Made by a program: the position numbers and the translations under genes
Notes under the pieces: model-generated
Database searches by the model: none
What the model saw: the letters and a program-made list of their open reading frames with translations, nothing else
What the model was told of the DNA's origin: nothing
NCBI GenBank assembly: GCA_026414725.1
Contig: JAOAIL010000002.1
Location: forward strand, 24,223-88,222
Length of the DNA stretch: 64,000 bases
Direction of reading: 5' to 3'
DNA from: a bacterium
Lineage (GTDB): Bacteria > Ratteibacteria > UBA8468 > B48-G9 > JAFGKM01
Part shown: in pieces, positions 1 to 64,000 of the stretch
Layout of the letters: each line of letters opens with the position of its first letter
Numbering within the stretch: position 1 is the stretch's first letter

Positions 1-407
1 TCAAAATAATATAGTGTAATAACTTCTTTATACTGAAAAGGTAATTTAGCAATTGCATTTCTAACAATTTCTTTTTTATCTGTATCAGATAAAGAGATAT
101 CCTGATAAGATATATTAATTTTATTTATTTTTCTTACAAGTAGATTTTTTTGTCTGTTCTTTCTGAATTTCTTATAAGCAATATTCAGCATTATTCTATA
201 TAACCAGGTATAAAAAGAAGAATTACCACGAAATCGTCTTATACTTTTAAAAGAGGCAAGGTATGTTTCCTGTAAAAGGTCTTCCACTTCTTTCGGACAC
301 ATTGCGAAGGCAGTACTTTTCAGACGATTTTCACAGGAACGGATAAGTGTTGTAAATGCTTCTATATTCCCTTTTTGTGCTTCCCTTATCAGTTCTTTTT
401 CATCCAT
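1..407 (-). CDS. ECF-type sigma-70 family RNA polymerase sigma factor (C-terminus runs off window start)
   Basis: Reverse translation from ATG at 407 reads MDEKELIREAQKGN...ETYLASFKSIRRFRGNSSFYTWLYRIMLNIAYKKFRK, typical sigma-70 region 2. The ATG overlaps the lipA stop. The reading frame is still open at nt 1. Confidence 0.65.
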   Translation of the reverse strand, partial: MDEKELIREAQKGNIEAFTTLIRSCENRLKSTAFAMCPKEVEDLLQETYLASFKSIRRFRGNSSFYTWLYRIMLNIAYKKFRKNRQKNLLVRKINKINISYQDISLSDTDKKEIVRNAIAKLPFQYKEVITLYYF

Positions 408-1252
408 TATTGTATGAGTTGTTCAGCGAGATATGAACTTCTATAAAAAACCCCTGCAAATACATTCTTAAAACCAAGTTTTTTACCTGTATCTTCATAT
501 TCTTTGAACACTTCTTCAGGAATAAACTCTTTTACAGGTACTGCGGACTTTGATGGTCTTAAATACTGCCCGATAACCAGATAATCACAGCCGTTATTTT
601 TAAGTGTATGCATCAATTCTATTACTTCATTTCTACTTTCTCCTAATCCTACCATAAAACCTGACTTTGTAATAAATCCTTTTTCTTTTATTACTTTTAG
701 GACTTTAAGAGAGGTTTTATAATTAGAAGAGGGTCTTATAGATGGATAAAGAGATGGTACTGTTTCAATATTGTGAGAGATTATATCTGGTTTTGCTTTA
801 AAAATTGTTTCTAGATTGTGCTTATTCCCTTGCATATCAGGAATGAGTAATTCAATTTTTATAGTAGTATTTAATTGCTTTATATACTTTGTAGTAATAG
901 CAAACTGTTCGGCTCCTCCATCAATAAGGTCGTCTCTCGTAGGAGAAGTTATTACTACATATTTCATATCCAGTAATTTTATCGCTTTTGCTATATTTTC
1001 TGGTTCCTCTATATCCGGTAAGGTTGATTTATTTAAGGGTAAAACTCCACAGAACTTGCAGTTTCTTGTACATCTATTTCCCAATATCATAAAAGTAGCA
1101 TACCCTTTACAGAAACACTCATAGATATTCGGACAGACAGCATTTTCACAAACGGTATTGATATTAAATCTTTTTAAAATGTTTTTAACCTGTTCACTTT
1201 TACTATTGATAGACACACGTTTTTTTATATTGTCTGGAATAATTGGTCTCAT
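407..1252 (-). CDS. lipA: lipoyl synthase
   Basis: 281 aa. Radical-SAM motif CTRNCKFCGV plus an upstream CxxxxC cluster. Conserved LipA C-terminal region. Confidence 0.9.
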   Translation of the reverse strand: MRPIIPDNIKKRVSINSKSEQVKNILKRFNINTVCENAVCPNIYECFCKGYATFMILGNRCTRNCKFCGVLPLNKSTLPDIEEPENIAKAIKLLDMKYVVITSPTRDDLIDGGAEQFAITTKYIKQLNTTIKIELLIPDMQGNKHNLETIFKAKPDIISHNIETVPSLYPSIRPSSNYKTSLKVLKVIKEKGFITKSGFMVGLGESRNEVIELMHTLKNNGCDYLVIGQYLRPSKSAVPVKEFIPEEVFKEYEDTGKKLGFKNVFAGVFYRSSYLAEQLIQ

Positions 1253-1319
1253 AAAATTATATTAACATAAAGTAAAGATGTATAAAATATGTTAAAATAC
1301 TTCGGAAAAGGAGGTTATT

Positions 1320-1853
1320 GTGGTTAAACCAGATAGATGGATAAAAGAGATGGGAGAAAAGATGATAACTCCTTTTTCACCTGAGAAAGTAAAAAAGGGG
1401 ATTTCTTTTGGTGTCTCTTCGTATGGATATGATTTTATTTTATTTGATGAGTTTCTTATATTTAAAGGGAAGGGACCTGTATCACCTAAAAACTTAAAAG
1501 AATCTGATTTTGAAAAATTTAAAGGGAATATATGTACAATCCCTCCTAATAGTTTTGTTCTCGGTAGAAGTGCTGAATACTTCAGAATACCGAGAAATGT
1601 TATTGGAATCTGTTTTGGTAAATCCACCTATGCGAGATGCGGAGTAATTGTAAATGTAACTCCATTGGAGCCAGAATGGGAAGGACATATTACAGTTCAG
1701 ATTGCTAACCTCACACCTGTAAAAGCAGAAATTTATGCTGGAGAAGGAATAGCACAGGTAATTTTTCTTTCTGCTGAAAAAGAGTGTGAGAAATCATATA
1801 AAGATGCTGCAGGAAAATATCAGGAATCAAAGGGCATTATATTATCTAGATAA
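1320..1853 (+). CDS. dcd: dCTP deaminase
   Basis: 177 aa. GTG start preceded by AAAGGAGG. dCTP deaminase/dUTPase-fold motifs (VTPLEPEWEGHITVQIANLTP, AGEGIAQVIFL). Confidence 0.8.
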   Translation: MVKPDRWIKEMGEKMITPFSPEKVKKGISFGVSSYGYDFILFDEFLIFKGKGPVSPKNLKESDFEKFKGNICTIPPNSFVLGRSAEYFRIPRNVIGICFGKSTYARCGVIVNVTPLEPEWEGHITVQIANLTPVKAEIYAGEGIAQVIFLSAEKECEKSYKDAAGKYQESKGIILSR

Positions 1854-1897
1854 TAGAAATCAGCATATTGAAAAATATGAGTTCTTCGTCTGTAAAT

Positions 1898-2626
1898 CTA
1901 TTTTTTAAGTTCTCGGATAACCTTTTCTACATTAGATATCCTGTCTTCTATATCTGGATGACTGGCAAGAAAGGTTATTTTAAGTGAAGGCGATTTCTTC
2001 TCTATATCTTGCAACTTCCTAAAAAAAGATATCATACCTTCAGGATTATAGTCAGAATAATAGGCATATGTAACTCCGAGTTTATCAGCTCTTAATTCCT
2101 GTTCCCTGCTATACTTTAGCATTGCCAGCGTAAAGGCAGTATCAACTGCCTTCTGGATTGCAGCGCTTCTATTTTTCAATAATATACTGGCTGGTATTGA
2201 ATAAAGCAATGTCTTTTGTAACTGATTAATTCCATCTCTTGCACATATATGACCTATCTCATGTCCAATAATATTTGCTATCTCATCGTTTGATTCCACT
2301 TTCTCAAGTAGTCCTGTATAAAGATAAATGAAACCACCTGGTACAGCAAACGCATTAATCTCTTTATTTTCTATTATTCTTACGGTATATTTTAAGTCAG
2401 GTCTGTCTGATTTTTTACTCACCTTTTCAACAATCTCTTTTATGTAATCAGGTGTTTCTACTACTTTGTTTTCTTTCTGGAGTTTCTTATCTATTGCTAT
2501 TCCCATATCTATCTCATCTTTTTCTGTATATATTGTATATTCTGATTTTTCTGTAACAGGATTATAGTATGTAGCACACCCTGTCAACAAAAACGTAAAG
2601 AGCACAACTATTAATATCCTTTTCAT
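1898..2626 (-). CDS. M48 family zinc metallopeptidase lipoprotein (BepA/LoiP-like)
   Basis: HEIGH zinc motif (IIGHEIGHI) and INAFAVPGG motif. Start is better placed at the internal MKRILIVVLFTFLLTGCAT lipoprotein signal (ATG 2626, GGAGG RBS) than at the ORF-track start 2683, which would overlap mnmE. Confidence 0.75.
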   Translation of the reverse strand: MKRILIVVLFTFLLTGCATYYNPVTEKSEYTIYTEKDEIDMGIAIDKKLQKENKVVETPDYIKEIVEKVSKKSDRPDLKYTVRIIENKEINAFAVPGGFIYLYTGLLEKVESNDEIANIIGHEIGHICARDGINQLQKTLLYSIPASILLKNRSAAIQKAVDTAFTLAMLKYSREQELRADKLGVTYAYYSDYNPEGMISFFRKLQDIEKKSPSLKITFLASHPDIEDRISNVEKVIRELKK

Positions 2627-2636
2627 TCTTCTCCTC

Positions 2637-4016
2637 CTATTTCCCAATACAAAATTGAGAAAATATCTGATTAAGTATCTCATCGGATATGTTTTTTCCT
2701 ATTAACTCATCTGTTTTTCTAATACATCTCTTCAAATACTCTGATATAATGTCTATAGTAACTCCTTTTATAACATTTTGTTTTGTATCCATCAAAATTT
2801 CTCTTATCTCTTTTATTTTACCTTCCTGTCTTATATTAAGAAATATCTCGTCTCCTTTTTCTCCATAACCTTCCTGTATAATACTGTATATTTTTTCTTC
2901 AAGGGTTTCTATGCCATCACCTGTCTTGGCTGATGTGTAAATAATCCTTTCATTCAGAAAATTTTTTTGAAGATACTGCTTCTCAATTTTCTGTAGCAGG
3001 TCTTTTTTGTTTATAATAAGGATATAATTTTTTTTATCTTTTATATAATTAAGCAATTGATGGTCGTACTCATTCAGCTTTTTATTACCATCAAGGACAA
3101 TAAGATTAATCTCTGCCTTTTCCATCCATTCCAGTGCTTTTTTTATCCCCATTTTTTCAATTTTACCTCTTACTTTTCTTATCCCTGCAGTATCTATGAT
3201 ATTTACAGGTATTCCTCTGATATTTATCATCTCTTGAAGTATATCTCTTGTAGTCCCTGGGATTTCGGTAACAATTGCTCTTTCCTCTCTCAAAAGTGCA
3301 TTGAGTAAACTGGACTTACCTGCATTGGCTCTTCCTATAATAGCCACATTTATACCCTGATGTAGTATTTTCCCTTTACCTGCCCGAGAAAGGATGGAAT
3401 CTATATAAGAAATTATTCTCTCTGTTTCAGATAATATCTCGGTATTACATGTTTTTACATCTTCTTCTTCAGGGAAGTTAATTTTTGCTTCAATATCTGA
3501 TATTACCTTGAAAAGCATTGTTCTTATCTCTGCAAGAGCAGAAGAAAAAGAACCTTTAAGTTTTTGTGTAGATATCTCAAGCGATTTCTCTGTCTTACTA
3601 TAAATAATTTCAAGAATACTTTCTGCCTGAATAAGGTCTATTCTTCCATTAAGAAATGCTCTCTTTGTAAACTCTCCTGGTTCTGCCTGTCTGGCTCCAT
3701 TTTTCATACAAAGAGAAAGGACTTCTTTTAATGGAATTAATCCACCATGACATCCAATTTCAGCCATATCTTCTCTGGTATAACTCCTCGGTTTTTTCAT
3801 TACAGTGATAAGAACTTCATCTATTATTCTTTCCCCATCAACTATGTGTCCATAGTAAACTGTATGGGTTTTTACCTCTGATATTTTTATTGTTCTTTTT
3901 GCGGGTCTAAATATTTTTCCAATAATCCTGTATGTATCAGGACCACTTATCCTTATAATTCCTATTCCACTTATTCCTAAAGGAGTTGAAATAGCACATA
4001 TGGTATCTTTCTTCAT
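2637..4016 (-). CDS. mnmE: tRNA modification GTPase MnmE
   Basis: 459 aa. G-domain motifs GRANAGKSSLLNAL and DTAGIR. C-terminal CIGK tetrapeptide characteristic of MnmE/TrmE. Confidence 0.9.
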   Translation of the reverse strand: MKKDTICAISTPLGISGIGIIRISGPDTYRIIGKIFRPAKRTIKISEVKTHTVYYGHIVDGERIIDEVLITVMKKPRSYTREDMAEIGCHGGLIPLKEVLSLCMKNGARQAEPGEFTKRAFLNGRIDLIQAESILEIIYSKTEKSLEISTQKLKGSFSSALAEIRTMLFKVISDIEAKINFPEEEDVKTCNTEILSETERIISYIDSILSRAGKGKILHQGINVAIIGRANAGKSSLLNALLREERAIVTEIPGTTRDILQEMINIRGIPVNIIDTAGIRKVRGKIEKMGIKKALEWMEKAEINLIVLDGNKKLNEYDHQLLNYIKDKKNYILIINKKDLLQKIEKQYLQKNFLNERIIYTSAKTGDGIETLEEKIYSIIQEGYGEKGDEIFLNIRQEGKIKEIREILMDTKQNVIKGVTIDIISEYLKRCIRKTDELIGKNISDEILNQIFSQFCIGK

Positions 4017-4088
4017 TTTTTTGTCCTTATTTGTCAGATAAGTATTTTAACATATATAATTTATAAAATATGGAACTAAAATTATAAA

Positions 4089-4643
4089 ATGGATATAAGA
4101 AAAAACTATCAAAAGGTAAAACTATTCTGTGGGATATTATATGGGAATGAAGATATTGTTGAAAAAACTACAAAGAAACTGATTGAAAAAATAGGTGAGA
4201 TAGACATTACAGCAGGGCCGTTTCCTTTCACTTATACTGATTATTACCATAAAGAGATGGGTGATAATCTGAAAAAACGGCTTATATCATTTAAAAATCT
4301 GGTTTCTCTGGAAGATTCTTTCATATGGAAACATATTACAAACGATATTGAAAAAGTATTTTTTACTACATCAGAATTCCCAAGGAGAGTTAATCTTGAC
4401 CCTGGATATCTTAATCTTTCCCACATAGTTCTTTTTTCAACAAAGGATTTTTATCACAGAATCTATTTAGGTAAAGGAATTTTTGCAGAAGTTACACTCT
4501 ACTTTGAAAAAAAACAATTTGTTTTTTTACCATGGACATATCCTGATTATAAATCAGAAGGATATCTTAAATTTTTTAAAGAATTAAGAAATATCTATAG
4601 GAAACAGTTAAAAGATGAAAATCTGGATAAGGATATTGATTGA
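4089..4643 (+). CDS. conserved uncharacterised protein (DUF4416-like)
   Basis: 184 aa, no recognisable catalytic motif. Resemblance to the DUF4416 family is from memory only. Confidence 0.4.
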   Translation: MDIRKNYQKVKLFCGILYGNEDIVEKTTKKLIEKIGEIDITAGPFPFTYTDYYHKEMGDNLKKRLISFKNLVSLEDSFIWKHITNDIEKVFFTTSEFPRRVNLDPGYLNLSHIVLFSTKDFYHRIYLGKGIFAEVTLYFEKKQFVFLPWTYPDYKSEGYLKFFKELRNIYRKQLKDENLDKDID

Positions 4644-5478
4644 TACTATCATCATTATTATAGCACTTACGGTAATTCTTGGATGGCGAGCAATTATGCC
4701 CGCCAGAATGCCTATCTATCTTATTCCGTCAGATATAGGACTTCCTTATGAGAATATTATTCTTAAAACAGACGATGGGAAAAATCTTAAAGGGTGGTTT
4801 ATCTTCTCCCCAAAATGTAAAGGTATTATTATATGTCTACATGGTTATCCTGCAAACAAGTCAGATATTCTTCCAGTTGTATCTTTTTTATATCCTGATT
4901 TTTCGCTTCTCCTTTTTGATTTTCGTGCACATGGGGAAAGTGAAGGAAGGATTACTTATTTTGGTCTTAAAGAGTTTATGGATGTTAAAGCAGCAATGGA
5001 TTTTATAAAATCAAGAAAAGAAATTAAAAATAAAAAAATGGGTATATGGGGATATTCTTTAGGTGGTGCAGTAGGTATTATTGCATCTGCAAAGTATGAG
5101 GGGATAGATGCTATAGTTAGTGACTCTGCTTTTGCAAATTTTCCAGAAATGGTTACATATTATTATAAAAACTTTGGACCCCTCAAATATATTTTTTCTT
5201 CTTTGTCACGCCTTTTAGGGAGATATGTTTTCGGTACGGATTTTATCAAAAATAGTCCCGAATATTTTGTAGATAAAATTACATCTCCTATAATGATTAT
5301 TCACTCAAAAGAAGATGATTTCGTCCCTTTTGAACATGCACAGCGACTTTTCAACAAAGCATCTCAACCCAAAAAATTATGGCATGTTGAAGGAAAACAT
5401 ACAGGACTTGACCGCGCATTTACATCTGAATATCAGGAGATGGTAAGAAATTTCTTCCTTCAGTATCTTAAAAATTAA
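4615..5478 (+). CDS. membrane-anchored alpha/beta hydrolase (dienelactone hydrolase/peptidase S9-like)
   Basis: 287 aa. N-terminal TM helix, GxSxG nucleophile elbow (GYSLGG), and distal D and H (HSKEDDFVPFEHA). Confidence 0.7.
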   Translation: MKIWIRILIDTIIIIIALTVILGWRAIMPARMPIYLIPSDIGLPYENIILKTDDGKNLKGWFIFSPKCKGIIICLHGYPANKSDILPVVSFLYPDFSLLLFDFRAHGESEGRITYFGLKEFMDVKAAMDFIKSRKEIKNKKMGIWGYSLGGAVGIIASAKYEGIDAIVSDSAFANFPEMVTYYYKNFGPLKYIFSSLSRLLGRYVFGTDFIKNSPEYFVDKITSPIMIIHSKEDDFVPFEHAQRLFNKASQPKKLWHVEGKHTGLDRAFTSEYQEMVRNFFLQYLKN

Positions 5479-5485
5479 AATACAG

Positions 5486-5558
5486 TGGAGGATAAGGGAT
5501 TCGAACCCTTGACACCCAGACTGCCAGCCTGGTGCTCTCCCAACTGAGCTAATCCCCC
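5486..5558 (-). tRNA. tRNA-Ala (anticodon GGC)
   Basis: Reverse complement folds as a cloverleaf: GGGGGAT acceptor, G3:U70 alanine identity pair, anticodon loop CTGGCAG, T-loop TTCGAAT. No encoded CCA. Confidence 0.85.
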
Positions 5559-5687
5559 ATTAAGTTCAAACTCTAAACACTAAATTTATTATAACTTTTT
5601 ATATTCATAAGTCAAAAATAGTAAATTAATTTAATAATTTGAAGACATAAAAGTAAAATAGTAAAATATCCTAAAAAGGGGGAAAGA

Positions 5688-7094
5688 ATGAAGACAGAAA
5701 AAACGACATTTGCATTATTTTTTGGTAATAGAGGTTTTTTTCCAGCATCATTTATGGCAGAAGCAAGGAAAGAACTGACAGATGTACTTACAAAATTAGG
5801 ATACAAAACACTTTTACTTGATGAAAAAGCTACAAGGTATGGGGCTATAGAAACGGTAGCAGAAGGAAAGATTTTTGCAGATTTTTTACGAAAGAATCGT
5901 GGAAAATTCGGTGGTATTATACTATCCCTGCCAAATTTCGGTGATGAAACAGGTGCAGTTGAAGCGTTGAAAGATGCCGGAGTTCCAATACTTATACAGG
6001 CATATCCTGATGAACTTGATAAGATGTCACCTCAATTAAGACGAGATGCTTTTTGTGGGAAATTCTCTATTATGGACGTCTTCTGTCAGTATGGAATACC
6101 TTTTACTGTTCTTAAACCACATACGGTCCATCCTAAATCACCCGTCTTTGCAGAAAACATTGATTTTTTTGACCGCTTATGCCGGGTAGTAAATGGAATG
6201 AAAAATATGGTTGTTGGTGCTATCGGAGCGAGAACAACTCCGTTTAAAACAGTCCGTATAGATGAACTTGCTCTTCAGAAAAAAGGGATTACAATGGAAA
6301 CATTTGACCTTCTTTCTGTGTTTCACAGGATGCAAAATATAAAAACATCTGATAAAAAGACCATTGAAAAAGCAAATATCTACAGCAGTTATGCAGACTG
6401 GAAAGGAATTCCCAAAAAAGCATTTGAGAATCTTGTAAAACTTGCTGTCGTTATTGATGATCTAATTAATGAATATGAGTTTGATGCTATCGCATTAAGA
6501 TGCTGGATAGAAATGCAGCAAGTACTTGGTATTTCTCCCTGTGTAGTACTGAGCGAACTTAATAATAGAGGTATCCCTGCTGCGTGTGAGGTTGATATTG
6601 GTAATGCTGTAACTATGTATGCTCTCTCTAAAGCATCAGGGAAACCATCTGCCTGTCTGGATTGGAATAATAACTATGGAGAATCAGAAAACAAATGTAT
6701 ACTTTTTCACTGTGGACCTGTACCAGCAAATATGATGGTATGTAAGGGAAAAATAACAGACCATGCTATACTATCCAATTCTGTTGGAAAAGGATATGGT
6801 TATGGATGTAATACAGGACGGATTGCATCAGGACCTTTTACATTTGGAAGCATGCTTACTTTAAATGGAGAAATGGAATTTTATCTCGGAGAAGGCAGAT
6901 TTACAGAAGACCCCATACCTGATGACTTTTTTGGATGTGCTGGAGTTGCTGAGATAGAAAATCTTCAGGATGCTTTACAAACCATTGGTTACAGAGGTTA
7001 CAGACATCATACCAGTGTTACATATGGACATATTCTCCAACCGGTTAAAGAAGCATTTGAAAGATACTTAGGATACAGAGTGGTTAAGGTCTGA
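5688..7094 (+). CDS. L-fucose/L-arabinose isomerase family protein
   Basis: 468 aa. ACEVDIGNAVTMYAL resembles the AraA/FucI ACEGD active-site region. Overall size and architecture fit COG2407-type isomerases. Confidence 0.55.
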   Translation: MKTEKTTFALFFGNRGFFPASFMAEARKELTDVLTKLGYKTLLLDEKATRYGAIETVAEGKIFADFLRKNRGKFGGIILSLPNFGDETGAVEALKDAGVPILIQAYPDELDKMSPQLRRDAFCGKFSIMDVFCQYGIPFTVLKPHTVHPKSPVFAENIDFFDRLCRVVNGMKNMVVGAIGARTTPFKTVRIDELALQKKGITMETFDLLSVFHRMQNIKTSDKKTIEKANIYSSYADWKGIPKKAFENLVKLAVVIDDLINEYEFDAIALRCWIEMQQVLGISPCVVLSELNNRGIPAACEVDIGNAVTMYALSKASGKPSACLDWNNNYGESENKCILFHCGPVPANMMVCKGKITDHAILSNSVGKGYGYGCNTGRIASGPFTFGSMLTLNGEMEFYLGEGRFTEDPIPDDFFGCAGVAEIENLQDALQTIGYRGYRHHTSVTYGHILQPVKEAFERYLGYRVVKV

Positions 7095-7139
7095 TATTCT
7101 TAATAGTTTGTAAATCATTTAACAACTTGAAAGGGTTAT

Positions 7140-9050
7140 ATGTCTGGATGTCTTAAAAAATGTTTTATCATCTCCTTTTTGCTATGGAAAGTTATATTTT
7201 CAAAGGACATACCAGAGAATTATATCCCCGTATACTATACAGCCGATACTCTGGAAGTAATATTCAACCAAAATAGAGAGCCTGAGAAAGTAAAACTTCA
7301 GGGTAATGTGAAAATTGTTTTTGAAGACATGATAATAAAATGCGATTCAGGAGAATTTATTAAAACAACAGGGGATGTTATAGCAAAAGGTAATCTTTAT
7401 ATTGAAACATCTGAGGGAACTATTAAAGCAAAAGATATTCTCTATAACATAAATACAGGTAAGGGTATTTTAAACTATGCTGTTTTTTCTTCACCACCTT
7501 TTTTGGGTAAGGCAGAAAAAATAGAAAAAGATGAAGATATTCTTTATCTTATCAATGGATATATAACAACCTGTGATCTTGAAAAACCCCACTACAGGAT
7601 ATCTGCAGGACGCATTAAATATAAAAAAAACGATTATTTTCAGGCACAAAAAATGAAGTTCATCCTCGGCGAAAAATATAGTATATTTTATTTTCCGAGA
7701 TATACTATTGATATGAAAACAAAAGAGCCCATAGTTACTGCTAATCCTTCTTATACTTCAAAAACAGGAGAGAATGTAGAAATTACATTCGCACAGAGAC
7801 CAGGAGGAGCAGAAGCGATAATAAAAGAGCGTATTTTATTAGGCAAGGAGGGTTTTGGAGCAGGTGTTAATATATATTCAAAGTCACAAAGATATAGAAG
7901 TGAGGGCTTTTTTTTTAAGGACTGGTCAGATAAAGATATTGAACCAGCAATCTTGTTAGAATTCCTGAAAAACTATAGTAACTGTTGTGGAAATGGTGCT
8001 TTCCTTATTGACTGGAGATGGATGGATAATAATGAACTTTTTTACAATTTTTTTCACTCTGATTATATAACAAAATCCAAAAAGTATAATTATTTTTCAA
8101 TAACACAGAACTTCAATTATGGAATATTTAACTTTAACTTAAGAAACTCACCAAGGGATGATTTTCTAAATATTGAAAAACTTCCAGAGATACGTTTTTA
8201 TACCCCATCTCTACAGATAGCAGAGAGCCCTGTATTTTTAGAAAACGACTTCCGTTTTACAAATTTTTATAAAGATGATGAGAATTATCTCAGAATAGCC
8301 AATATACTTACATTAAAAGGGTGTAGTGAAATGGGTGTCTTGAAATTTTCTCCTTATCTTTTACTAGGCGGTATTGATTATTCAGAATCGGAAAATAACA
8401 GATTTAATTTTTTAAGAGAAGTAGGAATAGGATTTTCTTCACTTATGAAGAAAGAACATATAAATTTTACTGAATACTTCTCACCCTCTTTAACGTTATT
8501 TCATCGAGAACTTGATTATAAAAAAGGAGAACTTGAATATTTTGACTTTCTTGAAAAAATGGATGAAGGTAGTTTTCTGAACTTTGGGCTGGAATGGTTT
8601 TTCAGGAACCATGATGTTTATACCGGCATGATATCCATAGAAAATTTTTATGATATTGATAACGAAGAATTTGATACTTCCTCTCTAAAATATGACATTA
8701 AACTTACTCCTTATATATATATAGAAGGGAACAATGAATGGGATATAAACGAAGAGAAGTATTTATTTGGAGTTAACGATATAACTTTTAATTCAGGGAA
8801 ATTTAGATATTCTATAGGAAATAGGTATGATGAAGAAAGCAATATCTCTGGGATCGAAGGAAGATTAAGTTATATTATTGACGAATCATTAAAGTATAGT
8901 ATAGGGTTACAGTATGATATTAACTCAGACAATATTTCCAGAGTATCTTTTGACATAAAGCATAGAATACACTGCTGGGAATTAAATATAGGCATATCTG
9001 GAAATGAAGATGACTTCTCAATTTTTATAATGTTATATCCCTTTATTTAA
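7140..9050 (+). CDS. lptD: LPS-assembly outer membrane protein LptD/OstA-like
   Basis: 636 aa. Signal peptide, N-terminal OstA-like beta-jellyroll region, then a long aromatic-rich beta-barrel-like C-terminal region (TTC...YFPRY type motifs). Confidence 0.65.
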   Translation: MSGCLKKCFIISFLLWKVIFSKDIPENYIPVYYTADTLEVIFNQNREPEKVKLQGNVKIVFEDMIIKCDSGEFIKTTGDVIAKGNLYIETSEGTIKAKDILYNINTGKGILNYAVFSSPPFLGKAEKIEKDEDILYLINGYITTCDLEKPHYRISAGRIKYKKNDYFQAQKMKFILGEKYSIFYFPRYTIDMKTKEPIVTANPSYTSKTGENVEITFAQRPGGAEAIIKERILLGKEGFGAGVNIYSKSQRYRSEGFFFKDWSDKDIEPAILLEFLKNYSNCCGNGAFLIDWRWMDNNELFYNFFHSDYITKSKKYNYFSITQNFNYGIFNFNLRNSPRDDFLNIEKLPEIRFYTPSLQIAESPVFLENDFRFTNFYKDDENYLRIANILTLKGCSEMGVLKFSPYLLLGGIDYSESENNRFNFLREVGIGFSSLMKKEHINFTEYFSPSLTLFHRELDYKKGELEYFDFLEKMDEGSFLNFGLEWFFRNHDVYTGMISIENFYDIDNEEFDTSSLKYDIKLTPYIYIEGNNEWDINEEKYLFGVNDITFNSGKFRYSIGNRYDEESNISGIEGRLSYIIDESLKYSIGLQYDINSDNISRVSFDIKHRIHCWELNIGISGNEDDFSIFIMLYPFI

Positions 9051-9062
9051 GAAAGGAGCTAT

Positions 9063-9806
9063 ATGGTTGAAATAAAAAGAAGGGGTGGAAGAAATTTTGA
9101 AGAAATCAGAGAAATGAAAGTATCTAAAGGTATTCTCAAATATGCGTTAGGGTCATGTATGATAGAAATAGGCGATACAAAGGTATTATGTGCTGTCAAT
9201 GTTGAAGATAAAGTCCCGCTTTTTTTGAAGGGAACTGATAGTGGATGGTTAACTGCAGAATATTCCTTGCTTCCTGCTTCTACAAGTGAAAGAGTAGCAA
9301 GAAGCTCCAACCTTACAGGCAGGAGTCAAGAAATACAAAGAATGATAGGCAGGTCTTTAAGAGCTATCCTTGATATGAAAAAAATAGGAGAAAGGACCAT
9401 AATGGTTGACTGCGATGTCATCCAGGCAGATGGAGGTACAAGGGCTGCTTCAATAACAGGTGGTTTTATCGCTCTCGTAGAAGCACTTTCAAAATTAAAA
9501 AAAGCACGACTTATAAAAATCCCTTTACTCCGTGATTATCTTGCAGCAGTAAGTACCGGCATTGTTTATGGCAATAAACTACTCGACCTTGACTATAATG
9601 AGGACTCAGAAGCAAGTGTTGATTTTAATGTTGTAATGACTGGGAAAGGAGAATTTGTAGAGATACAGGGAACCGCTGAAGGATATCCCTTCACAGAAAA
9701 AGACATGATGGATTTATTACGGATAGCCAGTGAGGGAATTAAAAAGATTATAGATATACAAAAAGAGATTTTGAAAGATGATATTGAACTTTTACTTGGC
9801 AACTAA
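9063..9806 (+). CDS. rph: ribonuclease PH
   Basis: 247 aa. ADGGTRAASITGGFIAL phosphate-binding motif. Full-length similarity to RNase PH. Confidence 0.9.
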   Translation: MVEIKRRGGRNFEEIREMKVSKGILKYALGSCMIEIGDTKVLCAVNVEDKVPLFLKGTDSGWLTAEYSLLPASTSERVARSSNLTGRSQEIQRMIGRSLRAILDMKKIGERTIMVDCDVIQADGGTRAASITGGFIALVEALSKLKKARLIKIPLLRDYLAAVSTGIVYGNKLLDLDYNEDSEASVDFNVVMTGKGEFVEIQGTAEGYPFTEKDMMDLLRIASEGIKKIIDIQKEILKDDIELLLGN

Positions 9807-10365
9807 AAATATAAACAAGGTATTAGAAATACAAGATATACTGAAAAATACAGGGATAAAGGTTAAGCCCGCACCTGAAGATATTGTTTTTCCTGAAGAA
9901 ACAGGAGAGACATTTAAAGAGAATGCTCTTATAAAAGCACGTCATCTTAAAAAATTTATAGATGCTCCTGTAGCAGGAGAAGATTCAGGACTTATTGTGG
10001 AAAAATTAAATGGACTCCCTGGAATCTTCTCTGCAAGATTTGCAGGAGAACCGATTGACGACAGAAAAAATATAAAGAAATTACTTGATTTACTTTCACC
10101 TTTCAAGGATATTAGAGAGAGGAAGGCAAAATTTATCGCAGTAGTAGCATTGATTGACAACAATGAAGAAAAAATTTTCACAGGAGAAGTGAATGGTATC
10201 ATAACTTTTACTCCACGAGGGAATAATGGTTTTGGATATGATCCGATATTTGAGATCCCAGAAACAAATAAAACATTTGCTGAACTAACGATGGAAGAAA
10301 AAAACAAGATAAGCCATAGAGCAATTGCTTTCAATAAACTTGCAGATTATCTTCTTAAGAGGTAA
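9778..10365 (+). CDS. rdgB: non-canonical purine NTP pyrophosphatase (RdgB/HAM1)
   Basis: 195 aa Maf/Ham1 fold (ATKNINKVLE..., SHRAIAFNKL). Overlaps rph by 29 nt, the usual rph-rdgB coupling. Confidence 0.85.
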   Translation: MILNFYLATKNINKVLEIQDILKNTGIKVKPAPEDIVFPEETGETFKENALIKARHLKKFIDAPVAGEDSGLIVEKLNGLPGIFSARFAGEPIDDRKNIKKLLDLLSPFKDIRERKAKFIAVVALIDNNEEKIFTGEVNGIITFTPRGNNGFGYDPIFEIPETNKTFAELTMEEKNKISHRAIAFNKLADYLLKR

Positions 10366-10440
10366 AATAATTTTTTAGACATCCAGTTAAAAAGATTAAA
10401 CAGATTAAAACTTGATTTATTGTTTTGAGTTTATATTATG

Positions 10441-10512
10441 GCGGGGTAGCTCAGTGGCAGAGCAGCCGGCTCATACCCGGTATGTCGGGGGTTCAAGTCC
10501 CCCCCTCGCTAC
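10441..10512 (+). tRNA. tRNA-Met (CAU), elongator type, or possibly the lysidine-modified tRNA-Ile2
   Basis: Cloverleaf: acceptor GGCGGGG/CCTCGCT, D-arm GCTC-AGTGGCA-GAGC, anticodon loop CTCATAC, T-arm GGGGG-TTCAAGT-CCCCC. The anticodon stem lacks the three G:C pairs of initiator tRNAs. Confidence 0.8.
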
Positions 10513-10546
10513 TAAAGATGATTGATAAAATAAGGGATCTGTTATT

Positions 10547-11089
10547 ATGCTTACAGAGAGTCAGAAAAAAAATCTTTTAAAAATTGCACGAGAGACCCTT
10601 GAATATGTACTTTCAGGTAAAGAACTTCCACCAATTGAGTGTGATGACCCTGTTTTGAAAGAGAAAAGAGGGGTTTTTGTAACTTTAAAAAAGAATGGGG
10701 ATTTACGGGGTTGTATAGGTTATATTGAAGGAGTTGAACCTCTTGTAATGGCAGTGAGAGATATGGCTATCCAGTCAGCAACAGGAGATCCTCGTTTTCC
10801 TCCTGTAAGTTACAAAGAACTTAATGATATAGAAATTGAAATCTCTGTGCTTACTCCACTTATAAAAGTAAAAGATGCTGAAGAAATTGTACTAGGAAGG
10901 GATGGCGTTGTAATAAAAAAAGGATTCAGACAGGGTGTTTTTCTCCCTCAGGTAGCAGAAGAAACTGGATGGAGTAAAGAAGAGTTTTTATCTAATCTTT
11001 GTATGTATAAAGCAGGATTACCTCCTGATGCATGGAAAGAAAGAGATATAGAGATTTATACTTTTCAAGCAGAAGTTTTTTCTGAGTAG
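10547..11089 (+). CDS. AMMECR1 domain protein
   Basis: 180 aa. GVFVTLKKNGDLRGCIGY core motif of the AMMECR1 family. Confidence 0.8.
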   Translation: MLTESQKKNLLKIARETLEYVLSGKELPPIECDDPVLKEKRGVFVTLKKNGDLRGCIGYIEGVEPLVMAVRDMAIQSATGDPRFPPVSYKELNDIEIEISVLTPLIKVKDAEEIVLGRDGVVIKKGFRQGVFLPQVAEETGWSKEEFLSNLCMYKAGLPPDAWKERDIEIYTFQAEVFSE

Positions 11090-11106
11090 AAAAAAGAAGG
11101 GATAAC

Positions 11107-13119
11107 ATGGAAAAGGTAAAATATCATCTTCGTTTTCAGATTATTCCAAACAAGAATGTTAAGGCAGATACAAGAGCATTACTTGAATTCTGTCTTAAAC
11201 ACAGAATAGAGGAGGTGGTTCTATTTTTTGCAGGAGAAGAATGGAACAACGGTCTTCTTTCTAAGAAAGAAGAGGATATGTGGTTTGAAACAGTCAGGAC
11301 AGCAAAAGAACTACTTGAAGAAAAGGGTATAAAGGTCAGTTTAAATCCCTGGATGACTGTACTTCCCGCCGATAGAGGTAGAAGATTTCCTCCAGATAGA
11401 AGATTTAAGCCGATGGTATCTCCGTATGGAGAAAAGAGTAAAGCAACTGCTTCTTTTGCCGATAAAAATTGGCAGGAGTATATATACAATCTTTATGCAA
11501 GATTTTCATCTCTCGGGTTTCGTGTTATATGGATAGAAGATGATTTTAGGTATCACAATCATTCTCCTCTTACCTGGGGAGGTGGATTTGAAAAAGAAAT
11601 AATAGAGAGATTCAATAAGAAAATTAGGAAAGAAGTAAACAGGGAAGAAATTTTAAAAAATGTCCTGAAACCTGGCTCTCCGCATCCATGGCGTGGGAAA
11701 TGGATGGAGGTATGGAGGGAGGTGCAGTTAGAAGTTGCATCCAAGATAACAGAGGCGGTCAAAAAGAATGCAAAAGAGACAACCTGTATGGGACTTATGA
11801 GTTCCCATCCATCTTTTCATAGTATTGAAGGGAGGAGATGGTATGATCTCTTTAATATACTTACCATAGAAAATAAAGTAGTTCATAGACCTCATTTTGC
11901 ACCATACTGTGAATGTTTAGGGAAGGATAAAGTTTATTCTATTATGATGCTCTCTATCCAGAAGAAATTAAGACCCGCTTATTGTGAAGTTGAGCCTGAG
12001 ATAGAGAATTTTTCTTTTACTACATGGAACAAATCTGATACGCAAACATGGACAGATATGGCACTAGCAATGTTTTTTGGTTCTGATGCACTACTGTTGA
12101 ACCTTTTCCCTTTTGTAGGCAATCGTGTTGATGAAGAAAAAGGTATCGGAGAACTTCTTGATAGAAGTTATAAGTCACTCTCCTGGATTTCTAATAAATT
12201 CTCTAAGGAAGCTAACTTATTTGGAGTGGGAATACCGTGGAAGGAAGATGCAGCGGAAAGAGTAAAAACAGAAAAAGGAACTTCCCTGGATGGATTAGTA
12301 GTAGACCCCTTACCCGGATGGAAGTTTTTGTTATCTTTGGGTATCCCTGCTTCTCCTGATAGGCAAAAAGTAAATCTCATATTTGGTAATAACGCTTGGA
12401 CATTTGAAGAAGATGAGATAAAAGAAATGTTAAAGGGAGGAATGCTTCTTGATGGAGAAAGTGCAAGGATATTGTGTAAAAGAGGTTTTGAAAAATATAT
12501 CGGTGTTAAATATCTAAAGACGGTATCAAGAGAAGAATCTACTTATTCCCTTGAAGTTGTAAAAAATCGTAAAAGTGGAGTAAGAGAAGGTATCTATAAT
12601 ACAGTGAACCTCCTACCTGAATTTAATATATTTATCCCATTAGAAGATACAATCATCTGGACAGAAGTTATTACTCCAGAAAAGAAGATACTGGGACCAG
12701 GGATTACCCTCTATCAAAATTCTCTCGGAGGAAGAGTAGCAGTAGTAACATATGAACCTATTTTTTATGGAGGGTTTAACTTTTATAGACAGATTGTAGT
12801 ACAAAACATCATAAAATACCTTTATAAAGAAAATATCCCGTTCCCCATGATTTTAAATGGACCTTATCTTTTCCCAATGTTTTTTCACAGCGAAGATGGA
12901 GATAAACTGGTTGTGTTGAATGGTCATACAGATTCTATGAATGTAAAAATTGAAATTCCATGGAATAAGGTTCCTTCAACTACTACTTTTCTTCAACCAC
13001 TTAAAAATCCATACGATGATAAACTATTAAAAGAAAAAGATGGTAAAAAGTGTTTCTATAAAAATTCTTTATTACTGCCATATATGGGCTACTTGGTAGT
13101 AGAATTTAAAGAAAAATAA
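11107..13119 (+). CDS. uncharacterised 670-aa protein (possible TIM-barrel glycoside-hydrolase-like fold)
   Basis: Long clean ORF with good RBS spacing after the AMMECR1 gene. No recognisable motif. Coding status is firm, function unknown. Confidence 0.5.
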   Translation: MEKVKYHLRFQIIPNKNVKADTRALLEFCLKHRIEEVVLFFAGEEWNNGLLSKKEEDMWFETVRTAKELLEEKGIKVSLNPWMTVLPADRGRRFPPDRRFKPMVSPYGEKSKATASFADKNWQEYIYNLYARFSSLGFRVIWIEDDFRYHNHSPLTWGGGFEKEIIERFNKKIRKEVNREEILKNVLKPGSPHPWRGKWMEVWREVQLEVASKITEAVKKNAKETTCMGLMSSHPSFHSIEGRRWYDLFNILTIENKVVHRPHFAPYCECLGKDKVYSIMMLSIQKKLRPAYCEVEPEIENFSFTTWNKSDTQTWTDMALAMFFGSDALLLNLFPFVGNRVDEEKGIGELLDRSYKSLSWISNKFSKEANLFGVGIPWKEDAAERVKTEKGTSLDGLVVDPLPGWKFLLSLGIPASPDRQKVNLIFGNNAWTFEEDEIKEMLKGGMLLDGESARILCKRGFEKYIGVKYLKTVSREESTYSLEVVKNRKSGVREGIYNTVNLLPEFNIFIPLEDTIIWTEVITPEKKILGPGITLYQNSLGGRVAVVTYEPIFYGGFNFYRQIVVQNIIKYLYKENIPFPMILNGPYLFPMFFHSEDGDKLVVLNGHTDSMNVKIEIPWNKVPSTTTFLQPLKNPYDDKLLKEKDGKKCFYKNSLLLPYMGYLVVEFKEK

Positions 13120-13129
13120 AGGAGGACAG

Positions 13130-13621
13130 ATGAACTCTATATGGAAGAATGAAAAAAGGGTAGAGATAATGCTTGCTGGACTTGTGTTAATACTTGGGAT
13201 AGTACTTCTTATATCTGAGGTTCTAAAACCAAGTATTAAAATTGCTTCTGTTGATATGAACCGTATAGTGAACGAACATCCTGCAATGGAAGAAGCAGTT
13301 AAAACTTTTCACAAGGAACTTTCTAATCTGCAAAAAACAGTAGATAAAATGAATGAGAAAGAAAAAATAAAACAACAGCAGAGGATACAACAAGAGATTT
13401 CACAGATTGCTATAAGGTTACAGAATGAAGCAATGGCGAAAATAACAAAGGATATTGAAAATTTAGCTAAAAAACAAGGATATTCATATGTAGTGGATAA
13501 GGGCGCGGTTATTGTTGGTGGAAAAGATATAACAGAAGATATCCTTAACGCTATAAGGAAGAATAAAACAGAGGAAAAGAAAGCAGAAGTCCCGGATATG
13601 CCAATGATACCTGTGAAATAG
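13130..13621 (+). CDS. skp: periplasmic chaperone Skp/OmpH family
   Basis: 163 aa. N-terminal signal anchor, IASVDMNRIVNE start typical of OmpH, long coiled-coil Lys/Gln-rich arm. Confidence 0.7.
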   Translation: MNSIWKNEKRVEIMLAGLVLILGIVLLISEVLKPSIKIASVDMNRIVNEHPAMEEAVKTFHKELSNLQKTVDKMNEKEKIKQQQRIQQEISQIAIRLQNEAMAKITKDIENLAKKQGYSYVVDKGAVIVGGKDITEDILNAIRKNKTEEKKAEVPDMPMIPVK

Positions 13622-13623
13622 TT

Positions 13624-14214
13624 TTGGGGTATAATGTATATAAAGCAGAAAGGGAAAATATGAACAGAAGAGAAAGAATGTTAATATACATATTAACTTG
13701 TATTCTGATACTGACGGCAGGTGTTTTTATCTTCATTAAAAAAACTATAAGTCCAAAAGTTGTTTTTATTTTTCTTCTGGGATATAACGAAGAAACCAAA
13801 ACAACTTATCTGACACCTGTGAAGAGAAGTATTTCAAAAGCAGGGGATTTGGAGACAAAAATAAAGATGGCGATAGAACTTCTACTCCAGGGACCGGATG
13901 ACAGTGAGAAACAACAAGGTTTAAATACTGCCATGCCGGAAAATGCATCAATTATAAATGTTAAAGTGGAAGGAGGTATTGCATTCATTGACTTTTCAAA
14001 AGAGATAGAACAGGGCGGAGGAACCATGCTTATGACTGACAGATTAGCACAGATTGTTTATACTGCAACTCAGTTTCCACCTGTTGAAAAGGTAAGAATA
14101 CTTATAAATGGAGAATTTATAAAGTATTTTAGTGGAGAGGGAATTACAGATGTAGAAAAACCTATAGGCAGGGATAACTTTAACTATGAGATAAAATATG
14201 AAACAGGAGGATAA
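13624..14214 (+). CDS. GerMN domain-containing membrane protein
   Basis: 196 aa. TM anchor then a GerMN-like domain (LLQGPDD..., GIAFIDFSKEI..., PVEKVRILINGE). Confidence 0.55.
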   Translation: MGYNVYKAERENMNRRERMLIYILTCILILTAGVFIFIKKTISPKVVFIFLLGYNEETKTTYLTPVKRSISKAGDLETKIKMAIELLLQGPDDSEKQQGLNTAMPENASIINVKVEGGIAFIDFSKEIEQGGGTMLMTDRLAQIVYTATQFPPVEKVRILINGEFIKYFSGEGITDVEKPIGRDNFNYEIKYETGG

Positions 14215-14217
14215 AAT

Positions 14218-14418
14218 ATGAAAGAGAAAATACATCCAGAATACAGAGAATCAACAATTGTATGTGTATGCGGAAATATAGTAAAGACCCGTTCTACAAA
14301 ACCAGAAATTAAAGTAGAGATATGTTCAAACTGCCATCCCTTTTTTACAGGAAAACATAAACTTGTAGATACCACAGGAAGAGTGGAAAAATTCAAGAAA
14401 AGGTATGGAAATAAATAA
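14218..14418 (+). CDS. rpmE: 50S ribosomal protein L31
   Basis: 66 aa. MKEKIHPEY start and CxxC...CxxC(H) zinc ribbon. Confidence 0.9.
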
Positions 14419-15466
14419 TGTAAGAGATACTATAGAAAGCAAACTACATGAAATAACAGAGGAATATGAAAAACTCCTTAAATTAATTACTTCTGGTAGC
14501 GCTACATCAGATGAATTTAAAGATGCTGTAAAAAAATTAAAAGAATTAGAGGTAATTGTCAATCTTCAAAGAGAAAAGGAAAGAATAGAAAAAAAATTAC
14601 AGGATGCTATAGAGATTCTCAATACAGATGATTCTGAAATCAGAAAACTTGCAGAAGATGAAAAGGAAGAACTTCTAATAGAAAAAAATAGAATAGATAC
14701 AGAAATAAAAAGGTTTTTATTTCCAGAAAATCCAGAAGATTATAAAAATGCAATAATGGAACTTAGAGCAGGGGTTGGTGGAGAAGAAGCATCTCTTTTT
14801 GTAAAAGACCTTCTAAGAATGTATACAAGATTCTGTGAAAAAAAGGGGTATGAAATAGAGATATTGAGTACAAGTCGTTCTGAAAAAGGCGGTTTTAAAG
14901 AGATTATTTTCCTTATTAAGGGTAAAGGTGCTTACAGTGATTTTAAATATGAAGGTGGAGTTCACAGAGTTCAGAGAATACCTAAAACAGAAAGTTATGG
15001 AAGAATTCATACATCTGCTGCCACAGTTGCTGTATTTCCTGAAATGGAAGAAAAAGAACTCAGGATAGACCCGGGTGATATTAAAATAGATACATTCAGG
15101 TCTTCAGGAGCAGGTGGACAGAAAGTAAATAAAACGTCATCAGCAGTAAGAATTACACATATCCCAACAGGTATTGTTGTAAACTGTCAAGATGAAAGGT
15201 CACAGATACAAAATAAAGTTAAAGCACTTAAGATTTTAAGAGCGCGCCTTCAAAATCTATATAAAACAGAAATGAAAAAGAAAATTGATACCGAAAGAAA
15301 AGAGTGCGTTAAAACAGGTGAGAGAAGTGAAAAAATAAGAACTTACAATTTCCCTCAGAATCGGCTTACAGACCATAGAATTGGACTTACATTATATAAC
15401 CTTGATAGAATAATGGAAGGAGAAATGGAAGAATTAATAGAAACATTAAGGAGGCAATTGCAATGA
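14405..15466 (+). CDS. prfA: peptide chain release factor 1
   Basis: 353 aa. GGQ motif ([11 protein letters not shown]). RF1-type codon-recognition tripeptide region ([20 protein letters not shown]). Followed downstream by prmC. Confidence 0.9.
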
Positions 15467-17316
15467 AAAAAATATCTATTTATATAATATTTTTTAGTAT
15501 GTGCCTTTCTCTATTATATGCCGACTATACAGACTTCATAAAAGAAGGAATATTACTACTTAACCAGAAAAGAATATCAGAATCTATAAAAGCATTTGAA
15601 AAAGCCAGGGATATGAAACCATCAGACCCTTATGCATATTTTTATCTGGGAGAGGCGTATTATGCAATAGGGAAGAAGAAAGAAGCACTTGACAATTATA
15701 ATAAAGCCGTTGAGATAGATAATACCAATCCTGATTTCTATTATTCTATTGCTAATTTTTATTTATCAGAAGGAAACTATGAAGAGGCGATTAAATCACT
15801 GGATAAAGTAATAGAAATTGCCCCAGCATCAATAAAGGGTAAATCAGCGAGAAAGTTAAAAGAAGAAATCCAGAGACAACTAGAAAATAGAGAGATGTTG
15901 CAAAAATGGGCTAAGATGGAGGAAGAAATAAAAAAACAGAAAGAAGAAAAAAAGGAAGAACAAAAACAAGAACCATTTCCAGGTCCTCCAGGAGCAGCAG
16001 TATTACCTCCTGAATTCACTGGAATGATACCTGGAGAGGCAACTGGAGTAAAGGAAGAAAAACTTCCTGTAGAACAACTTGTCAAAAGGATAAAATTTGG
16101 TACAGCAACTACAAGACAAAATGCATCAACACTCTTACTTGCTTATGAACAATCAGAACTGTTAAAGGTGGTTCCTGACATAATAGAAATTATAAAACAG
16201 AATAATGAACCAGCTATAAGAAAAAATCTCATACTGGCACTCGGAAAAACAGAAACACCTGATTCTATTGATACTATACTCAAAATTATTCAGGATAAAA
16301 ACGAACTCTATGATATAAAAATTACTGCCCTTGATAGTATTTCCAAAATCAAATCCGAAAGTGTAATTGTCACCTTAAGAAATACATTAAAATCAATACT
16401 GGATAAAAGGGAAAACGAAAGGATTGAAGCACAAAAAAATATCAAGGATATAACATCAAAATTAGAAACACTTGAAGCACAAAAAATTGCTCTGAATATG
16501 CAGTTAACACAGGAAGAACAAAAAAGAAATGAAATTATGCAAAAATTACAGATGAGTGACCTTCCTTCTGAATTCGCAGTACCTCCAGGCATACCTCAAC
16601 CAGGAGGTAATAAATCTTTAAGCATTCAGGAAATACAAAAAATAAGGAATGAAATGCTTAAAACAGAAACCTCTATAAACAAAAAAAGAGAAGACCTTGC
16701 TAAAACAGACCAGCAAATTATAGAGTTACAACAACAAAAAAGCAGATATGAAGCGTTATTGCAAGCAAGAGAACAGAAAAGGACAGATATTGTTGTGACA
16801 ACCAGTTCTACTCCAGTTACTGCTTTAGCCCCAAGAACTGGCGTTCCAGTTGGTCCTCCTGGTTTTGAAACAGGAATGCCTACAGAAATAGCAAGGTACG
16901 AAGAAACTCCTGAAGACAAAAATGAAGTTGTATTTGCACTAAAACTTATAAGAACCCTCGGTAAGATGAGGGATAGACAAGGATTATCCATTATTAAGAA
17001 AGGATGGGAAGAATTTGGTGTAGAAAATGAGCAAATATATTATTTGCTGACTCTCGCACGTTTAGGTGACTTTACTGGAATACAGACACTTATTAGCCGA
17101 CTCGGCCAGGACTATCCTAATGGAGAAGTAGAACTTAGAGAAGAGATAGACCTCCGTAAAGGTATTATAGAGATATTGGGTGAATATATTACTCAAAAAC
17201 CAGATCCACAACTGCAGGGTTTAATTGAATTTTTAAGTGAAGAAGGTATTTATCCTGATATAAAAGAAATGGCTTCAAGTGTGCTTGTATCCATTACAAA
17301 AAATCCAGGTAAGTAA
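15463..17316 (+). CDS. TPR / HEAT-repeat protein with central coiled coil and Pro/Gly-rich segments
   Basis: 617 aa. Signal peptide, TPR motifs at the N-terminus, long Lys/Glu coiled coil, collagen-like PGPPG patches, C-terminal HEAT/PBS-lyase-like repeats. Confidence 0.6.
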
Positions 17317-17319
17317 AAA

Positions 17320-18165
17320 ATGGACCCAAAAGATATTGTTGAAAGAGCAACCACTTTTTTACAGAAGAATAACATAGAAGAACCTCGCAAAAATGCAGAA
17401 ATTATCCTTTCTTATATCCTTAATAAACCAATCTGCTATATATATACTGACAATTTTATTCTTCCTACTGAAATTATAAAATCATATAACAATCTTCTTA
17501 TAAAAAGAGCAAAAGGTATTCCATTACAATATCTTACAAAAAGAGTAAATTTTTATGGATATGATTTTTTTATACAGAAAGGTGTTTTTATCCCGAGATC
17601 TGAAACTGAAATACTTGTTGAAAAAACGATAGAAATATACGAAAGATTTTACAAAGGTGAAAATGTAAAAATATTAGATATAGGAACAGGTTGTGGAAAT
17701 ATTGCAATTGTTATTGCGAAGGAGATAAAAAACTGTCGTATCATAGCAACAGATATCTCTGCAAAAGCGTTAAAAACTGCCTTAAATAACGCAAAAAAGT
17801 ATAAAGTTAAAACCAAAATACAATTTTTAAAGACAGATATTTTCCCTCTCCAAAAGGTAAAATTTCATATAATAGTGAGTAATCCACCTTATATTCCTTC
17901 TTCTGAAATAGAAACTCTCCCAAGAGAAGTTCAGAATGAACCTTCAAAGGCACTTTCTGGTGGTAGTGATGGTCTCGATGTAATAAAAAGGATTTTGAAA
18001 TATGCTAATGCTTTTCTTAATAATAGAGGTTTTTTGTTGATGGAAATAGGCGATAGACAGAGACAACACATAGAAAGAATAAAAACTGATATGGAATTGA
18101 TAAAATTTGTAAAAGATTTTACAGGAATTGACAGAATAGCAATTTTCAGTAAAAAGCAGATTTGA
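17320..18165 (+). CDS. prmC: release factor glutamine N5-methyltransferase
   Basis: 281 aa. SAM-binding DIGTGCG and NPPY catalytic motif (VSNPPYIP). Confidence 0.85.
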   Translation: MDPKDIVERATTFLQKNNIEEPRKNAEIILSYILNKPICYIYTDNFILPTEIIKSYNNLLIKRAKGIPLQYLTKRVNFYGYDFFIQKGVFIPRSETEILVEKTIEIYERFYKGENVKILDIGTGCGNIAIVIAKEIKNCRIIATDISAKALKTALNNAKKYKVKTKIQFLKTDIFPLQKVKFHIIVSNPPYIPSSEIETLPREVQNEPSKALSGGSDGLDVIKRILKYANAFLNNRGFLLMEIGDRQRQHIERIKTDMELIKFVKDFTGIDRIAIFSKKQI

Positions 18166-18219
18166 CGAATTCATCATAAATGTTAAAATTTTTAATTACA
18201 TTACAAGAGGTGTGTAATA

Positions 18220-19479
18220 ATGGATAAATTCATTGTAACAGGGGGTAAAAAACTTTCAGGGTGTGTTGAAATATCTGGTTCTAAGAATGCTGCCTTACCT
18301 ATTATATCAGCCGCACTTCTCGGTAATGATAAAACCGTTCTTCATAATGTGCCAGATGTCAGAGATATACGAACAATCATAAAAATCCTTGAATATCTGG
18401 GTGCCTGTGTTAAATATGAAAAAAACACCCTTGAAATAGACCCATCAGGAATAAATAAATTTACAGCCCCTTATGAATTTGTAAGCACAATGCGTGGTTC
18501 TATATGTCTCTTAGGACCGCTACTTGCAAAATATGGTAAAGTAAAATTTTCTATGCCTGGTGGATGTGTAATAGGAACAAGACCTATTGACCTCCATATC
18601 AAAGGATTAAAAAAACTTGGAGTAGATATAGATACAGAAGAAGGATATATTGTAGGTAAGGTTAAAAAATTAAAGGGCGCAAATATATTTTTAGGTGGAA
18701 ATTTCGGTTCAAGTGTTCTTGCAACTGCCAATGTAATGAGCGCTGCGGTACTGGCTGAGGGAGAGACAATAATTGAATTTGCATCCTGTGAACCTGAAAT
18801 TGTAGACCTCGCAAGATTCTTAAAAAATATGGGAGCAAAGATATATGGTGAAGGGTCCCACTGTATCAGAATAGAAGGGGTAAAAAAACTGAAAGGGATA
18901 GAATACTCTATAATTCCTGACAGGATAGAAGCCGGTACATATGTACTTGCTGGATGTATTACCTCAAGCAAAATTACAATAAAAAATTTTATTCCATCTC
19001 ATCTCTTCTCTTTTCTTGACAAAATAGAAGAAGCAGAAGTATCTTTTAAAACAGGTAATGATTTTATAAAAATATTTCCTGTAAGAAAATGGAAGTCGGT
19101 TGATATTGTTACTCTTCCTTATCCGGGATTCCCGACAGATATTCAGGCACAGATGACCGCATTTCTTACACTTGCAGATGGAATAAGCACTGTAACAGAA
19201 AAGGTTTTTCCAGAAAGATTTATCCACATTGGTGAACTTAATCGTCTTGGAGCGAATATTACCTTGGACGGGGCTAAAGCAGTAATAAAAGGTGTGAATA
19301 AACTTATCGGTGCAAAAACAATGGCATCTGACTTAAGGGCAAGTGCAGCAATAGTTCTTGCTGCTCTTGCAGCAGAAGGAACAACAGAAATAGCCAGGAT
19401 ATATCATCTTGATAGAGGATATGAAAAATTTGAAGAAAAGTTATCAGCATTAGGAGCTGATATAAGGAGAATAAGATGA
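18220..19479 (+). CDS. murA: UDP-N-acetylglucosamine 1-carboxyvinyltransferase
   Basis: 419 aa. Full-length EPSP-synthase-fold MurA with the catalytic Cys loop (PGGCVIGTRPID). Confidence 0.9.
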   Translation: MDKFIVTGGKKLSGCVEISGSKNAALPIISAALLGNDKTVLHNVPDVRDIRTIIKILEYLGACVKYEKNTLEIDPSGINKFTAPYEFVSTMRGSICLLGPLLAKYGKVKFSMPGGCVIGTRPIDLHIKGLKKLGVDIDTEEGYIVGKVKKLKGANIFLGGNFGSSVLATANVMSAAVLAEGETIIEFASCEPEIVDLARFLKNMGAKIYGEGSHCIRIEGVKKLKGIEYSIIPDRIEAGTYVLAGCITSSKITIKNFIPSHLFSFLDKIEEAEVSFKTGNDFIKIFPVRKWKSVDIVTLPYPGFPTDIQAQMTAFLTLADGISTVTEKVFPERFIHIGELNRLGANITLDGAKAVIKGVNKLIGAKTMASDLRASAAIVLAALAAEGTTEIARIYHLDRGYEKFEEKLSALGADIRRIR

Positions 19480-20540
19480 CACAACTTGAAATTTTCAAAG
19501 CAACAGTTTCTCATCAGCCACATTCGGACTTTCTTTTTTATGCCAGTTTTACTCCTGAAATCATAAAAAAAATAAAAGATAAATATGGAGTTGAAAAAGA
19601 TGCTGATATTAAAGAACTTTTCGGAATGTATGATCCCGTTGCATTACAACCACTTTATATTGAGAAACAACCCCTACCTGATTTTTCAAGATATTTTACA
19701 GATATTGAAAAACCAGAAGGTTCACATATAAACTGGTTAGGAGTACTGGAAATACCTGCAAAATTTTATCATTTTACTGGCTATATAAGCCCATTAAGAA
19801 ATGCAAAGTCATTTAAAGATATAGAAGAGTTCCCTTATCCTCCTTCAGAAGGATTTCAAATAACAGGATTGAAAGAAAAAGTTGAAGAAGCACATAAAAA
19901 CGGAAAAGTTGTTTGTACCTCGGTAGGACATATGTACGAAAACGCCTGGCAGGTAAGAGGCTATGAAGAATTCTTAATGGATATGATAGAACGGCCTGAA
20001 TGGTGTGAATACATACTGGACAGGTTCATGGAAAGAAATCTGAATGTAGCAACAATTGCTGCTTCTGCAGGGGTTGACTTTATAATAACCGGAGATGATG
20101 TAGCAAATCAGAATATACTGATGTTTTCACCGACAATGTGGAGAAGATTCATAAAAGAACGGTGGGCAAAGGTATATTCATCAGTAAAGTCAATTAAGCC
20201 GGATATCCAGATATGGTATCATAGTGATGGAAATATCAATACTATTATACCGGAACTTATAGAAATAGGAGTGACAATACTTAACCCTTTACAGCCTGAA
20301 TGCATGGATATTACAAAGATAAAAAAAGAATATGGTAAGCATCTGGTTTTTGATGGAACCATCGGAACCCAAACAACCATGCCTTTCAGTTCTCCTGAAG
20401 AAGTAAAAAATGTTATAAGGCAGAGAAAAAAAGAATTAGGATATGATGGTGCTCTTATCCTGGCTCCGACCCATGTATTGGAACCGGAAGTTCCACTGGA
20501 AAATATAGAAGCATTTATTTCAGCCTGTAAGGAGGCCTAA
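19476..20540 (+). CDS. uroporphyrinogen decarboxylase (URO-D) family protein, MtaA/CmuA-like
   Basis: 354 aa. URO-D fold signatures in the C-terminal half. Lacks the HemE N-terminal PxWxMRQAGR motif. Confidence 0.6.
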   Translation: MTQLEIFKATVSHQPHSDFLFYASFTPEIIKKIKDKYGVEKDADIKELFGMYDPVALQPLYIEKQPLPDFSRYFTDIEKPEGSHINWLGVLEIPAKFYHFTGYISPLRNAKSFKDIEEFPYPPSEGFQITGLKEKVEEAHKNGKVVCTSVGHMYENAWQVRGYEEFLMDMIERPEWCEYILDRFMERNLNVATIAASAGVDFIITGDDVANQNILMFSPTMWRRFIKERWAKVYSSVKSIKPDIQIWYHSDGNINTIIPELIEIGVTILNPLQPECMDITKIKKEYGKHLVFDGTIGTQTTMPFSSPEEVKNVIRQRKKELGYDGALILAPTHVLEPEVPLENIEAFISACKEA

Positions 20541-21341
20541 ATGGAAGATAAAACCAAAATAGTTGTATGCGGAGCGGAAGGGAAAATGGGTTCTCTTATA
20601 ATTCAGCTTGCCATACAGAAAAAAGAAGAGTTCATTGTAAAAGGTGGTGTGGAATATAAAGCCCATTCTTCCGTAGGTAAAACAAACTCTTCAGGAATAT
20701 TTATCTCCGATAATTTGTCTGATGTTATGAAAGGAGATGAAGTTGTAATAGATTTTTCTACTCCGGAAGGTGCAATAGAACATTTAAAAGAATGTAAAAT
20801 AAAAAAGACACCTTTTGTAACAGGAGTGACCGGATTCAACAGCGAAGATATGAAAATCTTAAAGGAATCTTCTTCTGACATACCTGTATTTTATTCACCT
20901 AATATGAGTATAGGGGTAAACCTTTTCTTTGAAATAATAAAGTTTTCGGCTAAAATTCTGAAGGAATATGAGATAGAAATATCAGAAATACACCACAAAT
21001 TTAAAAAAGATGCTCCCAGCGGGACTGCAAAAAAGATTGCAGATATTATATGCAATATTTTAAACAGAAAACCTGAAAAAGTGATAAAACATGGCAGAGC
21101 AGGACTGACTGGAATACGCGCTGTCGAAGAAATAGGTATCCATTCTCTCAGATTAGGTGATATCGTAGGGGAACATTATGTATATTTTGGAGGCAGTGGC
21201 GAGGTTATAGAAATTTCTCATAGATGTTATAACAGAACCGCTTTTGCATCAGGAGCACTTAAGGCCGCGTCTTTTATAAAGAATAAGAAAACAGGGTTTT
21301 ATACAATGGAAGATATACTACGGGAGGTAATGAATGTTTGA
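20541..21341 (+). CDS. dapB: 4-hydroxy-tetrahydrodipicolinate reductase
   Basis: 266 aa. Rossmann GAEGKMG and the DapB signature E(I)HHKFKKDAPSGTA. Confidence 0.85.
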   Translation: MEDKTKIVVCGAEGKMGSLIIQLAIQKKEEFIVKGGVEYKAHSSVGKTNSSGIFISDNLSDVMKGDEVVIDFSTPEGAIEHLKECKIKKTPFVTGVTGFNSEDMKILKESSSDIPVFYSPNMSIGVNLFFEIIKFSAKILKEYEIEISEIHHKFKKDAPSGTAKKIADIICNILNRKPEKVIKHGRAGLTGIRAVEEIGIHSLRLGDIVGEHYVYFGGSGEVIEISHRCYNRTAFASGALKAASFIKNKKTGFYTMEDILREVMNV

Positions 21342-22494
21342 AATAAGCAAACGGCTTCAGAAACTTCCACCTTACTTATTTGCAGAAATAGATAGGAAAA
21401 AAAAGAAAATGATTTCAGAAGGTGTTGACATAATTGACTTTGGTATAGGAGACCCTGACCTGCCCACACCCCAAAATATAATAGATGCGATGAAAAAGGG
21501 TATTGAAAATCCATCTTTTCATAGATACCCATTGGGAAAAGGAACCCTGCTTTTTAGAAAAGCAATCGCTGATTTTTATAAAAAAAATTATGATGTAAAA
21601 CTTAATCCAGATGAAGAAATAACTGTATTGATAGGTTCCAAAGAAGGTATTGCCCATTTTCCCTGGGCATTTTTAAATCCAGGAGATATATCCCTTGTCC
21701 CGGAACCAGGATACCCTGTATATCACATCGGAACTATACTTGCAGAAGGAAAACCTTATTTCATACCACTGAAAGCAGAAAATAACTTTCTTCCGGAACT
21801 TGACAAAATACCTGAAAGTATCATTAAAAAAGCAAAGATTCTCTTCCTTAACTATCCTAATAATCCAACAGCTGCTTTTGCAGCAAAGGAATTTTTGATA
21901 GATACGATTAAATTCTGTAAAAAAAACGAACTGATACTTGTATATGATGCTGCTTATAGTGAGATATACTTTGAAAAAAAACCTGTGAGTTTTCTATCTT
22001 TACCAGGAGCAAAAGATATCGGGATAGAATTTCATTCTCTTTCAAAAACATACAATATGACCGGGTGGAGAATTGGCTGGGCTTGTGGAAATAGTAATCT
22101 TGTATCTGCACTTGCAAAAATAAAAGAAAATATTGATTCTGGAACCTTTGAGGCAATACAGTTCGCTGGAGTAGAGGCGCTTACAGGAAGTCAGAAAAGT
22201 GTCATAGAGTTAAGAAAGATATACAAAAACAGGATGAAGATACTGGTAAATGGTCTAAAAGAAACCGGTTTCGCAATCAAAATGCCAGAAGGAACTTTTT
22301 ACTGCTGGTTAAATATAGAAGAGAGATCTATAGAAACTGCCTCTTTTCTTCTTGAAAAAGCAGGAATAGTGGCAACCCCAGGAGTGGGTTTTGGTCCATC
22401 AGGAGAGGGATATTTAAGATTTTCAATAACAGTCCCTGAAGAAAAGATAAAAGAAGGGATAAGGAGGGTGAAAGAAATATGGGCAAAAAAGTAG
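21334..22494 (+). CDS. dapL: LL-diaminopimelate aminotransferase (class I aminotransferase)
   Basis: 386 aa. N-terminal KLPPYLFAEID typical of DapL, PLP lysine in SLSKTYNMTGWRIGW. Adjacent to dapB. Confidence 0.75.
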   Translation: MFEISKRLQKLPPYLFAEIDRKKKKMISEGVDIIDFGIGDPDLPTPQNIIDAMKKGIENPSFHRYPLGKGTLLFRKAIADFYKKNYDVKLNPDEEITVLIGSKEGIAHFPWAFLNPGDISLVPEPGYPVYHIGTILAEGKPYFIPLKAENNFLPELDKIPESIIKKAKILFLNYPNNPTAAFAAKEFLIDTIKFCKKNELILVYDAAYSEIYFEKKPVSFLSLPGAKDIGIEFHSLSKTYNMTGWRIGWACGNSNLVSALAKIKENIDSGTFEAIQFAGVEALTGSQKSVIELRKIYKNRMKILVNGLKETGFAIKMPEGTFYCWLNIEERSIETASFLLEKAGIVATPGVGFGPSGEGYLRFSITVPEEKIKEGIRRVKEIWAKK

Positions 22495-22937
22495 CGATTG
22501 TTCTCGGTAGCAAAAACGATATGGAGTATATTGAAGGGGCAAAGGATATTCTTACGGAATTTGGTATTCCATATGAGGTGATGGTAATGTCAGCGCATAG
22601 AACGTTAGATAAAGTAGTAGATTTTTCTCAAAAAGCAGAGGAGAATGGGTTTGGAGTCATTATCGCCTGCGCAGGGATGGCAGCACATCTTCCGGGTGTG
22701 ATTGCAGCAAAGACACACCTTCCGGTTATAGGGGTCCCTCTGCCTACAAGTGAAATCAGAGGGATAGATGCGCTTTTGGCAATAGTACAGATGCCCTCAG
22801 GAGTTCCTGTAGCCACAATGGCTATTGGAAGGTCAGGTGTAAAAAATGCGGCAATACTTTCAGCACAGATACTTGCATTAGAAGATACAGACCTAAAAAC
22901 AAAGTTAAAAAAATATAAAGAATCTCTTGGAAAGTAA
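22479..22937 (+). CDS. purE: N5-carboxyaminoimidazole ribonucleotide mutase
   Basis: 152 aa. VAIVLGSKND...AGMAAHLPGV PurE core. Confidence 0.85.
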   Translation: MGKKVAIVLGSKNDMEYIEGAKDILTEFGIPYEVMVMSAHRTLDKVVDFSQKAEENGFGVIIACAGMAAHLPGVIAAKTHLPVIGVPLPTSEIRGIDALLAIVQMPSGVPVATMAIGRSGVKNAAILSAQILALEDTDLKTKLKKYKESLGK

Positions 22938-23005
22938 ATAAACTACCAGGTATTGTTTAAAAAATACTTTTTGATATACATTTTACAATTTTTATTGTTT
23001 TTCAA

Positions 23006-23034
23006 TTGACGCCAGGAGGAAAAAAAATTATAAT
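23006..23034 (+). promoter_or_regulatory. sigma-70-type promoter: TTGACG, 17-nt spacer, TATAAT
   Basis: Perfect -10 hexamer and 5/6 -35 hexamer with a 17-nt spacer, about 50 nt upstream of the fba start (AAGGAGG RBS at 23067). Confidence 0.5.
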
Positions 23035-23085
23035 AAAACTTTTCAATTAAAATTGAAACTATTAAAAAGAAAAGGAGGTTAAAAA

Positions 23086-24057
23086 ATGGCAGTAAGTTAT
23101 AAAGAACTGGGGCTTGTCAATACAAGAGAACTATTTAAAAAAGCATTAGCAGGTGGTTATGCCATTCCTGGGTATAATTTCAATAATATGGAGCAACTAC
23201 AGGCAATTATTACTGCCTGTGCTGAATGTAATTCACCTGTGATACTCCAGATTTCTAAAGGTGCAAGGCAATATGCAAACCAGACACTTTTAAGGTATAT
23301 GGTTCCTGGAGCAATTGCTATGGCACGAGAAATGGGAAGTAATATACCCATTGCCTTAAATTTAGACCATGGAGATTCTTTTGAAATATGTAAAAGTTGT
23401 ATTGATTACGGTTTTTCAAATGTTATGATAGATGGCTCTGCACTTCCTTATGAAGAGAATGTTGCAGTTACTAAGAAAGTAGTTGAATATGCCCATGAAA
23501 GAGATGTAACTGTTGAAGGAGAATTAGGCGTACTTGCAGGTATAGAAGAACATGTCTCTTCTGAAGTAAGTCATTATACAGACCCAGAAGTTGTTGAGGA
23601 CTTTGTAACAAGAACAGGAGTAGATAGTTTAGCCATCTCCATTGGTACTTCACATGGTGCATATAAATTCAAAGTAAAACCGGGAGAATCAATCCCACCA
23701 TTAAGATTTGATATTCTTGAAGAATGTGCGAGACGACTTCCTGGATTTCCTATAGTACTACATGGTGCATCTTCTGTATTGCCTGAATACATAGAAATAA
23801 TTAATAAATATGGTGGAAAACTGGAAAACACAGCAGGTGTTCCAGAAGAACAAATAAAAAAAGCGGTTTCAATGAATGTCTGTAAGGTAAACATTGATTC
23901 TGATGGACGATTAGTAATGACAGCAATGATAAGAAAATATCTTGCTGAAAATCCTAAAGAATTTGACCCGAGAAAATATCTTGGTCCTGCGAGAGAAGAA
24001 TTGAAAAAGATGTATATTGAAAAATGTAAACTCCTCGGCAGTGCTGGCAGAGGATAA
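23086..24057 (+). CDS. fba: fructose-bisphosphate aldolase, class II
   Basis: 323 aa. Class II FBA motifs (PVILQ, LDHG, GTSHGAYKF). Confidence 0.9.
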   Translation: MAVSYKELGLVNTRELFKKALAGGYAIPGYNFNNMEQLQAIITACAECNSPVILQISKGARQYANQTLLRYMVPGAIAMAREMGSNIPIALNLDHGDSFEICKSCIDYGFSNVMIDGSALPYEENVAVTKKVVEYAHERDVTVEGELGVLAGIEEHVSSEVSHYTDPEVVEDFVTRTGVDSLAISIGTSHGAYKFKVKPGESIPPLRFDILEECARRLPGFPIVLHGASSVLPEYIEIINKYGGKLENTAGVPEEQIKKAVSMNVCKVNIDSDGRLVMTAMIRKYLAENPKEFDPRKYLGPAREELKKMYIEKCKLLGSAGRG

Positions 24058-24069
24058 ACATAACTAAAA

Positions 24070-25035
24070 ATGGAAAAGATAGGGGTTCTTACTACAGGGG
24101 GGGATGCTCCTGGAATGAACGCTGCTATAAGAGCAGTAGTAAGAACAGCATTAAGTTATAATCTTGAAATCGTAGGTATTGAAAAAGGGTTTAAGGGACT
24201 GTACGAAAAAAACTTTATAAAACTTACTTCAAGAAGTGTAAGTGGTATTATAAATAAAGCAGGGACTTTTCTAAAAACAATAAGATTTCCTGAGTTCAGA
24301 GAATATGAGATTAGAAAAATTTGTTATGAACATTTACAGGTTGAAGGTATTGAAGGACTTGTAGTAATAGGGGGAGATGGCTCTTCCAAAGGAGCATATT
24401 ATTTATCTATGGATTTTAATTTCCCTGTTGTTCTTATCCCTGCCTCTATAGACAATGATATTTTCGGGACTGACTATACCATTGGTTTTGATACTGCAGT
24501 CAATACTGCTGTCTCTGCTATTGATAATATAAGAGATACCGCCACAAGTCATAATAGAACATTTGTAGTTGAGGTAATGGGAAAAGAAAAAGGGAATCTT
24601 GCACTTGAAGTTGCACTTGCTTGCGGCGCTGAAATAGTATTGGTACCGGAAATTAAAATACCTTATGAAAAAGTAGTTCGTCTTCTCAAGGAACAGGAAG
24701 AAAAGGGAAAAGAAAGTTCTATTATTGTCCTTGCTGAAGGAGCGGGTAAGGCAGAAGAATTAACTGCTTATTTAAAAAAAGCACTCCCTGAAAGAGAAAT
24801 AAGATATTCTGTATTGGGATATATCCAGAGAGGTGGTACCCCAACATATCTTACCCGTACACTCGCTACAAGATTTGGAGTATCAGCAGTGAATCTTTTA
24901 ATGCAAAAAAAATATCCGTATATGATTGGAATTAAAGGGAATGAGATAGTGTATGTTCCACTAAAAGAAATAATCTCTACGCAGAAACCCATTTCAGAAG
25001 CATATTTAGAAATAATAAACAGAATGGCAATATAG
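24070..25035 (+). CDS. pfkA: ATP-dependent 6-phosphofructokinase
   Basis: 321 aa. TTGGDAPGMNAAIRAVV and GGDGS motifs. Confidence 0.9.
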   Translation: MEKIGVLTTGGDAPGMNAAIRAVVRTALSYNLEIVGIEKGFKGLYEKNFIKLTSRSVSGIINKAGTFLKTIRFPEFREYEIRKICYEHLQVEGIEGLVVIGGDGSSKGAYYLSMDFNFPVVLIPASIDNDIFGTDYTIGFDTAVNTAVSAIDNIRDTATSHNRTFVVEVMGKEKGNLALEVALACGAEIVLVPEIKIPYEKVVRLLKEQEEKGKESSIIVLAEGAGKAEELTAYLKKALPEREIRYSVLGYIQRGGTPTYLTRTLATRFGVSAVNLLMQKKYPYMIGIKGNEIVYVPLKEIISTQKPISEAYLEIINRMAI

Positions 25036-25044
25036 GGGGGAAAT

Positions 25045-26700
25045 ATGCGAAGTGATAACATAAAAAAAGGTCTTGAGAGAACACCACATCGTTCACTTTT
25101 AAAAGCAATAGGGTTAACTGATGAAGAAATAGAAAAACCTATAATTGCAGTTGCTAACTCTGCCAATGAAATTGTTCCAGGACATATCCATCTTAACAAA
25201 ATAGCAGAATCTGTAAAAGCAGGTATAAGGATGGCAGGAGGAACTCCCGTTGAATTTTCTACTATAGGTGTATGTGATGGAATAGCAATGGGCCATACAG
25301 GGATGAAATACAGTTTGGTCTCAAGAGAAATAATCGCTGATTCTGTTGAGATTATGCTTCAGGCACATCAATTTGATGGAGTTGTAATGATTGCTAACTG
25401 CGACAAAATCATCCCAGGTATGTTGATGGCTCTTTTAAGAGTGAATATACCAGGTCTTCTCGTAAGTGGTGGTCCTATGCTTTGTGGATTTTCCCCTTCA
25501 GGAGAAACAATAGACCTCATCTCTGTTTTTGAAGGTATTGGAAGATTTGTAAAAGGAGAGATAAATGAAAAAGAATTAAAAATTATAGAAGATATAGCGT
25601 GTCCCGGTGCAGGAAGTTGTTCGGGAATGTTCACTGCAAACTCTATGAACTGTCTCGCAGAAGCAATTGGGCTTGCTCTTCCAGGAAATGGAACTATACC
25701 AGCAGTAACATCAAAAAGGATACGACTTGCTAAATATGCTGGTATGAAAGTAATGGAATTAGTAAAAAAAGATATAAAGCCAAGAGATATAACAACTCTT
25801 GATGCTTTTAAAAATGCAATTGCAGTGGATATGGCAATAGGAGCATCAACAAATACAGTACTGCATCTTCCAGCGATAGCAAAAGAAGCAGGAATTACCC
25901 TTTCTCTAAATCTCTTTGATAAAATAAGTAGAAAAATCCCTAATATATGTAAAATATCTCCTGCTTCTAAACAGCATATTCAGGACCTTGATGCAGCAGG
26001 AGGCATACCTGCTGTAATGAAAGAACTTGCTTCCAATAATCTTTTAAATACAGAACTTCTAACTGTAAGTGGTAAAACGGTAAAAGAAATTGTACAGGAC
26101 GCTCAGATATTCAACAGAGACGTAATACGTAGTATTGAAAATCCATATTCATCTGAAGGCGGAATTGCAATTTTAAAAGGTACTCTTGCTCCCGAAGGAG
26201 CAGTAATTAAACAATCAGCAGTTTCAGAAAAAGCAATGAAATTTTCAGGACCAGCAATGGTCTATGATTCCGAAGAAGAGGCAATGAACGCAGTTATGAA
26301 AGGGAAGGTAAAAGAAGGTGTCCTTATTGTAAGATACGAGGGTCCCAGAGGAGGACCAGGAATGAGAGAAATGCTCTCCATTACATCTGTAATTTCAGGT
26401 AAAGGATTAGATGAAAAAGTTGCACTCCTTACTGATGGACGGTTCTCTGGTGGTTCAAGAGGACTCTGTGTAGGACATATAAGTCCTGAAGCTGCTTCTG
26501 GAGGACCTATAGGACTTGTAAAAAACGGAGATATAATTGAAATAGATATAAAAAATAGACGTCTTGAATTAAAAGTAAATAAAGAAGAATTAAAGAAACG
26601 AAAAGAAACATGGAAAGAGAAAACACAAAAACTTGAAGGTGTTCTTGCAAGATACAGAAAAAGTGTAAAATCTGCAAATACAGGAGCAATTCTTGATTAA
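25045..26700 (+). CDS. ilvD: dihydroxy-acid dehydratase
   Basis: 551 aa. IlvD/EDD family including CDKIIPG and the SGGS region. Confidence 0.9.
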
Positions 26701-26711
26701 ACGGGGGAAAA

Positions 26712-28001
26712 ATGCTTGAAAGAGAATCGGCATTAAAGGGAATTATCAGCAAAGGTGTTAGATATGTTGCAGGCAGAGAAAGAATAAATCCTGAAACGCT
26801 TGCAGAAAAAGTAGCAGAAGGCAAAGTTGTTATCTTAAAACACAGAAACACATATCTTGGAATTGGGGATTCTCTCAGAATAAAGATAAATGCTAACATA
26901 GGCACATCTCCTGATATAGTAGACATACATTCTGAAATCGAAAAATTAAAAGCTGCCTGTAAATATGGAGCTGATACTGTAATGGACCTTAGCACAGGTG
27001 GAGATATTGATAAGATAAGAAGTACTATTGTTGAAAGAAGTCCTGTCCCTATAGGAACAGTTCCTATCTACCAGGCAGCCATTGAATCCGTAGAAGAAAA
27101 AGGTGCCCTTATTAAAATGGATACTGAAAAACTTTTTGAAGTTATTGAAAGACATGCTGAAGATAAAATATCCTTTACCACACTTCACTGTGGGATTACC
27201 TTCAGAACACTTGAACGACTGAGAAAAAACCCGAGAAAAACAATGGTGGTGAGTAGAGGAGGAGCATTTCTTATAAGTTGGATGATTGCAAATGAAAAAG
27301 AGAATCCCCTCTATGAACATTTTGATAGAGTTCTCGAAATTGCCAGAAAGTACGATTTAATATTAAGTTTGGGTGATGGTATGAGACCAGGCGGTATTGT
27401 AGATGCAACTGACAGTTCTCAAATAGATGAACTCTTAACCCTCGGGGAGCTAACAAGGAGAGCATGGGACAATGGAGTTCAAGTAATTATAGAAGGACCT
27501 GGTCATATTCCACTCAATGAAATACCAGCAAATATCACCCTTCAGAAAAAGGTATGTAAAGGTGCTCCTTTTTATGTACTTGGTCCATTGGTTACGGATG
27601 TTACCCCAGGCTATGACCATATAACATCAGCGATTGGGGCAGCTGTTGCAGGGTGGTATGGTGCTGATTTTATATGCTACGTTACACCGAGTGAACATCT
27701 CGGACTTCCAGGGGTTGAAGACGTAATTGAAGGAACTATTGCAGCAAAAATTGCGGCACACAGTGCTGATATAGCAAGAGGACTAAAGGATTCTGTAGAA
27801 TGGGACTGTAAAATGTCACTCGCAAGAACACAGAGAAACTGGCAGGAAGAAAGGAAACTTTCTATAGACCCTGTTAAGTTTGATAGAATTCATAGGAGAT
27901 ACAAAACGACAGAAAAAGATGTATGTACTATGTGTGGCAAATATTGTGCTATTAAAACAGTAGAAAAGTATCTCGGAGTGAAGATTATTACCACCTGTTA
28001 A
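26712..28001 (+). CDS. thiC: phosphomethylpyrimidine synthase
   Basis: 429 aa. Radical-SAM ThiC with C-terminal CTMCGKYC cluster. Confidence 0.9.
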   Translation: MLERESALKGIISKGVRYVAGRERINPETLAEKVAEGKVVILKHRNTYLGIGDSLRIKINANIGTSPDIVDIHSEIEKLKAACKYGADTVMDLSTGGDIDKIRSTIVERSPVPIGTVPIYQAAIESVEEKGALIKMDTEKLFEVIERHAEDKISFTTLHCGITFRTLERLRKNPRKTMVVSRGGAFLISWMIANEKENPLYEHFDRVLEIARKYDLILSLGDGMRPGGIVDATDSSQIDELLTLGELTRRAWDNGVQVIIEGPGHIPLNEIPANITLQKKVCKGAPFYVLGPLVTDVTPGYDHITSAIGAAVAGWYGADFICYVTPSEHLGLPGVEDVIEGTIAAKIAAHSADIARGLKDSVEWDCKMSLARTQRNWQEERKLSIDPVKFDRIHRRYKTTEKDVCTMCGKYCAIKTVEKYLGVKIITTC

Positions 28002-28002
28002 A

Positions 28003-28497
28003 ATGAGAAGAATCAGAGTATACGGAGAAGATATCTTAAGGAAAATGGCAGAAAAAGTTAAAAATATAGATGAACAAACTATTAAATTAATAGAAAGTAT
28101 GAAAAAAACACTTCAAAAAGTACAGGGACTTGGTCTCGCTGCTCCTCAGATAGGTATTTCAAAAAGAATATTTATTGCTTTTGATAAAGAAACCAATAAA
28201 ATAATAACTGCTATAAATCCTGAAATAGTATGTATTTCAGAAGAAAAGGAAATTGATATAGAAGGATGTTTAAGTTTTCCTGAAATATATTTTTCAATAC
28301 CACGGGCGAAAAAGATAAAACTAAAAGCATTGAACGAGAAAGGGAAAGAATTTTTTATTGAGACAGAAGGACTCTTAGCAAGATGTTTTCAGCATGAAAT
28401 AGACCATCTGAATGGAAAGTTAATTATTGATTATGTCAACATAGAAGAAAAAAAACTCTGGCAGGAAAAATTAGATAAATTGCTTAAATCAGATTAA
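28003..28497 (+). CDS. def: peptide deformylase
   Basis: 164 aa. GLAAPQIG, EGCLSFP and HEIDHLNG motifs. Confidence 0.9.
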   Translation: MRRIRVYGEDILRKMAEKVKNIDEQTIKLIESMKKTLQKVQGLGLAAPQIGISKRIFIAFDKETNKIITAINPEIVCISEEKEIDIEGCLSFPEIYFSIPRAKKIKLKALNEKGKEFFIETEGLLARCFQHEIDHLNGKLIIDYVNIEEKKLWQEKLDKLLKSD

Positions 28498-28544
28498 AAG
28501 ATTAAAAATATATCTTACAATAATCTTATAATCTATAAAACATT

Positions 28545-31555
<3,011 letters not shown>

Positions 31556-31564
31556 TAAAGAATG

Positions 31565-31593
31565 TTGACATAGAAGTAACAATAGGGTTTAAT
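31565..31593 (+). promoter_or_regulatory. sigma-70-like promoter TTGACA, 17-nt spacer, TTTAAT
   Basis: Consensus -35 with 17-nt spacer and a 5/6 -10, 35 nt upstream of the SPFH gene. Confidence 0.4.
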
Positions 31594-31600
31594 AAAAAAA

Positions 31601-31615
31601 AGAGGATTCTCCTCT
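31601..31615 (+). promoter_or_regulatory. perfect palindrome AGAGGATTCTCCTCT in 5' leader (hairpin or operator)
   Basis: 6-bp arms with a 3-nt centre. Lies between the predicted -10 and the AAAGGAGG RBS (31616-31623). Confidence 0.35.
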
Positions 31616-31627
31616 AAAGGAGGTTTT

Positions 31628-32374
31628 ATGACAGGTGGAGTTTTAATAATAGGATTTGTGGTTTTTATTTTTTTAGTAAATGCTATAAAGATAGTAAATG
31701 AATATGAAAGAGGTGTTATATTTCGCCTCGGCCGGTTGATGGGTGCACGTGGACCAGGACTTTTCTTTATTATTCCCATTGTAGAAAAAATGGTAAAGGT
31801 AAGTTTAAGAACTGTAACATTTGATGTAACCCCTCAGGAAGTAATGACAAAAGATAACGTCCCCATAAAAATCAATGCTGTTGTATGGTTCAGAGTAATG
31901 GACCCTGCAAAAGCGGTTGTAACTGTAGAAAATTATCATCTTGCTACAATGCAATTAGCACAAACAACACTGAGAGGAATTGCAGGACAATTTGAATTAG
32001 ACCAGATACTATCCGAAAGAAACACAGTCAATCAACAACTTCAGCAGATAATAGATGAACAGACAGACCCATGGGGTATAAAGGTCAGTATCGTTGAAAT
32101 AAAGGAAGTGGAATTACCTGAAACAATGAAACGTTCTATGGCAAGACAGGCAGAGGTTGAAAGAGATAGACGCGCAAGGATTATCAATGCAGAAGGGGAA
32201 TATCAGGCATCTCAAAAACTTATGGAAGCGGCAAAAGTTCTCGCTTCTGAACCGATAGCCATACAGTTAAGATTTATGCAGACAGCAAGCGAAATTGCTG
32301 CAGAGAAAAACTCAACTATAATTTTCCCTCTTCCTGTAGAACTGTTGAAATTCTTTGAAAGCAATAAAAAATAA
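31628..32374 (+). CDS. SPFH/band-7 (stomatin/slipin-like) membrane protein
   Basis: 248 aa. N-terminal TM, SPFH domain, C-terminal coiled coil. Confidence 0.8.
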
Positions 32375-32384
32375 CCGGATTATT

Positions 32385-33263
32385 ATGACTGACTTTAAAA
32401 CTATTGGTATTGTGGGACTTGGTCTAATTGGGGGTTCTTTAGCACTGGAGATAAAAAAAAGAAAAATTGCGGAAAAAGTTATTGGATTCAGTAGAAAATA
32501 CTCAACTCTTGAAAAGGCAAAAGTAGATGGATTAATAGATGAGTATTTTGTGGATTTTGAGGAAGGAATAAAAAATGTTGACTTCCTGATAATATCCACA
32601 CCAATAAATGTCATTAAGGACTACTTCTTAAAAATAAAAAGAATTAATCCTGACATTCTGATTACAGATGTTGCAAGTGTAAAAAACAAGATAGTAAAAG
32701 ATGCCCTTGAAATTTTAGGTAAAAACTCAAATTTTGTTGGTTCTCATCCCATCGCTGGTTCTGATAGAAGTGGAATATCTGCTGTACAGGAAAATTTATT
32801 TGAAAATAAATTTGTTATTATAACTCCTTCAGATTATACAAAAGAAGAAAATATTTTAAGGGTTAAAAAATTCTGGACTGCTGTTGGTTCACAAACAATA
32901 ATACTTTCTCCAGAAGAACATGACAGATTACTTGCACTGACAAGTCATCTACCTCATTTTTTAGTTTACCTTTTACTATCACTTATGTATGAGCAAAACA
33001 TAGATGCTCTTTTACCCGGTATAGGAACAGGATTTTTAGATACTACACGAATTGGAAAGAGTTCTCCAGAACTATGGGCGGAGATATTTATTGCTAATAA
33101 AGAAAATATTTTAAACTATATCTCTATATTTGAGAATAACTTATCTGAAATGGTAGATATTCTAAAAAAAGACGATATACAAAAACTGACAGAGAAACTT
33201 TTAAGTTTTAAAAAAGTTAGGGATGAATTGGATGGAAAGAGACAAAATATTCAGAGGAATTAA
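32385..33263 (+). CDS. tyrA: prephenate/arogenate dehydrogenase
   Basis: Rossmann IGIVGLGLIGGS and SHPIAGS catalytic motif. ATG at 32385 preferred over the ORF-track TTG at 32355. Confidence 0.75.
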   Translation: MTDFKTIGIVGLGLIGGSLALEIKKRKIAEKVIGFSRKYSTLEKAKVDGLIDEYFVDFEEGIKNVDFLIISTPINVIKDYFLKIKRINPDILITDVASVKNKIVKDALEILGKNSNFVGSHPIAGSDRSGISAVQENLFENKFVIITPSDYTKEENILRVKKFWTAVGSQTIILSPEEHDRLLALTSHLPHFLVYLLLSLMYEQNIDALLPGIGTGFLDTTRIGKSSPELWAEIFIANKENILNYISIFENNLSEMVDILKKDDIQKLTEKLLSFKKVRDELDGKRQNIQRN

Positions 33264-34035
33264 AAAGATAGTTATAAAAATAGGAACAAATGTCTTAACC
33301 TCATCAAATAACCGTCTTGATTTATCTATCATTGAACACCTTGTTGAGCAGATATGCTATCTTATAAAAAATAAGAAAGTGAAGGTAATAATCGTAACAT
33401 CCGGTGCAATAGGAGCAGGTATGCAGATTCTCGGATGGAGAAAAAGGCCAAAAGAGATTTCTAAACTTCAGGCAGCTGCAAGCGTAGGACAGAGTAGGTT
33501 AATGAGGATATACGACAGATTATTCAGGGAAGAGGGAATAAATGTAGGGCAGATTTTACTTACGCGGGATGTCTTTACTGTACCTGTGAGAAAAAACAAT
33601 GCCAGGGAAACAATACAAAACCTACTCAAACTGAACGCTGTTCCCATTATCAACGAGAATGATAGTGTGGCTGTTGATGAAATAAAAGTTGGAGATAATG
33701 ATATCCTTTCTGCATATGTCGCTGACCTTATATCAGCAGATATGCTCATGATAATAACCGATGTTGATGGTTTAAGCTCTTTTGACCCAAAAGAAAAATC
33801 CAACAGTAAAGTTATAGATCTGATTACTAACATTTCTATGGCAGAAAAATTAGTAAAAAACAGCAACCCATCAGGATATGGAACAGGAGGGATGAAAAGT
33901 AAAGTTACAGCGGCAAAGTATGTTACAGAAAAAGGCATTTACTGTATTATATTAAATGGAAAGAAGTTGTGGAGTATAAAAAAGGCATTCAAAGGAGAAA
34001 AAATAGGGACGTTTTTTATTGCTAGACGTAATTAA
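33223..34035 (+). CDS. proB: glutamate 5-kinase (no PUA domain)
   Basis: 270 aa. Amino-acid-kinase-fold ProB, followed directly by proA. Confidence 0.85.
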   Translation: MNWMERDKIFRGIKKIVIKIGTNVLTSSNNRLDLSIIEHLVEQICYLIKNKKVKVIIVTSGAIGAGMQILGWRKRPKEISKLQAAASVGQSRLMRIYDRLFREEGINVGQILLTRDVFTVPVRKNNARETIQNLLKLNAVPIINENDSVAVDEIKVGDNDILSAYVADLISADMLMIITDVDGLSSFDPKEKSNSKVIDLITNISMAEKLVKNSNPSGYGTGGMKSKVTAAKYVTEKGIYCIILNGKKLWSIKKAFKGEKIGTFFIARRN

Positions 34036-34041
34036 TAAAAA

Positions 34042-35313
34042 ATGGAAAGGGTAAATATGGGATGGAAAGAAGAGACGCTTGAAAAAGTAAAAAAAGCTAA
34101 ATATTCCTCATTTAATGCATTAAACTATACATCTGCACAAAAAAATAAGTTTCTTGATACATTATCTATAAACATTTCCAGGAATCAGAAAAAGATACTA
34201 TCTGCCAATAGTAAAGATGTAGAAAACGCTTTAAAAAATAAATATTCTTCCGCTTTTATTGACCGACTTACCCTGACGGAAGAAAGAATCTCTAAAATTC
34301 TTAAAGGAATAGAAGTAGTTAGAAATCTACCAGACCCTGTAGGAGAAAAAATATCTAAAACAACAAGACCAAATGGATTGAAAATAGAAAAGATAAGAAC
34401 ACCTATAGGAGTTATAGGAATTATATATGAATCAAGACCGGATGTTACTATTGAAGCAGGTATATTATGTTTGAAATCAGGAAACTGCGTTATTTTAAAA
34501 GGTGGAAAGGAAGCAAGATATTCTAATAAAATTTTAGTATCATTAATGAAAAAAAGTTTAATAGAAACAGGTCTTTCCGAAGATATGGTTCATCTTATAA
34601 GTACAGGTGGAAGAAGAGCAGTAAAATTGCTGCTCTCTCTTAATAAATATATTGATTTAATTATCCCGAGAGGTGGAGAATCTCTTATTAGGACTGTTGT
34701 TGAAGAAAGTACTATACCTGTAATCAAACATTATAAAGGTGTATGTCATATCTATGTAGATAAGGACGTAGAAATAAATATGGCTCTGAAAGTATGTTAC
34801 AATGCAAAAGTCCAGAGACCTGCAACCTGTAATGCAATGGAGACGTTATTAGTACATAAAGATATCGCTCCTTCTTTCCTTCCTTTAATGGCAAAGATGT
34901 TCAGTGAAGCGAAAGTAGAAATGAGAGGATGTGAAAAAACATTAGAAATTTTACCAGATATACGTAAAGCAACAGAAGAAGATTGGTCTACAGAATATCT
35001 TGATTTGATAATCTCTATTAAAATAGTGGAATCACTTGATGAAGCAATAAACCATATAAATACATATGGAACAATGCATTCAGAAGCAATCATTACAAAC
35101 AATAAAGCGGCAGTAGATAAATTTTTTAAAGAAGTAGATGCAGCTGCACTCTTCCACAATGCTTCTACCAGATTTACTGATGGAGGAGAATTTGGCATGG
35201 GAGCAGAGATAGGTATAAGTACTGACAAAATCCATGCACGTGGTCCTATGGGACTGGTAGAACTTACTACCTATAAATATCTCATTTATGGTAATGGGCA
35301 AATCCGACAGTAA
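34042..35313 (+). CDS. proA: gamma-glutamyl phosphate reductase
   Basis: 423 aa. Aldehyde dehydrogenase-fold ProA with catalytic Cys region. Confidence 0.85.
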   Translation: MERVNMGWKEETLEKVKKAKYSSFNALNYTSAQKNKFLDTLSINISRNQKKILSANSKDVENALKNKYSSAFIDRLTLTEERISKILKGIEVVRNLPDPVGEKISKTTRPNGLKIEKIRTPIGVIGIIYESRPDVTIEAGILCLKSGNCVILKGGKEARYSNKILVSLMKKSLIETGLSEDMVHLISTGGRRAVKLLLSLNKYIDLIIPRGGESLIRTVVEESTIPVIKHYKGVCHIYVDKDVEINMALKVCYNAKVQRPATCNAMETLLVHKDIAPSFLPLMAKMFSEAKVEMRGCEKTLEILPDIRKATEEDWSTEYLDLIISIKIVESLDEAINHINTYGTMHSEAIITNNKAAVDKFFKEVDAAALFHNASTRFTDGGEFGMGAEIGISTDKIHARGPMGLVELTTYKYLIYGNGQIRQ

Positions 35314-35929
35314 AAAACACAAAAGAATAGGAATATTAGGAGGGTCTTTTGACCCAATACATATAGGACATCTGATCATTGCAGAGAAAGCGAGAGAGGA
35401 ATTTTCTTTAGAAAAAATAATTTTTATTCCTGCTGGTATACCACCTCATAAAAGGAAAACATTTACACCTGCCCAGCACCGACTTGAAATGATAAAAATT
35501 GCTTTAGAAAATAATAAATTTTTTGATGTAGATGATATAGAAATACGAAAAAATGGACCTTCGTATACATACAATACTATTTTATATTTGAAATCAAAAA
35601 ATCCTGACACAGAAATTTTCTTTATCACAGGGGAAGATATTTTTTACGAATTAACAACATGGTATAGATACAGAGACCTCGTAAAAAATGTTATTTTCCT
35701 CGTTGCCCCACGAAAAGAGAAAAGAAAAAAAATTCTAAAAATACCCTATCTGAAGTATAAATTTATCCATTCTCCTCTAATTGATATTTCCTCTTCATAT
35801 ATAAGGTATTGCCTTGTTAAAAATGAGAGTGTAAAATATTTAGTTCCAGAGAACGTAATTAAGTATATAAGGAGCCATAAACTCTATGAAAATAGAAGAA
35901 TTAAGAGAGAAAATAAAAGAGGTAAATGA
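35288..35929 (+). CDS. nadD: nicotinate-nucleotide adenylyltransferase
   Basis: 213 aa. GGSFDPIHIGH (H/T)xGH motif. True start may be a few codons downstream of 35288. Confidence 0.85.
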   Translation: MVMGKSDSKKHKRIGILGGSFDPIHIGHLIIAEKAREEFSLEKIIFIPAGIPPHKRKTFTPAQHRLEMIKIALENNKFFDVDDIEIRKNGPSYTYNTILYLKSKNPDTEIFFITGEDIFYELTTWYRYRDLVKNVIFLVAPRKEKRKKILKIPYLKYKFIHSPLIDISSSYIRYCLVKNESVKYLVPENVIKYIRSHKLYENRRIKRENKRGK

Positions 35930-36911
35930 AAAAGCCGAAAGGGAACTGACTACTATCAGAGAAGATGACGAACTTGAAAGATGGAAGATAACTTATCTCG
36001 GAAGAAAAGGAATAATTAATAATCTTTTCGCTCTACTTCCACAGATTGGTTATGAAAGTAAGAAAGAAGCAGGAATGTTGATAAATAACTTAAAAAATAA
36101 ACTCAATAATGTCTATGAAGAAAAAAAGATTAACACACACACGGTAAAAAAAAGTAAAATTAATCTTTCCTTCCCTGGAAAAATACCTGAAACAGGTTCT
36201 TTACATCCAATCACTATTATATCCAGAGAAATAACTGAGATATTTATAAAGATGGGATTTGGAGTCGTCACAGGACCTGAAATTGAAACTGACTATTATA
36301 ATTTTGAAGCACTAAACATTCCTGCGGAACATCCATCAAAGGATGTATGGGATACTTTCTATATTAATGAAAAAGAAAAAATTCTTTTAAGAACACATAC
36401 AAGTCCTGTACAGATACGAGTTATGGAAAAAACCCAGCCTCCTTTTAGAGTTATTGCTATAGGTAAATGCTTCAGAAGAGACGATATTGACGCTACACAC
36501 AGCCCTGTATTTCATCAGATAGAAGGACTGATGGTTGATAGAAATATAAACTTTACCCATCTTAAGGGTATTTTAACCCATTTTATAACGGAGATGTTTG
36601 GAAGTGATGTAAAAGTAAAATTTACTCCTTCCTTTTTCCCCTTTACAGAACCGAGTGCTGAGGTAAGTATATCCTGTAATATATGTAAAGGAAATGGATG
36701 TTCAACATGTCATAATGCTGGTTATATAGAAATACTCGGATGTGGAATGGTTCATCCTCAGGTATTCAGAAATGTTGGTTATAACACCGATGAATTCACC
36801 GGTTTTGCCTTTGGAATGGGAATTGAACGCTTAGCAATAATAAAATTTGGTATAACTGACATAAGATATTTTTTCCAAAACGACTTACGGGTTTTGAAAC
36901 AGTTCGACTGA
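35886..36911 (+). CDS. pheS: phenylalanine--tRNA ligase alpha subunit
   Basis: 341 aa. Class II aaRS motifs 2 and 3 (FRRDDIDATH, GFAFGMGIERL). Confidence 0.9.
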   Translation: MKIEELREKIKEVNEKAERELTTIREDDELERWKITYLGRKGIINNLFALLPQIGYESKKEAGMLINNLKNKLNNVYEEKKINTHTVKKSKINLSFPGKIPETGSLHPITIISREITEIFIKMGFGVVTGPEIETDYYNFEALNIPAEHPSKDVWDTFYINEKEKILLRTHTSPVQIRVMEKTQPPFRVIAIGKCFRRDDIDATHSPVFHQIEGLMVDRNINFTHLKGILTHFITEMFGSDVKVKFTPSFFPFTEPSAEVSISCNICKGNGCSTCHNAGYIEILGCGMVHPQVFRNVGYNTDEFTGFAFGMGIERLAIIKFGITDIRYFFQNDLRVLKQFD

Positions 36912-36962
36912 TATTGACAAATACTATATGAATCTGTGTAATTATCTAATCTTGGAGTAGGT

Positions 36963-38960
36963 ATGAGATACTCTTACAAATTAATAAGTGAATATATTGA
37001 TGGAGAAATCTCTCCAGATAAATTAATTTATTATCTGGAGATTCTCGGTTTAAACCCTCTGGAAATAGAACGAAGTGAAGACGACGTTATCTTTGAACTT
37101 GAAACTCCAGCCAACAGAGGTGATCTACTAAGTTTAATTGGTATAGCGAGAGAAATCGTGCCATTTACTGATAGTTCTATTAAAATACCTCATTCAATAT
37201 TTGAAGAGACCTCTAAAAAAAGTATACCTGTGAAAATTGAAAGTGAAAATGATTGTTTCTATTATTCCTGTCGTGTCATAGAGAACGTTTCTGTAAAACA
37301 AACAGATAAAACCTTAAAAGATAAAATAGAAAAACTTGGATATAGAACCTGTTTTAATGTGGTTGATATATCAAATTATGTAATGGCAGAAACAGGACAG
37401 CCACTGCATATATTTGACCTTGATAAAATAGAGGGAAATATAGAGATAAGGAGAGCCAGAAAGGACGAATATTTAGTTACAATTGATGGTAAAAAAAGAA
37501 CTTTAGATGAGAATATTCTTGTAATAGCAGATTCACACAAAGTCATTGCTATTGCAGGAATAATGGGTGGACAAAATTCTGAGGTTAATATTAACACAAA
37601 AAATATCCTGATAGAAAGTGCACTTTTCAGTCCAGTAGTTGTGAGAAGGGGGAGTAAAAGAATGGGACTTATTACAGAAGCATCAGCAAGATTTGAAAGA
37701 GGTATATCAAAAGATATTTGCAAGATGGGAATGTCAAGGGCTACCTTTCTTATAAAAAAGATATGTAAAGGTAATATAGGTCCTCTATCCGAATCCAGTG
37801 ATAAAAAAATTTCATTACCAGATATAAAGTTTGATATGGAAAAAATGAATAAACTTGCTGGAATTGAAATTGAAGAAAACTTCGTTATTGATTTGTTGAC
37901 TTCTCTCGGTTTCAAATATAAGAAAGATAAAAAATTTTTCGTTGTAAATCCCCCTTCTTTCAGAAACGATATCAAAGAAGACATTGATATAATTGAAGAC
38001 GTTATTAAATACAAACGGTTTGAAACATTTCCCTCTCGTATTCCTTATGCTTCTATACAAGCAACATCTTCCTCCCCTGAAATAGAAAAATTAGAAAAGA
38101 TACGGGATATATGTATACATCTGGGCTTCACAGAGGTAATCCATATGGGACTTACATCTAAAGAGAATATTGAGTTGAGTGAAAAAGTAACACCTGTAGA
38201 AATAGAAAATCCCATATCTTCAAACCTTAAATTTCTACGGACAAGTTTGATACCTGAAATGCTTGAAACAATAAAATTTAATATCTATCATGGAGCAGAA
38301 AGTTTCAATCTTTTTGAAATAGGTAAAATATATTACAAGAAAGAGTCTTCTTTCAAAGAAGAGCTCAGAATTGCTTTTATAAGTGTAAATTCAGGAGATT
38401 TCTTCACCCTTAAGGGAAAATTGGAAAAGTTTTTAAACAAACTTCATATAAATAATATAGAATTTAAAAGAGAAGAGGGATTGTTCTCAATAGAAAACAA
38501 TCTTGAAATCTATCTTGATGGTATATCCATAGGAAATCTCTTCATTCTTTCAGACAAACTCAGGGATAAATTTGACCTTAAAAATGAAGTATATGGTGGT
38601 GAAATAAATTTAGAAAGTATAATGGGAAAGGTATGTTTCAAAACTTTTTTCAAAGAGCCAGCCAGATATCCTTCTTCACGTAGGGACTTTTCATTTATCT
38701 TCCATAAAGATATAGAATGGAAAGAAATAGAAAATACCATATTATCTTTAAACCTCCCAGTTGAAAAAATAGAATTTTTTGATTTATATAGAGATAACAA
38801 TATGTCAAAAGATAGTATAAGCATAAGTTTCTCTGTGTTTTTCAGGTCTGCCACAGAAACACTGGCAAATGAAGACATTGTGAATTTTTCAAGAAAAATT
38901 ATAGAGAATATCTCTTTGAAACTTAAGGGACAATTGAGAGGTGCAGGTGGAGAAACTTGA
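36963..38960 (+). CDS. pheT: phenylalanine--tRNA ligase beta subunit (short form)
   Basis: 665 aa. B3/B4 and B5 domains, C-terminal FDX-ACB-like region. Directly downstream of pheS. Confidence 0.85.
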   Translation: MRYSYKLISEYIDGEISPDKLIYYLEILGLNPLEIERSEDDVIFELETPANRGDLLSLIGIAREIVPFTDSSIKIPHSIFEETSKKSIPVKIESENDCFYYSCRVIENVSVKQTDKTLKDKIEKLGYRTCFNVVDISNYVMAETGQPLHIFDLDKIEGNIEIRRARKDEYLVTIDGKKRTLDENILVIADSHKVIAIAGIMGGQNSEVNINTKNILIESALFSPVVVRRGSKRMGLITEASARFERGISKDICKMGMSRATFLIKKICKGNIGPLSESSDKKISLPDIKFDMEKMNKLAGIEIEENFVIDLLTSLGFKYKKDKKFFVVNPPSFRNDIKEDIDIIEDVIKYKRFETFPSRIPYASIQATSSSPEIEKLEKIRDICIHLGFTEVIHMGLTSKENIELSEKVTPVEIENPISSNLKFLRTSLIPEMLETIKFNIYHGAESFNLFEIGKIYYKKESSFKEELRIAFISVNSGDFFTLKGKLEKFLNKLHINNIEFKREEGLFSIENNLEIYLDGISIGNLFILSDKLRDKFDLKNEVYGGEINLESIMGKVCFKTFFKEPARYPSSRRDFSFIFHKDIEWKEIENTILSLNLPVEKIEFFDLYRDNNMSKDSISISFSVFFRSATETLANEDIVNFSRKIIENISLKLKGQLRGAGGET

Positions 38961-39255
38961 AATTCTCGGCAAAAAATATAAGATACAGTCAGATATTGCA
39001 TCTGAAGAGATTATAAAGATGCATAGCGAAATTGTGAAACGATTAAAGGACCTCTCTTCTGAATATCCAACATTAGATAAAATAGATATTCTTGTTCTGT
39101 ATGTAATTGAATTAAAAAAAGAGATAATTGACAAAGAAAAACAGATTCAAAAGGGAAAGAACAAACTGGAAAGTATAAGTAAAAAAATTTCCCTGATTGA
39201 AGAAAAAATTAAAGAGAATATAAAAAATCTTGACAGATTTAGGAAGGTATTATAA
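38941..39255 (+). CDS. zapA: cell division protein ZapA-like
   Basis: 104 aa. VEILGKKYKIQSD N-terminal beta-region plus C-terminal coiled coil. Conserved position downstream of pheT. Confidence 0.5.
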   Translation: MQVEKLEILGKKYKIQSDIASEEIIKMHSEIVKRLKDLSSEYPTLDKIDILVLYVIELKKEIIDKEKQIQKGKNKLESISKKISLIEEKIKENIKNLDRFRKVL

Positions 39256-39291
39256 AATTTGAATTCTGAGATGTTATATAGAATAAATAAT

Positions 39292-39363
39292 TGCGGGGTG
39301 GAGCAGTGGTAGCTCGCCAGGCCCATAACCTGGAGGTCGACCGTTCAAATCGGTCCCCCGCAA
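39292..39363 (+). tRNA. tRNA-Met (CAU), initiator-like
   Basis: Near-identity to the bacterial tRNA-fMet scaffold (TGCGGGGTGGAGCAGTGGTAGCTCG...GGTCGACCGTTCAAATCGGTCCCCCGCAA). Anticodon loop CCCATAA (C33). Weak U1:A72 end pair. No encoded CCA. Confidence 0.75.
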
Positions 39364-39394
39364 CTATAAAGGTGTTAATTTAAAAGGAGTAATT

Positions 39395-41119
39395 GTGATA
39401 AAGGGTAGTAGAAAAGCACTATCTATTGATATCGGAAGTACTAAAATCAGAGTGTGCGATTTGGAAATCTCCAGCCATGGACCAATTATCTCCTATTACG
39501 ATGAAATGGACATCCCTGTTTCTCCTGCAGAAAGAGAAGAATTTATAAGTACTGAAGCAAAAAACTTTATAAAAAATCAACATGCAAAATCATTTTATGT
39601 ATCACTACCTGGAAGAGGTGTACTTGTTAGAAGTTTAACTGTACCTAAAGTTCCATTAAAAAAACTGAAAGATATACTTAAGTATGAAGTGCAACAACAG
39701 ATACCTTTCCCTCTGGAAATGGTAGAGTGGAAATTTCAAATTATAAGTGAAACCGCACAGAGCTATAATGTTTTATTAGGGGCAGTCAAGAAAGATATTA
39801 TAAGTGATTTCCTATCCAGGTTGATTACCTTTGGTATAGACCCTTTATTTCTCGATGTAGACCACTTTGCTCTCCTTAATATTTTTATGTCCTCACCAAA
39901 ATTTTCTCCCGAGAAATGTCAAGCAATTCTTGAGGTGGGTGCCACTTCTTCTAACTTTATTATTATTTACCGCGAAAAAATGCTCATACGTTCACTTACT
40001 ACATCAGGAGATACAATAACAAATGCTATATCTGAATCAGAATCAATCTCTTATGCTGAAGCAGAAGGGAAAAAAATCACAGGCAATATACAAATTCCTG
40101 GGGTTAAAACAAGTATTGAAAGTTTACATACAGAAATACAAAATTCTATTGACTACTGGAGATTTACTCAGAAAGGGCCTGAATTGGAAGAACTATATCT
40201 ATGCGGCAGAGGTGTTCTCTTAAAAGGATTTAAGGACTTCCTTCAGGAAAAATCTAGAATACCCACATTTTACTTTAATGTACTTTCTGGTATAGAGGTT
40301 GATGAAGAATATACTAAACTTCGCTCTTCAGAAACAGAACTTACTATCTTATTAGGCATTGCTTTAAGAAAAATCAGGAAAACAACGGTAAATATTGACC
40401 TGCTTCCTGAAGAAGTAGAAAGGGTTCGTGAATTTAGATATAACCGACCTTATATTTATCTATCCGCTGTTATGGCAGGTCTCATAGCAATTACTCCAAC
40501 TCTTTTTTTCAACCAAGAGAAATCAATGTTAAAAGGTATACTTACCGAAATGGATGTTTCTCTAAAACAGTATGAAAAGTATAAACCTGAGGTAGATAAA
40601 TTAAAAGGAGAGATAGCAGGAATAAAAGGACAGGTAGAAATTATAGAAAAAATTATTAATGAAAAGGATATCTGGTTAAGACGTATTGTAACACTGGGTA
40701 GTGCTCTTCCAAATAGTAGAATATATATCGTTTCTTTTATACCTGGACAGGGAGCAGGTGCACCTGCATCAACGCCACAGGAAACACCAGCTGCACCACC
40801 GGGACCGCAACCGGGACCACCCACACCACCTGGAGTTCCTCCACCAGGACCTCCTTCTGCACCAGCGCCTGTTCCAGAAGCAGTCGCGCGGAGTGCGGAA
40901 CAACAGCCAGCAGTTGATATAAAAATAGAAGAAGAGAAAGTATTTACTTTAAATGGAGAAGTAATAGTAACAGATATAAAGACAGCATTCAGTGATTTTA
41001 GAACATTTGTGACTAAACTGTCTGAACTTGATTTTATAAAATCGGTTAATATAAGTTCCTGTGAAGTTAGTCAAACAAAAGATAAACTTCAATTTTCTTT
41101 ACTGGTAGAAATCAAATGA
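39395..41119 (+). CDS. type IV pilus / T2SS inner-membrane assembly protein: PilM-like actin-fold ATPase domain fused to a PilN-like TM/periplasmic domain (GspL-equivalent)
   Basis: 574 aa. N-terminus LSIDIGSTKIRVCDLE (PilM/FtsA-type). Then NIDLLPEEVERVREF with a TM helix (PilN-type). A 55-aa Pro-rich linker follows, then the periplasmic domain. Confidence 0.65.
   Translation: MIKGSRKALSIDIGSTKIRVCDLEISSHGPIISYYDEMDIPVSPAEREEFISTEAKNFIKNQHAKSFYVSLPGRGVLVRSLTVPKVPLKKLKDILKYEVQQQIPFPLEMVEWKFQIISETAQSYNVLLGAVKKDIISDFLSRLITFGIDPLFLDVDHFALLNIFMSSPKFSPEKCQAILEVGATSSNFIIIYREKMLIRSLTTSGDTITNAISESESISYAEAEGKKITGNIQIPGVKTSIESLHTEIQNSIDYWRFTQKGPELEELYLCGRGVLLKGFKDFLQEKSRIPTFYFNVLSGIEVDEEYTKLRSSETELTILLGIALRKIRKTTVNIDLLPEEVERVREFRYNRPYIYLSAVMAGLIAITPTLFFNQEKSMLKGILTEMDVSLKQYEKYKPEVDKLKGEIAGIKGQVEIIEKIINEKDIWLRRIVTLGSALPNSRIYIVSFIPGQGAGAPASTPQETPAAPPGPQPGPPTPPGVPPPGPPSAPAPVPEAVARSAEQQPAVDIKIEEEKVFTLNGEVIVTDIKTAFSDFRTFVTKLSELDFIKSVNISSCEVSQTKDKLQFSLLVEIK
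40741..40920 (+). repeat. GC-rich low-complexity segment encoding a Pro/Ala/Gly linker (PGPQPGPPTPPGVPPPGPPSAPAPVP)
   Basis: Compositional island inside the PilM-N ORF. It is also the source of the spurious antisense ORF 40456..40824. Confidence 0.6.
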
Positions 41120-41871
41120 AAAAGATAAAAAGTTTTTTAAAAAAATTTTCGCTTTTACTTTCTCTAATAGTAGTGATAGGCATAATGGTAGCAGGATATT
41201 TTTTGACAAAAAAGACACGGATGGAGATAAAGAAATTAGAAGAAGAAATAAAAACCAAATATTCTCAGATAAATGCCTATGAAACAGGAAAGGAAGAAGC
41301 ACCCTCTCCTGAACTGATAGCAAAACTAACAAAAGAAAAAACATATCTTGAAAAGAAGTTCAATTTCTTTTTAAACAATTTTTCCACTACATATCCTGTG
41401 GTCCCAGAGTTTACACTTTATCCATCAATTGAATACAAAGAATTTCTTTATTTCTCCCAGGACCGTCTTTATAAAAAGGCAGAGAAGAGAAATGTTTTAT
41501 TGCCCGGTTCTCTCGGCTTTCAAACAACAGGACTTGTTCCTCCTGAACAGATTCCAAAATTAGCATTACAGTTTGAAGTAGTAAAGGATTTAATAGGACT
41601 TATCATTGATGCAGGAGTAACCTATGTAGAAAATATATCCCCGGGAGAACCTCAACAGGTAGCATTCTATCAAGTATTACCTATAAAATTAGGAATAAAA
41701 GGTACAAGTAATGAAGTTATGAGATTCCTTAAATATATCGAAAATCCTTCTTCTTATTTCTTATTAAAAAATTTTTCTGTAACAAAAGAAAACGAAGGTT
41801 TATTTAAAATATCAGCAGGACTTAACGCTGTAATTATAAAGAAACAAGGAACAAAAGAATCTGAAGGATAA
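41116..41871 (+). CDS. PilO/GspM-like bitopic inner-membrane protein
   Basis: 251 aa. Short cytoplasmic N-terminus, one TM, coiled coil, then a periplasmic alpha/beta domain. Position immediately after the PilM-N gene. Start overlaps (ATGA). Confidence 0.5.
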   Translation: MKKIKSFLKKFSLLLSLIVVIGIMVAGYFLTKKTRMEIKKLEEEIKTKYSQINAYETGKEEAPSPELIAKLTKEKTYLEKKFNFFLNNFSTTYPVVPEFTLYPSIEYKEFLYFSQDRLYKKAEKRNVLLPGSLGFQTTGLVPPEQIPKLALQFEVVKDLIGLIIDAGVTYVENISPGEPQQVAFYQVLPIKLGIKGTSNEVMRFLKYIENPSSYFLLKNFSVTKENEGLFKISAGLNAVIIKKQGTKESEG

Positions 41872-41875
41872 GAGA

Positions 41876-43426
41876 ATGGAAGAAAAGAAAAGAAAAGCTG
41901 ATATTATAAGAGAAGAAAAGAAAAAACAATTGCTGAATTTTATTGAGAAAAAGAAAACAAAAATTATGCCTTCTGAAAAGACAATACCCCCTATTCTCAA
42001 TAGTAATCCAGAATCAATACCTCCAGTCAATAAAGAAGCGATTCCTAAAGAAATAGAGAAAACACATATGGAAGGGAGCAACAGACGGAAAAAGAGAAGA
42101 GATAAACTTCAAGAAATAAAAGAGATAAGAGAAGAGATAAAAAAGAAACGTGCATTAGCCATTCTGGAAAAGAAACAGAAAAAAGACGAAGAAAGAAAAA
42201 AAAGAAAGGAAGAGATACAACAGAAAAAATTAGAGGCACTTAAAAAGAGAGAAGAGAGTAGGCAAAAAGAAGAAAGAAAGAAAAGCACCTCCACTTTAAC
42301 TCCTTCTGTAACAAATTCCAATCAAACAACAAGGAAAGAGGAACTTCTTGAATTTATCAAGAGAAGAAAACTTCTTTATGAGCAGAATAAGGGACGAAAG
42401 GAAATATTAAAACAGGCAGAAGAGAAGAAAGAAATTCCAGGGTATATAAAAGATTTAGAGACACCTTTACCTGCTGCTATTACTGCAAAAATTTCTGCTC
42501 TTTCCAGAGAAGCAAAGCAGACAGAAAAAGAAGCACAGAATAATCTCTCTTTTGCATCAGGAAATATAAAGCATTTTATCTCTTCATCTATAAGAAAGAA
42601 GAAAGAAACAAAGGTTGAAAAACCTGCTCCTTCTATAAATGATAAAAAAACCACAGTTAAATATAAAGAACCATTCCTTTTAATACCATTTATAAGAAGA
42701 AATATATTTAAATTTGTTTTTCTTATCCTCTTAATAGCATGGATCTATGAGATATTCTTTTTTATAGAGAGATTTCAGGACCCACAGAAACGTCTGTCAG
42801 ATATAGTCGGAGAAGACGTATCTAAAGAAAAAACAGCTCCTATTTCTCGTACTGAGGAGAAAATCCCTTTAACTGAAGAGGAGTTTAAGTTTGCATTAAA
42901 GAAAGAAAAGATAGATATAGAAGGAAAAAGAGACCCATTTTCACCAGGACTCTTAACTATGCAGGTTTTTGAAAAACCAGAGATTACACGTATATCTCTC
43001 GCTCCAAAACCATCTGTAATATCTATATTAAGGCCTTCAAAGGTTGTCAGTGTAATTAAGGAAGAGAAGAAAATGGAGGCAGAAAAATTAAGTTCTATCT
43101 CTAAACCACAACCCCCATCTTATAAACCTATTCTAAAAGATAAGGAGTCCCAGATACAACCTATTCTTAGAGATAAGGGACCATCTCAAATACAACCGGT
43201 AGAAAAACCGGCGGAATCTCTTATTATGCCAGAAAAAAGATGTGACTTAACATACAGAGGACGGTTAGTGATAGAAGGTGTTGAATATCTGTTTATAGAA
43301 GGTAAAAATAAAACATACAGAGTGACAATTGGCGATGTGGTTGAGGGCTTCAGAATCATAAGAAAAGAAAAGGATAAACTCTATCTTTCAAAAGAAGGAA
43401 TTATATACGAAATACCCGTTGATTGA
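41876..43426 (+). CDS. PilP/GspC-like protein with ~270-aa Lys/Glu/Arg-rich cytoplasmic N-terminal extension
   Basis: 516 aa. Highly charged low-complexity N-terminal half, a single TM (FKFVFLILLIAWIYEIFFFI), a periplasmic linker, and a C-terminal small beta-domain (YRVTIGDVVEGFRIIRKEKDKLYL) resembling PilP/GspC HR domains. Confidence 0.45.
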   Translation: MEEKKRKADIIREEKKKQLLNFIEKKKTKIMPSEKTIPPILNSNPESIPPVNKEAIPKEIEKTHMEGSNRRKKRRDKLQEIKEIREEIKKKRALAILEKKQKKDEERKKRKEEIQQKKLEALKKREESRQKEERKKSTSTLTPSVTNSNQTTRKEELLEFIKRRKLLYEQNKGRKEILKQAEEKKEIPGYIKDLETPLPAAITAKISALSREAKQTEKEAQNNLSFASGNIKHFISSSIRKKKETKVEKPAPSINDKKTTVKYKEPFLLIPFIRRNIFKFVFLILLIAWIYEIFFFIERFQDPQKRLSDIVGEDVSKEKTAPISRTEEKIPLTEEEFKFALKKEKIDIEGKRDPFSPGLLTMQVFEKPEITRISLAPKPSVISILRPSKVVSVIKEEKKMEAEKLSSISKPQPPSYKPILKDKESQIQPILRDKGPSQIQPVEKPAESLIMPEKRCDLTYRGRLVIEGVEYLFIEGKNKTYRVTIGDVVEGFRIIRKEKDKLYLSKEGIIYEIPVD

Positions 43427-43484
43427 TAAGCAAAAACTTGATTTTAATAATTATAAGAGGTATTATATTTAACAGGGGGAAAAG

Positions 43485-45371
43485 ATGAAAAAAAGAGGTA
43501 TACGATCTAAACTGGTGTTGATGATATTTATATTCACTTTTACCGCCATAGGGGTTTTACATGCTCAACAGACACGGTCTGATATTGACCTTATGTATAT
43601 GAAAGCCCTAAATGCTTATTATGCAAAGAATTATGCAGAAGCCATTTCTATCTTCAAATCCATACAGGGAATTAATCCTTCATACAGACAAAATCAAATA
43701 AACCGGTACATAAAGGTGGCTGAAACACAGTTAGGTAAAAGTGGTGTTAAACAGACATTTAATCCAATAGAAGGAAAAGATACAGAGGTAGATGTACTTA
43801 AAGAAGACGAGTTTGAAACACTCGCTATGGCATCTCAAAAAGCCCTTCTTGATGCTTATGAATATCTACAGGATACAGAGAAAAAACATCAGATACCATC
43901 TTTTGAAATGACCGAACCAAGGTCTACAATATCTATGGCTAAGCAGGCATATGAGCAAAAACAATTTTCAGAAGCAATCCGTCTTGCAAATAAGGCAAGA
44001 TTACAAGTAGAACAGATTGTTCAGAAAAGGGAAGATGAAGAAAAACCAATCCTCGGTGAAATAGGCAAAACTCCTATTACACTGAATCTTAATAATGCTG
44101 ACCTGGAACAGACACTAAAGTTGATATATGACCTTACAGGAGCCAACATTATAATCAGCAAGGGTATAACAGGAAGGGTTACAATAAATGTTCAGGACCT
44201 ACCTTTACAAAAGGTGCTTGACCTTATATGCGAGGCAAACAAACTTAAATATTTAGAAGAAGATAAAGTAATAAAGATAATGAATGAAGATGAATATAAT
44301 GCAAGGACAAAAGTACTAAAAGAAAAAAGCAGGCGAGTATTCAATATCTTTTATGGAGATGCTTCACTGATTGCAAAATCGCTGAGAGAAACATTCAAGA
44401 TGGAATCGATAGTACATGACCCGAGAACCAACTCCATTCTTGTTGATGTTTCTAATCCAACTTTACTTCAGCAGATACAGGATGTTATATCTTCTCTTGA
44501 TATGCCCATATCCCAGGTACTTCTTGAAGCAAAAATTATTGAAATAGCACTCTCTGGAACAAATACATTTTCCATTGACTGGCTTATAAGTTCAAGATTA
44601 GTAGAAGCAATAGATGCAACACTGACGGGTCCTAAGTTTGGCATAACTCCTACTTATACACCTGGTATGTCATCAACTTTACCTGACGATACCTTCTCTT
44701 TTGGACTATCAAATAAGGACGTTAACACTCTCATAAGTGCACTGGCTTCACAGGGCGAAGTTAAACTTGTTCAGGCACCTAAGATTATGTGTCTTAATGG
44801 AACTACTGCAATCATAAGAGTGATTCAGAATTATCCTTATATTATACCGGAATATGAAACAACTACAACTGGTACCACCACTACCACAACAACCAGTGGA
44901 GGAACCATTAACGTGTATGAGGAAACAGTTGGAACAGAATTTGAAGTCACTCCTATCATACAGAGAAACAGAACTGTTTTCCTTTCTATGAATATCTATG
45001 ACTCACGTCTTGTAGAGACACGAAAACTTCAGGCGGTGGCAGCAGGACTTAACTACTCAACAGAATTACCCATAATATCAACCAGAGAAACAACTCAAAA
45101 TGTTACTGTATTTGATGGTCAGACACTTGTAATAGGCGGGATGATACAGCAGAGAAAAGAAAAGAAAGAAACAGGAGTACCTTTCCTCAGAAAAATTCCT
45201 ATACTCGGGTATCTGTTTAAAAAACCGACTTATACCACTACTAACAGTGAACTACTATTATTCCTTACTCCACATATTGTAACTACCTATCAAGAAGCAG
45301 AAACACTGACCAAACCTGATTTAGAAAAATCGGAAAAGGAGATAAAACCAGGTCTGCTTGAAAAGTTCTGA
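43485..45371 (+). CDS. secretin (PilQ-like, secretin A)
   Basis: 628 aa. Signal peptide, TPR-like N-terminal helices, secretin_N-type domain (PITLNLNNADLEQTLKLIYDLTGANII), Thr-rich linker, and C-terminal secretin domain (VIGGMIQQRKEKKETGVPFLRKIPILGYLFKK...LLLFLTPHIV). Confidence 0.75.
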   Translation: MKKRGIRSKLVLMIFIFTFTAIGVLHAQQTRSDIDLMYMKALNAYYAKNYAEAISIFKSIQGINPSYRQNQINRYIKVAETQLGKSGVKQTFNPIEGKDTEVDVLKEDEFETLAMASQKALLDAYEYLQDTEKKHQIPSFEMTEPRSTISMAKQAYEQKQFSEAIRLANKARLQVEQIVQKREDEEKPILGEIGKTPITLNLNNADLEQTLKLIYDLTGANIIISKGITGRVTINVQDLPLQKVLDLICEANKLKYLEEDKVIKIMNEDEYNARTKVLKEKSRRVFNIFYGDASLIAKSLRETFKMESIVHDPRTNSILVDVSNPTLLQQIQDVISSLDMPISQVLLEAKIIEIALSGTNTFSIDWLISSRLVEAIDATLTGPKFGITPTYTPGMSSTLPDDTFSFGLSNKDVNTLISALASQGEVKLVQAPKIMCLNGTTAIIRVIQNYPYIIPEYETTTTGTTTTTTTSGGTINVYEETVGTEFEVTPIIQRNRTVFLSMNIYDSRLVETRKLQAVAAGLNYSTELPIISTRETTQNVTVFDGQTLVIGGMIQQRKEKKETGVPFLRKIPILGYLFKKPTYTTTNSELLLFLTPHIVTTYQEAETLTKPDLEKSEKEIKPGLLEKF

Positions 45372-45451
45372 TGTCTATGTTTGATGCTGTTTCATATAAG
45401 AGAAAAAATGGGTATAATAAAACTAAGAAAGAGAAAATATGGAGGGTACCA

Positions 45452-46510
45452 ATGAACAGAAAAATATTAAACATTCTTATTATTACAGGACTATGTATAT
45501 CATCTTTTTCCCCTATTTTTGCACAGACATCCTCCACAACTTCTAGAGTAAGTACCGGTTCCAGTTCAAGAACCACTTCTACAAGCGAATGGAGGAGTGA
45601 TGAGGAAGATAAAGAAAAACGACAGGGTGTAATAAGGGATTTTATGGCATCTGTATTAGGAGGAATGTTAAGACATCCTGACCCTACGGTTAGAAAACAA
45701 GCAATCCAGTCAATTTCTTTGAGTATGATAGGTGAAGAAGGGACAGGTGGCGGACAGGAAGGAGGAATAAGAAGTTTACTTGCTATATCTAAAGAAGGAG
45801 GTGGAAGCGAAACTGAAGGTTCAACAGGTATGGGAGGGGTAGTATTTATACCTGACCTTTATGTATTACTATCTGACCCAGACCCTGAAGTAAGGGATAT
45901 TGCCTCTGTGGGACTTGATATGATATTTGGAACCGATTCTACACTATTAAAATATTTGCAGGACAACGACCCGCTTGTAAGAAAGTATGCTACCCAAATT
46001 TTTGCAAGAAAAAGAATCTCCACCTCTGAAGAGGGGAGAAGAAGTAGTGAAGAAGCACTGGCAGAAGTGAGGGACCTTCTTGCTATCAGAACTATGCTTG
46101 TTCGTCTTAAATATGAGAAAGAGCCAGCAGTAAAAAAAGCAATCCAGGATACACTTGAGTGGTACGTAAACTATGGTGGTGACACAAGAAACAGGGGTGG
46201 AAGAGAATATGAACAGAATTTATTCGGTGTAAGTGCCTCTCTTTCACTGGATTATTTGAATGACCCAGACCCTGAAATCAGAAAACAGGCAATTAAAACC
46301 ATAGGACTAAGGGATTCTTCCGATGACATACTAATAAAACTTTTAGAACGTCTCAGAGTGGAAAAAGATGAATCAGTAAGACAGGAAATCCTTACAGCAC
46401 TTGATAACATCCGAACGAAACAATCATATGACCGCGAAGGTAGAGGCGGTGGTGGCATTGGTGGTGGTATTGGTGGTGGTATTGGCGGTGGTGGATTACC
46501 ACTTCCTTAA
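45452..46510 (+). CDS. exported HEAT-repeat (PBS-lyase-type) protein with Ser/Thr-rich N-region and GGGI-repeat tail
   Basis: Signal peptide MNRKILNILIITGLCISSFSPIFAQ after a GGAGGG RBS. Repeated DPDPxVR(K/D) HEAT-like motifs. C-terminus GRGGGGIGGGIGGGIGGGGLPLP. Confidence 0.55.
   Translation: MNRKILNILIITGLCISSFSPIFAQTSSTTSRVSTGSSSRTTSTSEWRSDEEDKEKRQGVIRDFMASVLGGMLRHPDPTVRKQAIQSISLSMIGEEGTGGGQEGGIRSLLAISKEGGGSETEGSTGMGGVVFIPDLYVLLSDPDPEVRDIASVGLDMIFGTDSTLLKYLQDNDPLVRKYATQIFARKRISTSEEGRRSSEEALAEVRDLLAIRTMLVRLKYEKEPAVKKAIQDTLEWYVNYGGDTRNRGGREYEQNLFGVSASLSLDYLNDPDPEIRKQAIKTIGLRDSSDDILIKLLERLRVEKDESVRQEILTALDNIRTKQSYDREGRGGGGIGGGIGGGIGGGGLPLP
46444..46494 (+). repeat. 12-nt tandem repeat (GGTGGTGGTATT, 3 full copies plus degenerate flanking copies) encoding (GGGI)n
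   Basis: Direct reading of 46441-46500. Confidence 0.6.
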
Positions 46511-46521
46511 AATTTCTTCCT

Positions 46522-48120
46522 ATGAAAAAATGTCCATTTATTATAATAGTAGGGATATTTTGTACATTTTTAATAGTAGAATCTCCTGCAAAAGACCTTA
46601 TTCTTAACCTCAATAATGTAGATATTAAAACATTTATAAAATTTGTAGGGGACTTTACTAAAGAAAATTATGTTATAGACCCAAATGTAAAAGGAACTAT
46701 AACTGTATATGCTAATAAACCTGTACCTGCAGAAGAGATAGATAAAATTTTTAAAACCATTCTGAATCTTTATGGATATTCAGTTATTAAAAAAGATTCT
46801 CTCTCCATTATAATCCCTTCAACAGAAGCAAGGATAAGAATGCGTGAAATCAATATAGGAGATATTCCTTCTGATAAAATGGAAGATTTTATCATCCAGA
46901 TAATTCCTCTTAAACACTATCCTCCTGATATTCTTGCCCAGATACTTTCCCCTTATATCACAAAAAATGGACAGATTACAGTAGATAGTAGAACCAACTC
47001 TCTCGTTATATCTGATACAGGTGCAAACATCGCTAAAATTCAGGATATCGTAAAAAAGATAGACATTCCTTCTCCCCCGGGCAGAGATGTTTTAAAAATT
47101 TACCGTCTTGAGAATGTTGATGCTGAAGAAGTTGCAAAAATCTTAACACAGCTCCTTACCAGACCAAAACAAACCATCAGAAGGGGCGAGGCACCTCCTG
47201 TTCAACCATCTGTAGTAGCAGCAAAAGCAACTAACTCTCTTATTGTTAATGCTGACCCTGATGACTTTCCTAATATAGAAAAAATAATAAAGGAACTTGA
47301 TGTGCTAACAAATCAGGTTCTTATAGAAGCACTTATTGCAGAGGTATCCTACGAAACAACAAAAAGAATGGGGATAGAATGGGCTGCAACAGACACCTTT
47401 GATGACGAACGATTTACAGGAGGAGCAGGAACAAATTTTGGATATATCCAATCATATGCTACTACAGGTATTGCTCCTGAGGGACTTTCAATAGGTGTAT
47501 ATAAAGGTACTCTTACATATCCACTGGATATAGGAGCACTTATTAACCTTTACTCAAAAGAAGGAGAGTTCAATATCCTCTCCACACCTCAGATAGTTAC
47601 CAGTGATAACCAGGAAGCAGTTATAAACGTAAGTGAAAATATACCTTATCTAAAGGAGACACGATTTATTCAGAGCACTACGGGTTCCACAGGGGACATA
47701 ATAAAAAGTTATGATTATAAGGATGTTGGAATTACACTGAAAATTACCCCCCAGATAAGTCAGGATAAATATGTCCGATTGAAGATATCGCAAGAAGTAA
47801 CAAAAGTCATTGAAGGTGGTCTGGAAGAAGCACCAACAACAGCCAAAAGGTCAGTAGATACAACACTAATAGTTCCCAATAAAAAAACCGTGGTTTTAGG
47901 TGGACTGGTAAGAGATGATACAGAAAATACTGTAAAAAAGGTTCCTTTCTTCGGAGATATTCCTTTACTTGGGAAGTTGTTCCGATATAATTCTAAAAAA
48001 TCCACAAAAACCAATCTTCTTATCTTTATTACACCAAACATTATAACAACCTTTGAGGAAGCAGAGGCAATTAAAAAAGAAAAAGAACAGAGTATTATTG
48101 GAGATAAAATTAAAAAATAA
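46522..48120 (+). CDS. gspD: type II secretion system secretin GspD-like (secretin B)
   Basis: 532 aa. Signal peptide, N0 domain (ILNLNNVDIKTFIKFVGDFTKENYVIDPNVKGTITVY), N1/N2 repeats, canonical secretin domain (VVLGGLVRDDTENTVKKVPFFGDIPLLGKLFRYNSKKSTKTNLLIFITPNII). Confidence 0.85.
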   Translation: MKKCPFIIIVGIFCTFLIVESPAKDLILNLNNVDIKTFIKFVGDFTKENYVIDPNVKGTITVYANKPVPAEEIDKIFKTILNLYGYSVIKKDSLSIIIPSTEARIRMREINIGDIPSDKMEDFIIQIIPLKHYPPDILAQILSPYITKNGQITVDSRTNSLVISDTGANIAKIQDIVKKIDIPSPPGRDVLKIYRLENVDAEEVAKILTQLLTRPKQTIRRGEAPPVQPSVVAAKATNSLIVNADPDDFPNIEKIIKELDVLTNQVLIEALIAEVSYETTKRMGIEWAATDTFDDERFTGGAGTNFGYIQSYATTGIAPEGLSIGVYKGTLTYPLDIGALINLYSKEGEFNILSTPQIVTSDNQEAVINVSENIPYLKETRFIQSTTGSTGDIIKSYDYKDVGITLKITPQISQDKYVRLKISQEVTKVIEGGLEEAPTTAKRSVDTTLIVPNKKTVVLGGLVRDDTENTVKKVPFFGDIPLLGKLFRYNSKKSTKTNLLIFITPNIITTFEEAEAIKKEKEQSIIGDKIKK

Positions 48121-48121
48121 A

Positions 48122-49651
48122 ATGGAACGTAAGTCAGTCCTCTGGATAGAAAATCCTGAAGAGATGGTTGACCCAGAGTTATTATCTTTTTTCCCTTTCT
48201 CCTTTTTAAAAAACAACTGTATTCTCCCATTAAAGAATGATAGAGGCGAAATACTTATAGCCACAGATGACCTTTTAAAGATAGATATAAGTGAAATAAA
48301 AACACGACTTAACAGGGATATAAAAATTGCTCTTGCCTCAACAGAAACAATACAAAAATGCCTTGATAAATATTATTACCATCCAACTACATCCCAGAAG
48401 GTAATAGATGACCTCAGTTCTGAAGAGATGACACATCTTGAAGAAGATATTGATATTGAAAGTATGAATCTCCTTGACCTTGCCAACAAAGCACCTATCA
48501 TCCGTCTGGTCAATCAGATTTTATATAAAGCCATATCTATGCGCGCAAGTGATGTACATATACAGATTGGAGAATCTGTCCTTAAAGTAAGATATAGAAT
48601 TGATGGTATCTTACATGATATCTTCATTCTACCGAGGAAATTCCATCCTGCTATAGTAACAAGAATAAAAATAATATCCAATCTGGACATTGCAGAAAAG
48701 AGAATCCCCCAGGATGGAAGAACCTCTATAAAAGTAGATAGTAAGAAAATAGATATCCGTGTTTCCATCATTCCTACATTCTTTGGAGAGTCAGTTGTCC
48801 TTCGGTTGCTCGATAGAAGCACATTTCTTTTTACTCTTAATGAGCTGGGATTTTCTGAAGACACATATAAAAAATTCAATGAACTAATACACTTAGACCA
48901 TGGGATAATTCTACTAACAGGACCTACAGGAAGTGGAAAAACAACAACTTTATATGCAGCACTATCCAAGATAAACAATCCAGATATAAATATTATTACA
49001 TTAGAAGACCCTGTTGAATACAATATAGAAGGCATAAATCAGATACAGGTTAATCCAAAAGTAGGACTTACTTTTGCCAATGGATTGCGATCTATATTAA
49101 GACACGACCCTAATATCATAATGGTGGGAGAAATAAGAGACAGAGAAACAGCAGAAATGGCCATTCAGGCATCTCTCACGGGACACCTTGTTTTCAGTAC
49201 TCTTCATACAAATGATTCAACAAGTGCTATTATTAGATTGATTGATATGGGTATAGAACCTTATCTCATTGCATCCTCACTGGTAGGAGTAATGGCACAA
49301 CGACTTGTCCGTCTTAACTGTCCCTGGTGCTCTGAAGAAACACAACCACCTGTAAAAGAACTACAACAAATTTTTTCAGAAAGAGATGTTGTTGCTAAGA
49401 TAAAATATATCTCTGGTAAGGGATGTAAAACGTGTCTGAATGAAGGTTATTACGGAAGGAAGGGGATTTTTGAACTTCTTATTATTGATGAAGAAATACG
49501 GGGGCTTATATCAGAAAAAATCTCTGCTACTGAACTTAAAAAAACCGCCTTAAAAAAAGGACTTGTGACATTAAGAATGGATGGGGCATTAAAAATAAAG
49601 GAAGGATTAACAACTGTATCTGAAGTTTTAAGAGTTACTCAAGAAGTATAA
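48122..49651 (+). CDS. gspE: type II secretion / type IV pilus assembly ATPase (GspE/PilB family)
   Basis: Walker A GPTGSGKTT, Asp box, Walker B and His box, C-terminal tetracysteine (CPWC...CKTC). ATG at 48122 directly after the gspD stop is preferred over ORF-track 48053. Confidence 0.9.
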   Translation: MERKSVLWIENPEEMVDPELLSFFPFSFLKNNCILPLKNDRGEILIATDDLLKIDISEIKTRLNRDIKIALASTETIQKCLDKYYYHPTTSQKVIDDLSSEEMTHLEEDIDIESMNLLDLANKAPIIRLVNQILYKAISMRASDVHIQIGESVLKVRYRIDGILHDIFILPRKFHPAIVTRIKIISNLDIAEKRIPQDGRTSIKVDSKKIDIRVSIIPTFFGESVVLRLLDRSTFLFTLNELGFSEDTYKKFNELIHLDHGIILLTGPTGSGKTTTLYAALSKINNPDINIITLEDPVEYNIEGINQIQVNPKVGLTFANGLRSILRHDPNIIMVGEIRDRETAEMAIQASLTGHLVFSTLHTNDSTSAIIRLIDMGIEPYLIASSLVGVMAQRLVRLNCPWCSEETQPPVKELQQIFSERDVVAKIKYISGKGCKTCLNEGYYGRKGIFELLIIDEEIRGLISEKISATELKKTALKKGLVTLRMDGALKIKEGLTTVSEVLRVTQEV

Positions 49652-49714
49652 ATTTTTTCTTTCATTAAAAATATATTAAAATAATTCTCTAAATCCAGAA
49701 TTTAAATATTAGTA

Positions 49715-49785
49715 TGCCCGGTGGTGTAATGGTAACACACCGGCCTTTGGAGCCGAGGTTCGAGGTTCAAATCCTCGCCGGGCAG
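49715..49785 (+). tRNA. tRNA-Gln (UUG)
   Basis: Cloverleaf with U1:A72 typical of bacterial tRNA-Gln, anticodon loop CTTTGGA, T-loop TTCAAAT. No encoded CCA. Confidence 0.8.
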
Positions 49786-49811
49786 TAATCATAAATGTAC
49801 AGTGACAAGGA

Positions 49812-50570
49812 GTGTGCTTCATGGATTTAAATCTTGCAATAATTGTACTTGCAGCAGGGCAGGGTAAACGACTTGGTGGAGAATCTCAAAAAGTAGTGAG
49901 AAAACTTCTCGGTAAACCAATTCTTTTATATCTTTTCGATACCATAGAAAAACTCACTCCACAAAAAATAATTGTAATAGTGGGGTATAAAAAGGAAGAT
50001 GTTTTTGAACAATTAAAAAATAAAAAAGTAGAATATGCAGAACAAACTGTTTTAAAAGGAACAGGAGATGCAGTATTACAGGCGAAAGAAAAACTTGCTA
50101 ATTATAAAGGAGATATCCTTATTCTGTGTGGAGATGTCCCTTTTGTAACTATAAACACTCTCAATCAACTTATAACTATCCATAGAAATGGACAGAATGA
50201 CGGGACAATCCTCACTGCCTTTGTAAACAATCCTACTGGCTATGGAAGAATAAAAAGAGATGGAAAGGGTAGGGTGCTTTCTATAATAGAAGAACTTAAC
50301 GCTACACAGGAAGAAAAGTCCATAAAAGAGATTAATGCAGGAATATATGTATTTAAAAAAGAACCACTTTTTGACGCACTTTCAAAGGTTCAACCTGACC
50401 CGATAAAAAATGAATATTATCTAACAGATGTTATTAAACTTCTTTCCGCCAATGGCAAAACTATAGGCACATATACCACAGAAACACCCGATGAATGCCT
50501 CGGAATTAACACTCAGGAAGATATAGAAAAAGCAAAACAATTTCTATCAATAACAGGAGGTAACAGATGA
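49812..50570 (+). CDS. sugar-1-phosphate nucleotidyltransferase, GlmU N-terminal-domain-like (no left-handed beta-helix acetyltransferase domain)
   Basis: 252 aa. LAAGQGKRL pyrophosphorylase loop and GTGDA motif. Sits in the conserved glmU-prs position but is half the length of GlmU. Confidence 0.7.
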   Translation: MCFMDLNLAIIVLAAGQGKRLGGESQKVVRKLLGKPILLYLFDTIEKLTPQKIIVIVGYKKEDVFEQLKNKKVEYAEQTVLKGTGDAVLQAKEKLANYKGDILILCGDVPFVTINTLNQLITIHRNGQNDGTILTAFVNNPTGYGRIKRDGKGRVLSIIEELNATQEEKSIKEINAGIYVFKKEPLFDALSKVQPDPIKNEYYLTDVIKLLSANGKTIGTYTTETPDECLGINTQEDIEKAKQFLSITGGNR

Positions 50571-51496
50571 ATGATTGTCTTATATTTTCAGGGAATGCAA
50601 ATCCTGATTTATCTAAAAAAATCGCTGAACATTTAGGTAAAGAATTAGGCAGGATTAATATATATAAATTTGGAGATGGAGAGATATGTTTACAGATAGA
50701 AGAGAATGTAAGAGGAAAAGATGTTTTTGTTATCCAGCCAACCTGCCCACCTGTAAACGAAAATCTTATGGAACTTCTTATCACACTGGATGCTTTCAGG
50801 AGAGCATCACCTAAAAGAGTTACTGCTGTGTTACCTTATTACGGTTATGCCAGACAGGACAGAAAGGACAGACCACGTGTTCCAATTACAGCAAAACTTG
50901 TTGCTAATCTCCTTGTTTCAGCAGGTGCAGATAGAATTTTAACTATGGATTTACATGCTCCTCAAATACAAGGTTTTTTTGATATTCCTGTAGACCATCT
51001 GTTTGCAGCACCCGTAATAGTCAACTATTTAAAAGGAAAGAATTTTAAAAACCCTGTAGTGGTAGCACCTGATGTTGGTGGAGTAAAAGCAGCTCGTGCT
51101 TTTGCAAAACGACTTGAGGCAGGTCTTGCAATTGTAGATAAAAGACGTATAGGTCCCGATATGGTAGAGACAGTTCATGTAATAGGAGATGTAAAAAACT
51201 GTGAAGCCATCATTATTGATGACCTAATCTCCACTGGAAATACAATGGTTGAAGCAGCTCATAAATTACTTGATGAAGGTGCTTCTTCTATCTATGGTGC
51301 CTGTACACACGCTGTATTTTCAAACAATATAGCCAATAAACTTACTTCCTCTCTTTTCAAAGAGGTCATCATTACAGATACCATTGCAACTGATATACTA
51401 CCACATCACTTTGTAAAACTATCTGTATCAGGGCTTCTCGCTGAAGCAATTAAACGAATACATCTTGAAACATCTGTTAGTTCACTCTTCATCTAA
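50567..51496 (+). CDS. prs: ribose-phosphate pyrophosphokinase
   Basis: 309 aa. PRPP-binding DLHA...DIPVD and IIDDLISTGNT motifs. Confidence 0.9.
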   Translation: MNDCLIFSGNANPDLSKKIAEHLGKELGRINIYKFGDGEICLQIEENVRGKDVFVIQPTCPPVNENLMELLITLDAFRRASPKRVTAVLPYYGYARQDRKDRPRVPITAKLVANLLVSAGADRILTMDLHAPQIQGFFDIPVDHLFAAPVIVNYLKGKNFKNPVVVAPDVGGVKAARAFAKRLEAGLAIVDKRRIGPDMVETVHVIGDVKNCEAIIIDDLISTGNTMVEAAHKLLDEGASSIYGACTHAVFSNNIANKLTSSLFKEVIITDTIATDILPHHFVKLSVSGLLAEAIKRIHLETSVSSLFI

Positions 51497-51570
51497 ACTT
51501 CAGCCCATTGTAGGTCTCTTACGATGATTTGCCTTTTTAGAACGCCATTTTAATTTTCTCTTCTTCCTTC

Positions 51571-51654
51571 TCATTTTCTTTTCTTAGCAGCTTTCTTTAC
51601 AGATTTCTTAGCAACTTTTTTTGTTGCCTTTTTTGCTGCACATTTTTTTGCCAT
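51571..51654 (-). CDS. small ORF encoding a 27-aa extremely basic peptide (MAKKCAAKKATKKVAKKSVKKAAKKRK)
   Basis: ATG 7 nt downstream of a perfect AAAGGAGGTG Shine-Dalgarno on the minus strand. A TTGACA-17-TTAAAT promoter-like element lies further upstream (51689-51717). TGA stop. Confidence 0.35.
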   Translation of the reverse strand: MAKKCAAKKATKKVAKKSVKKAAKKRK

Positions 51655-51746
51655 TTTTTTCACCTCCTTTAACTTCAAATTTTTCTTCATTTAAAAATAT
51701 ATTTTTGTTTTTGTCAAATTTTTTTTATAATATAAAAGAGGAAAAA

Positions 51747-52730
51747 ATGAAATATCTAATCACAGGTGGTTGTGGATTTATTGGTTCTCATCTTGCAGAA
51801 ACACTTGTTTTATCAGGTAAAGATGTTACGATTATTGATGACCTTTCTACCGGCTCTATTGGTAATGTGGAAAATATCTTAAACAAAAGTAATCTTCATC
51901 TTTTTATAGACACCATCCTTAACTCTGCATTATTAGAAGAATTAATAAAAAAATCTGATTTTATTTTTCATCTTGCTGCAGTTGTTGGTGTAAAAAGAGT
52001 AATGGAAAATCCAGTTGATTCACTGATAATTAACGTGGAAGGCACATACAATGTTTTAAGATATTGTGCAAAATACAACAAAAAAATTTTTCTTGCTTCT
52101 ACATCCGAAATATACGGGAAAAATGAAAATGTCCCATTCAAAGAAGAAGCAGATATTGTTATAGGGACAACTAAGAAAAGAAGATGGAGTTATGCCTGTA
52201 CAAAAGCAATAGACGAGTTCCTTGCATTTGCATTTTATGAAGAAAAGAAACTTCCTGTGATAGTTGTACGACTATTTAATACAGTAGGACCACGACAGAG
52301 TGATAGATATGGTATGGTTATCCCTCGTTTTATAAAACAGGCACTAAATAATTTACCTATAACTGTCTTTGGAGATGGACAACAAACAAGATGCTTCATC
52401 CATGTAAAAGATATAATAGAAGGGATATTAAAACTTATAACAAAAGAAGAAGCATACGGAGACGTTTTCAATATGGGCAGTGAAGAAGAAATAACTATAA
52501 AAGACCTTGCTTTGATGATAAAAAATATGACAGGTAGTTCCTCAGAAGTTATCTTTCTTAATCCTCAAGATATTTATTCAAAGGGCTTTGAAGATATGAT
52601 TAAAAGAGTTCCTGACATTTCAAAAATCAGAAACATTACAGGTTTTTCTCCTAAGTATAACATAAAAGATATTATTAAGGACTGTATAGAAGATGTCAAA
52701 AAAGCATCAGAAATCTCAAAACACATATAG
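51747..52730 (+). CDS. NAD-dependent epimerase/dehydratase (extended SDR; UDP-sugar 4-epimerase / UDP-glucuronate decarboxylase-like)
   Basis: TGGCGFIGSHL Rossmann motif and YxxxK active site. ATG at 51747 (MKYLITGG) preferred over ORF-track 51621. Confidence 0.8.
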   Translation: MKYLITGGCGFIGSHLAETLVLSGKDVTIIDDLSTGSIGNVENILNKSNLHLFIDTILNSALLEELIKKSDFIFHLAAVVGVKRVMENPVDSLIINVEGTYNVLRYCAKYNKKIFLASTSEIYGKNENVPFKEEADIVIGTTKKRRWSYACTKAIDEFLAFAFYEEKKLPVIVVRLFNTVGPRQSDRYGMVIPRFIKQALNNLPITVFGDGQQTRCFIHVKDIIEGILKLITKEEAYGDVFNMGSEEEITIKDLALMIKNMTGSSSEVIFLNPQDIYSKGFEDMIKRVPDISKIRNITGFSPKYNIKDIIKDCIEDVKKASEISKHI

Positions 52731-54237
52731 AACTTTACTTTATATAATACTCCTTGCAGGTCTCATTTTAAGATTTATTTATCTCTATTTATTCAAGGAT
52801 ACCGCTTACTTTAACCCTTTGCTTATGGACGGCTATGACCAGAAAACATTTATTTTATGGGCAAAACAGATTTTAAAACATCCATGGTATGTGAATGGTG
52901 CTCCTTTCTATATGGCTCCATTATATGCTTATTTTCTTGCTGCATATCATCTTTTATCATCGGGGAACCTTATAATAATATCCCTTATTCAACTTATTAT
53001 GGATGTTCTTCTCTGCTTTCTGTTGTACTATATAGGAAAGACACTTTATAATGAATGGGCAGGAATTATTGCCGCATTTTTAGTTGCATTTTATAGAACC
53101 TCTATTGTATACGCTTCTGCTATTCTAAGCGATGGATTAATATGTTTTTTATATATCCTGTTTATATTTCTCATCTACTATTCTCTACAAAAACCTTCTC
53201 TTACAAAATGGATTTTCACAGGCATGGTTTTAGGACTTGCAGCACTTTCAAAACCAACTATTGCCATCTTTCTTCCTTTTCTTCTTATAGGACTTTATCT
53301 ATACCCTGCAAAAAATTTTTTGCCACTGAAAATAAAAGCAAAATGGCAACCTTTATACATTTTCTCTTTAATTTTATTTATCTCTGCATTAGTAATAATT
53401 CCTGTTACTATAAGAAATTACTATGTAAGTGGTAAGTTTGTCCCGATATGTACAAATGGACCTATAAACTGGAAAATAGGCAACAGTGCTGATTCACTCG
53501 GACTTTTTCATTATCCTAAAGGAGAATTATTAAGTCCTTTATCCATTGCCTTCTGGAAACTTTTTTTCATCAAGATGGGACTCTTTTTTACAAGTTATGA
53601 ATGGCCTCAAAATCTTAATGTTTACATAATGGAGAAAATTATACCCGTATTAAAAATTGCTTTTGTAAAGTTTGGGTTTATTGTTCCTTTTGGCTTTACA
53701 GGACTGATTATCCTGTTCAGAAACTGGAAGAAAAATTTTATATTTATCACCTTTACCATCTCCAATGTTCTATGGGTAGTTCTTTTTTTTATAACGGATA
53801 GATACCGTCTTCCAGCAGTTAGTTGTTTTTCTATCTCTGCGGGATGTCTTATTGTCTGGTGTATTGAAAAACTGAAAGAGAAAAAACTTTTACAACCGGT
53901 TATTATTTGTCTGATTGCAGGTATATTTGCTTTTTTCTTCAACACAAAACCAGGTCCTTTAATTCCTGATGTATCATGGAAGGGATTTGCTAACTTAAGT
54001 ATTAAAAATATTCAGTATGACATCCAGCAAAACAATATATACAGTGCACATAAAAAAGCACTTCAATACTATAAATTACTTCCTTATGACTTCAGAGCAA
54101 GTTTTTTACTTGCAAATACATTCTTAATACGGGGAGATAAAGATACTGCTGTCTATCTTTTAAAACAGACACTGGAACTAAATCCTGATTTTACACCTGC
54201 AAAAGATATGCTAAATAATATATCTTCTACTTACTAA
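52693..54237 (+). CDS. GT-C glycosyltransferase of the ArnT/PMT (GT39/GT83) family with C-terminal TPR domain
   Basis: 514 aa. About 11 TM helices with an N-terminal DxY/loop region typical of ArnT/PMT_2. C-terminal ~90 aa TPR repeats (NNIYSAHKKALQYYKLL...LKQTLELNPDFTPAKDML). Confidence 0.7.
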   Translation: MSKKHQKSQNTYRTLLYIILLAGLILRFIYLYLFKDTAYFNPLLMDGYDQKTFILWAKQILKHPWYVNGAPFYMAPLYAYFLAAYHLLSSGNLIIISLIQLIMDVLLCFLLYYIGKTLYNEWAGIIAAFLVAFYRTSIVYASAILSDGLICFLYILFIFLIYYSLQKPSLTKWIFTGMVLGLAALSKPTIAIFLPFLLIGLYLYPAKNFLPLKIKAKWQPLYIFSLILFISALVIIPVTIRNYYVSGKFVPICTNGPINWKIGNSADSLGLFHYPKGELLSPLSIAFWKLFFIKMGLFFTSYEWPQNLNVYIMEKIIPVLKIAFVKFGFIVPFGFTGLIILFRNWKKNFIFITFTISNVLWVVLFFITDRYRLPAVSCFSISAGCLIVWCIEKLKEKKLLQPVIICLIAGIFAFFFNTKPGPLIPDVSWKGFANLSIKNIQYDIQQNNIYSAHKKALQYYKLLPYDFRASFLLANTFLIRGDKDTAVYLLKQTLELNPDFTPAKDMLNNISSTY

Positions 54238-54256
54238 GAGATTATCTTTATTATCT

Positions 54257-54300
54257 CCTCACTTTTCAGTTCTCTTTCAATGGAGAGAAACTATTCTTTT
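54257..54300 (+). terminator. two adjacent short hairpins (TTCTCT..AGAGAA and TCTCC-TCGT-GGAGA) after the GT-C gene
   Basis: Inverted repeats with short loops and flanking T-runs. No long U-tract. Confidence 0.25.
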
Positions 54301-54440
54301 ATCTTCCTCTCCTCGTGGAGAAAGAGAAAAGAAATCATTCCTATACATCCATATCCCTAATTTGACATAAGAAACAAAAAAATGTAAAGTAAAAAATGAA
54401 CTTTTACACCGTAATTTCTTAGATTTTGCAGGATATTAAA

Positions 54441-54830
54441 ATGAACAGATGGAAGGACTGGTACGAACAGGGAAAAAGGGATTTTGAAAAAGCAAAGGAA
54501 GACCTTAAAAATAAATACTATGAATGGGTATGTTTCACTTCACAACAATCAGCAGAAAAAATTGTTAAAAGCATAGGTATGAGGATTGGATTAACCTTAT
54601 GGGGACATTCAATAACAGAAATGTTAAACTTAATATCAGAAAAAATAGAAATATCCGAGAATATAAAAGATGCAGGAAAATTACTTGATTTATATTATAT
54701 CCCCCCAAGGTATCCAAATGGATTCCCATCAGGTAAACCATCTGATTATTTTACAGAAAAACAGGCAAAAGAGGCAATAGATGCGGCAGATAAAATCATT
54801 AAATTCTGTGAAATGCATATCAATAGATAG
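54441..54830 (+). CDS. HEPN domain protein (toxin partner of the adjacent nucleotidyltransferase)
   Basis: About 129 aa all-helical, with a HEPN (PF05168-like) pattern including a C-terminal R-x7-H. ATG at 54441 with GGA RBS preferred over the TTG at 54426. Overlaps the downstream MNT gene. Confidence 0.65.
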   Translation: MNRWKDWYEQGKRDFEKAKEDLKNKYYEWVCFTSQQSAEKIVKSIGMRIGLTLWGHSITEMLNLISEKIEISENIKDAGKLLDLYYIPPRYPNGFPSGKPSDYFTEKQAKEAIDAADKIIKFCEMHINR

Positions 54831-55125
54831 AGAGGCACTTTTAAAAAAATTGAGAACAATCGCCATAGAGGCAAAAAAACAATTTTCTGAAATAGAAGAT
54901 ATAAGAATATTTGGTTCTCTCGCCAAAAATCAAGAAACAGGAATAAGTGATATAGACCTTCTTGTAATTGCGCAAACAGAGAAAGTACATCCGATTGAAA
55001 GAGTGAAACCATATTTCTATTTTTTTTCAGAACGGATTGAAATTGGAATTGATTTACTCGTAGCAAAACCAGACGAGTTAGATAACTTTAAGGATATTCT
55101 TAAGGAAAGTTACTCCTTGTTATAA
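54781..55125 (+). CDS. minimal nucleotidyltransferase (MNT) domain protein, antitoxin-type
   Basis: FGSLAKNQETGISDIDLLV = GS-x9-13-DxD Pol-beta-type NTase signature. 114 aa. True start may be the internal GTG around 54808. Confidence 0.7.
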   Translation: MRQIKSLNSVKCISIDREALLKKLRTIAIEAKKQFSEIEDIRIFGSLAKNQETGISDIDLLVIAQTEKVHPIERVKPYFYFFSERIEIGIDLLVAKPDELDNFKDILKESYSLL

Positions 55126-55226
55126 ACAGAAAAATTTATAGTAAAAGTTTTTTGAACTGTGAGGTATATGATTAAAACCCGTCAGGACAAGACGGGCGAA
55201 TAAGCAAAAGAAAGATAAAAAACATA

Positions 55227-55700
55227 ATGGACATCACAGAAAAATTTATAGAAACCATAGGCAATTTAGGAGAAAGTATAGGACTTAATAGAACTGTCTG
55301 TCAGATATATGCACTTCTTTATATAGAACCTGAACCACTCTCACCAATTGAGATAAGTAGAAAATTAGGTGTAAGCAAAGCCAATATAAGTATAAATCTT
55401 AAAACATTAGAGGACTGGAATGCAGTGAAAAAAATATGGCGGAAAGGTTATGCAAGAAGTTTATACACAGCCAATGAAGATATAGAGGGTATTATCTTTG
55501 AAAAACTGAAAACAGGACTTACAAAAAGGAACCGTCTTCTTACGGAAACAATAGCAGAGATAAAAAAAGCAGTTAAAACATCTGATAAAAAACTTAACAA
55601 ACACTATTCTACCCGGCTCTCAAAAGTTGAAGGCCTATTAAAAAAATCAGAACTCTTTACTAAAAATATGGACATCTTAAGGTCTTTTCTGAAAAAATAA
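55227..55700 (+). CDS. winged-helix transcriptional regulator (GbsR/MarR-like)
   Basis: 157 aa. wHTH core (VCQIYALLYIEPEPLSPIEISRKLGVSKANISINLKTLED), C-terminal coiled coil. Confidence 0.5.
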   Translation: MDITEKFIETIGNLGESIGLNRTVCQIYALLYIEPEPLSPIEISRKLGVSKANISINLKTLEDWNAVKKIWRKGYARSLYTANEDIEGIIFEKLKTGLTKRNRLLTETIAEIKKAVKTSDKKLNKHYSTRLSKVEGLLKKSELFTKNMDILRSFLKK

Positions 55701-55751
55701 TCCTGTCCCCCCTTGACAAATTAGTTTAAATAGTTTAAAATAATTTAAACA

Positions 55752-56579
55752 ATGGATAAAGAACAGATAATTAGAATACGAGCAGATAGCAAATTTGGCT
55801 GGGAAACATTAAAAGAAATCTGGCAATACAGGGAATTACTTCTATTTCTTATATGGAAAGATATAAAAGTGAAGTACAAACAGACATCCATAGGTATTGC
55901 ATGGGCAATTATTCAACCATTTTCTATAATGATTATATTTGCTATATTTTTTGGCAAATTTGCAAAAATCCCTTCAGATAATATTCCATATCCAATCTTT
56001 GCTTATAGTGCTTTGGTCCCATGGTCATATTTTTCTAACAGTTTAATAAATGCAACTAACAGTATTGTTGAATATCAAAGGGTAATAACAAAAGTATACT
56101 TCCCCCGTATTTTATTACCCCTGTCATCAGTTCTTCATAATCTTCTTGACTTCATTATTGCATTTATAATACTGGTAGGTATGATGATATTTTATAGGAT
56201 TGTACCTTCTTTTAAAATTTTCTATGCTGGATTCTTCCTTCTACTTGCAATTATAACAGCAACAGGTGTAGGGTTGTGGTTATCTGCCCTAAATGTGAAA
56301 TATCGTGATGTTCGTTATGCAATGAATTTCCTTGTACAATTATGGCTCTTTGCTACTCCTATTGCCTATCCATCTTCTGTTGTTCCTGAACAATGGAAAG
56401 CACTTTATGGACTGAATCCAATGGTAGGTGTAATAGAGGGTTTCAGATGGACATTATTGGGAAGTATAAAACCTGATATGAAGATGCTATCTGTTTCTAC
56501 TGGAATTGTTATGCTTATTCTACTTTTAGGTATGCTATATTTCAAAAAGACCGAAGATACATTTGCTGATATTGTATAA
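55752..56579 (+). CDS. wzm: ABC-2 type polysaccharide/O-antigen exporter permease (Wzm/KpsM/TagG)
   Basis: 275 aa. Six TM helices, ABC-2 signature region (LWKDIKVKYKQTSIGIAWAIIQP). Confidence 0.8.
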   Translation: MDKEQIIRIRADSKFGWETLKEIWQYRELLLFLIWKDIKVKYKQTSIGIAWAIIQPFSIMIIFAIFFGKFAKIPSDNIPYPIFAYSALVPWSYFSNSLINATNSIVEYQRVITKVYFPRILLPLSSVLHNLLDFIIAFIILVGMMIFYRIVPSFKIFYAGFFLLLAIITATGVGLWLSALNVKYRDVRYAMNFLVQLWLFATPIAYPSSVVPEQWKALYGLNPMVGVIEGFRWTLLGSIKPDMKMLSVSTGIVMLILLLGMLYFKKTEDTFADIV

Positions 56580-56585
56580 AGAAAA

Positions 56586-57851
56586 ATGGATAGAGAGATT
56601 GCAATTAAGATAGAAAACTTGAGTAAAAGATATAGAATAGGGGAACAATTGCCTTACCGAACACTGAGAGATGAAATAGTAAAGTTTATCTCTACCCCTT
56701 TCAAAAAAACTTTTAAAAGAGAAGGAGAAATTAACTATATCTGGGCATTGAAAAATGTATCACTGGAAATAATGAAGGGAGAGGTTATAGGTATAATAGG
56801 AAGAAATGGAGCAGGGAAGACCACCCTTTTAAAAATTCTATCCAGAATAACAAAACCTACATATGGCTATGTTGAAATTAGAGGCAGGGTTGGTTCACTC
56901 CTGGAAGTAGGGACTGGTTTCCATCCTGAATTAACAGGGAGAGAAAATATCTATCTAAATGCTGCTATATTAGGTATGAGGAAAAAAGAAATAGACAGAA
57001 AATTTGATGATATTGTTTCATTTGCAGAAATAGGCAAGTTTCTTGATACTCCTGTTAAAAGATACAGTGCAGGTATGTATGTCCGACTTGCCTTTTCAGT
57101 TGCTGCTTATCTTGAACCAGAAATTCTACTTGTGGATGAGGTCTTAGCAGTAGGGGATATTGCCTTTCAGAGAAAATGTCTCGGTAAAATGGGTGAGGTA
57201 GCAAAAGAAGGAAGAACCGTCCTTTTTGTAAGTCATAATATGTCTGCTGTAAGGGGATTGTGTAATAAAGTTATGTGGATTGAAAAAGGGGAGATAAAGA
57301 AAACAGGAAATAGTGATGAAATTACAAGAGAATATGAAGAGGCATTTATCCAGAAATATGGAGGTATTTCCTCTTTAAGGATAAGAGATAAAGAAGAAAT
57401 AAGAAACAAGAAATTCTACTTTGTTAAAACCGAATTATTTGATGAAGAAGGAAATCCGAGGATAGGATTTAAATACAATGAAAAAATCATTTTATCTGTT
57501 CATCTTGAAGGTGAAATTGAAGAAAAATACCATATTGTATTCAGGATATATGACAAAAATGGAATAATGATATTTTCTGGTGCTTCCGCAGAATTACATA
57601 ATAAATATTTTGAGACGGAAGTAATGAACCTAAGAATAGAAATAGGACCGACAAACCTGACAATTGGGAACTATAGAATAGAACTTGTTTTAAGAAAAGG
57701 TAGAATTCAAAGTGGAGATAGGGACGAGATTGATATATGGGAAGATGCAATGAACTTTGAAATAACGGACTGCAGACCATTTGAAACGAACTGGGAACTA
57801 CAGAATCCCAGAGATGGGATTTATATAATACCTAATAGATTTTTTGACTGA
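56586..57851 (+). CDS. wzt: ABC exporter ATP-binding protein Wzt/TagH-like with C-terminal substrate-binding-type domain
   Basis: 421 aa. Walker A GRNGAGKTT, signature YSAGMYVRLAF, Walker B LLVDEVLAVGD. About 170-aa C-terminal beta-rich extension as in Wzt. Confidence 0.85.
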   Translation: MDREIAIKIENLSKRYRIGEQLPYRTLRDEIVKFISTPFKKTFKREGEINYIWALKNVSLEIMKGEVIGIIGRNGAGKTTLLKILSRITKPTYGYVEIRGRVGSLLEVGTGFHPELTGRENIYLNAAILGMRKKEIDRKFDDIVSFAEIGKFLDTPVKRYSAGMYVRLAFSVAAYLEPEILLVDEVLAVGDIAFQRKCLGKMGEVAKEGRTVLFVSHNMSAVRGLCNKVMWIEKGEIKKTGNSDEITREYEEAFIQKYGGISSLRIRDKEEIRNKKFYFVKTELFDEEGNPRIGFKYNEKIILSVHLEGEIEEKYHIVFRIYDKNGIMIFSGASAELHNKYFETEVMNLRIEIGPTNLTIGNYRIELVLRKGRIQSGDRDEIDIWEDAMNFEITDCRPFETNWELQNPRDGIYIIPNRFFD

Positions 57852-57976
57852 GAAAAAATACTATGAAAATTTTATTTATAAATCCTCAACAATATGTAAA
57901 TTGGAAAGAATAAACCATCAACTGATGAAATATCTTTTGACATTTAATATGAAAGATAAACACTACTCAAAGAACA

Positions 57977-59512
57977 ATGAAAATCATATATAGAAACTAT
58001 AATCTGAAAAACCCGGAAGTGAGTATTATTCTCATTGATTGGTCTGTGAGACATAGTTTTCATATTCTGGATTATTTGAATCAACAAACTGTTCCGAGGG
58101 ATAGATATGAAATTATATGGATTGAGTATTATAGCAGAATCCCCGAAGAACTTATGGATAAACTCAATAATTCATTAAAAAAAGGAATACCTGTTCTTGA
58201 CCAGTGGATAGTAATGGAAACCCCGGAGGACTTCTGCCATCATAAACACAGAATGTTTAATTTAGGTATTGTTGTGAGCAGAGGAAAGATTATAGTTATT
58301 CCTGACAGCGATGCGATGGTAAGAAGCACTTTTATAGAGTCAATAATCAAGACATTTAATGAAAATGACAATATTGTTTTACATATAGATGAGATAAGGA
58401 ACAAGAAAAGGAAATTTTATCCATTTAACTATCCTTCTATTGATGAAATTACTTCTGAAGGAATGGTATTCCGCTGGGATGGTAAAACACCTGTATCTGA
58501 ATTATCTGACCCTATACATCTTCTCAATTATGGCGCCTGCCTGTGTGCAAAAAGAGATGACTTAATAGATATAGGTGGTGCTGATGAACATATTGATTAT
58601 TTAGGGCATGTATGTGGTGTATATGATATGACATTCCGTCTGAAAAACGCTGGCAAAAGAGAAATCTGGCATACAGAAGAATTTCTATACCACACCTGGC
58701 ATCCGGGACAGGGAGGCAGTAAAATAGACCATAGAGGACCTAATGATGGTCTAGAAATGTCAACAACAGCACTTTCTTCTATTTTTAATGGAAGGATTTT
58801 AGCCCTTGTAGAAAATCCTGCAATAAAATTACTCAGAACAGGTATAACAACGAATACAGACAATTTATTAGCAGAATTTAAACCAGCAGAAGAATGGCGA
58901 GCTGACAATATCAAAAAAACACCTTCGTTTAATAGTTTTTTAAAGAAATACCAGGATTGCTATTTTAAGATAAATACTCTGTTCTGGAAATTTCTCTTTA
59001 TAAACTCCTTCATGCCAGCAATAAAATCTCTTCCGAGAAAAATTCAAGGCGAAATAAACAAGAATAGAAAACAAATTTTGGCTGAAAGTAATTTGAATAA
59101 AAAAAGTATTTACCCTGTTGTTCCTTTAATAAAAAAGTTATATAAAGCACCTCAATGGTTTTATTTTTTTCTTCTACGTTTTTTTTATTCCTATAACAAA
59201 AATATATTAGAAAACTGCCTTAGTTTATTTTATAATAATCTTAAAGAAGAGACAGCAGTAGTTGTGGTAGGGAACAAGGACTTAAAGAAAATTATTAAAT
59301 ATATTGCTAAAAAATTCAAAATAAATATAAGAGAGATAGATAAATGTGAAACCTTTAATGGAAAGACAATCATTGCAATAACACCTGAAGTAGAAGTGGG
59401 AAGTTTTGATATCCCTACAGTAAACTGGAAAAGATACGAAAGGGAAGTAAGAAAAGAGATTAGCAAATTAATGAACTATGGAGTAAAAAAAGAGAACATT
59501 TTAATTTTATGA
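57977..59512 (+). CDS. GT-A (family 2-like) glycosyltransferase with ~260-aa C-terminal domain of unknown function
   Basis: 511 aa. N-terminal SIILIDW...DSD motif region (GT-A, DxD). C-terminal half has no recognisable motif. Confidence 0.55.
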   Translation: MKIIYRNYNLKNPEVSIILIDWSVRHSFHILDYLNQQTVPRDRYEIIWIEYYSRIPEELMDKLNNSLKKGIPVLDQWIVMETPEDFCHHKHRMFNLGIVVSRGKIIVIPDSDAMVRSTFIESIIKTFNENDNIVLHIDEIRNKKRKFYPFNYPSIDEITSEGMVFRWDGKTPVSELSDPIHLLNYGACLCAKRDDLIDIGGADEHIDYLGHVCGVYDMTFRLKNAGKREIWHTEEFLYHTWHPGQGGSKIDHRGPNDGLEMSTTALSSIFNGRILALVENPAIKLLRTGITTNTDNLLAEFKPAEEWRADNIKKTPSFNSFLKKYQDCYFKINTLFWKFLFINSFMPAIKSLPRKIQGEINKNRKQILAESNLNKKSIYPVVPLIKKLYKAPQWFYFFLLRFFYSYNKNILENCLSLFYNNLKEETAVVVVGNKDLKKIIKYIAKKFKINIREIDKCETFNGKTIIAITPEVEVGSFDIPTVNWKRYEREVRKEISKLMNYGVKKENILIL

Positions 59513-59521
59513 GAGGATATA

Positions 59522-60502
59522 ATGGTTATAAGCAGAACTCCTTTTAGAATATCTTTCTTCGGTGGAGGAACTGATTATCCTGCATGGTACCGTAATAATA
59601 AAGGGTCTGTACTTTCTACTACAATAGATAAATATTGCTATATAAGTTGTAGATATCTTCCTCCATTTTTTGAACACAAACATAGGGTTGTATATTCTTT
59701 AATAGAAAATGTTAAATCTATTGGTGAGATTAAACATCCTGCTGTAAAGGCAGTATTAGAGTACATGAAAATAGATGAAGGGGTTGAGATACACCATGAT
59801 GGTGACCTACCTGCCAGAACAGGACTGGGTTCAAGTTCATCTTTTACAGTTGGACTTCTGAATGCTCTTTATGCATTAAAAGGGACTATGGCATCCAAAG
59901 AAAAATTAGCAAAAGAAGCGATATATATTGAACAGGAGATACTGAAAGAAAATGTTGGCTCGCAGGACCAGGTTGCAGTAGCATTTGGAGGCCTTAATAA
60001 AATATCTTTCCATCCAGACGATAGTTTCACAGTAGAACCAATTATTCTTCCATCAGAAAGAAAAGAAGAACTTCAAAGACACTTACTACTCTATTTTACA
60101 GGATTCTCAAGAATTGCATCAGAAATTGCAGCAGAACAGATTTCTTGTATTGACAAAAAGAAATATGAATTAAGAATAATTCAACAGATGGTTGATGAGG
60201 CAATAAACATACTCGCTGGTGGAAAAGATATAAAAGAATTTGGGAAATTGCTTGATGAGACATGGAAGTTAAAAAGAGAACTAACCAAAAGAATATCTAA
60301 TGAATATATTGACAATATATATGAAAAAGCAAGGGAATCAGGAGTAATAGGAGGCAAACTATTAGGAGCAGGTGGAGGTGGATTTATGCTATTTTTTGCT
60401 CCTCCAGAATTACACCAAAGAATAAAAGAAGAGATAGGTGGACTTTTTGTTCCATTTAGGTTTGAAAATTATGGCAGTCAAATAATTGTATATCAAGAGT
60501 GA
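59522..60502 (+). CDS. GHMP-family sugar kinase (HddA / GlcNAc-kinase-like)
   Basis: 326 aa. ATP-binding PARTGLGSSSS GHMP motif and a C-terminal GHMP_C region. Confidence 0.7.
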   Translation: MVISRTPFRISFFGGGTDYPAWYRNNKGSVLSTTIDKYCYISCRYLPPFFEHKHRVVYSLIENVKSIGEIKHPAVKAVLEYMKIDEGVEIHHDGDLPARTGLGSSSSFTVGLLNALYALKGTMASKEKLAKEAIYIEQEILKENVGSQDQVAVAFGGLNKISFHPDDSFTVEPIILPSERKEELQRHLLLYFTGFSRIASEIAAEQISCIDKKKYELRIIQQMVDEAINILAGGKDIKEFGKLLDETWKLKRELTKRISNEYIDNIYEKARESGVIGGKLLGAGGGGFMLFFAPPELHQRIKEEIGGLFVPFRFENYGSQIIVYQE

Positions 60503-60514
60503 TAAGGAGATAAA

Positions 60515-61348
60515 ATGCATGATATAAAAAAGTTAGAAATAAAAGCATGTGAAATGAGAAAAAAAGTGCTTGATATGTGTATTAAAGCAGGGACAGGCCA
60601 TGTAACCTCTTCTTTTTCCTGTGTGGAAATTCTTGTTGCTTTGTATCACGGGAAAATTCTTAATTACAAACCAGATGAACCTGAATGGGAAAAAAGAGAT
60701 AGATTTATTTTAAGCAAAGGACAGGCGAGCCCTATTTTATATGCTGTTTTAGCTGATACAGGATTTTTCCCGATAGAATGGCTAGATAATTTTTGTAAGG
60801 CAGATGGAAAATTCGGAGTACATTTACAGCATGATATCCCAGGAGTAGAAATTACAGCAGGTTCTCTTGGACAGGGCTTTGGAATAGGAGTAGGCATGGC
60901 ATTAGCAGCCAAACAGGATAAGAAAGACCATATGATATTTACACTACTTGGAGATGGAGAGTGTTATGAAGGCTCTATCTGGGAATCTGCTATGTTTGCA
61001 AGTCATCATAAGTTAGACAATTTAGTTGCCATAGTTGACAGAAATGGACTATGTGTTATGGACTTCACAGAAAAAATCGTGAAATTAGAACCACTGGATA
61101 AAAGATGGGCATCTTTTGGATGGGATACTGCTGTAATTGATGGCCATTCATTTAAAGAGCTTTTTTCCGTTCTTTCAAAAGTTCATAAACGGGCAAATAA
61201 AACCCAAAAACCACTGGTTATTATAGCCAATACAATAAAAGGAAAAGGTGTTTGTTTTATGGAAAACAAACCGTTATGGCATGGTGTAGCACCGAAAGGT
61301 AAAGAAGCAGAATTAGCAATATGTGAATTACTAAAAAAAGGAACTTAA
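60515..61348 (+). CDS. transketolase, N-terminal (TPP-binding) subunit of a split transketolase
   Basis: 277 aa. GHVTSSFSCVEIL and GDGE TPP motifs. Confidence 0.85.
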   Translation: MHDIKKLEIKACEMRKKVLDMCIKAGTGHVTSSFSCVEILVALYHGKILNYKPDEPEWEKRDRFILSKGQASPILYAVLADTGFFPIEWLDNFCKADGKFGVHLQHDIPGVEITAGSLGQGFGIGVGMALAAKQDKKDHMIFTLLGDGECYEGSIWESAMFASHHKLDNLVAIVDRNGLCVMDFTEKIVKLEPLDKRWASFGWDTAVIDGHSFKELFSVLSKVHKRANKTQKPLVIIANTIKGKGVCFMENKPLWHGVAPKGKEAELAICELLKKGT

Positions 61349-61349
61349 A

Positions 61350-62285
61350 ATGAATAAAATATCAATGCGAGATGCTTTTTTTGGTAGATTATATGAACTT
61401 GCAATAAAAGATAAAAATATAATGGTAATAAGTGCGGATATGGGAGCACCCGCCCTTGATAAATTCAGAAATAATCTGAAGGAACAGTTTATAAATGTTG
61501 GCATCGCTGAACAAAATATGGTTACCTTAGCAACAGGGCTTGCTTTAAGTGGGAAGAAAACATTTATTTATGCCATTATGCCCTTTGTTACCGCAAGATG
61601 TTATGAAATAACCAGAATATGTATAAGCCTCATGAATGTTCCTGTAGTTGCCGTAGGAGTAGGAGCAGGTTTTAGTTATCACGACTCAGGTCCCACTCAT
61701 CATTCTACTGAAGATATAACAATTATGCGGGCACTACCCAATATGGTAGTTTTTAACTCTACAGATAGTATAATGGCAGGTAAATTGGCTGATATTTCCT
61801 ATCATTTATCTTCCCCGTGCTATATCCGACTGGACAGAGAACTTTTACCTGATATCTATACTAAAAATGAAAATTTTTCTGATGGATTAACCGTCTTTAA
61901 ACAAAGTAAAAATATTTACATCATAGCAACGGGAAATATGGTTCACAGAGCCATGGATGTCTCTGAAGAACTTAAAAAACATAACATCTCTGCTGGTGTA
62001 ATTGACCTGTATAGAATAAAACCTCTAAATGAAAAATTGTTATCTTCTATAGTTAAAAATATAAAAGGGATTGTTACCCTTGAAGAACATTTTCTCGCCG
62101 GTGGTATAGGAAGTTTGGTCGCTGAATTTCTCGCTGACAATAACATAAAACTACCACTTAAAAGGATAGGGATAAATGATAGATATTACTATGTGTATGG
62201 TGGAAGGGAGAATATTCAAAAGATATGTGGACTGGATATAAAGACCATTGTAAAGGAAATTCTTAAATGGATACAAAAAATCTGA
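61350..62285 (+). CDS. transketolase, C-terminal (pyrimidine-binding) subunit of a split transketolase
   Basis: 311 aa. NVGIAEQNMV motif. Starts 2 nt after the N-subunit stop. Confidence 0.85.
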   Translation: MNKISMRDAFFGRLYELAIKDKNIMVISADMGAPALDKFRNNLKEQFINVGIAEQNMVTLATGLALSGKKTFIYAIMPFVTARCYEITRICISLMNVPVVAVGVGAGFSYHDSGPTHHSTEDITIMRALPNMVVFNSTDSIMAGKLADISYHLSSPCYIRLDRELLPDIYTKNENFSDGLTVFKQSKNIYIIATGNMVHRAMDVSEELKKHNISAGVIDLYRIKPLNEKLLSSIVKNIKGIVTLEEHFLAGGIGSLVAEFLADNNIKLPLKRIGINDRYYYVYGGRENIQKICGLDIKTIVKEILKWIQKI

Positions 62286-63202
62286 TTTCCATTGTGTTCT
62301 CATTCAGGAATGAAGAAGAAAACATCCCAGACCTTATAAAAAGGACGAAAAATGCAATACAAAATACAGGTTATGAGTATGAAATAATTTTCGTTAATGA
62401 CGCTTCTACTGATAAATCGCTTGAAATTCTAAAGAGATATGCTGAAGAAGATACAAGAATAAAGATAATAAATCTTTCCAGAAGATTTGGATATAATCAA
62501 GGGCTGATTGCAGGGCTTAATTATGCCAGAGGAGATGCTGTTATAACTCTTGATGCTGACTTACAGGACCCTCCAGAATTAATACCACAACTTATTAAAA
62601 AATGGGAAGCAGGAATGGATATTGTTCATACAATAAGAAAAAAACGAGAAGGTGAAAGTAAAATTAAAATTGTTCTTACAAAGATTGCATATAAAATTAT
62701 CAGATTTATCTCTGAAGTTAAATTATTACAAGAAGCAGGGAATTTCAAACTCATATCAAGAAAAGCACTGAACGAAATTTTAAAAATACGAGAAAAAGAC
62801 CCTTATGTAAGGGGAATAGTAGGTTGGGTTGGATTTAAACAGGACTATATTTATTATGTCCGTGAAAAAAGAGTAAAAGGTAAAACACATTTCCCCTTTT
62901 TAAGAAGTATGGGACCATTTATGGAATTTATAAGTGGACTAACTTCTTTCTCAATTTTACCTCTGTTATACATCGTTATATTTGGAATTATTTTATTTTT
63001 TTCTGGAATAATTTTCTTAATCCTGTCAATTTTACATATTTTAGAATTCTGGCTCGTGATTATATTTTTCCTGTCTGGAATTATAGTTTTCTCTATAGGA
63101 ATTGTTGGTGTTTATACGGGAAGAATATGGAAAGAGGTTCTAAATAGGCCTAATTATATCGTTGAAAGTTTAATTAACATCAATGAAAACGATACATCAT
63201 AA
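62267..63202 (+). CDS. GT2 polyprenyl-phosphate sugar transferase (ArnC/GtrB/DPM1-like) with C-terminal TM helices
   Basis: 311 aa. ISIVFSFRNEEENI...FVNDASTD...TLDADLQDPPE (DxD/DAD). Two C-terminal TM helices. Confidence 0.8.
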   Translation: MDTKNLISIVFSFRNEEENIPDLIKRTKNAIQNTGYEYEIIFVNDASTDKSLEILKRYAEEDTRIKIINLSRRFGYNQGLIAGLNYARGDAVITLDADLQDPPELIPQLIKKWEAGMDIVHTIRKKREGESKIKIVLTKIAYKIIRFISEVKLLQEAGNFKLISRKALNEILKIREKDPYVRGIVGWVGFKQDYIYYVREKRVKGKTHFPFLRSMGPFMEFISGLTSFSILPLLYIVIFGIILFFSGIIFLILSILHILEFWLVIIFFLSGIIVFSIGIVGVYTGRIWKEVLNRPNYIVESLININENDTS

Positions 63203-64000
63203 AAAAATTTATTTCTTTTCAATATGGTTATGTGCTTTATTATTCTTATGGATTCCCTATATCTTCTCATATTTTGCCTTTATTGACGAGGCAGGGTTAT
63301 TCGCATCAGCTATACAACTCGCAAAAGGGAAACTAATATATAAAGATGTTTTTGAACCAAAAGGTCCATTCCTACTCTGGATTTATTTACTTATGGTAAA
63401 AATTTCTGCAACACACTACACATTAATACTCCATCTAACACTTTTATGTTTAATTATATTAAATTCATTTTTGATATATAAAATACTTCTCAAAGATATA
63501 AAAAGAGAATTTGCTTTTATAGCCTTTTTATATCCATTCTTCCTTGCTTGTTTTTACCCCGGGAATATGGCAGGCAGCAGGGAACCTTTCTTTACATTTT
63601 TTATACTAATAACATTTTATTTACTTTTATACTTTTCTCATAAAAATAAATTGGTTTTTTTAGCAGGAATTATCGCTGGAAGCACTTTACTATTCAAACC
63701 ATTTAGTATATTTTCTATATTATCCTGTGGTTTTCTTTCATACTATTACACAAAAGTAAGATTAAAACCTCTAATATTTTTTATTGCTTCTTCAATAGTA
63801 CCTGTTTTTTTTATTTTTTATCTGTTTCACAAAGGATTACTATCTGACTTCTGGTTATGGAATGTTAAATATGCCATTTTTATTTCAAAAACAATCCCTT
63901 TATGGAGAAAGATTTATCATACCCTTGCTATGTTAGGTAGATTACTATTGTTTAATCCAGTATATTTAATGTTTGGAATACCTGTAATATTTAACAAATC
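63183..64000 (+). CDS. second ArnT/PMT-like GT-C polytopic glycosyltransferase (partial; continues beyond window end)
   Basis: ATG at 63183 overlapping the GT2 stop. At least 8 predicted TM helices. ArnC-ArnT-type gene pairing. Confidence 0.5.
   Translation, partial: MKTIHHKKIYFFSIWLCALLFLWIPYIFSYFAFIDEAGLFASAIQLAKGKLIYKDVFEPKGPFLLWIYLLMVKISATHYTLILHLTLLCLIILNSFLIYKILLKDIKREFAFIAFLYPFFLACFYPGNMAGSREPFFTFFILITFYLLLYFSHKNKLVFLAGIIAGSTLLFKPFSIFSILSCGFLSYYYTKVRLKPLIFFIASSIVPVFFIFYLFHKGLLSDFWLWNVKYAIFISKTIPLWRKIYHTLAMLGRLLLFNPVYLMFGIPVIFNK

Follow-up and report, generated by a model that had tools for sequence, protein, structure and literature searches.

Two dissimilar secretins share a conserved type IV filament gene cluster of Ratteibacteria that was apparently split by an inversion

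Introduction

Known secretin rings are homo-oligomers, and other bacteria are known in which one type IV filament machine serves both for piliation and for protein secretion. In Pseudomonas aeruginosa and others, the pilMNOPQ operon usually lies apart from the genes for the ATPase and the pilins. A 'pili-like' cluster of Akkermansia muciniphila encodes a PilM-like protein of ~600 aa and a secretin whose N-terminal part is TPR-like (PMC4960237). The function of this Amuc_1100/Amuc_1101 cluster is still unproven, and two papers on it do not mention a second secretin, a HEAT gene or T2SS genes as parts (PMC4960237, PMC5332112). Here we analyse an operon in a 64-kb stretch of DNA (the window; contig JAOAIL010000002.1) from the uncultured candidate phylum Ratteibacteria (PVC group), which was originally predicted to encode a trans-envelope machine with two different secretins but neither platform protein nor pilins.

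Results

Seven co-oriented plus-strand genes occupy positions 39395 to 49651 of the window, and ORF calls combined with Pfam, NCBIfam and structural comparisons confirmed that all are real genes and that the domains first assigned to them hold. A tRNA-Met(CAT) gene (39292..39364, + strand, ARAGORN) lies immediately 5' of the operon, and the same tRNA gene precedes the PilM-N gene in the eight scanned loci of relatives, among them L001, L003, L005, L006, L007 and L008. The best promoter-like site in our scan (39230-39258, 11/12, just 5' of tRNA-Met) is a consensus match only, and such matches were not enriched relative to shuffled sequences. The genes are tightly spaced, either overlapping or separated by 1-80 nt, and no terminator-like site was found on the plus strand inside the operon; the spacing and this absence suggest that the genes are co-expressed. 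One of the predicted gaps of 0-60 nt needs correction: by comparison with all 16 orthologues, the most likely start of the HEAT gene is M28 (45452), so that ~80 nt rather than none would separate it from the gene of secretin A. A tRNA-Gln(TTG) gene (49715-49785, + strand, ARAGORN) followed by sugar-nucleotide and glycan genes (Pfam) lies directly 3', as predicted. Motif scans, tblastn and Pfam searches of all large ORFs revealed no GspF, pseudopilin, GspK/L/M, A24 peptidase or second ATPase in the 64 kb, and no ComEA/ComEC-type genes were found among the large ORFs of the window by Pfam.

The first gene (39395..41119, + strand) encodes a PilM-N fusion (Pfam PilM_2 1e-25, T2SSL 1.6e-5) of GspL-like architecture, with an actin-like PilM domain (residues 11-326), a TM segment and a coiled coil, then a Pro-rich linker that leads into a small C-terminal domain. 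Orthologues in relatives are 44-77% identical. NCBIfam searches returned Amuc_1101_fam (221 bits, E 3e-65, missing the cut-off of 650) and pilM (110 bits), and the fusion is a distant relative of Akkermansia Amuc_1101. It was also collinear, across 386 columns (hhalign, E 8.3e-5), with the GspL-like family encoded downstream in the ancestral cluster described below. Overlapping the stop of this gene by 4 nt, the second gene (41116..41871, + strand) encodes an Amuc_1100-like bitopic protein that we tentatively class as PilO/GspM-like: the Pfam PilO match (9.2e-4) is under the cut-off, the NCBIfam Amuc_1100_fam match has an E of 5.8e-8, precomputed annotation places PF28028 Amuc_1100 on the orthologues of relatives, and a search of PDB sequences gave no match. 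The third gene (41876..43426, + strand) encodes a bitopic protein, X, composed of a cytoplasmic N-terminus that is variable and rich in Lys and Glu, a TM segment, an invariant periplasmic motif (IEGKRDPFSPGxLTM) and a C-terminal HR domain of 60 aa. X matched no sequence family in Pfam or NCBIfam; its original designation as GspC/PilP-like was upheld by structure, the C-terminal domain having the GspC/PilP HR fold.

Both predicted secretins proved to be full and distinct. Secretin A (43485..45371, + strand; Pfam Secretin 5.9e-43, Secretin_N, STN, N0) consists of a signal peptide, two helical-hairpin (TPR-like) blocks with weak Pfam TPR matches, N0/STN, one N domain, the secretin barrel and a C-terminal helix. 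Its NCBIfam scores for PilQ (193 bits) and GspD (187 bits) and its HofQ DNA-uptake porin matches (E 1.9e-42) are all under cut-off. In the AF2 model the strands of the double-walled barrel are complete, and the top Foldseek match was the competence PilQ of V. cholerae (6w6m, E 3.7e-21), within a shallow ranking of secretin classes. Orthologues number 92 at >=37% identity, the next match dropping to 29%, and secretin A formed its own clade in 200/200 bootstraps; we regard it as a lineage-specific PilQ-like secretin. Secretin B (46522..48120, + strand; Pfam N0 6.6e-21, Secretin_N 1.7e-27 in 2 stretches, Secretin 2e-49) carries N0, two to three N domains and the barrel, exceeds the cut-off of TIGR02517 type_II_gspD (446 bits versus 351) and lay nearest to GspD-type references in an NJ analysis; it is a bona fide type II secretion GspD. 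The Secretin profile is covered from position 1 to 168 in A and from 2 to 168 in B, out of 169, so neither lacks a true secretin domain. Recent tandem duplication (>70% identity) does not apply either, as A and B are 24% identical and were sisters in only 1/200 bootstraps; both are kept in all relatives, at 43-83% (A) and 48-90% (B) identity, and to judge from these comparisons they are old, different and not sister paralogues.

Between the two secretin genes lies the gene for the HEAT-repeat protein (45452..46510, + strand, the ORF opening at 45371; Pfam HEAT 1.3e-17, HEAT_2 1.8e-17), which has a signal peptide ending in FAQ|T, linkers rich in Ser and Thr, 4-5 HEAT repeats of the form 'DPDPxVR' and a tail rich in Gly. 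An alignment of 17 sequences showed that the hydrophobic N-terminal leader is conserved and Q-T invariant, from which the protein is predicted to be exported; no lipobox is present, the signal peptide ending AQ|T. Its export, by this criterion, and its place between the secretins had both been anticipated, and the latter is kept in every relative's locus that covers the region. The last gene encodes a GspE-type assembly ATPase (Pfam T2SSE 5.6e-135, MshEN 1.1e-11) for which the ATG at 48122 is the most likely start (48122..49651, + strand; the ORF may also be read from 48053). An MshEN N-domain, a Walker A motif (GPTGSGKTT) and a tetracysteine motif (CPWC...CKTC) can be read from the translation. 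The NCBIfam scores are 623 bits for TIGR02533 GspE (cut-off 630) and 554 bits for PilB (cut-off 676), and tblastn revealed no other ATPase of GspE type in the window.

Gene-order comparison indicates that the seven genes belong to an ancient type IV filament cluster of ~15 genes, conserved across Ratteibacteria, of which they form the promoter-proximal half. Its ancestral order reads tRNA-Met, PilM-N, PilO-like, X, secretin A, HEAT, GspD, GspE, GspF, GspG, H, I, J, K, GspL-like, GspM-like, polA; in all deeper relatives gspE is followed by gspF, gspG, three minor pseudopilin genes, gspK, the GspL-like and GspM-like genes and polA. The downstream genes were identified by T2SSG (4.3e-39), N_methyl and T2SSK_1st (1.7e-20) matches and, for the GspL-like protein, by weak GspL_C, PilN and T2SSL matches; the GspM-like assignment is tentative. 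GspF is 41-44% identical between lineages. The long arrangement was present in L001-L004, L007-L010, L016, L018, L021-L031, L033, L034, L040 and L041, the short one in the window, L005 and L006, and orphan gspF-M-polA segments in L011-L013, L015, L017, L020 and L044.

These arrangements point to one inversion in the ancestor of the window's clade, with breakpoints at gspE|gspF and spoVG|tRNA-Gln, that moved gspF-M beside spoVG. At the derived junction (49652..49811, + strand) tRNA-Gln stands where ancestrally gspF follows, and it does so only in the short-arrangement loci, its ancestral site being between spoVG and an NTP-transferase gene. Among metagenome loci, 50 have tRNA-Gln, the NTP-transferase gene and prs after spoVG, and the 12 closest have gspF there. 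On one contig (291.9 kb) of a long-arrangement genome, the spoVG locus (134.9-147.2 kb, + strand) and the cluster (273.1-291.9 kb, reversed) have opposite orientations, so that a single inversion would create both derived junctions. In the sister genome GCA_050950705.1, the short operon is found on contig 1, and gspF-M-polA lies separately on contig 7. For the window itself, secretin A is MCX8082072.1 and a GspF, MCX8082805.1, follows 733 accession numbers later in the same kind of 'MAG: bacterium' record; this adjacency suggests that GspF resides in the window's own MAG. The machine without platform or pilins is thus an artefact of the locus, the inversion having carried gspF-M away, and the proviso in the original prediction that such genes might be pieces of a split operon applies to the gsp half.

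Discussion

What remains unusual is a lineage-wide cluster of ~15 genes in which secretins, GspL/PilM-N-type proteins and PilO/GspM-type proteins each come in twos, but HR protein, ATPase, platform and pseudopilin set are single, and in which a predicted periplasmic HEAT protein always lies between the secretins. We consider it moderately probable that a PVC-type PilMNOPQ-like column was placed beside a T2SS and is co-expressed with it, half of the cluster having been split off by the inversion. The cluster would then encode two parallel envelope-spanning columns, a reading favoured over a single column by its paired L-type and M-type scaffold proteins and its two non-sister secretins. Column 1 would be a PilMNOPQ-like alignment complex of PilM-N, the PilO-like protein, the bitopic HR protein and the PilQ-like secretin, whose TPR-like N-terminus might act as a built-in pilotin; column 2 would be a T2SS of GspD, GspE, GspF, pseudopilins G-K, GspL and GspM, in which GspE and GspF would build a pseudopilus beneath GspD that pushes folded proteins out. 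The HEAT protein, a predicted periplasmic alpha-solenoid, might be a pilotin- or scaffold-like accessory that places or stabilises one or both secretins. Column 1 would most likely serve a pilus-like fibre or uptake function with prepilins encoded elsewhere; some relatives (L025, L029 and L041) have tandem DUF1559-like prepilin genes close to the cluster. No pilB, pilT, pilC or major pilin gene occurred in any locus examined, so that a separate motor for column 1 is an assumption of this reading; column 1 may have its own ATPase and platform elsewhere or may borrow GspE and GspF.

On the other hand, several features weigh against two columns, and a less probable alternative is a composite machine in which both secretins depend on a single GspE/GspF motor with a single pseudopilin set, either as alternative exits through the outer membrane (secretion by one, a fibre or uptake by the other) or in a mixed or stacked secretin assembly, with X and the HEAT protein as connectors. 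The single motor, platform and pseudopilin set favour it, as does the presence of just one HR protein alongside two secretins with N0: the T2SS half lacks its own GspC, and the HR protein of column 1 could equally serve GspD. Moreover, the two modules are fused in every genome examined despite deep divergence and never come apart in 15 distinct complete secretin A loci, the inversion did not cut at their boundary, the genes are tightly spaced, the HEAT gene invariably separates the secretins, and dual-use type IV filament machines have a precedent. The duplicate L-type and M-type proteins, however, suggest separate inner-membrane assemblies, and a mixed ring is unlikely because the secretins are so divergent and belong to non-sister clades. 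As pilMNOPQ operons normally lie apart from motor and pilin genes, the missing second motor at this locus says little.

It is less probable still that column 1 is no pilus machine but a competence-type DNA-uptake channel, or an Akkermansia-like structural or adhesive envelope complex, merely co-transcribed with the T2SS. The V. cholerae competence secretin as best structural match, the HofQ matches and the resemblance of genes 1 and 2 to Amuc_1101 and Amuc_1100 would fit; against this, the PilQ, GspD and HofQ matches of secretin A all fall under cut-offs, its PilQ and GspD scores are similar, the Foldseek ranking is shallow and the window yielded no ComEA/ComEC-type genes. That one secretin is degenerate, a recent duplicate or a non-channel pilotin or gate is very improbable and largely refuted, for although secretin A scores under the cut-off of every curated secretin subfamily and has only one N domain besides N0, both Secretin domains are full-length, conserved in all relatives and mutually divergent, and the barrel of A is modelled complete.

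Comparison with known systems

Compared with the T2SS (Gsp/Pul/Eps/Xcp; gspC-D-E-F-G-H-I-J-K-L-M), secretin B passes the GspD equivalog model and the ancestral cluster keeps the canonical D-to-M gene order. By contrast, an exported HEAT gene rather than gspC precedes gspD, the sole HR protein is encoded three genes upstream and has a long cytoplasmic arm rich in Lys and Glu but no PDZ domain, and the window's clade has the operon interrupted between gspE and gspF; a prepilin peptidase was not seen. The PilM-PilN-PilO-PilP-PilQ systems of P. aeruginosa, Myxococcus and Thermus match in gene order and roles, with an actin-like PilM, bitopic PilN- and PilO-like proteins and an HR protein encoded directly 5' of a secretin with N0 and one N domain, and the module, like the classical operons, has no ATPase, platform or pilin of its own. 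It differs in having a PilM-PilN fusion (the GspL architecture), an HR protein that is anchored by a TM segment instead of being a lipoprotein, and a secretin in which helical TPR-like blocks replace the AMIN domains, and in being joined to a T2SS operon.

The HEAT protein may be a functional analogue of the TPR pilotins (PilF/PilW/Tgl, TadD), by resemblance and not membership: like them it is predicted to be a periplasmic alpha-solenoid repeat protein and is encoded beside a secretin, but it has HEAT instead of TPR repeats and no lipobox. With the Amuc_1098-Amuc_1102 cluster of Akkermansia, no counterpart of Amuc_1102 is present, the scores are far under the equivalog cut-offs (221 versus 650, 32.5 versus 180 and 79 versus 750) and the Amuc_1098 model does not favour secretin A over secretin B (79 versus 94 bits); nonetheless, genes 1 and 2 have their top NCBIfam matches in the Amuc_1101 and Amuc_1100 families, a PilM-like protein of ~600 aa and a secretin with a TPR-like N-terminal region are common to the two clusters, and both hosts belong to the PVC group.

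Results

An operon with two different secretins

Seven co-oriented ORFs at 39395-49651 (+ strand), with a tRNA-Met gene upstream and a tRNA-Gln gene downstream, form the two-secretin operon described in the original prediction, and our ORF, Pfam and NCBIfam data confirm that description as well as the position it gave for tRNA-Gln. The first gene (39395-41119, +) encodes a PilM-N fusion with a GspL-like layout: its PilM_2 match (E 1e-25) clears the Pfam cut-off, its TIGR01175 pilM match reaches 110 bits versus a cut-off of 133, and it shows a weak T2SSL match, a TM segment and a C-terminal tail, a topology from which we infer the PilN part. The second gene (41116-41871, +) matches PilO weakly (9e-4; 19.8 bits versus the Pfam cut-off of 22) and the Amuc_1100 family at 5.8e-8, and a PDB sequence search with this PilO-like family gave no match. 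The third (41876-43426, +; protein X) has no Pfam or NCBIfam match. Secretin A (43485-45371, +) follows with an STN/N0 domain, one Secretin_N domain and a full Secretin domain (5.9e-43), then a gene encoding HEAT repeats (+; Pfam 1.3e-17) and secretin B (46522-48120, +), which exceeds the TIGR02517 GspD cut-off (446 versus 351 bits) and carries Pfam N0, two Secretin_N and Secretin domains. The last gene (ending at 49651, +) encodes a GspE-type ATPase (T2SSE 5.6e-135) with Walker A and tetracysteine motifs in the translation; TIGR02533 GspE is its top-scoring family at 623.2 bits, marginally below the 630.25 cut-off, and PilB comes next at 554 bits. A promoter and terminator scan revealed no enrichment over shuffles; all that it backs is that no terminator-like site lies inside the operon on the + strand.

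GspF and pilins had been said to be absent from the window, and this proved accurate: motif scanning found no prepilin motif and homologue searches no GspF, G, H, I, J, K, L or M across the 64 kb, which also hold no second ATPase or further secretin. The remaining large ORFs are housekeeping genes only by Pfam.

A ten-sequence alignment of X orthologues resolved four parts: a Lys/Glu-rich N-terminus, a TM segment, an invariant IEGKRDPFSPGxLTM motif and a conserved C-terminal block. X is a PilP-type HR-domain protein encoded ahead of a secretin, as in PilMNOPQ systems, and it may equally serve as the GspC that a T2SS encodes alongside gspD. Searches with its C-terminus returned only 15 proteins, all from within the lineage and with no outgroups. 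The N-terminus varies greatly in length, such that the whole protein spans 418-1022 aa among relatives. This cytoplasmic part (window 41876-42700; orthologues in loci L001, L006, L007 and L008 of relatives) is rich in Lys, Glu and Arg and repeat-expanding; in L001 and L008 it contains blocks that recur within the protein.

All HEAT orthologues share a hydrophobic leader ending in AQ|T, followed in the alignment by Ser/Thr-rich linkers and DPDPxVR repeats. On the basis of this common leader we placed the probable start of the window gene at 45452, and the protein is predicted from its sequence to be periplasmic. A second HEAT-containing protein of the window, 617 aa long with TPR repeats and a HEAT_2 block, is encoded at 15463-17316 between prfA (RF-1) and prmC.

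The two secretins belong to separate families

Both proteins carry full-length domains, which rules out a degenerate secretin, and they are distinct, as originally claimed, with only 24% identity where recent tandem duplicates would have exceeded 70%. Secretin A scores 193 bits for PilQ and 187 bits for GspD, each under its NCBIfam cut-off (TIGR02515, 192.7 versus 284 bits); it has no AMIN match, its N-terminus being helical instead. In its AF2 model a signal peptide leads into two helical-hairpin blocks at residues 31-83 and 107-186, after which come N0, a single N domain, the barrel and a C-terminal helix. By Foldseek it is most similar to the competence PilQ of V. cholerae (E 3.7e-21), with T2SS secretins close behind.

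We then placed both secretins in a neighbour-joining tree (409 shared columns, 200 bootstrap replicates), with a reference set biased towards secretin A matches. The A and B families were each monophyletic (200/200 and 199/200) and appeared as sisters in only 1/200 replicates, which together with the low identity rules out a recent tandem duplication. Secretin B lies closest to GspD-type references (mean distance 1.51, versus 1.91 to A), while A is roughly equidistant from all references and leans only weakly towards AMIN-type PilQ. Support at the deep nodes is weak (secretin A with AMIN-PilQ, 42/200; secretin B with GspD, 71/200).

A single inversion displaced the platform and pseudopilin genes

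For secretin A, 92 relatives share at least 37% identity, after which the next match falls to 29%; those that are named are labelled Candidatus Ratteibacteria or Omnitrophica. Contigs with orthologues at 43-62% identity preserve the order pheS-pheT-zapA-tRNA-Met-PilM-N-PilO-X-secretin A-HEAT-GspD-GspE and continue unbroken after gspE into GspF, GspG (T2SSG 4.3e-39), three minor pseudopilins (N_methyl), GspK (T2SSK_1st 1.7e-20), a GspL-like protein of 416-427 aa (weak GspL_C 1.4e-4, PilN 5e-4 and T2SSL 4e-3), a protein of ~167 aa without family match, called GspM-like from position and size alone, and polA. By contrast, in loci whose secretin A orthologue is at least 68% identical (L005, L006) the operon stops at gspE and is followed by tRNA-Gln, an NTP-transferase gene and prs, exactly as in the window. 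A GspF-alignment scan of species-representative genomes yielded 35 loci, and tblastn comparison of arrangements across all loci defined three groups: long (running on into gspF-M-polA), short (ending at gspE) and orphan gspF-M-polA loci, the last preceded by grpE, a GHMP kinase gene and spoVG. GspF, GspG and minor pseudopilins H-K are contiguous with gspE in all long-arrangement relatives, as expected of a T2SS, and in the sister genome GCA_050950705.1 contig 1 carries the short operon, whereas the orphan half is found on contig 7. The window secretin A is identical to MCX8082072.1 (locus tag N3D17_01545, 'MAG: bacterium', 185-kb contig), and the accession of the GspF MCX8082805.1 follows 733 later, an adjacency that places this GspF, we infer, in the same genome.

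A metagenome scan with the lineage's SpoVG recovered 80 loci. The NTP-transferase gene and prs come after spoVG in 50 of these, and each of the six such loci that were scanned has tRNA-Gln between spoVG and these genes. In the 12 loci nearest to the window's clade the gene after spoVG is gspF, with gspG next wherever the locus reaches that far; L052, the sole one of the 12 to be scanned, has no tRNA at the junction. In one long-arrangement genome, JBBADJ01, both regions share a 291,852-bp contig, with the spoVG locus at 134.9-147.2 kb (+) and the cluster at 273.1-291.9 kb (reversed). Inverting the segment between spoVG|tRNA-Gln and gspE|gspF, about 140 kb, gives exactly both derived junctions, spoVG-gspF and gspE-tRNA-Gln. 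One inversion explains both, so the seeming absence of platform and pilins reflects this event rather than an unusual machine, and the proposal of a machine without these parts is refuted: gspF-M adjoin gspE in long-arrangement relatives and were displaced in the window's clade. The cluster illustrates cleanly how a single inversion can cut an operon while both halves are retained in the genome. A mobile-element or island origin is ruled out by the housekeeping flanks with conserved synteny (pheST-zapA-tRNA-Met) and by even G+C.

Across the window nearly all ORFs of at least 150 aa lie on the + strand and the cumulative GC skew climbs almost monotonically from 0.04 to 3.34, which indicates one replichore with strong gene-strand bias and fits the opposite orientation of the two breakpoints on the relative's 291.9-kb contig.

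Observations on neighbouring genes

The SpoVG of this lineage (L017 5285-5656; L044 9511-9897) carries an unusual inserted zinc-ribbon CxxC...CxxC segment (Pfam SpoVG plus Zn_Ribbon_1/DZR). In L017 (~7362-7855) and L012 (~8453-8952) the gspH-like minor pseudopilin gene breaks off at GGC TTT TTT TTT ATC TGA, a T9 run with the stop 19 aa past the prepilin motif, and the frame matching the intact L044 orthologue requires one extra T or a -1 slip. As two different MAGs share this tract and the same gene has early stops in L034 (~11684), L003 (~17891) and L029 (~11755), the sequences suggest programmed slippage or phase variation, a homopolymer error being possible. In one subclade, tandem arrays of three prepilin genes (~220-237 aa; L025 18197-20400, L029 18815-21000, L041 15459-17140) are found past polA, a few kb beyond the cluster on its downstream side; their N-terminus, MK(R/K)KGFTLIELLVVIAIIAILA, is typical of PVC DUF1559-type pseudopilins, making them candidate extra substrates for the machine.

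Two other window ORFs have no Pfam match at 1e-6. One (11107-13119, 670 aa) immediately precedes an OmpH/Skp gene (13130-13621), the place that BamA occupies in many bacteria, and from this position it may encode a very divergent BamA-like protein; the other (7140-9050, 636 aa) is flanked by a fucose-isomerase-like gene and the gene for RNase PH. Public records bearing the cluster or X also appear under unrelated taxa, namely loci L020 and L034 ('Vermiphilus sp.') and L029 ('TA06') and proteins P0146 ('Elusimicrobia'), P0252 ('WOR-3') and P0254 and P0259 ('Pacearchaeota', 'Aenigmarchaeota'), which points to mislabelled or contaminated MAG bins.

Discussion

Secretin machines are conceived as one motor, one scaffold and one homo-oligomeric channel. 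The ancestral cluster encodes two L-type proteins, two PilO/GspM-type proteins and two secretins, but one each of the HR protein, ATPase, platform and pseudopilin set. PilM-N and the GspL-like protein are collinear over 386 columns (hhalign, E 8.3e-5), and the mutual relation of the PilO-like and GspM-like proteins is marginal. These duplicate scaffolds argue for two columns, and we somewhat favour a PVC-type PilMNOPQ-like column (PilM-N, PilO-like, X and secretin A) beside, and co-expressed with, a T2SS. Neither the window nor the retrieved loci of relatives contain a PilB/PilT/PilC or major pilin partner set, and classical pilMNOPQ operons likewise have no ATPase or pilins of their own; an A24 prepilin peptidase (GspO/PilD) was absent from the scanned window ORFs and the genes called in relatives' loci.

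That all these genes build a composite machine with two exits seems to us an improbable though serious alternative: the cluster has only one motor and only one HR protein, and the two modules are never found apart in the loci compared, yet the scaffold proteins are duplicated. Slightly more doubtful still is an arrangement whereby one GspE/GspF motor and pseudopilin set would be coupled to two secretin channels via two paralogous L/M-type scaffolds, a shared HR connector and a periplasmic HEAT adaptor, giving two outer-membrane exits from one motor or a mixed or stacked secretin. To our knowledge, no T2SS or T4P with one motor and two secretins has been described. A shared motor would make this the first type IV filament machine with two exits and a natural system for studying how scaffold proteins select a secretin. 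Throughout a candidate phylum, two different secretins, two sets of scaffold proteins and a HEAT protein are retained together in a single-motor cluster.

Our literature search turned up no paper on this cluster or on any operon that combines two different secretins. The super-operon, with its two secretins and HEAT protein, is real, occurs phylum-wide and represents an undescribed variant of known T2SS/T4P systems. Ratteibacteria form a GTDB phylum-level lineage in the PVC group, often annotated as Omnitrophica (10.1101/2023.11.21.568195). The 'T2SS-like locus' of Omnitrophota adjoins giant genes that Ratteibacteria do not have (10.1101/2023.11.21.568195) and is a different system from the cluster studied here. 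Among described systems, genes 1, 2 and 4 come closest to the Akkermansia Amuc_1098-1102 cluster, whose mechanism is unproven (PMC4960237, PMC5332112). Amuc_1101 is the top NCBIfam match of gene 1, far under its cut-off (221 versus 650 bits), and the Amuc_1100 and Amuc_1098 equivalog cut-offs are missed as well (32.5 versus 180 and 79 versus 750 bits), the window proteins being distant homologues of these three families rather than members. The Akkermansia PilQ, Amuc_1098, has as its hallmark a TPR block fused to the N-terminal side of the secretin (PMC4960237), a fusion that the N-terminal helical blocks of secretin A resemble. The cluster links the enigmatic 'pili-like' genes of the Amuc_1100/1101 type to a recognisable PilMNOPQ logic, with an HR protein that sequence methods miss.

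Follow-up and report, generated by a model that had tools for sequence, protein, structure and literature searches.

What do a two-subunit transketolase and a GHMP sugar kinase do inside a Wzm/Wzt export locus, and what kind of sugar would they make? The locus lies near the end of a 64-kb stretch of DNA, referred to here as the window. A sequence-only reading had placed both enzymes in a route that rearranges a sugar phosphate by a C2 unit before the sugar is activated. In this analysis we examine the genes of the locus, compare their surroundings with those of related loci, and weigh that route against others.

Organisation of the export locus

The genes form a same-strand block that runs from 55752 to beyond 64000 and comprises Wzm, Wzt, a 511-aa GT-A protein, the GHMP kinase, the transketolase subunits TK-N and TK-C, a GtrB/ArnC-like GT2 and a membrane protein (Table 1). 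Open reading frames of 511, 326, 277 and 311 aa were found exactly where expected for the 511-aa protein, the kinase, TK-N and TK-C, and the Pfam assignments agree with the earlier description of a split transketolase, a GHMP kinase and a GT2 protein within a Wzm/Wzt locus. From wzm onward the intergenic gaps measure 6, 125, 9, 12 and 1 bp, after which the genes overlap by 19 and then 20 bp; all are on the + strand. Because they are so tightly packed with the glycan genes, the kinase and split transketolase likely belong to one operon that extends from wzm to the window end, which upholds the assignment of the tkt genes to the glycan genes.

Table 1. Features of the export locus (positions in the 64-kb window).
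Feature	Coordinates	Strand	Evidence
MarR/PadR-type transcriptional regulator, upstream of block	55227..55700	+	NCBIfam HTH regulator matches
Best sigma-70-like promoter match, just 5' of wzm	55713..55741	+	TTGACA-17-TAAAAT, 11/12
Wzm, ABC-2 permease	55752..56579	+	PF01061 (ABC2_membrane) 63.9 bits; 61% identity to L168 Wzm
Wzt ATPase with C-terminal carbohydrate-binding domain	56586..57851	+	ABC_tran (PF00005) 80.3 bits; Wzt_C (PF14524) 41.8 bits
Predicted GT-A (GT2-like) glycosyltransferase, helical stalk, small C-terminal alpha/beta domain	57977..59512	+	DSD motif, relatives' Pfam, AF2/Foldseek
GHMP sugar kinase, highly conserved HddA-like family	59522..60502	+	GHMP_kinases_N and GHMP_kinases_C (Pfam)
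Split transketolase TK-N, ThDP-binding (PP) subunit	60515..61348	+	PF00456 (Transketolase_N) 137.8 bits
Split transketolase TK-C, Pyr and C-terminal subunit	61350..62285	+	PF02779 (Transket_pyr) 105.3 bits; PF02780 (Transketolase_C) 87.2 bits
GT2, polyprenyl-phosphate sugar synthase type (PgfS/ArnC/GtrB-like), hydrophobic C-terminus	62267..63202	+	PF00535 117 bits
Polytopic membrane protein, cut at window end	63183..64000	+	Very hydrophobic translation, early FIDEAG motif

Homologues of the regulator (49-62% identity) occupy the equivalent spot 5' of the kinase or Wzm gene in related loci L003, L004, L005, L007 and L168. The promoter-like site is a consensus match only, and sigma-70-like sites are not more numerous in the region than in shuffled sequences. 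Pfam recognises both an ABC-2 permease and an ATPase with a Wzt_C domain that exceeds the 30.4 cut-off; the window Wzt is 74% identical to that of L168.

Two neighbouring genes had been put forward as pathway partners and were rejected. Gene 49812, the nucleotidyltransferase, encodes the uridyltransferase (N) domain of GlmU and shares an operon with prs. These two are housekeeping genes, and between them and the locus lie a toxin-antitoxin pair, a regulator and the best promoter-like site. The SDR at 51747 resembles UDP-xylose synthase, ArnA and LegB and is not of the Fcl-like type that accompanies the kinase elsewhere. The view that the route is self-contained here fails as well, because the partners defined from >100 related loci (HddC-like transferase, 3-dehydratase, Fcl-like SDR and B12-radical-SAM enzyme (B12-rSAM)) are missing, as are GmhA and GmhB, from the 64-kb window, which ends 1.7 kb after TK-C.

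A widespread cassette around the kinase and transketolase

The kinase carries both GHMP domains (PF00288 and PF08544), and its nearest characterised relatives and closest PDB matches are the heptose kinases 3k85, 4usk and 4n3o (E 2.5e-33 to 3.7e-31). Against the NCBIfam HddA model it scores 140.6 bits, far under the equivalog cut-off of 600. The proposal that it is HddA-like is therefore sound, and a heptose-type sugar plausible, but the kinase belongs to a very conserved family of its own, with relatives at 60-87% identity across many phyla. As in the GDP-D-glycero-alpha-D-manno-heptose pathway (GmhA, HddA/WcbL, GmhB and HddC; Campylobacter jejuni, Burkholderia pseudomallei, Aneurinibacillus thermoaerophilus), the kinase of related cassettes has an HddC-like transferase beside it, in some cases together with GmhA and GmhB. 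The window itself differs from that pathway in its lack of GmhA, GmhB and HddC, and known heptose pathways have neither ThDP nor B12-rSAM enzymes, whereas the cassette kinase is coupled to both.

With the kinase as anchor, neighbours were counted in 81 loci, whose hosts include Omnitrophota, anammox Planctomycetota, Nitrospirota, Chlorobi, Dehalococcoidia, CPR, Proteobacteria and Methanoperedens. The most frequent were an Fcl-like SDR (65 loci), a DegT-family protein (62), a B12-rSAM (58) and an HddC-like NTP transferase (57), with GmhA in 23. Of the 81 loci, 68 encode a two-subunit ThDP enzyme no more than 10 kb from the kinase; across the 81, the ThDP enzyme is of transketolase (TK) type in 41 loci, of PDH-E1alpha type in 15 and of a short alpha/beta type in 10, and many of the 13 loci with no ThDP enzyme within that distance are on short contigs. 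The association of kinase and transketolase is far beyond chance, and TK-type and PDH-E1-type subunits can take each other's place in the thiamine-enzyme slot.

In the reverse direction, TK-N similarity (54-70% identity) retrieved 42 loci that were 10 kb or longer. All 42 have a glycan-cassette context; an adjacent B12-rSAM is present in 40 of them, and the kinase, DegT and the NTP transferase in 29, 27 and 20, respectively. Among the 80 closest metagenomic TK-N relatives every one with enough flank sits in the cassette. In 100/105 DegT proteins of the cassette, His replaces the catalytic Lys, the signature of a 3-dehydratase (E1/ColD-type). GmhA and GmhB are occasional members, GmhB scoring over its cut-off in L012 and Fcl 405-436 bits in L012 and L014. 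IS-flanked copies with GT2 and GT-C genes are carried on plasmids in Solidesulfovibrio magneticus RS-1 (pDMC1) and Azospirillum sp. B510; Azonexus hydrophilus ZS02 is another carrier that has been cultured. Kinase and split transketolase are members of a cassette that is widespread, uncharacterised and apparently mobile.

The remaining cassette genes would lie past the window end, since the syntenic relative L168/L169 (61-80% identity) has an SDR and a B12-rSAM 2.6 kb past TK-C, just beyond the corresponding position. The order SDR-rSAM-3-dehydratase-SDR follows TK-C in L005, and L085 and L089 also have the rest of the cassette downstream. With the window ending so soon after TK-C, and with both the kinase and transketolase genes intact and 67-76% identical to their L168 counterparts, it seems doubtful that this lineage has reduced the cassette to these two functions, giving a different and simpler product, or that they are leftovers that contribute nothing to the glycan exported by Wzm/Wzt. 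Such a reduction would account for the 62 kb upstream that hold no other cassette gene, for the gene right after the GT2, which is unlike that of L168, and for the variable kinase-to-transketolase gene content among close relatives.

The altered substrate pocket of the split transketolase

In its two-gene architecture, fold family and cofactor and catalytic residues the window enzyme resembles the split-chain transketolase of Carboxydothermus hydrogenoformans; TK-N matches the 6YAK N chain at 247 bits (44.7% identity) and TK-C matches 6YAJ at 167 bits (31.8%). The NCBIfam transketolase equivalog gives 278 and 179 bits, and its cut-off of 488 is that of a full-length model, beyond the reach of half-proteins. 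In yeast transketolase numbering, TK-N keeps the GDG motif, the Asn, His30, His103 and His263, and TK-C keeps Glu418, His481, Arg359 and Arg528; among cassette sequences the GDG Asp and the Asn are present in 124/124 TK-N and the cofactor-activating Glu418 in 101/101 TK-C, window included. The canonical substrate channel (His69, His469, Asp477), in contrast, reads Gln, Gly and Ser in the window, and Phe442 is Ile. Across the clade His469 is Gly and Phe442 is Ile in 101/101, Asp477 is Ser in 85/101, and His69 is Gln in 81/124. In a neighbour-joining tree the cassette TK-N sequences, that of the window among them, form a single clade with canonical 6YAK outside. These residues, this separation and the cassette context bear out the earlier suggestion that the split transketolase stands outside pentose-phosphate metabolism, and it is most likely an enzyme dedicated to a glycan sugar.

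At which point it acts is another matter. The sequence-only reading had it work on sugar phosphates before activation. On such a view it would produce or replenish sedoheptulose-7-phosphate (S7P) or another C2-extended ketose phosphate for the kinase, and the cell might even have no other transketolase. The heptose route starts from S7P, and some cassettes have GmhA and GmhB; TK-N still shares 44.7% identity with a bona fide split transketolase; and the window enzyme retains every cofactor and catalytic residue along with the two phosphate-binding arginines, Arg359 and Arg528, the latter found in only 65/101 across the clade. We count these arginines, which fit an ordinary sugar-phosphate substrate too, against the branching reaction favoured below. 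Action on sugar phosphates is nonetheless unlikely, given that PDH-E1-type and short alpha/beta ThDP enzymes, incapable of S7P synthesis, fill the slot in 25 of the 81 kinase loci, that Gly at 469 is invariant and Ser at 477 nearly so, that the tightest partner is a B12-rSAM and pentose-phosphate genes are absent nearby, and that the closest metagenomic relatives and the plasmids of Azospirillum and Solidesulfovibrio present the enzyme or its homologues in the same cassette. Since the slot can hold a PDH-E1-type enzyme in place of the transketolase, the order is probably the reverse of that first proposed, with activation preceding C2 addition to a keto-sugar nucleotide.

A predicted route to a branched surface sugar

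We put slightly better than even odds (roughly 0.55) on the kinase and split transketolase making a C-branched deoxy sugar in nucleotide-activated form, probably from a heptose, for a surface glycan. The partner set, and the single slot shared by TK-type and PDH-E1-type subunits, argue that a GDP-keto-deoxyheptose receives a C2 branch, and not that a sugar phosphate is elongated.

Branching of NDP-keto-deoxy sugars by ThDP enzymes has precedents in YerE and E1-type alphaKADH2, and split transketolases have been proposed as branching enzymes in miharamycin and amipurimycin biosynthesis (PMC12247030). The reported sources of 13 predicted branching transketolases are all Streptomycetes antibiotic clusters, and so far acceptance of a keto sugar in vitro has been shown for no transketolase (PMC12247030). 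YerE (yersiniose A, LPS), E1-type alphaKADH2 (aldgarose, kibdelomycin) and the miharamycin/amipurimycin transketolases all combine a ThDP enzyme with genes for a 3-deoxy-4-keto sugar nucleotide, a combination that is seen across the cassette family in its 3-dehydratase and SDRs and is absent inside the window. The interchange of E1-type and TK-type subunits is a further likeness. In contrast, YerE is a member of the decarboxylase superfamily, the cassette hosts are diverse, mostly uncultured bacteria with a surface-glycan context and not Streptomycetes, the cassette sugar is predicted to be of GDP-heptose type, and a B12-rSAM is a near-constant partner.

The substrates, step order, branching chemistry and fate of the sugar that we infer are as follows. 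In full cassettes GmhA, the HddA-like kinase, GmhB and the HddC-like transferase would yield GDP-D-glycero-alpha-D-manno-heptose, which SDRs and the E1/ColD-type 3-dehydratase would convert to a keto-deoxy sugar nucleotide. The two-subunit ThDP enzyme would then add a C2 unit to the keto carbon; as the window enzyme is of transketolase type, this unit is presumably hydroxyacetyl drawn from a ketose phosphate. A B12-rSAM and Fcl-like reductases would complete the sugar.

It is highly improbable that the ThDP enzyme forms no C-C branch and instead provides a two-carbon acyl group, glycolyl or acetyl, with which a sugar is N- or O-acylated. Transketolase-like enzymes form glycolyl-ACP in tetrahydroisoquinoline antibiotic pathways (QncN/QncL-type systems), and C2-ThDP intermediates of transketolase- and E1-type enzymes can be oxidised to acyl groups, but the conserved neighbours in the 81 kinase loci include no lipoyl/E2-type acyltransferase or carrier protein. 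The DegT-family partner, moreover, is nearly always a 3-dehydratase and not an aminotransferase, so that usually no amino group would be available for acylation.

Once the sugar is branched and completed, the GtrB/ArnC-like GT2 (62267) may couple it to undecaprenyl phosphate, and a GT-C enzyme may transfer it in the periplasm to the glycan. As in the undecaprenyl-phosphate sugar routes (ArnC/ArnT, GtrB/GtrV, PgfS), such a GT2 follows TK-C with GT-C genes near, a pairing that recurs in L168 and pDMC1; the window gene is 80% identical to that after TK-C in L168. Unlike in those routes, it scores under the equivalog cut-offs (PgfS 227 bits, ArnC 148 bits) and a flippase was not identified. The window-truncated translation of membrane protein 63183 has no Pfam match; this protein is possibly a GT-C transferase, since GT-C genes hold the equivalent position in L168 and pDMC1, and it would probably join 52693 as the GT-C genes near the block.

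The acceptor glycan would be exported by Wzm/Wzt. The locus resembles ABC-dependent O-polysaccharide export of the E. coli O9a type in having Wzm and Wzt with Wzt_C followed by a glycosyltransferase, and differs from it in that a WbdD-type terminator was not recognised in the window locus. It is pure conjecture that the unusual sugar is itself the cap read by Wzt_C.

The 511-aa protein, which may help to build this glycan, matches the GT2 Pfam model below threshold (19.7 bits against 23.3), but 38/40 of its relatives match PF00535, and the DSD motif (D110-S111-D112) and ~60 N-terminal residues are invariant in the family. Its AlphaFold (AF2) model (pLDDT 76) aligns by Foldseek with 6p61, RmlT and K4CP (E ~2e-9, probability 1.0), in keeping with a predicted GT-A fold (GT2) glycosyltransferase with a DxD motif. 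A motif-less C-terminus of ~260 aa had been noted; searches of that part against Pfam, PDB profiles and folds gave no match, and its length is ~200 aa (residues ~310-511). The NCBI record of this protein reads hypothetical protein N3D17_01615.

Gene order of the transketolase block

The four open reading frames named in the sequence-only reading are found exactly at the coordinates it gave, and they lie in a run of genes from wzm to the window end in which every gene is on the + strand. The gaps from wzm onward are 6, 125, 9, 12 and 1 bp, the last two junctions are overlaps, and the best promoter-like match of the region falls just upstream of wzm. Since a scan of the region returned promoter-like sites at chance level (69 vs 66.5 expected), with terminator-like sites also counted as chance level (12 vs 6.8 expected), it is from gene spacing that we infer one operon reaching from wzm to the window end. 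The MarR-type regulator upstream of the block keeps its position in relatives.

Features of the window considered in this section and below (TK-N and TK-C, the ThDP-binding and the Pyr plus C-terminal subunits of the split transketolase; ThDP, thiamine cofactor)
Feature	Coordinates	Strand	Basis or remark
Secretin gene	43485-45371		
Secretin gene	46522-48120		
GlmU-like nucleotidyltransferase	49812-50570		252 aa
GlmU-like gene and prs	49812-51496		overlapping pair
SDR, then PMT_2 GT-C with TPR tail	51621-54237		directly adjacent
HEPN domain protein	54426-54830		overlaps next gene
MNT/Pol-beta-type nucleotidyltransferase	54781-55125		small
MarR-type regulator	55227-55700		upstream of block
Wzm, ABC-2 permease	55752-56579	+	domain match
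ABC ATPase (Wzt) with Wzt_C domain	56586-57851	+	domain match
511-aa GT-A protein	57977-59512	+	family profile, motif, predicted fold
GHMP kinase	59522-60502	+	both GHMP kinase domains
TK-N	60515-61348	+	Transketolase_N
TK-C	61350-62285	+	Transket_pyr + Transketolase_C
GT2, PgfS/ArnC/GtrB-like	62267-63202	+	directly 3' of TK-C
Hydrophobic membrane protein		+	next after GT2; cut by window end

The conserved cassette around the kinase

The window kinase scores 140.6 bits with the HddA model, vs a cut-off of 600, and its best characterised relatives are heptose kinases (PDB 3k85, 4usk and 4n3o). It is a member of a distinct, very conserved family, with thousands of related proteins at 60-87% identity, whose hosts are Omnitrophota, Ratteibacteria, anammox Planctomycetota, Nitrospirota, Nitrospinota, Chlorobi, Dehalococcoidia, CPR phyla, Proteobacteria and Methanoperedens. 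Eighty loci were fetched with the kinase as anchor, all neighbouring ORFs were clustered, and counts are given per 81 non-duplicate loci. The recurrent gene set around the kinase and a two-subunit ThDP enzyme, here called the cassette, includes Fcl-like SDRs (65/81), a DegT-family protein (62/81), a B12-binding radical SAM protein (B12-rSAM; 58/81), an HddC-like nucleotidyltransferase (57/81) and a TK-C/E1-beta-like subunit (55/81). TK-N is present in 41 of the 81 loci, a PDH-E1-alpha-like subunit in 16, 15 of these without TK-N, a short alpha subunit in 10, and GmhA in 23. These names are backed by NCBIfam (HddC 156 bits, Fcl up to 436, RfbH 204-262, GmhA 211), and GmhB is above its cut-off in one locus, L012.

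Within the DegT family, E1/ColD sugar 3-dehydratases are recognised by a His where the catalytic Lys would be. Of the 105 DegT proteins from the cassettes (loci L001-L164), 100 show this replacement, with Cys-rich motifs nearby, which marks them, as judged from sequence, as E1/ColD-type 3-dehydratases rather than aminotransferases.

Hundreds of matches were listed across the kinase and B12-rSAM families, and they span unrelated phyla, CPR bacteria and one Methanoperedens archaeon; the B12-rSAM identity is at least 72% among the matches listed. Such high identity across unrelated phyla points to probable frequent horizontal transfer of both families under strong constraint. The annotated cassettes in cultured organisms are plasmid-borne with IS elements on their flanks. 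On pDMC1 of Solidesulfovibrio magneticus RS-1 the cassette, DMR_RS21980-22030, comprises genes for a radical SAM protein, NUDIX, kinase, E1 alpha, a TK-C-domain protein, GDP-L-fucose synthase, DegT, SDR, nucleotidyltransferase and GT-C, and pAB510f of Azospirillum sp. B510 carries a transketolase and a TK-C-domain protein, AZL_RS32485/32480, and the kinase. Some members of the cassette are lineage-specific additions: NUDIX hydrolases adjoin the kinase in both plasmid versions, and in Azospirillum these are joined by a TylF-type O-methyltransferase and an aldo/keto reductase.

The cassette ThDP enzyme is of transketolase type in 41 loci, of PDH-E1 type in 15 and of a short alpha/beta type in 10. 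An enzyme of PDH-E1 type cannot make sedoheptulose-7-phosphate, so what the three types have in common is that they transfer a C2 unit bound to ThDP. A role as C2 acyl donor is very improbable for this enzyme, as the conserved neighbours include neither an E2 nor a carrier partner, and an aminotransferase is usually absent.

A probably dedicated transketolase and a proposed branching route

The sequence-only reading placed the transketolase outside central pentose-phosphate metabolism, and a reverse test, the pocket residues, the phylogeny and the slot exchange all agree with it; on these four lines of evidence the split transketolase is most likely a dedicated cassette enzyme. In the reverse test, 80 metagenome loci were fetched by similarity to the window TK-N (54-70% identity), 42 of which span at least 10 kb. 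B12-rSAM adjoins the transketolase in 40 of these 42, accompanied by the kinase in 29, DegT in 27 and an NTP transferase in 20, and a housekeeping-type context was found in none of the 42.

Cassette transketolases were aligned to human transketolase and to the canonical split enzyme of Carboxydothermus hydrogenoformans (PDB 6YAK/6YAJ), to which the window subunits are 44.7% (N) and 31.8% (C) identical. Cofactor and catalytic residues are kept in the cassette clade, and the substrate channel is altered (yeast numbering): His469 is Gly and Phe442 is Ile in 101/101 sequences, Asp477 is Ser in 85/101 and His69 is Gln in 81/124. The window transketolase has all four changes. A neighbour-joining tree groups the cassette TK-N as one clade with the canonical split enzyme outside. 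That the transketolase merely supplies sedoheptulose-7-phosphate, or is the housekeeping enzyme, is unlikely in view of the interchange of ThDP types, the residue changes and the gene context. In 31 of the 124 TK-N from cassettes, which form a subgroup (L001, L005, L016-L020, L026, L032, L040, L046, L047, L073, L084 and other loci), His30 of the catalytic site is Arg, and His103 is Ile in 28 of 124, which suggests that these proteins may use another donor or another chemistry.

The dedicated enzyme and its cassette are best seen, by analogy, as a transketolase-type form of ThDP-dependent sugar branching. Tentatively, at a probability of about 0.3, we propose that an as yet undescribed C-branched higher sugar (C9 or larger) is made from GDP-heptose, that the acceptor of the transketolase would be a keto-sugar nucleotide, that B12-rSAM would methylate or rearrange the product, and that horizontal transfer would have carried the cassette into more than 10 bacterial phyla, CPR and Methanoperedens archaea. 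To the conserved gene sets and altered transketolase residues that we observe, the whole chemistry is added by analogy with YerE and E1-type branching enzymes. In the main route, which is somewhat more likely than not, the kinase would phosphorylate heptose-7-phosphate at C1, with conversion to GDP-heptose; the SDRs and 3-dehydratase would give a keto-deoxy intermediate, on whose keto carbon the split transketolase would put a C2 (hydroxyacetyl) unit; B12-rSAM and the Fcl-like reductases would complete the sugar, and the GtrB/ArnC-like GT2 and GT-C would place it on a glycan exported by Wzm/Wzt. We also weighed a connection with bradyrhizose biosynthesis, for which there was no support.

Branching of YerE/E1 type is known, whereas the route proposed here is transketolase-type, GDP-heptose-type and B12-rSAM-coupled, and lies in surface-glycan loci of many phyla. 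Ketone-accepting transketolase activity is wanted in biocatalysis and, to our knowledge, so far undemonstrated; if the proposal is true, enzymologists would have a natural transketolase that takes ketones to tertiary alcohols. According to a 2025 review, branching by split transketolases has only been proposed, in miharamycin and amipurimycin, and the 13 branching transketolases predicted are all from Streptomycetes, with none tested in vitro (PMC12247030). The present role would then be the first such physiological one outside actinomycete antibiotic clusters. No description of the cassette was found in the literature searched, and RefSeq names for its genes are generic. If the proposal holds, many strongly conserved genes now labelled no more than 'transketolase', 'kinase' and 'radical SAM protein' would code for a novel route to branched sugars of cell-surface glycans, and metabolic models built for uncultured organisms would no longer miscount them among the transketolases of the pentose-phosphate pathway. 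Several host groups matter for the environment, among them anammox bacteria, Nitrospira/Nitrospina, Omnitrophota, Dehalococcoidia, and rhizosphere Azospirillum and Rhizobium.

Genes on either side

The pathway had been thought self-contained at this locus, but no other cassette genes lie within the 64-kb window, which stops 1.7 kb past TK-C. A truly reduced module of kinase and transketolase in this lineage is improbable; judging by gene order in relatives, the remaining cassette genes are probably just outside the window. The syntenic relative L168/L169 (identity to the window: MarR 62%, Wzm 61%, Wzt 74%, GT-A 68%, kinase 76%, TK-N 73%, TK-C 67%, trailing GT2 80%) has GT-C, SDR and B12-rSAM genes, in this order, beyond the trailing GT2. 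SDR, rSAM, 3-dehydratase and SDR genes follow TK-C in L005, whose kinase is 87% identical to that of the window, and rSAM directly follows TK-C in L085 and L089. L168 also has, as a lineage-specific addition, a NodU/CmcH-type carbamoyltransferase between kinase and transketolase (11501-13336).

The 511-aa protein, N3D17_01615 in the NCBI record, itself matches GT2 below threshold, and 38 of 40 relatives match PF00535. Throughout the family a DSD motif and some 60 residues of the N-terminal part do not vary, and an AlphaFold model (pLDDT 76) resembles GT-A transferases (Foldseek E ~2e-9), so that the family is clearly GT-A. Residues ~310-511 are predicted to form long helices and then a small alpha/beta domain. 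This part had been described as having no recognisable motif, and it gave no match in Pfam, PDB sequence profiles or fold search; a separate AF2 model had a low pLDDT of 64, with nothing below E 1.8 in Foldseek. A weak PglD_N match in one relative does no more than hint at a small Rossmann-like domain. Among relatives the C-terminus is exchanged for TPR, flippase-like or PilZ modules.

Two upstream genes earlier assigned to the pathway, the nucleotidyltransferase at 49812 and the SDR (51621/51747), do not belong to it, nor does prs. The former covers positions 2-236 of GlmU models ~450 positions long, matching the uridyltransferase half only. It lacks the acetyltransferase domain, and its stop runs into the start of prs; the two are a classic housekeeping pair. 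The SDR is of a different type, UDP-xylose-synthase/ArnA/LegB-like. A GT-C gene and a HEPN/MNT toxin-antitoxin-like pair, the latter inserted between GT-C and the MarR regulator, separate these genes from the regulator. Together with the ArnC-like GT2 at 62267, the SDR and PMT_2 GT-C resemble a lipid-carrier pentose modification module. Further upstream, PilM/PilO-like genes precede two secretin genes with a HEAT-repeat protein between them, and a T2SS-E/PilB-type ATPase gene comes after these.
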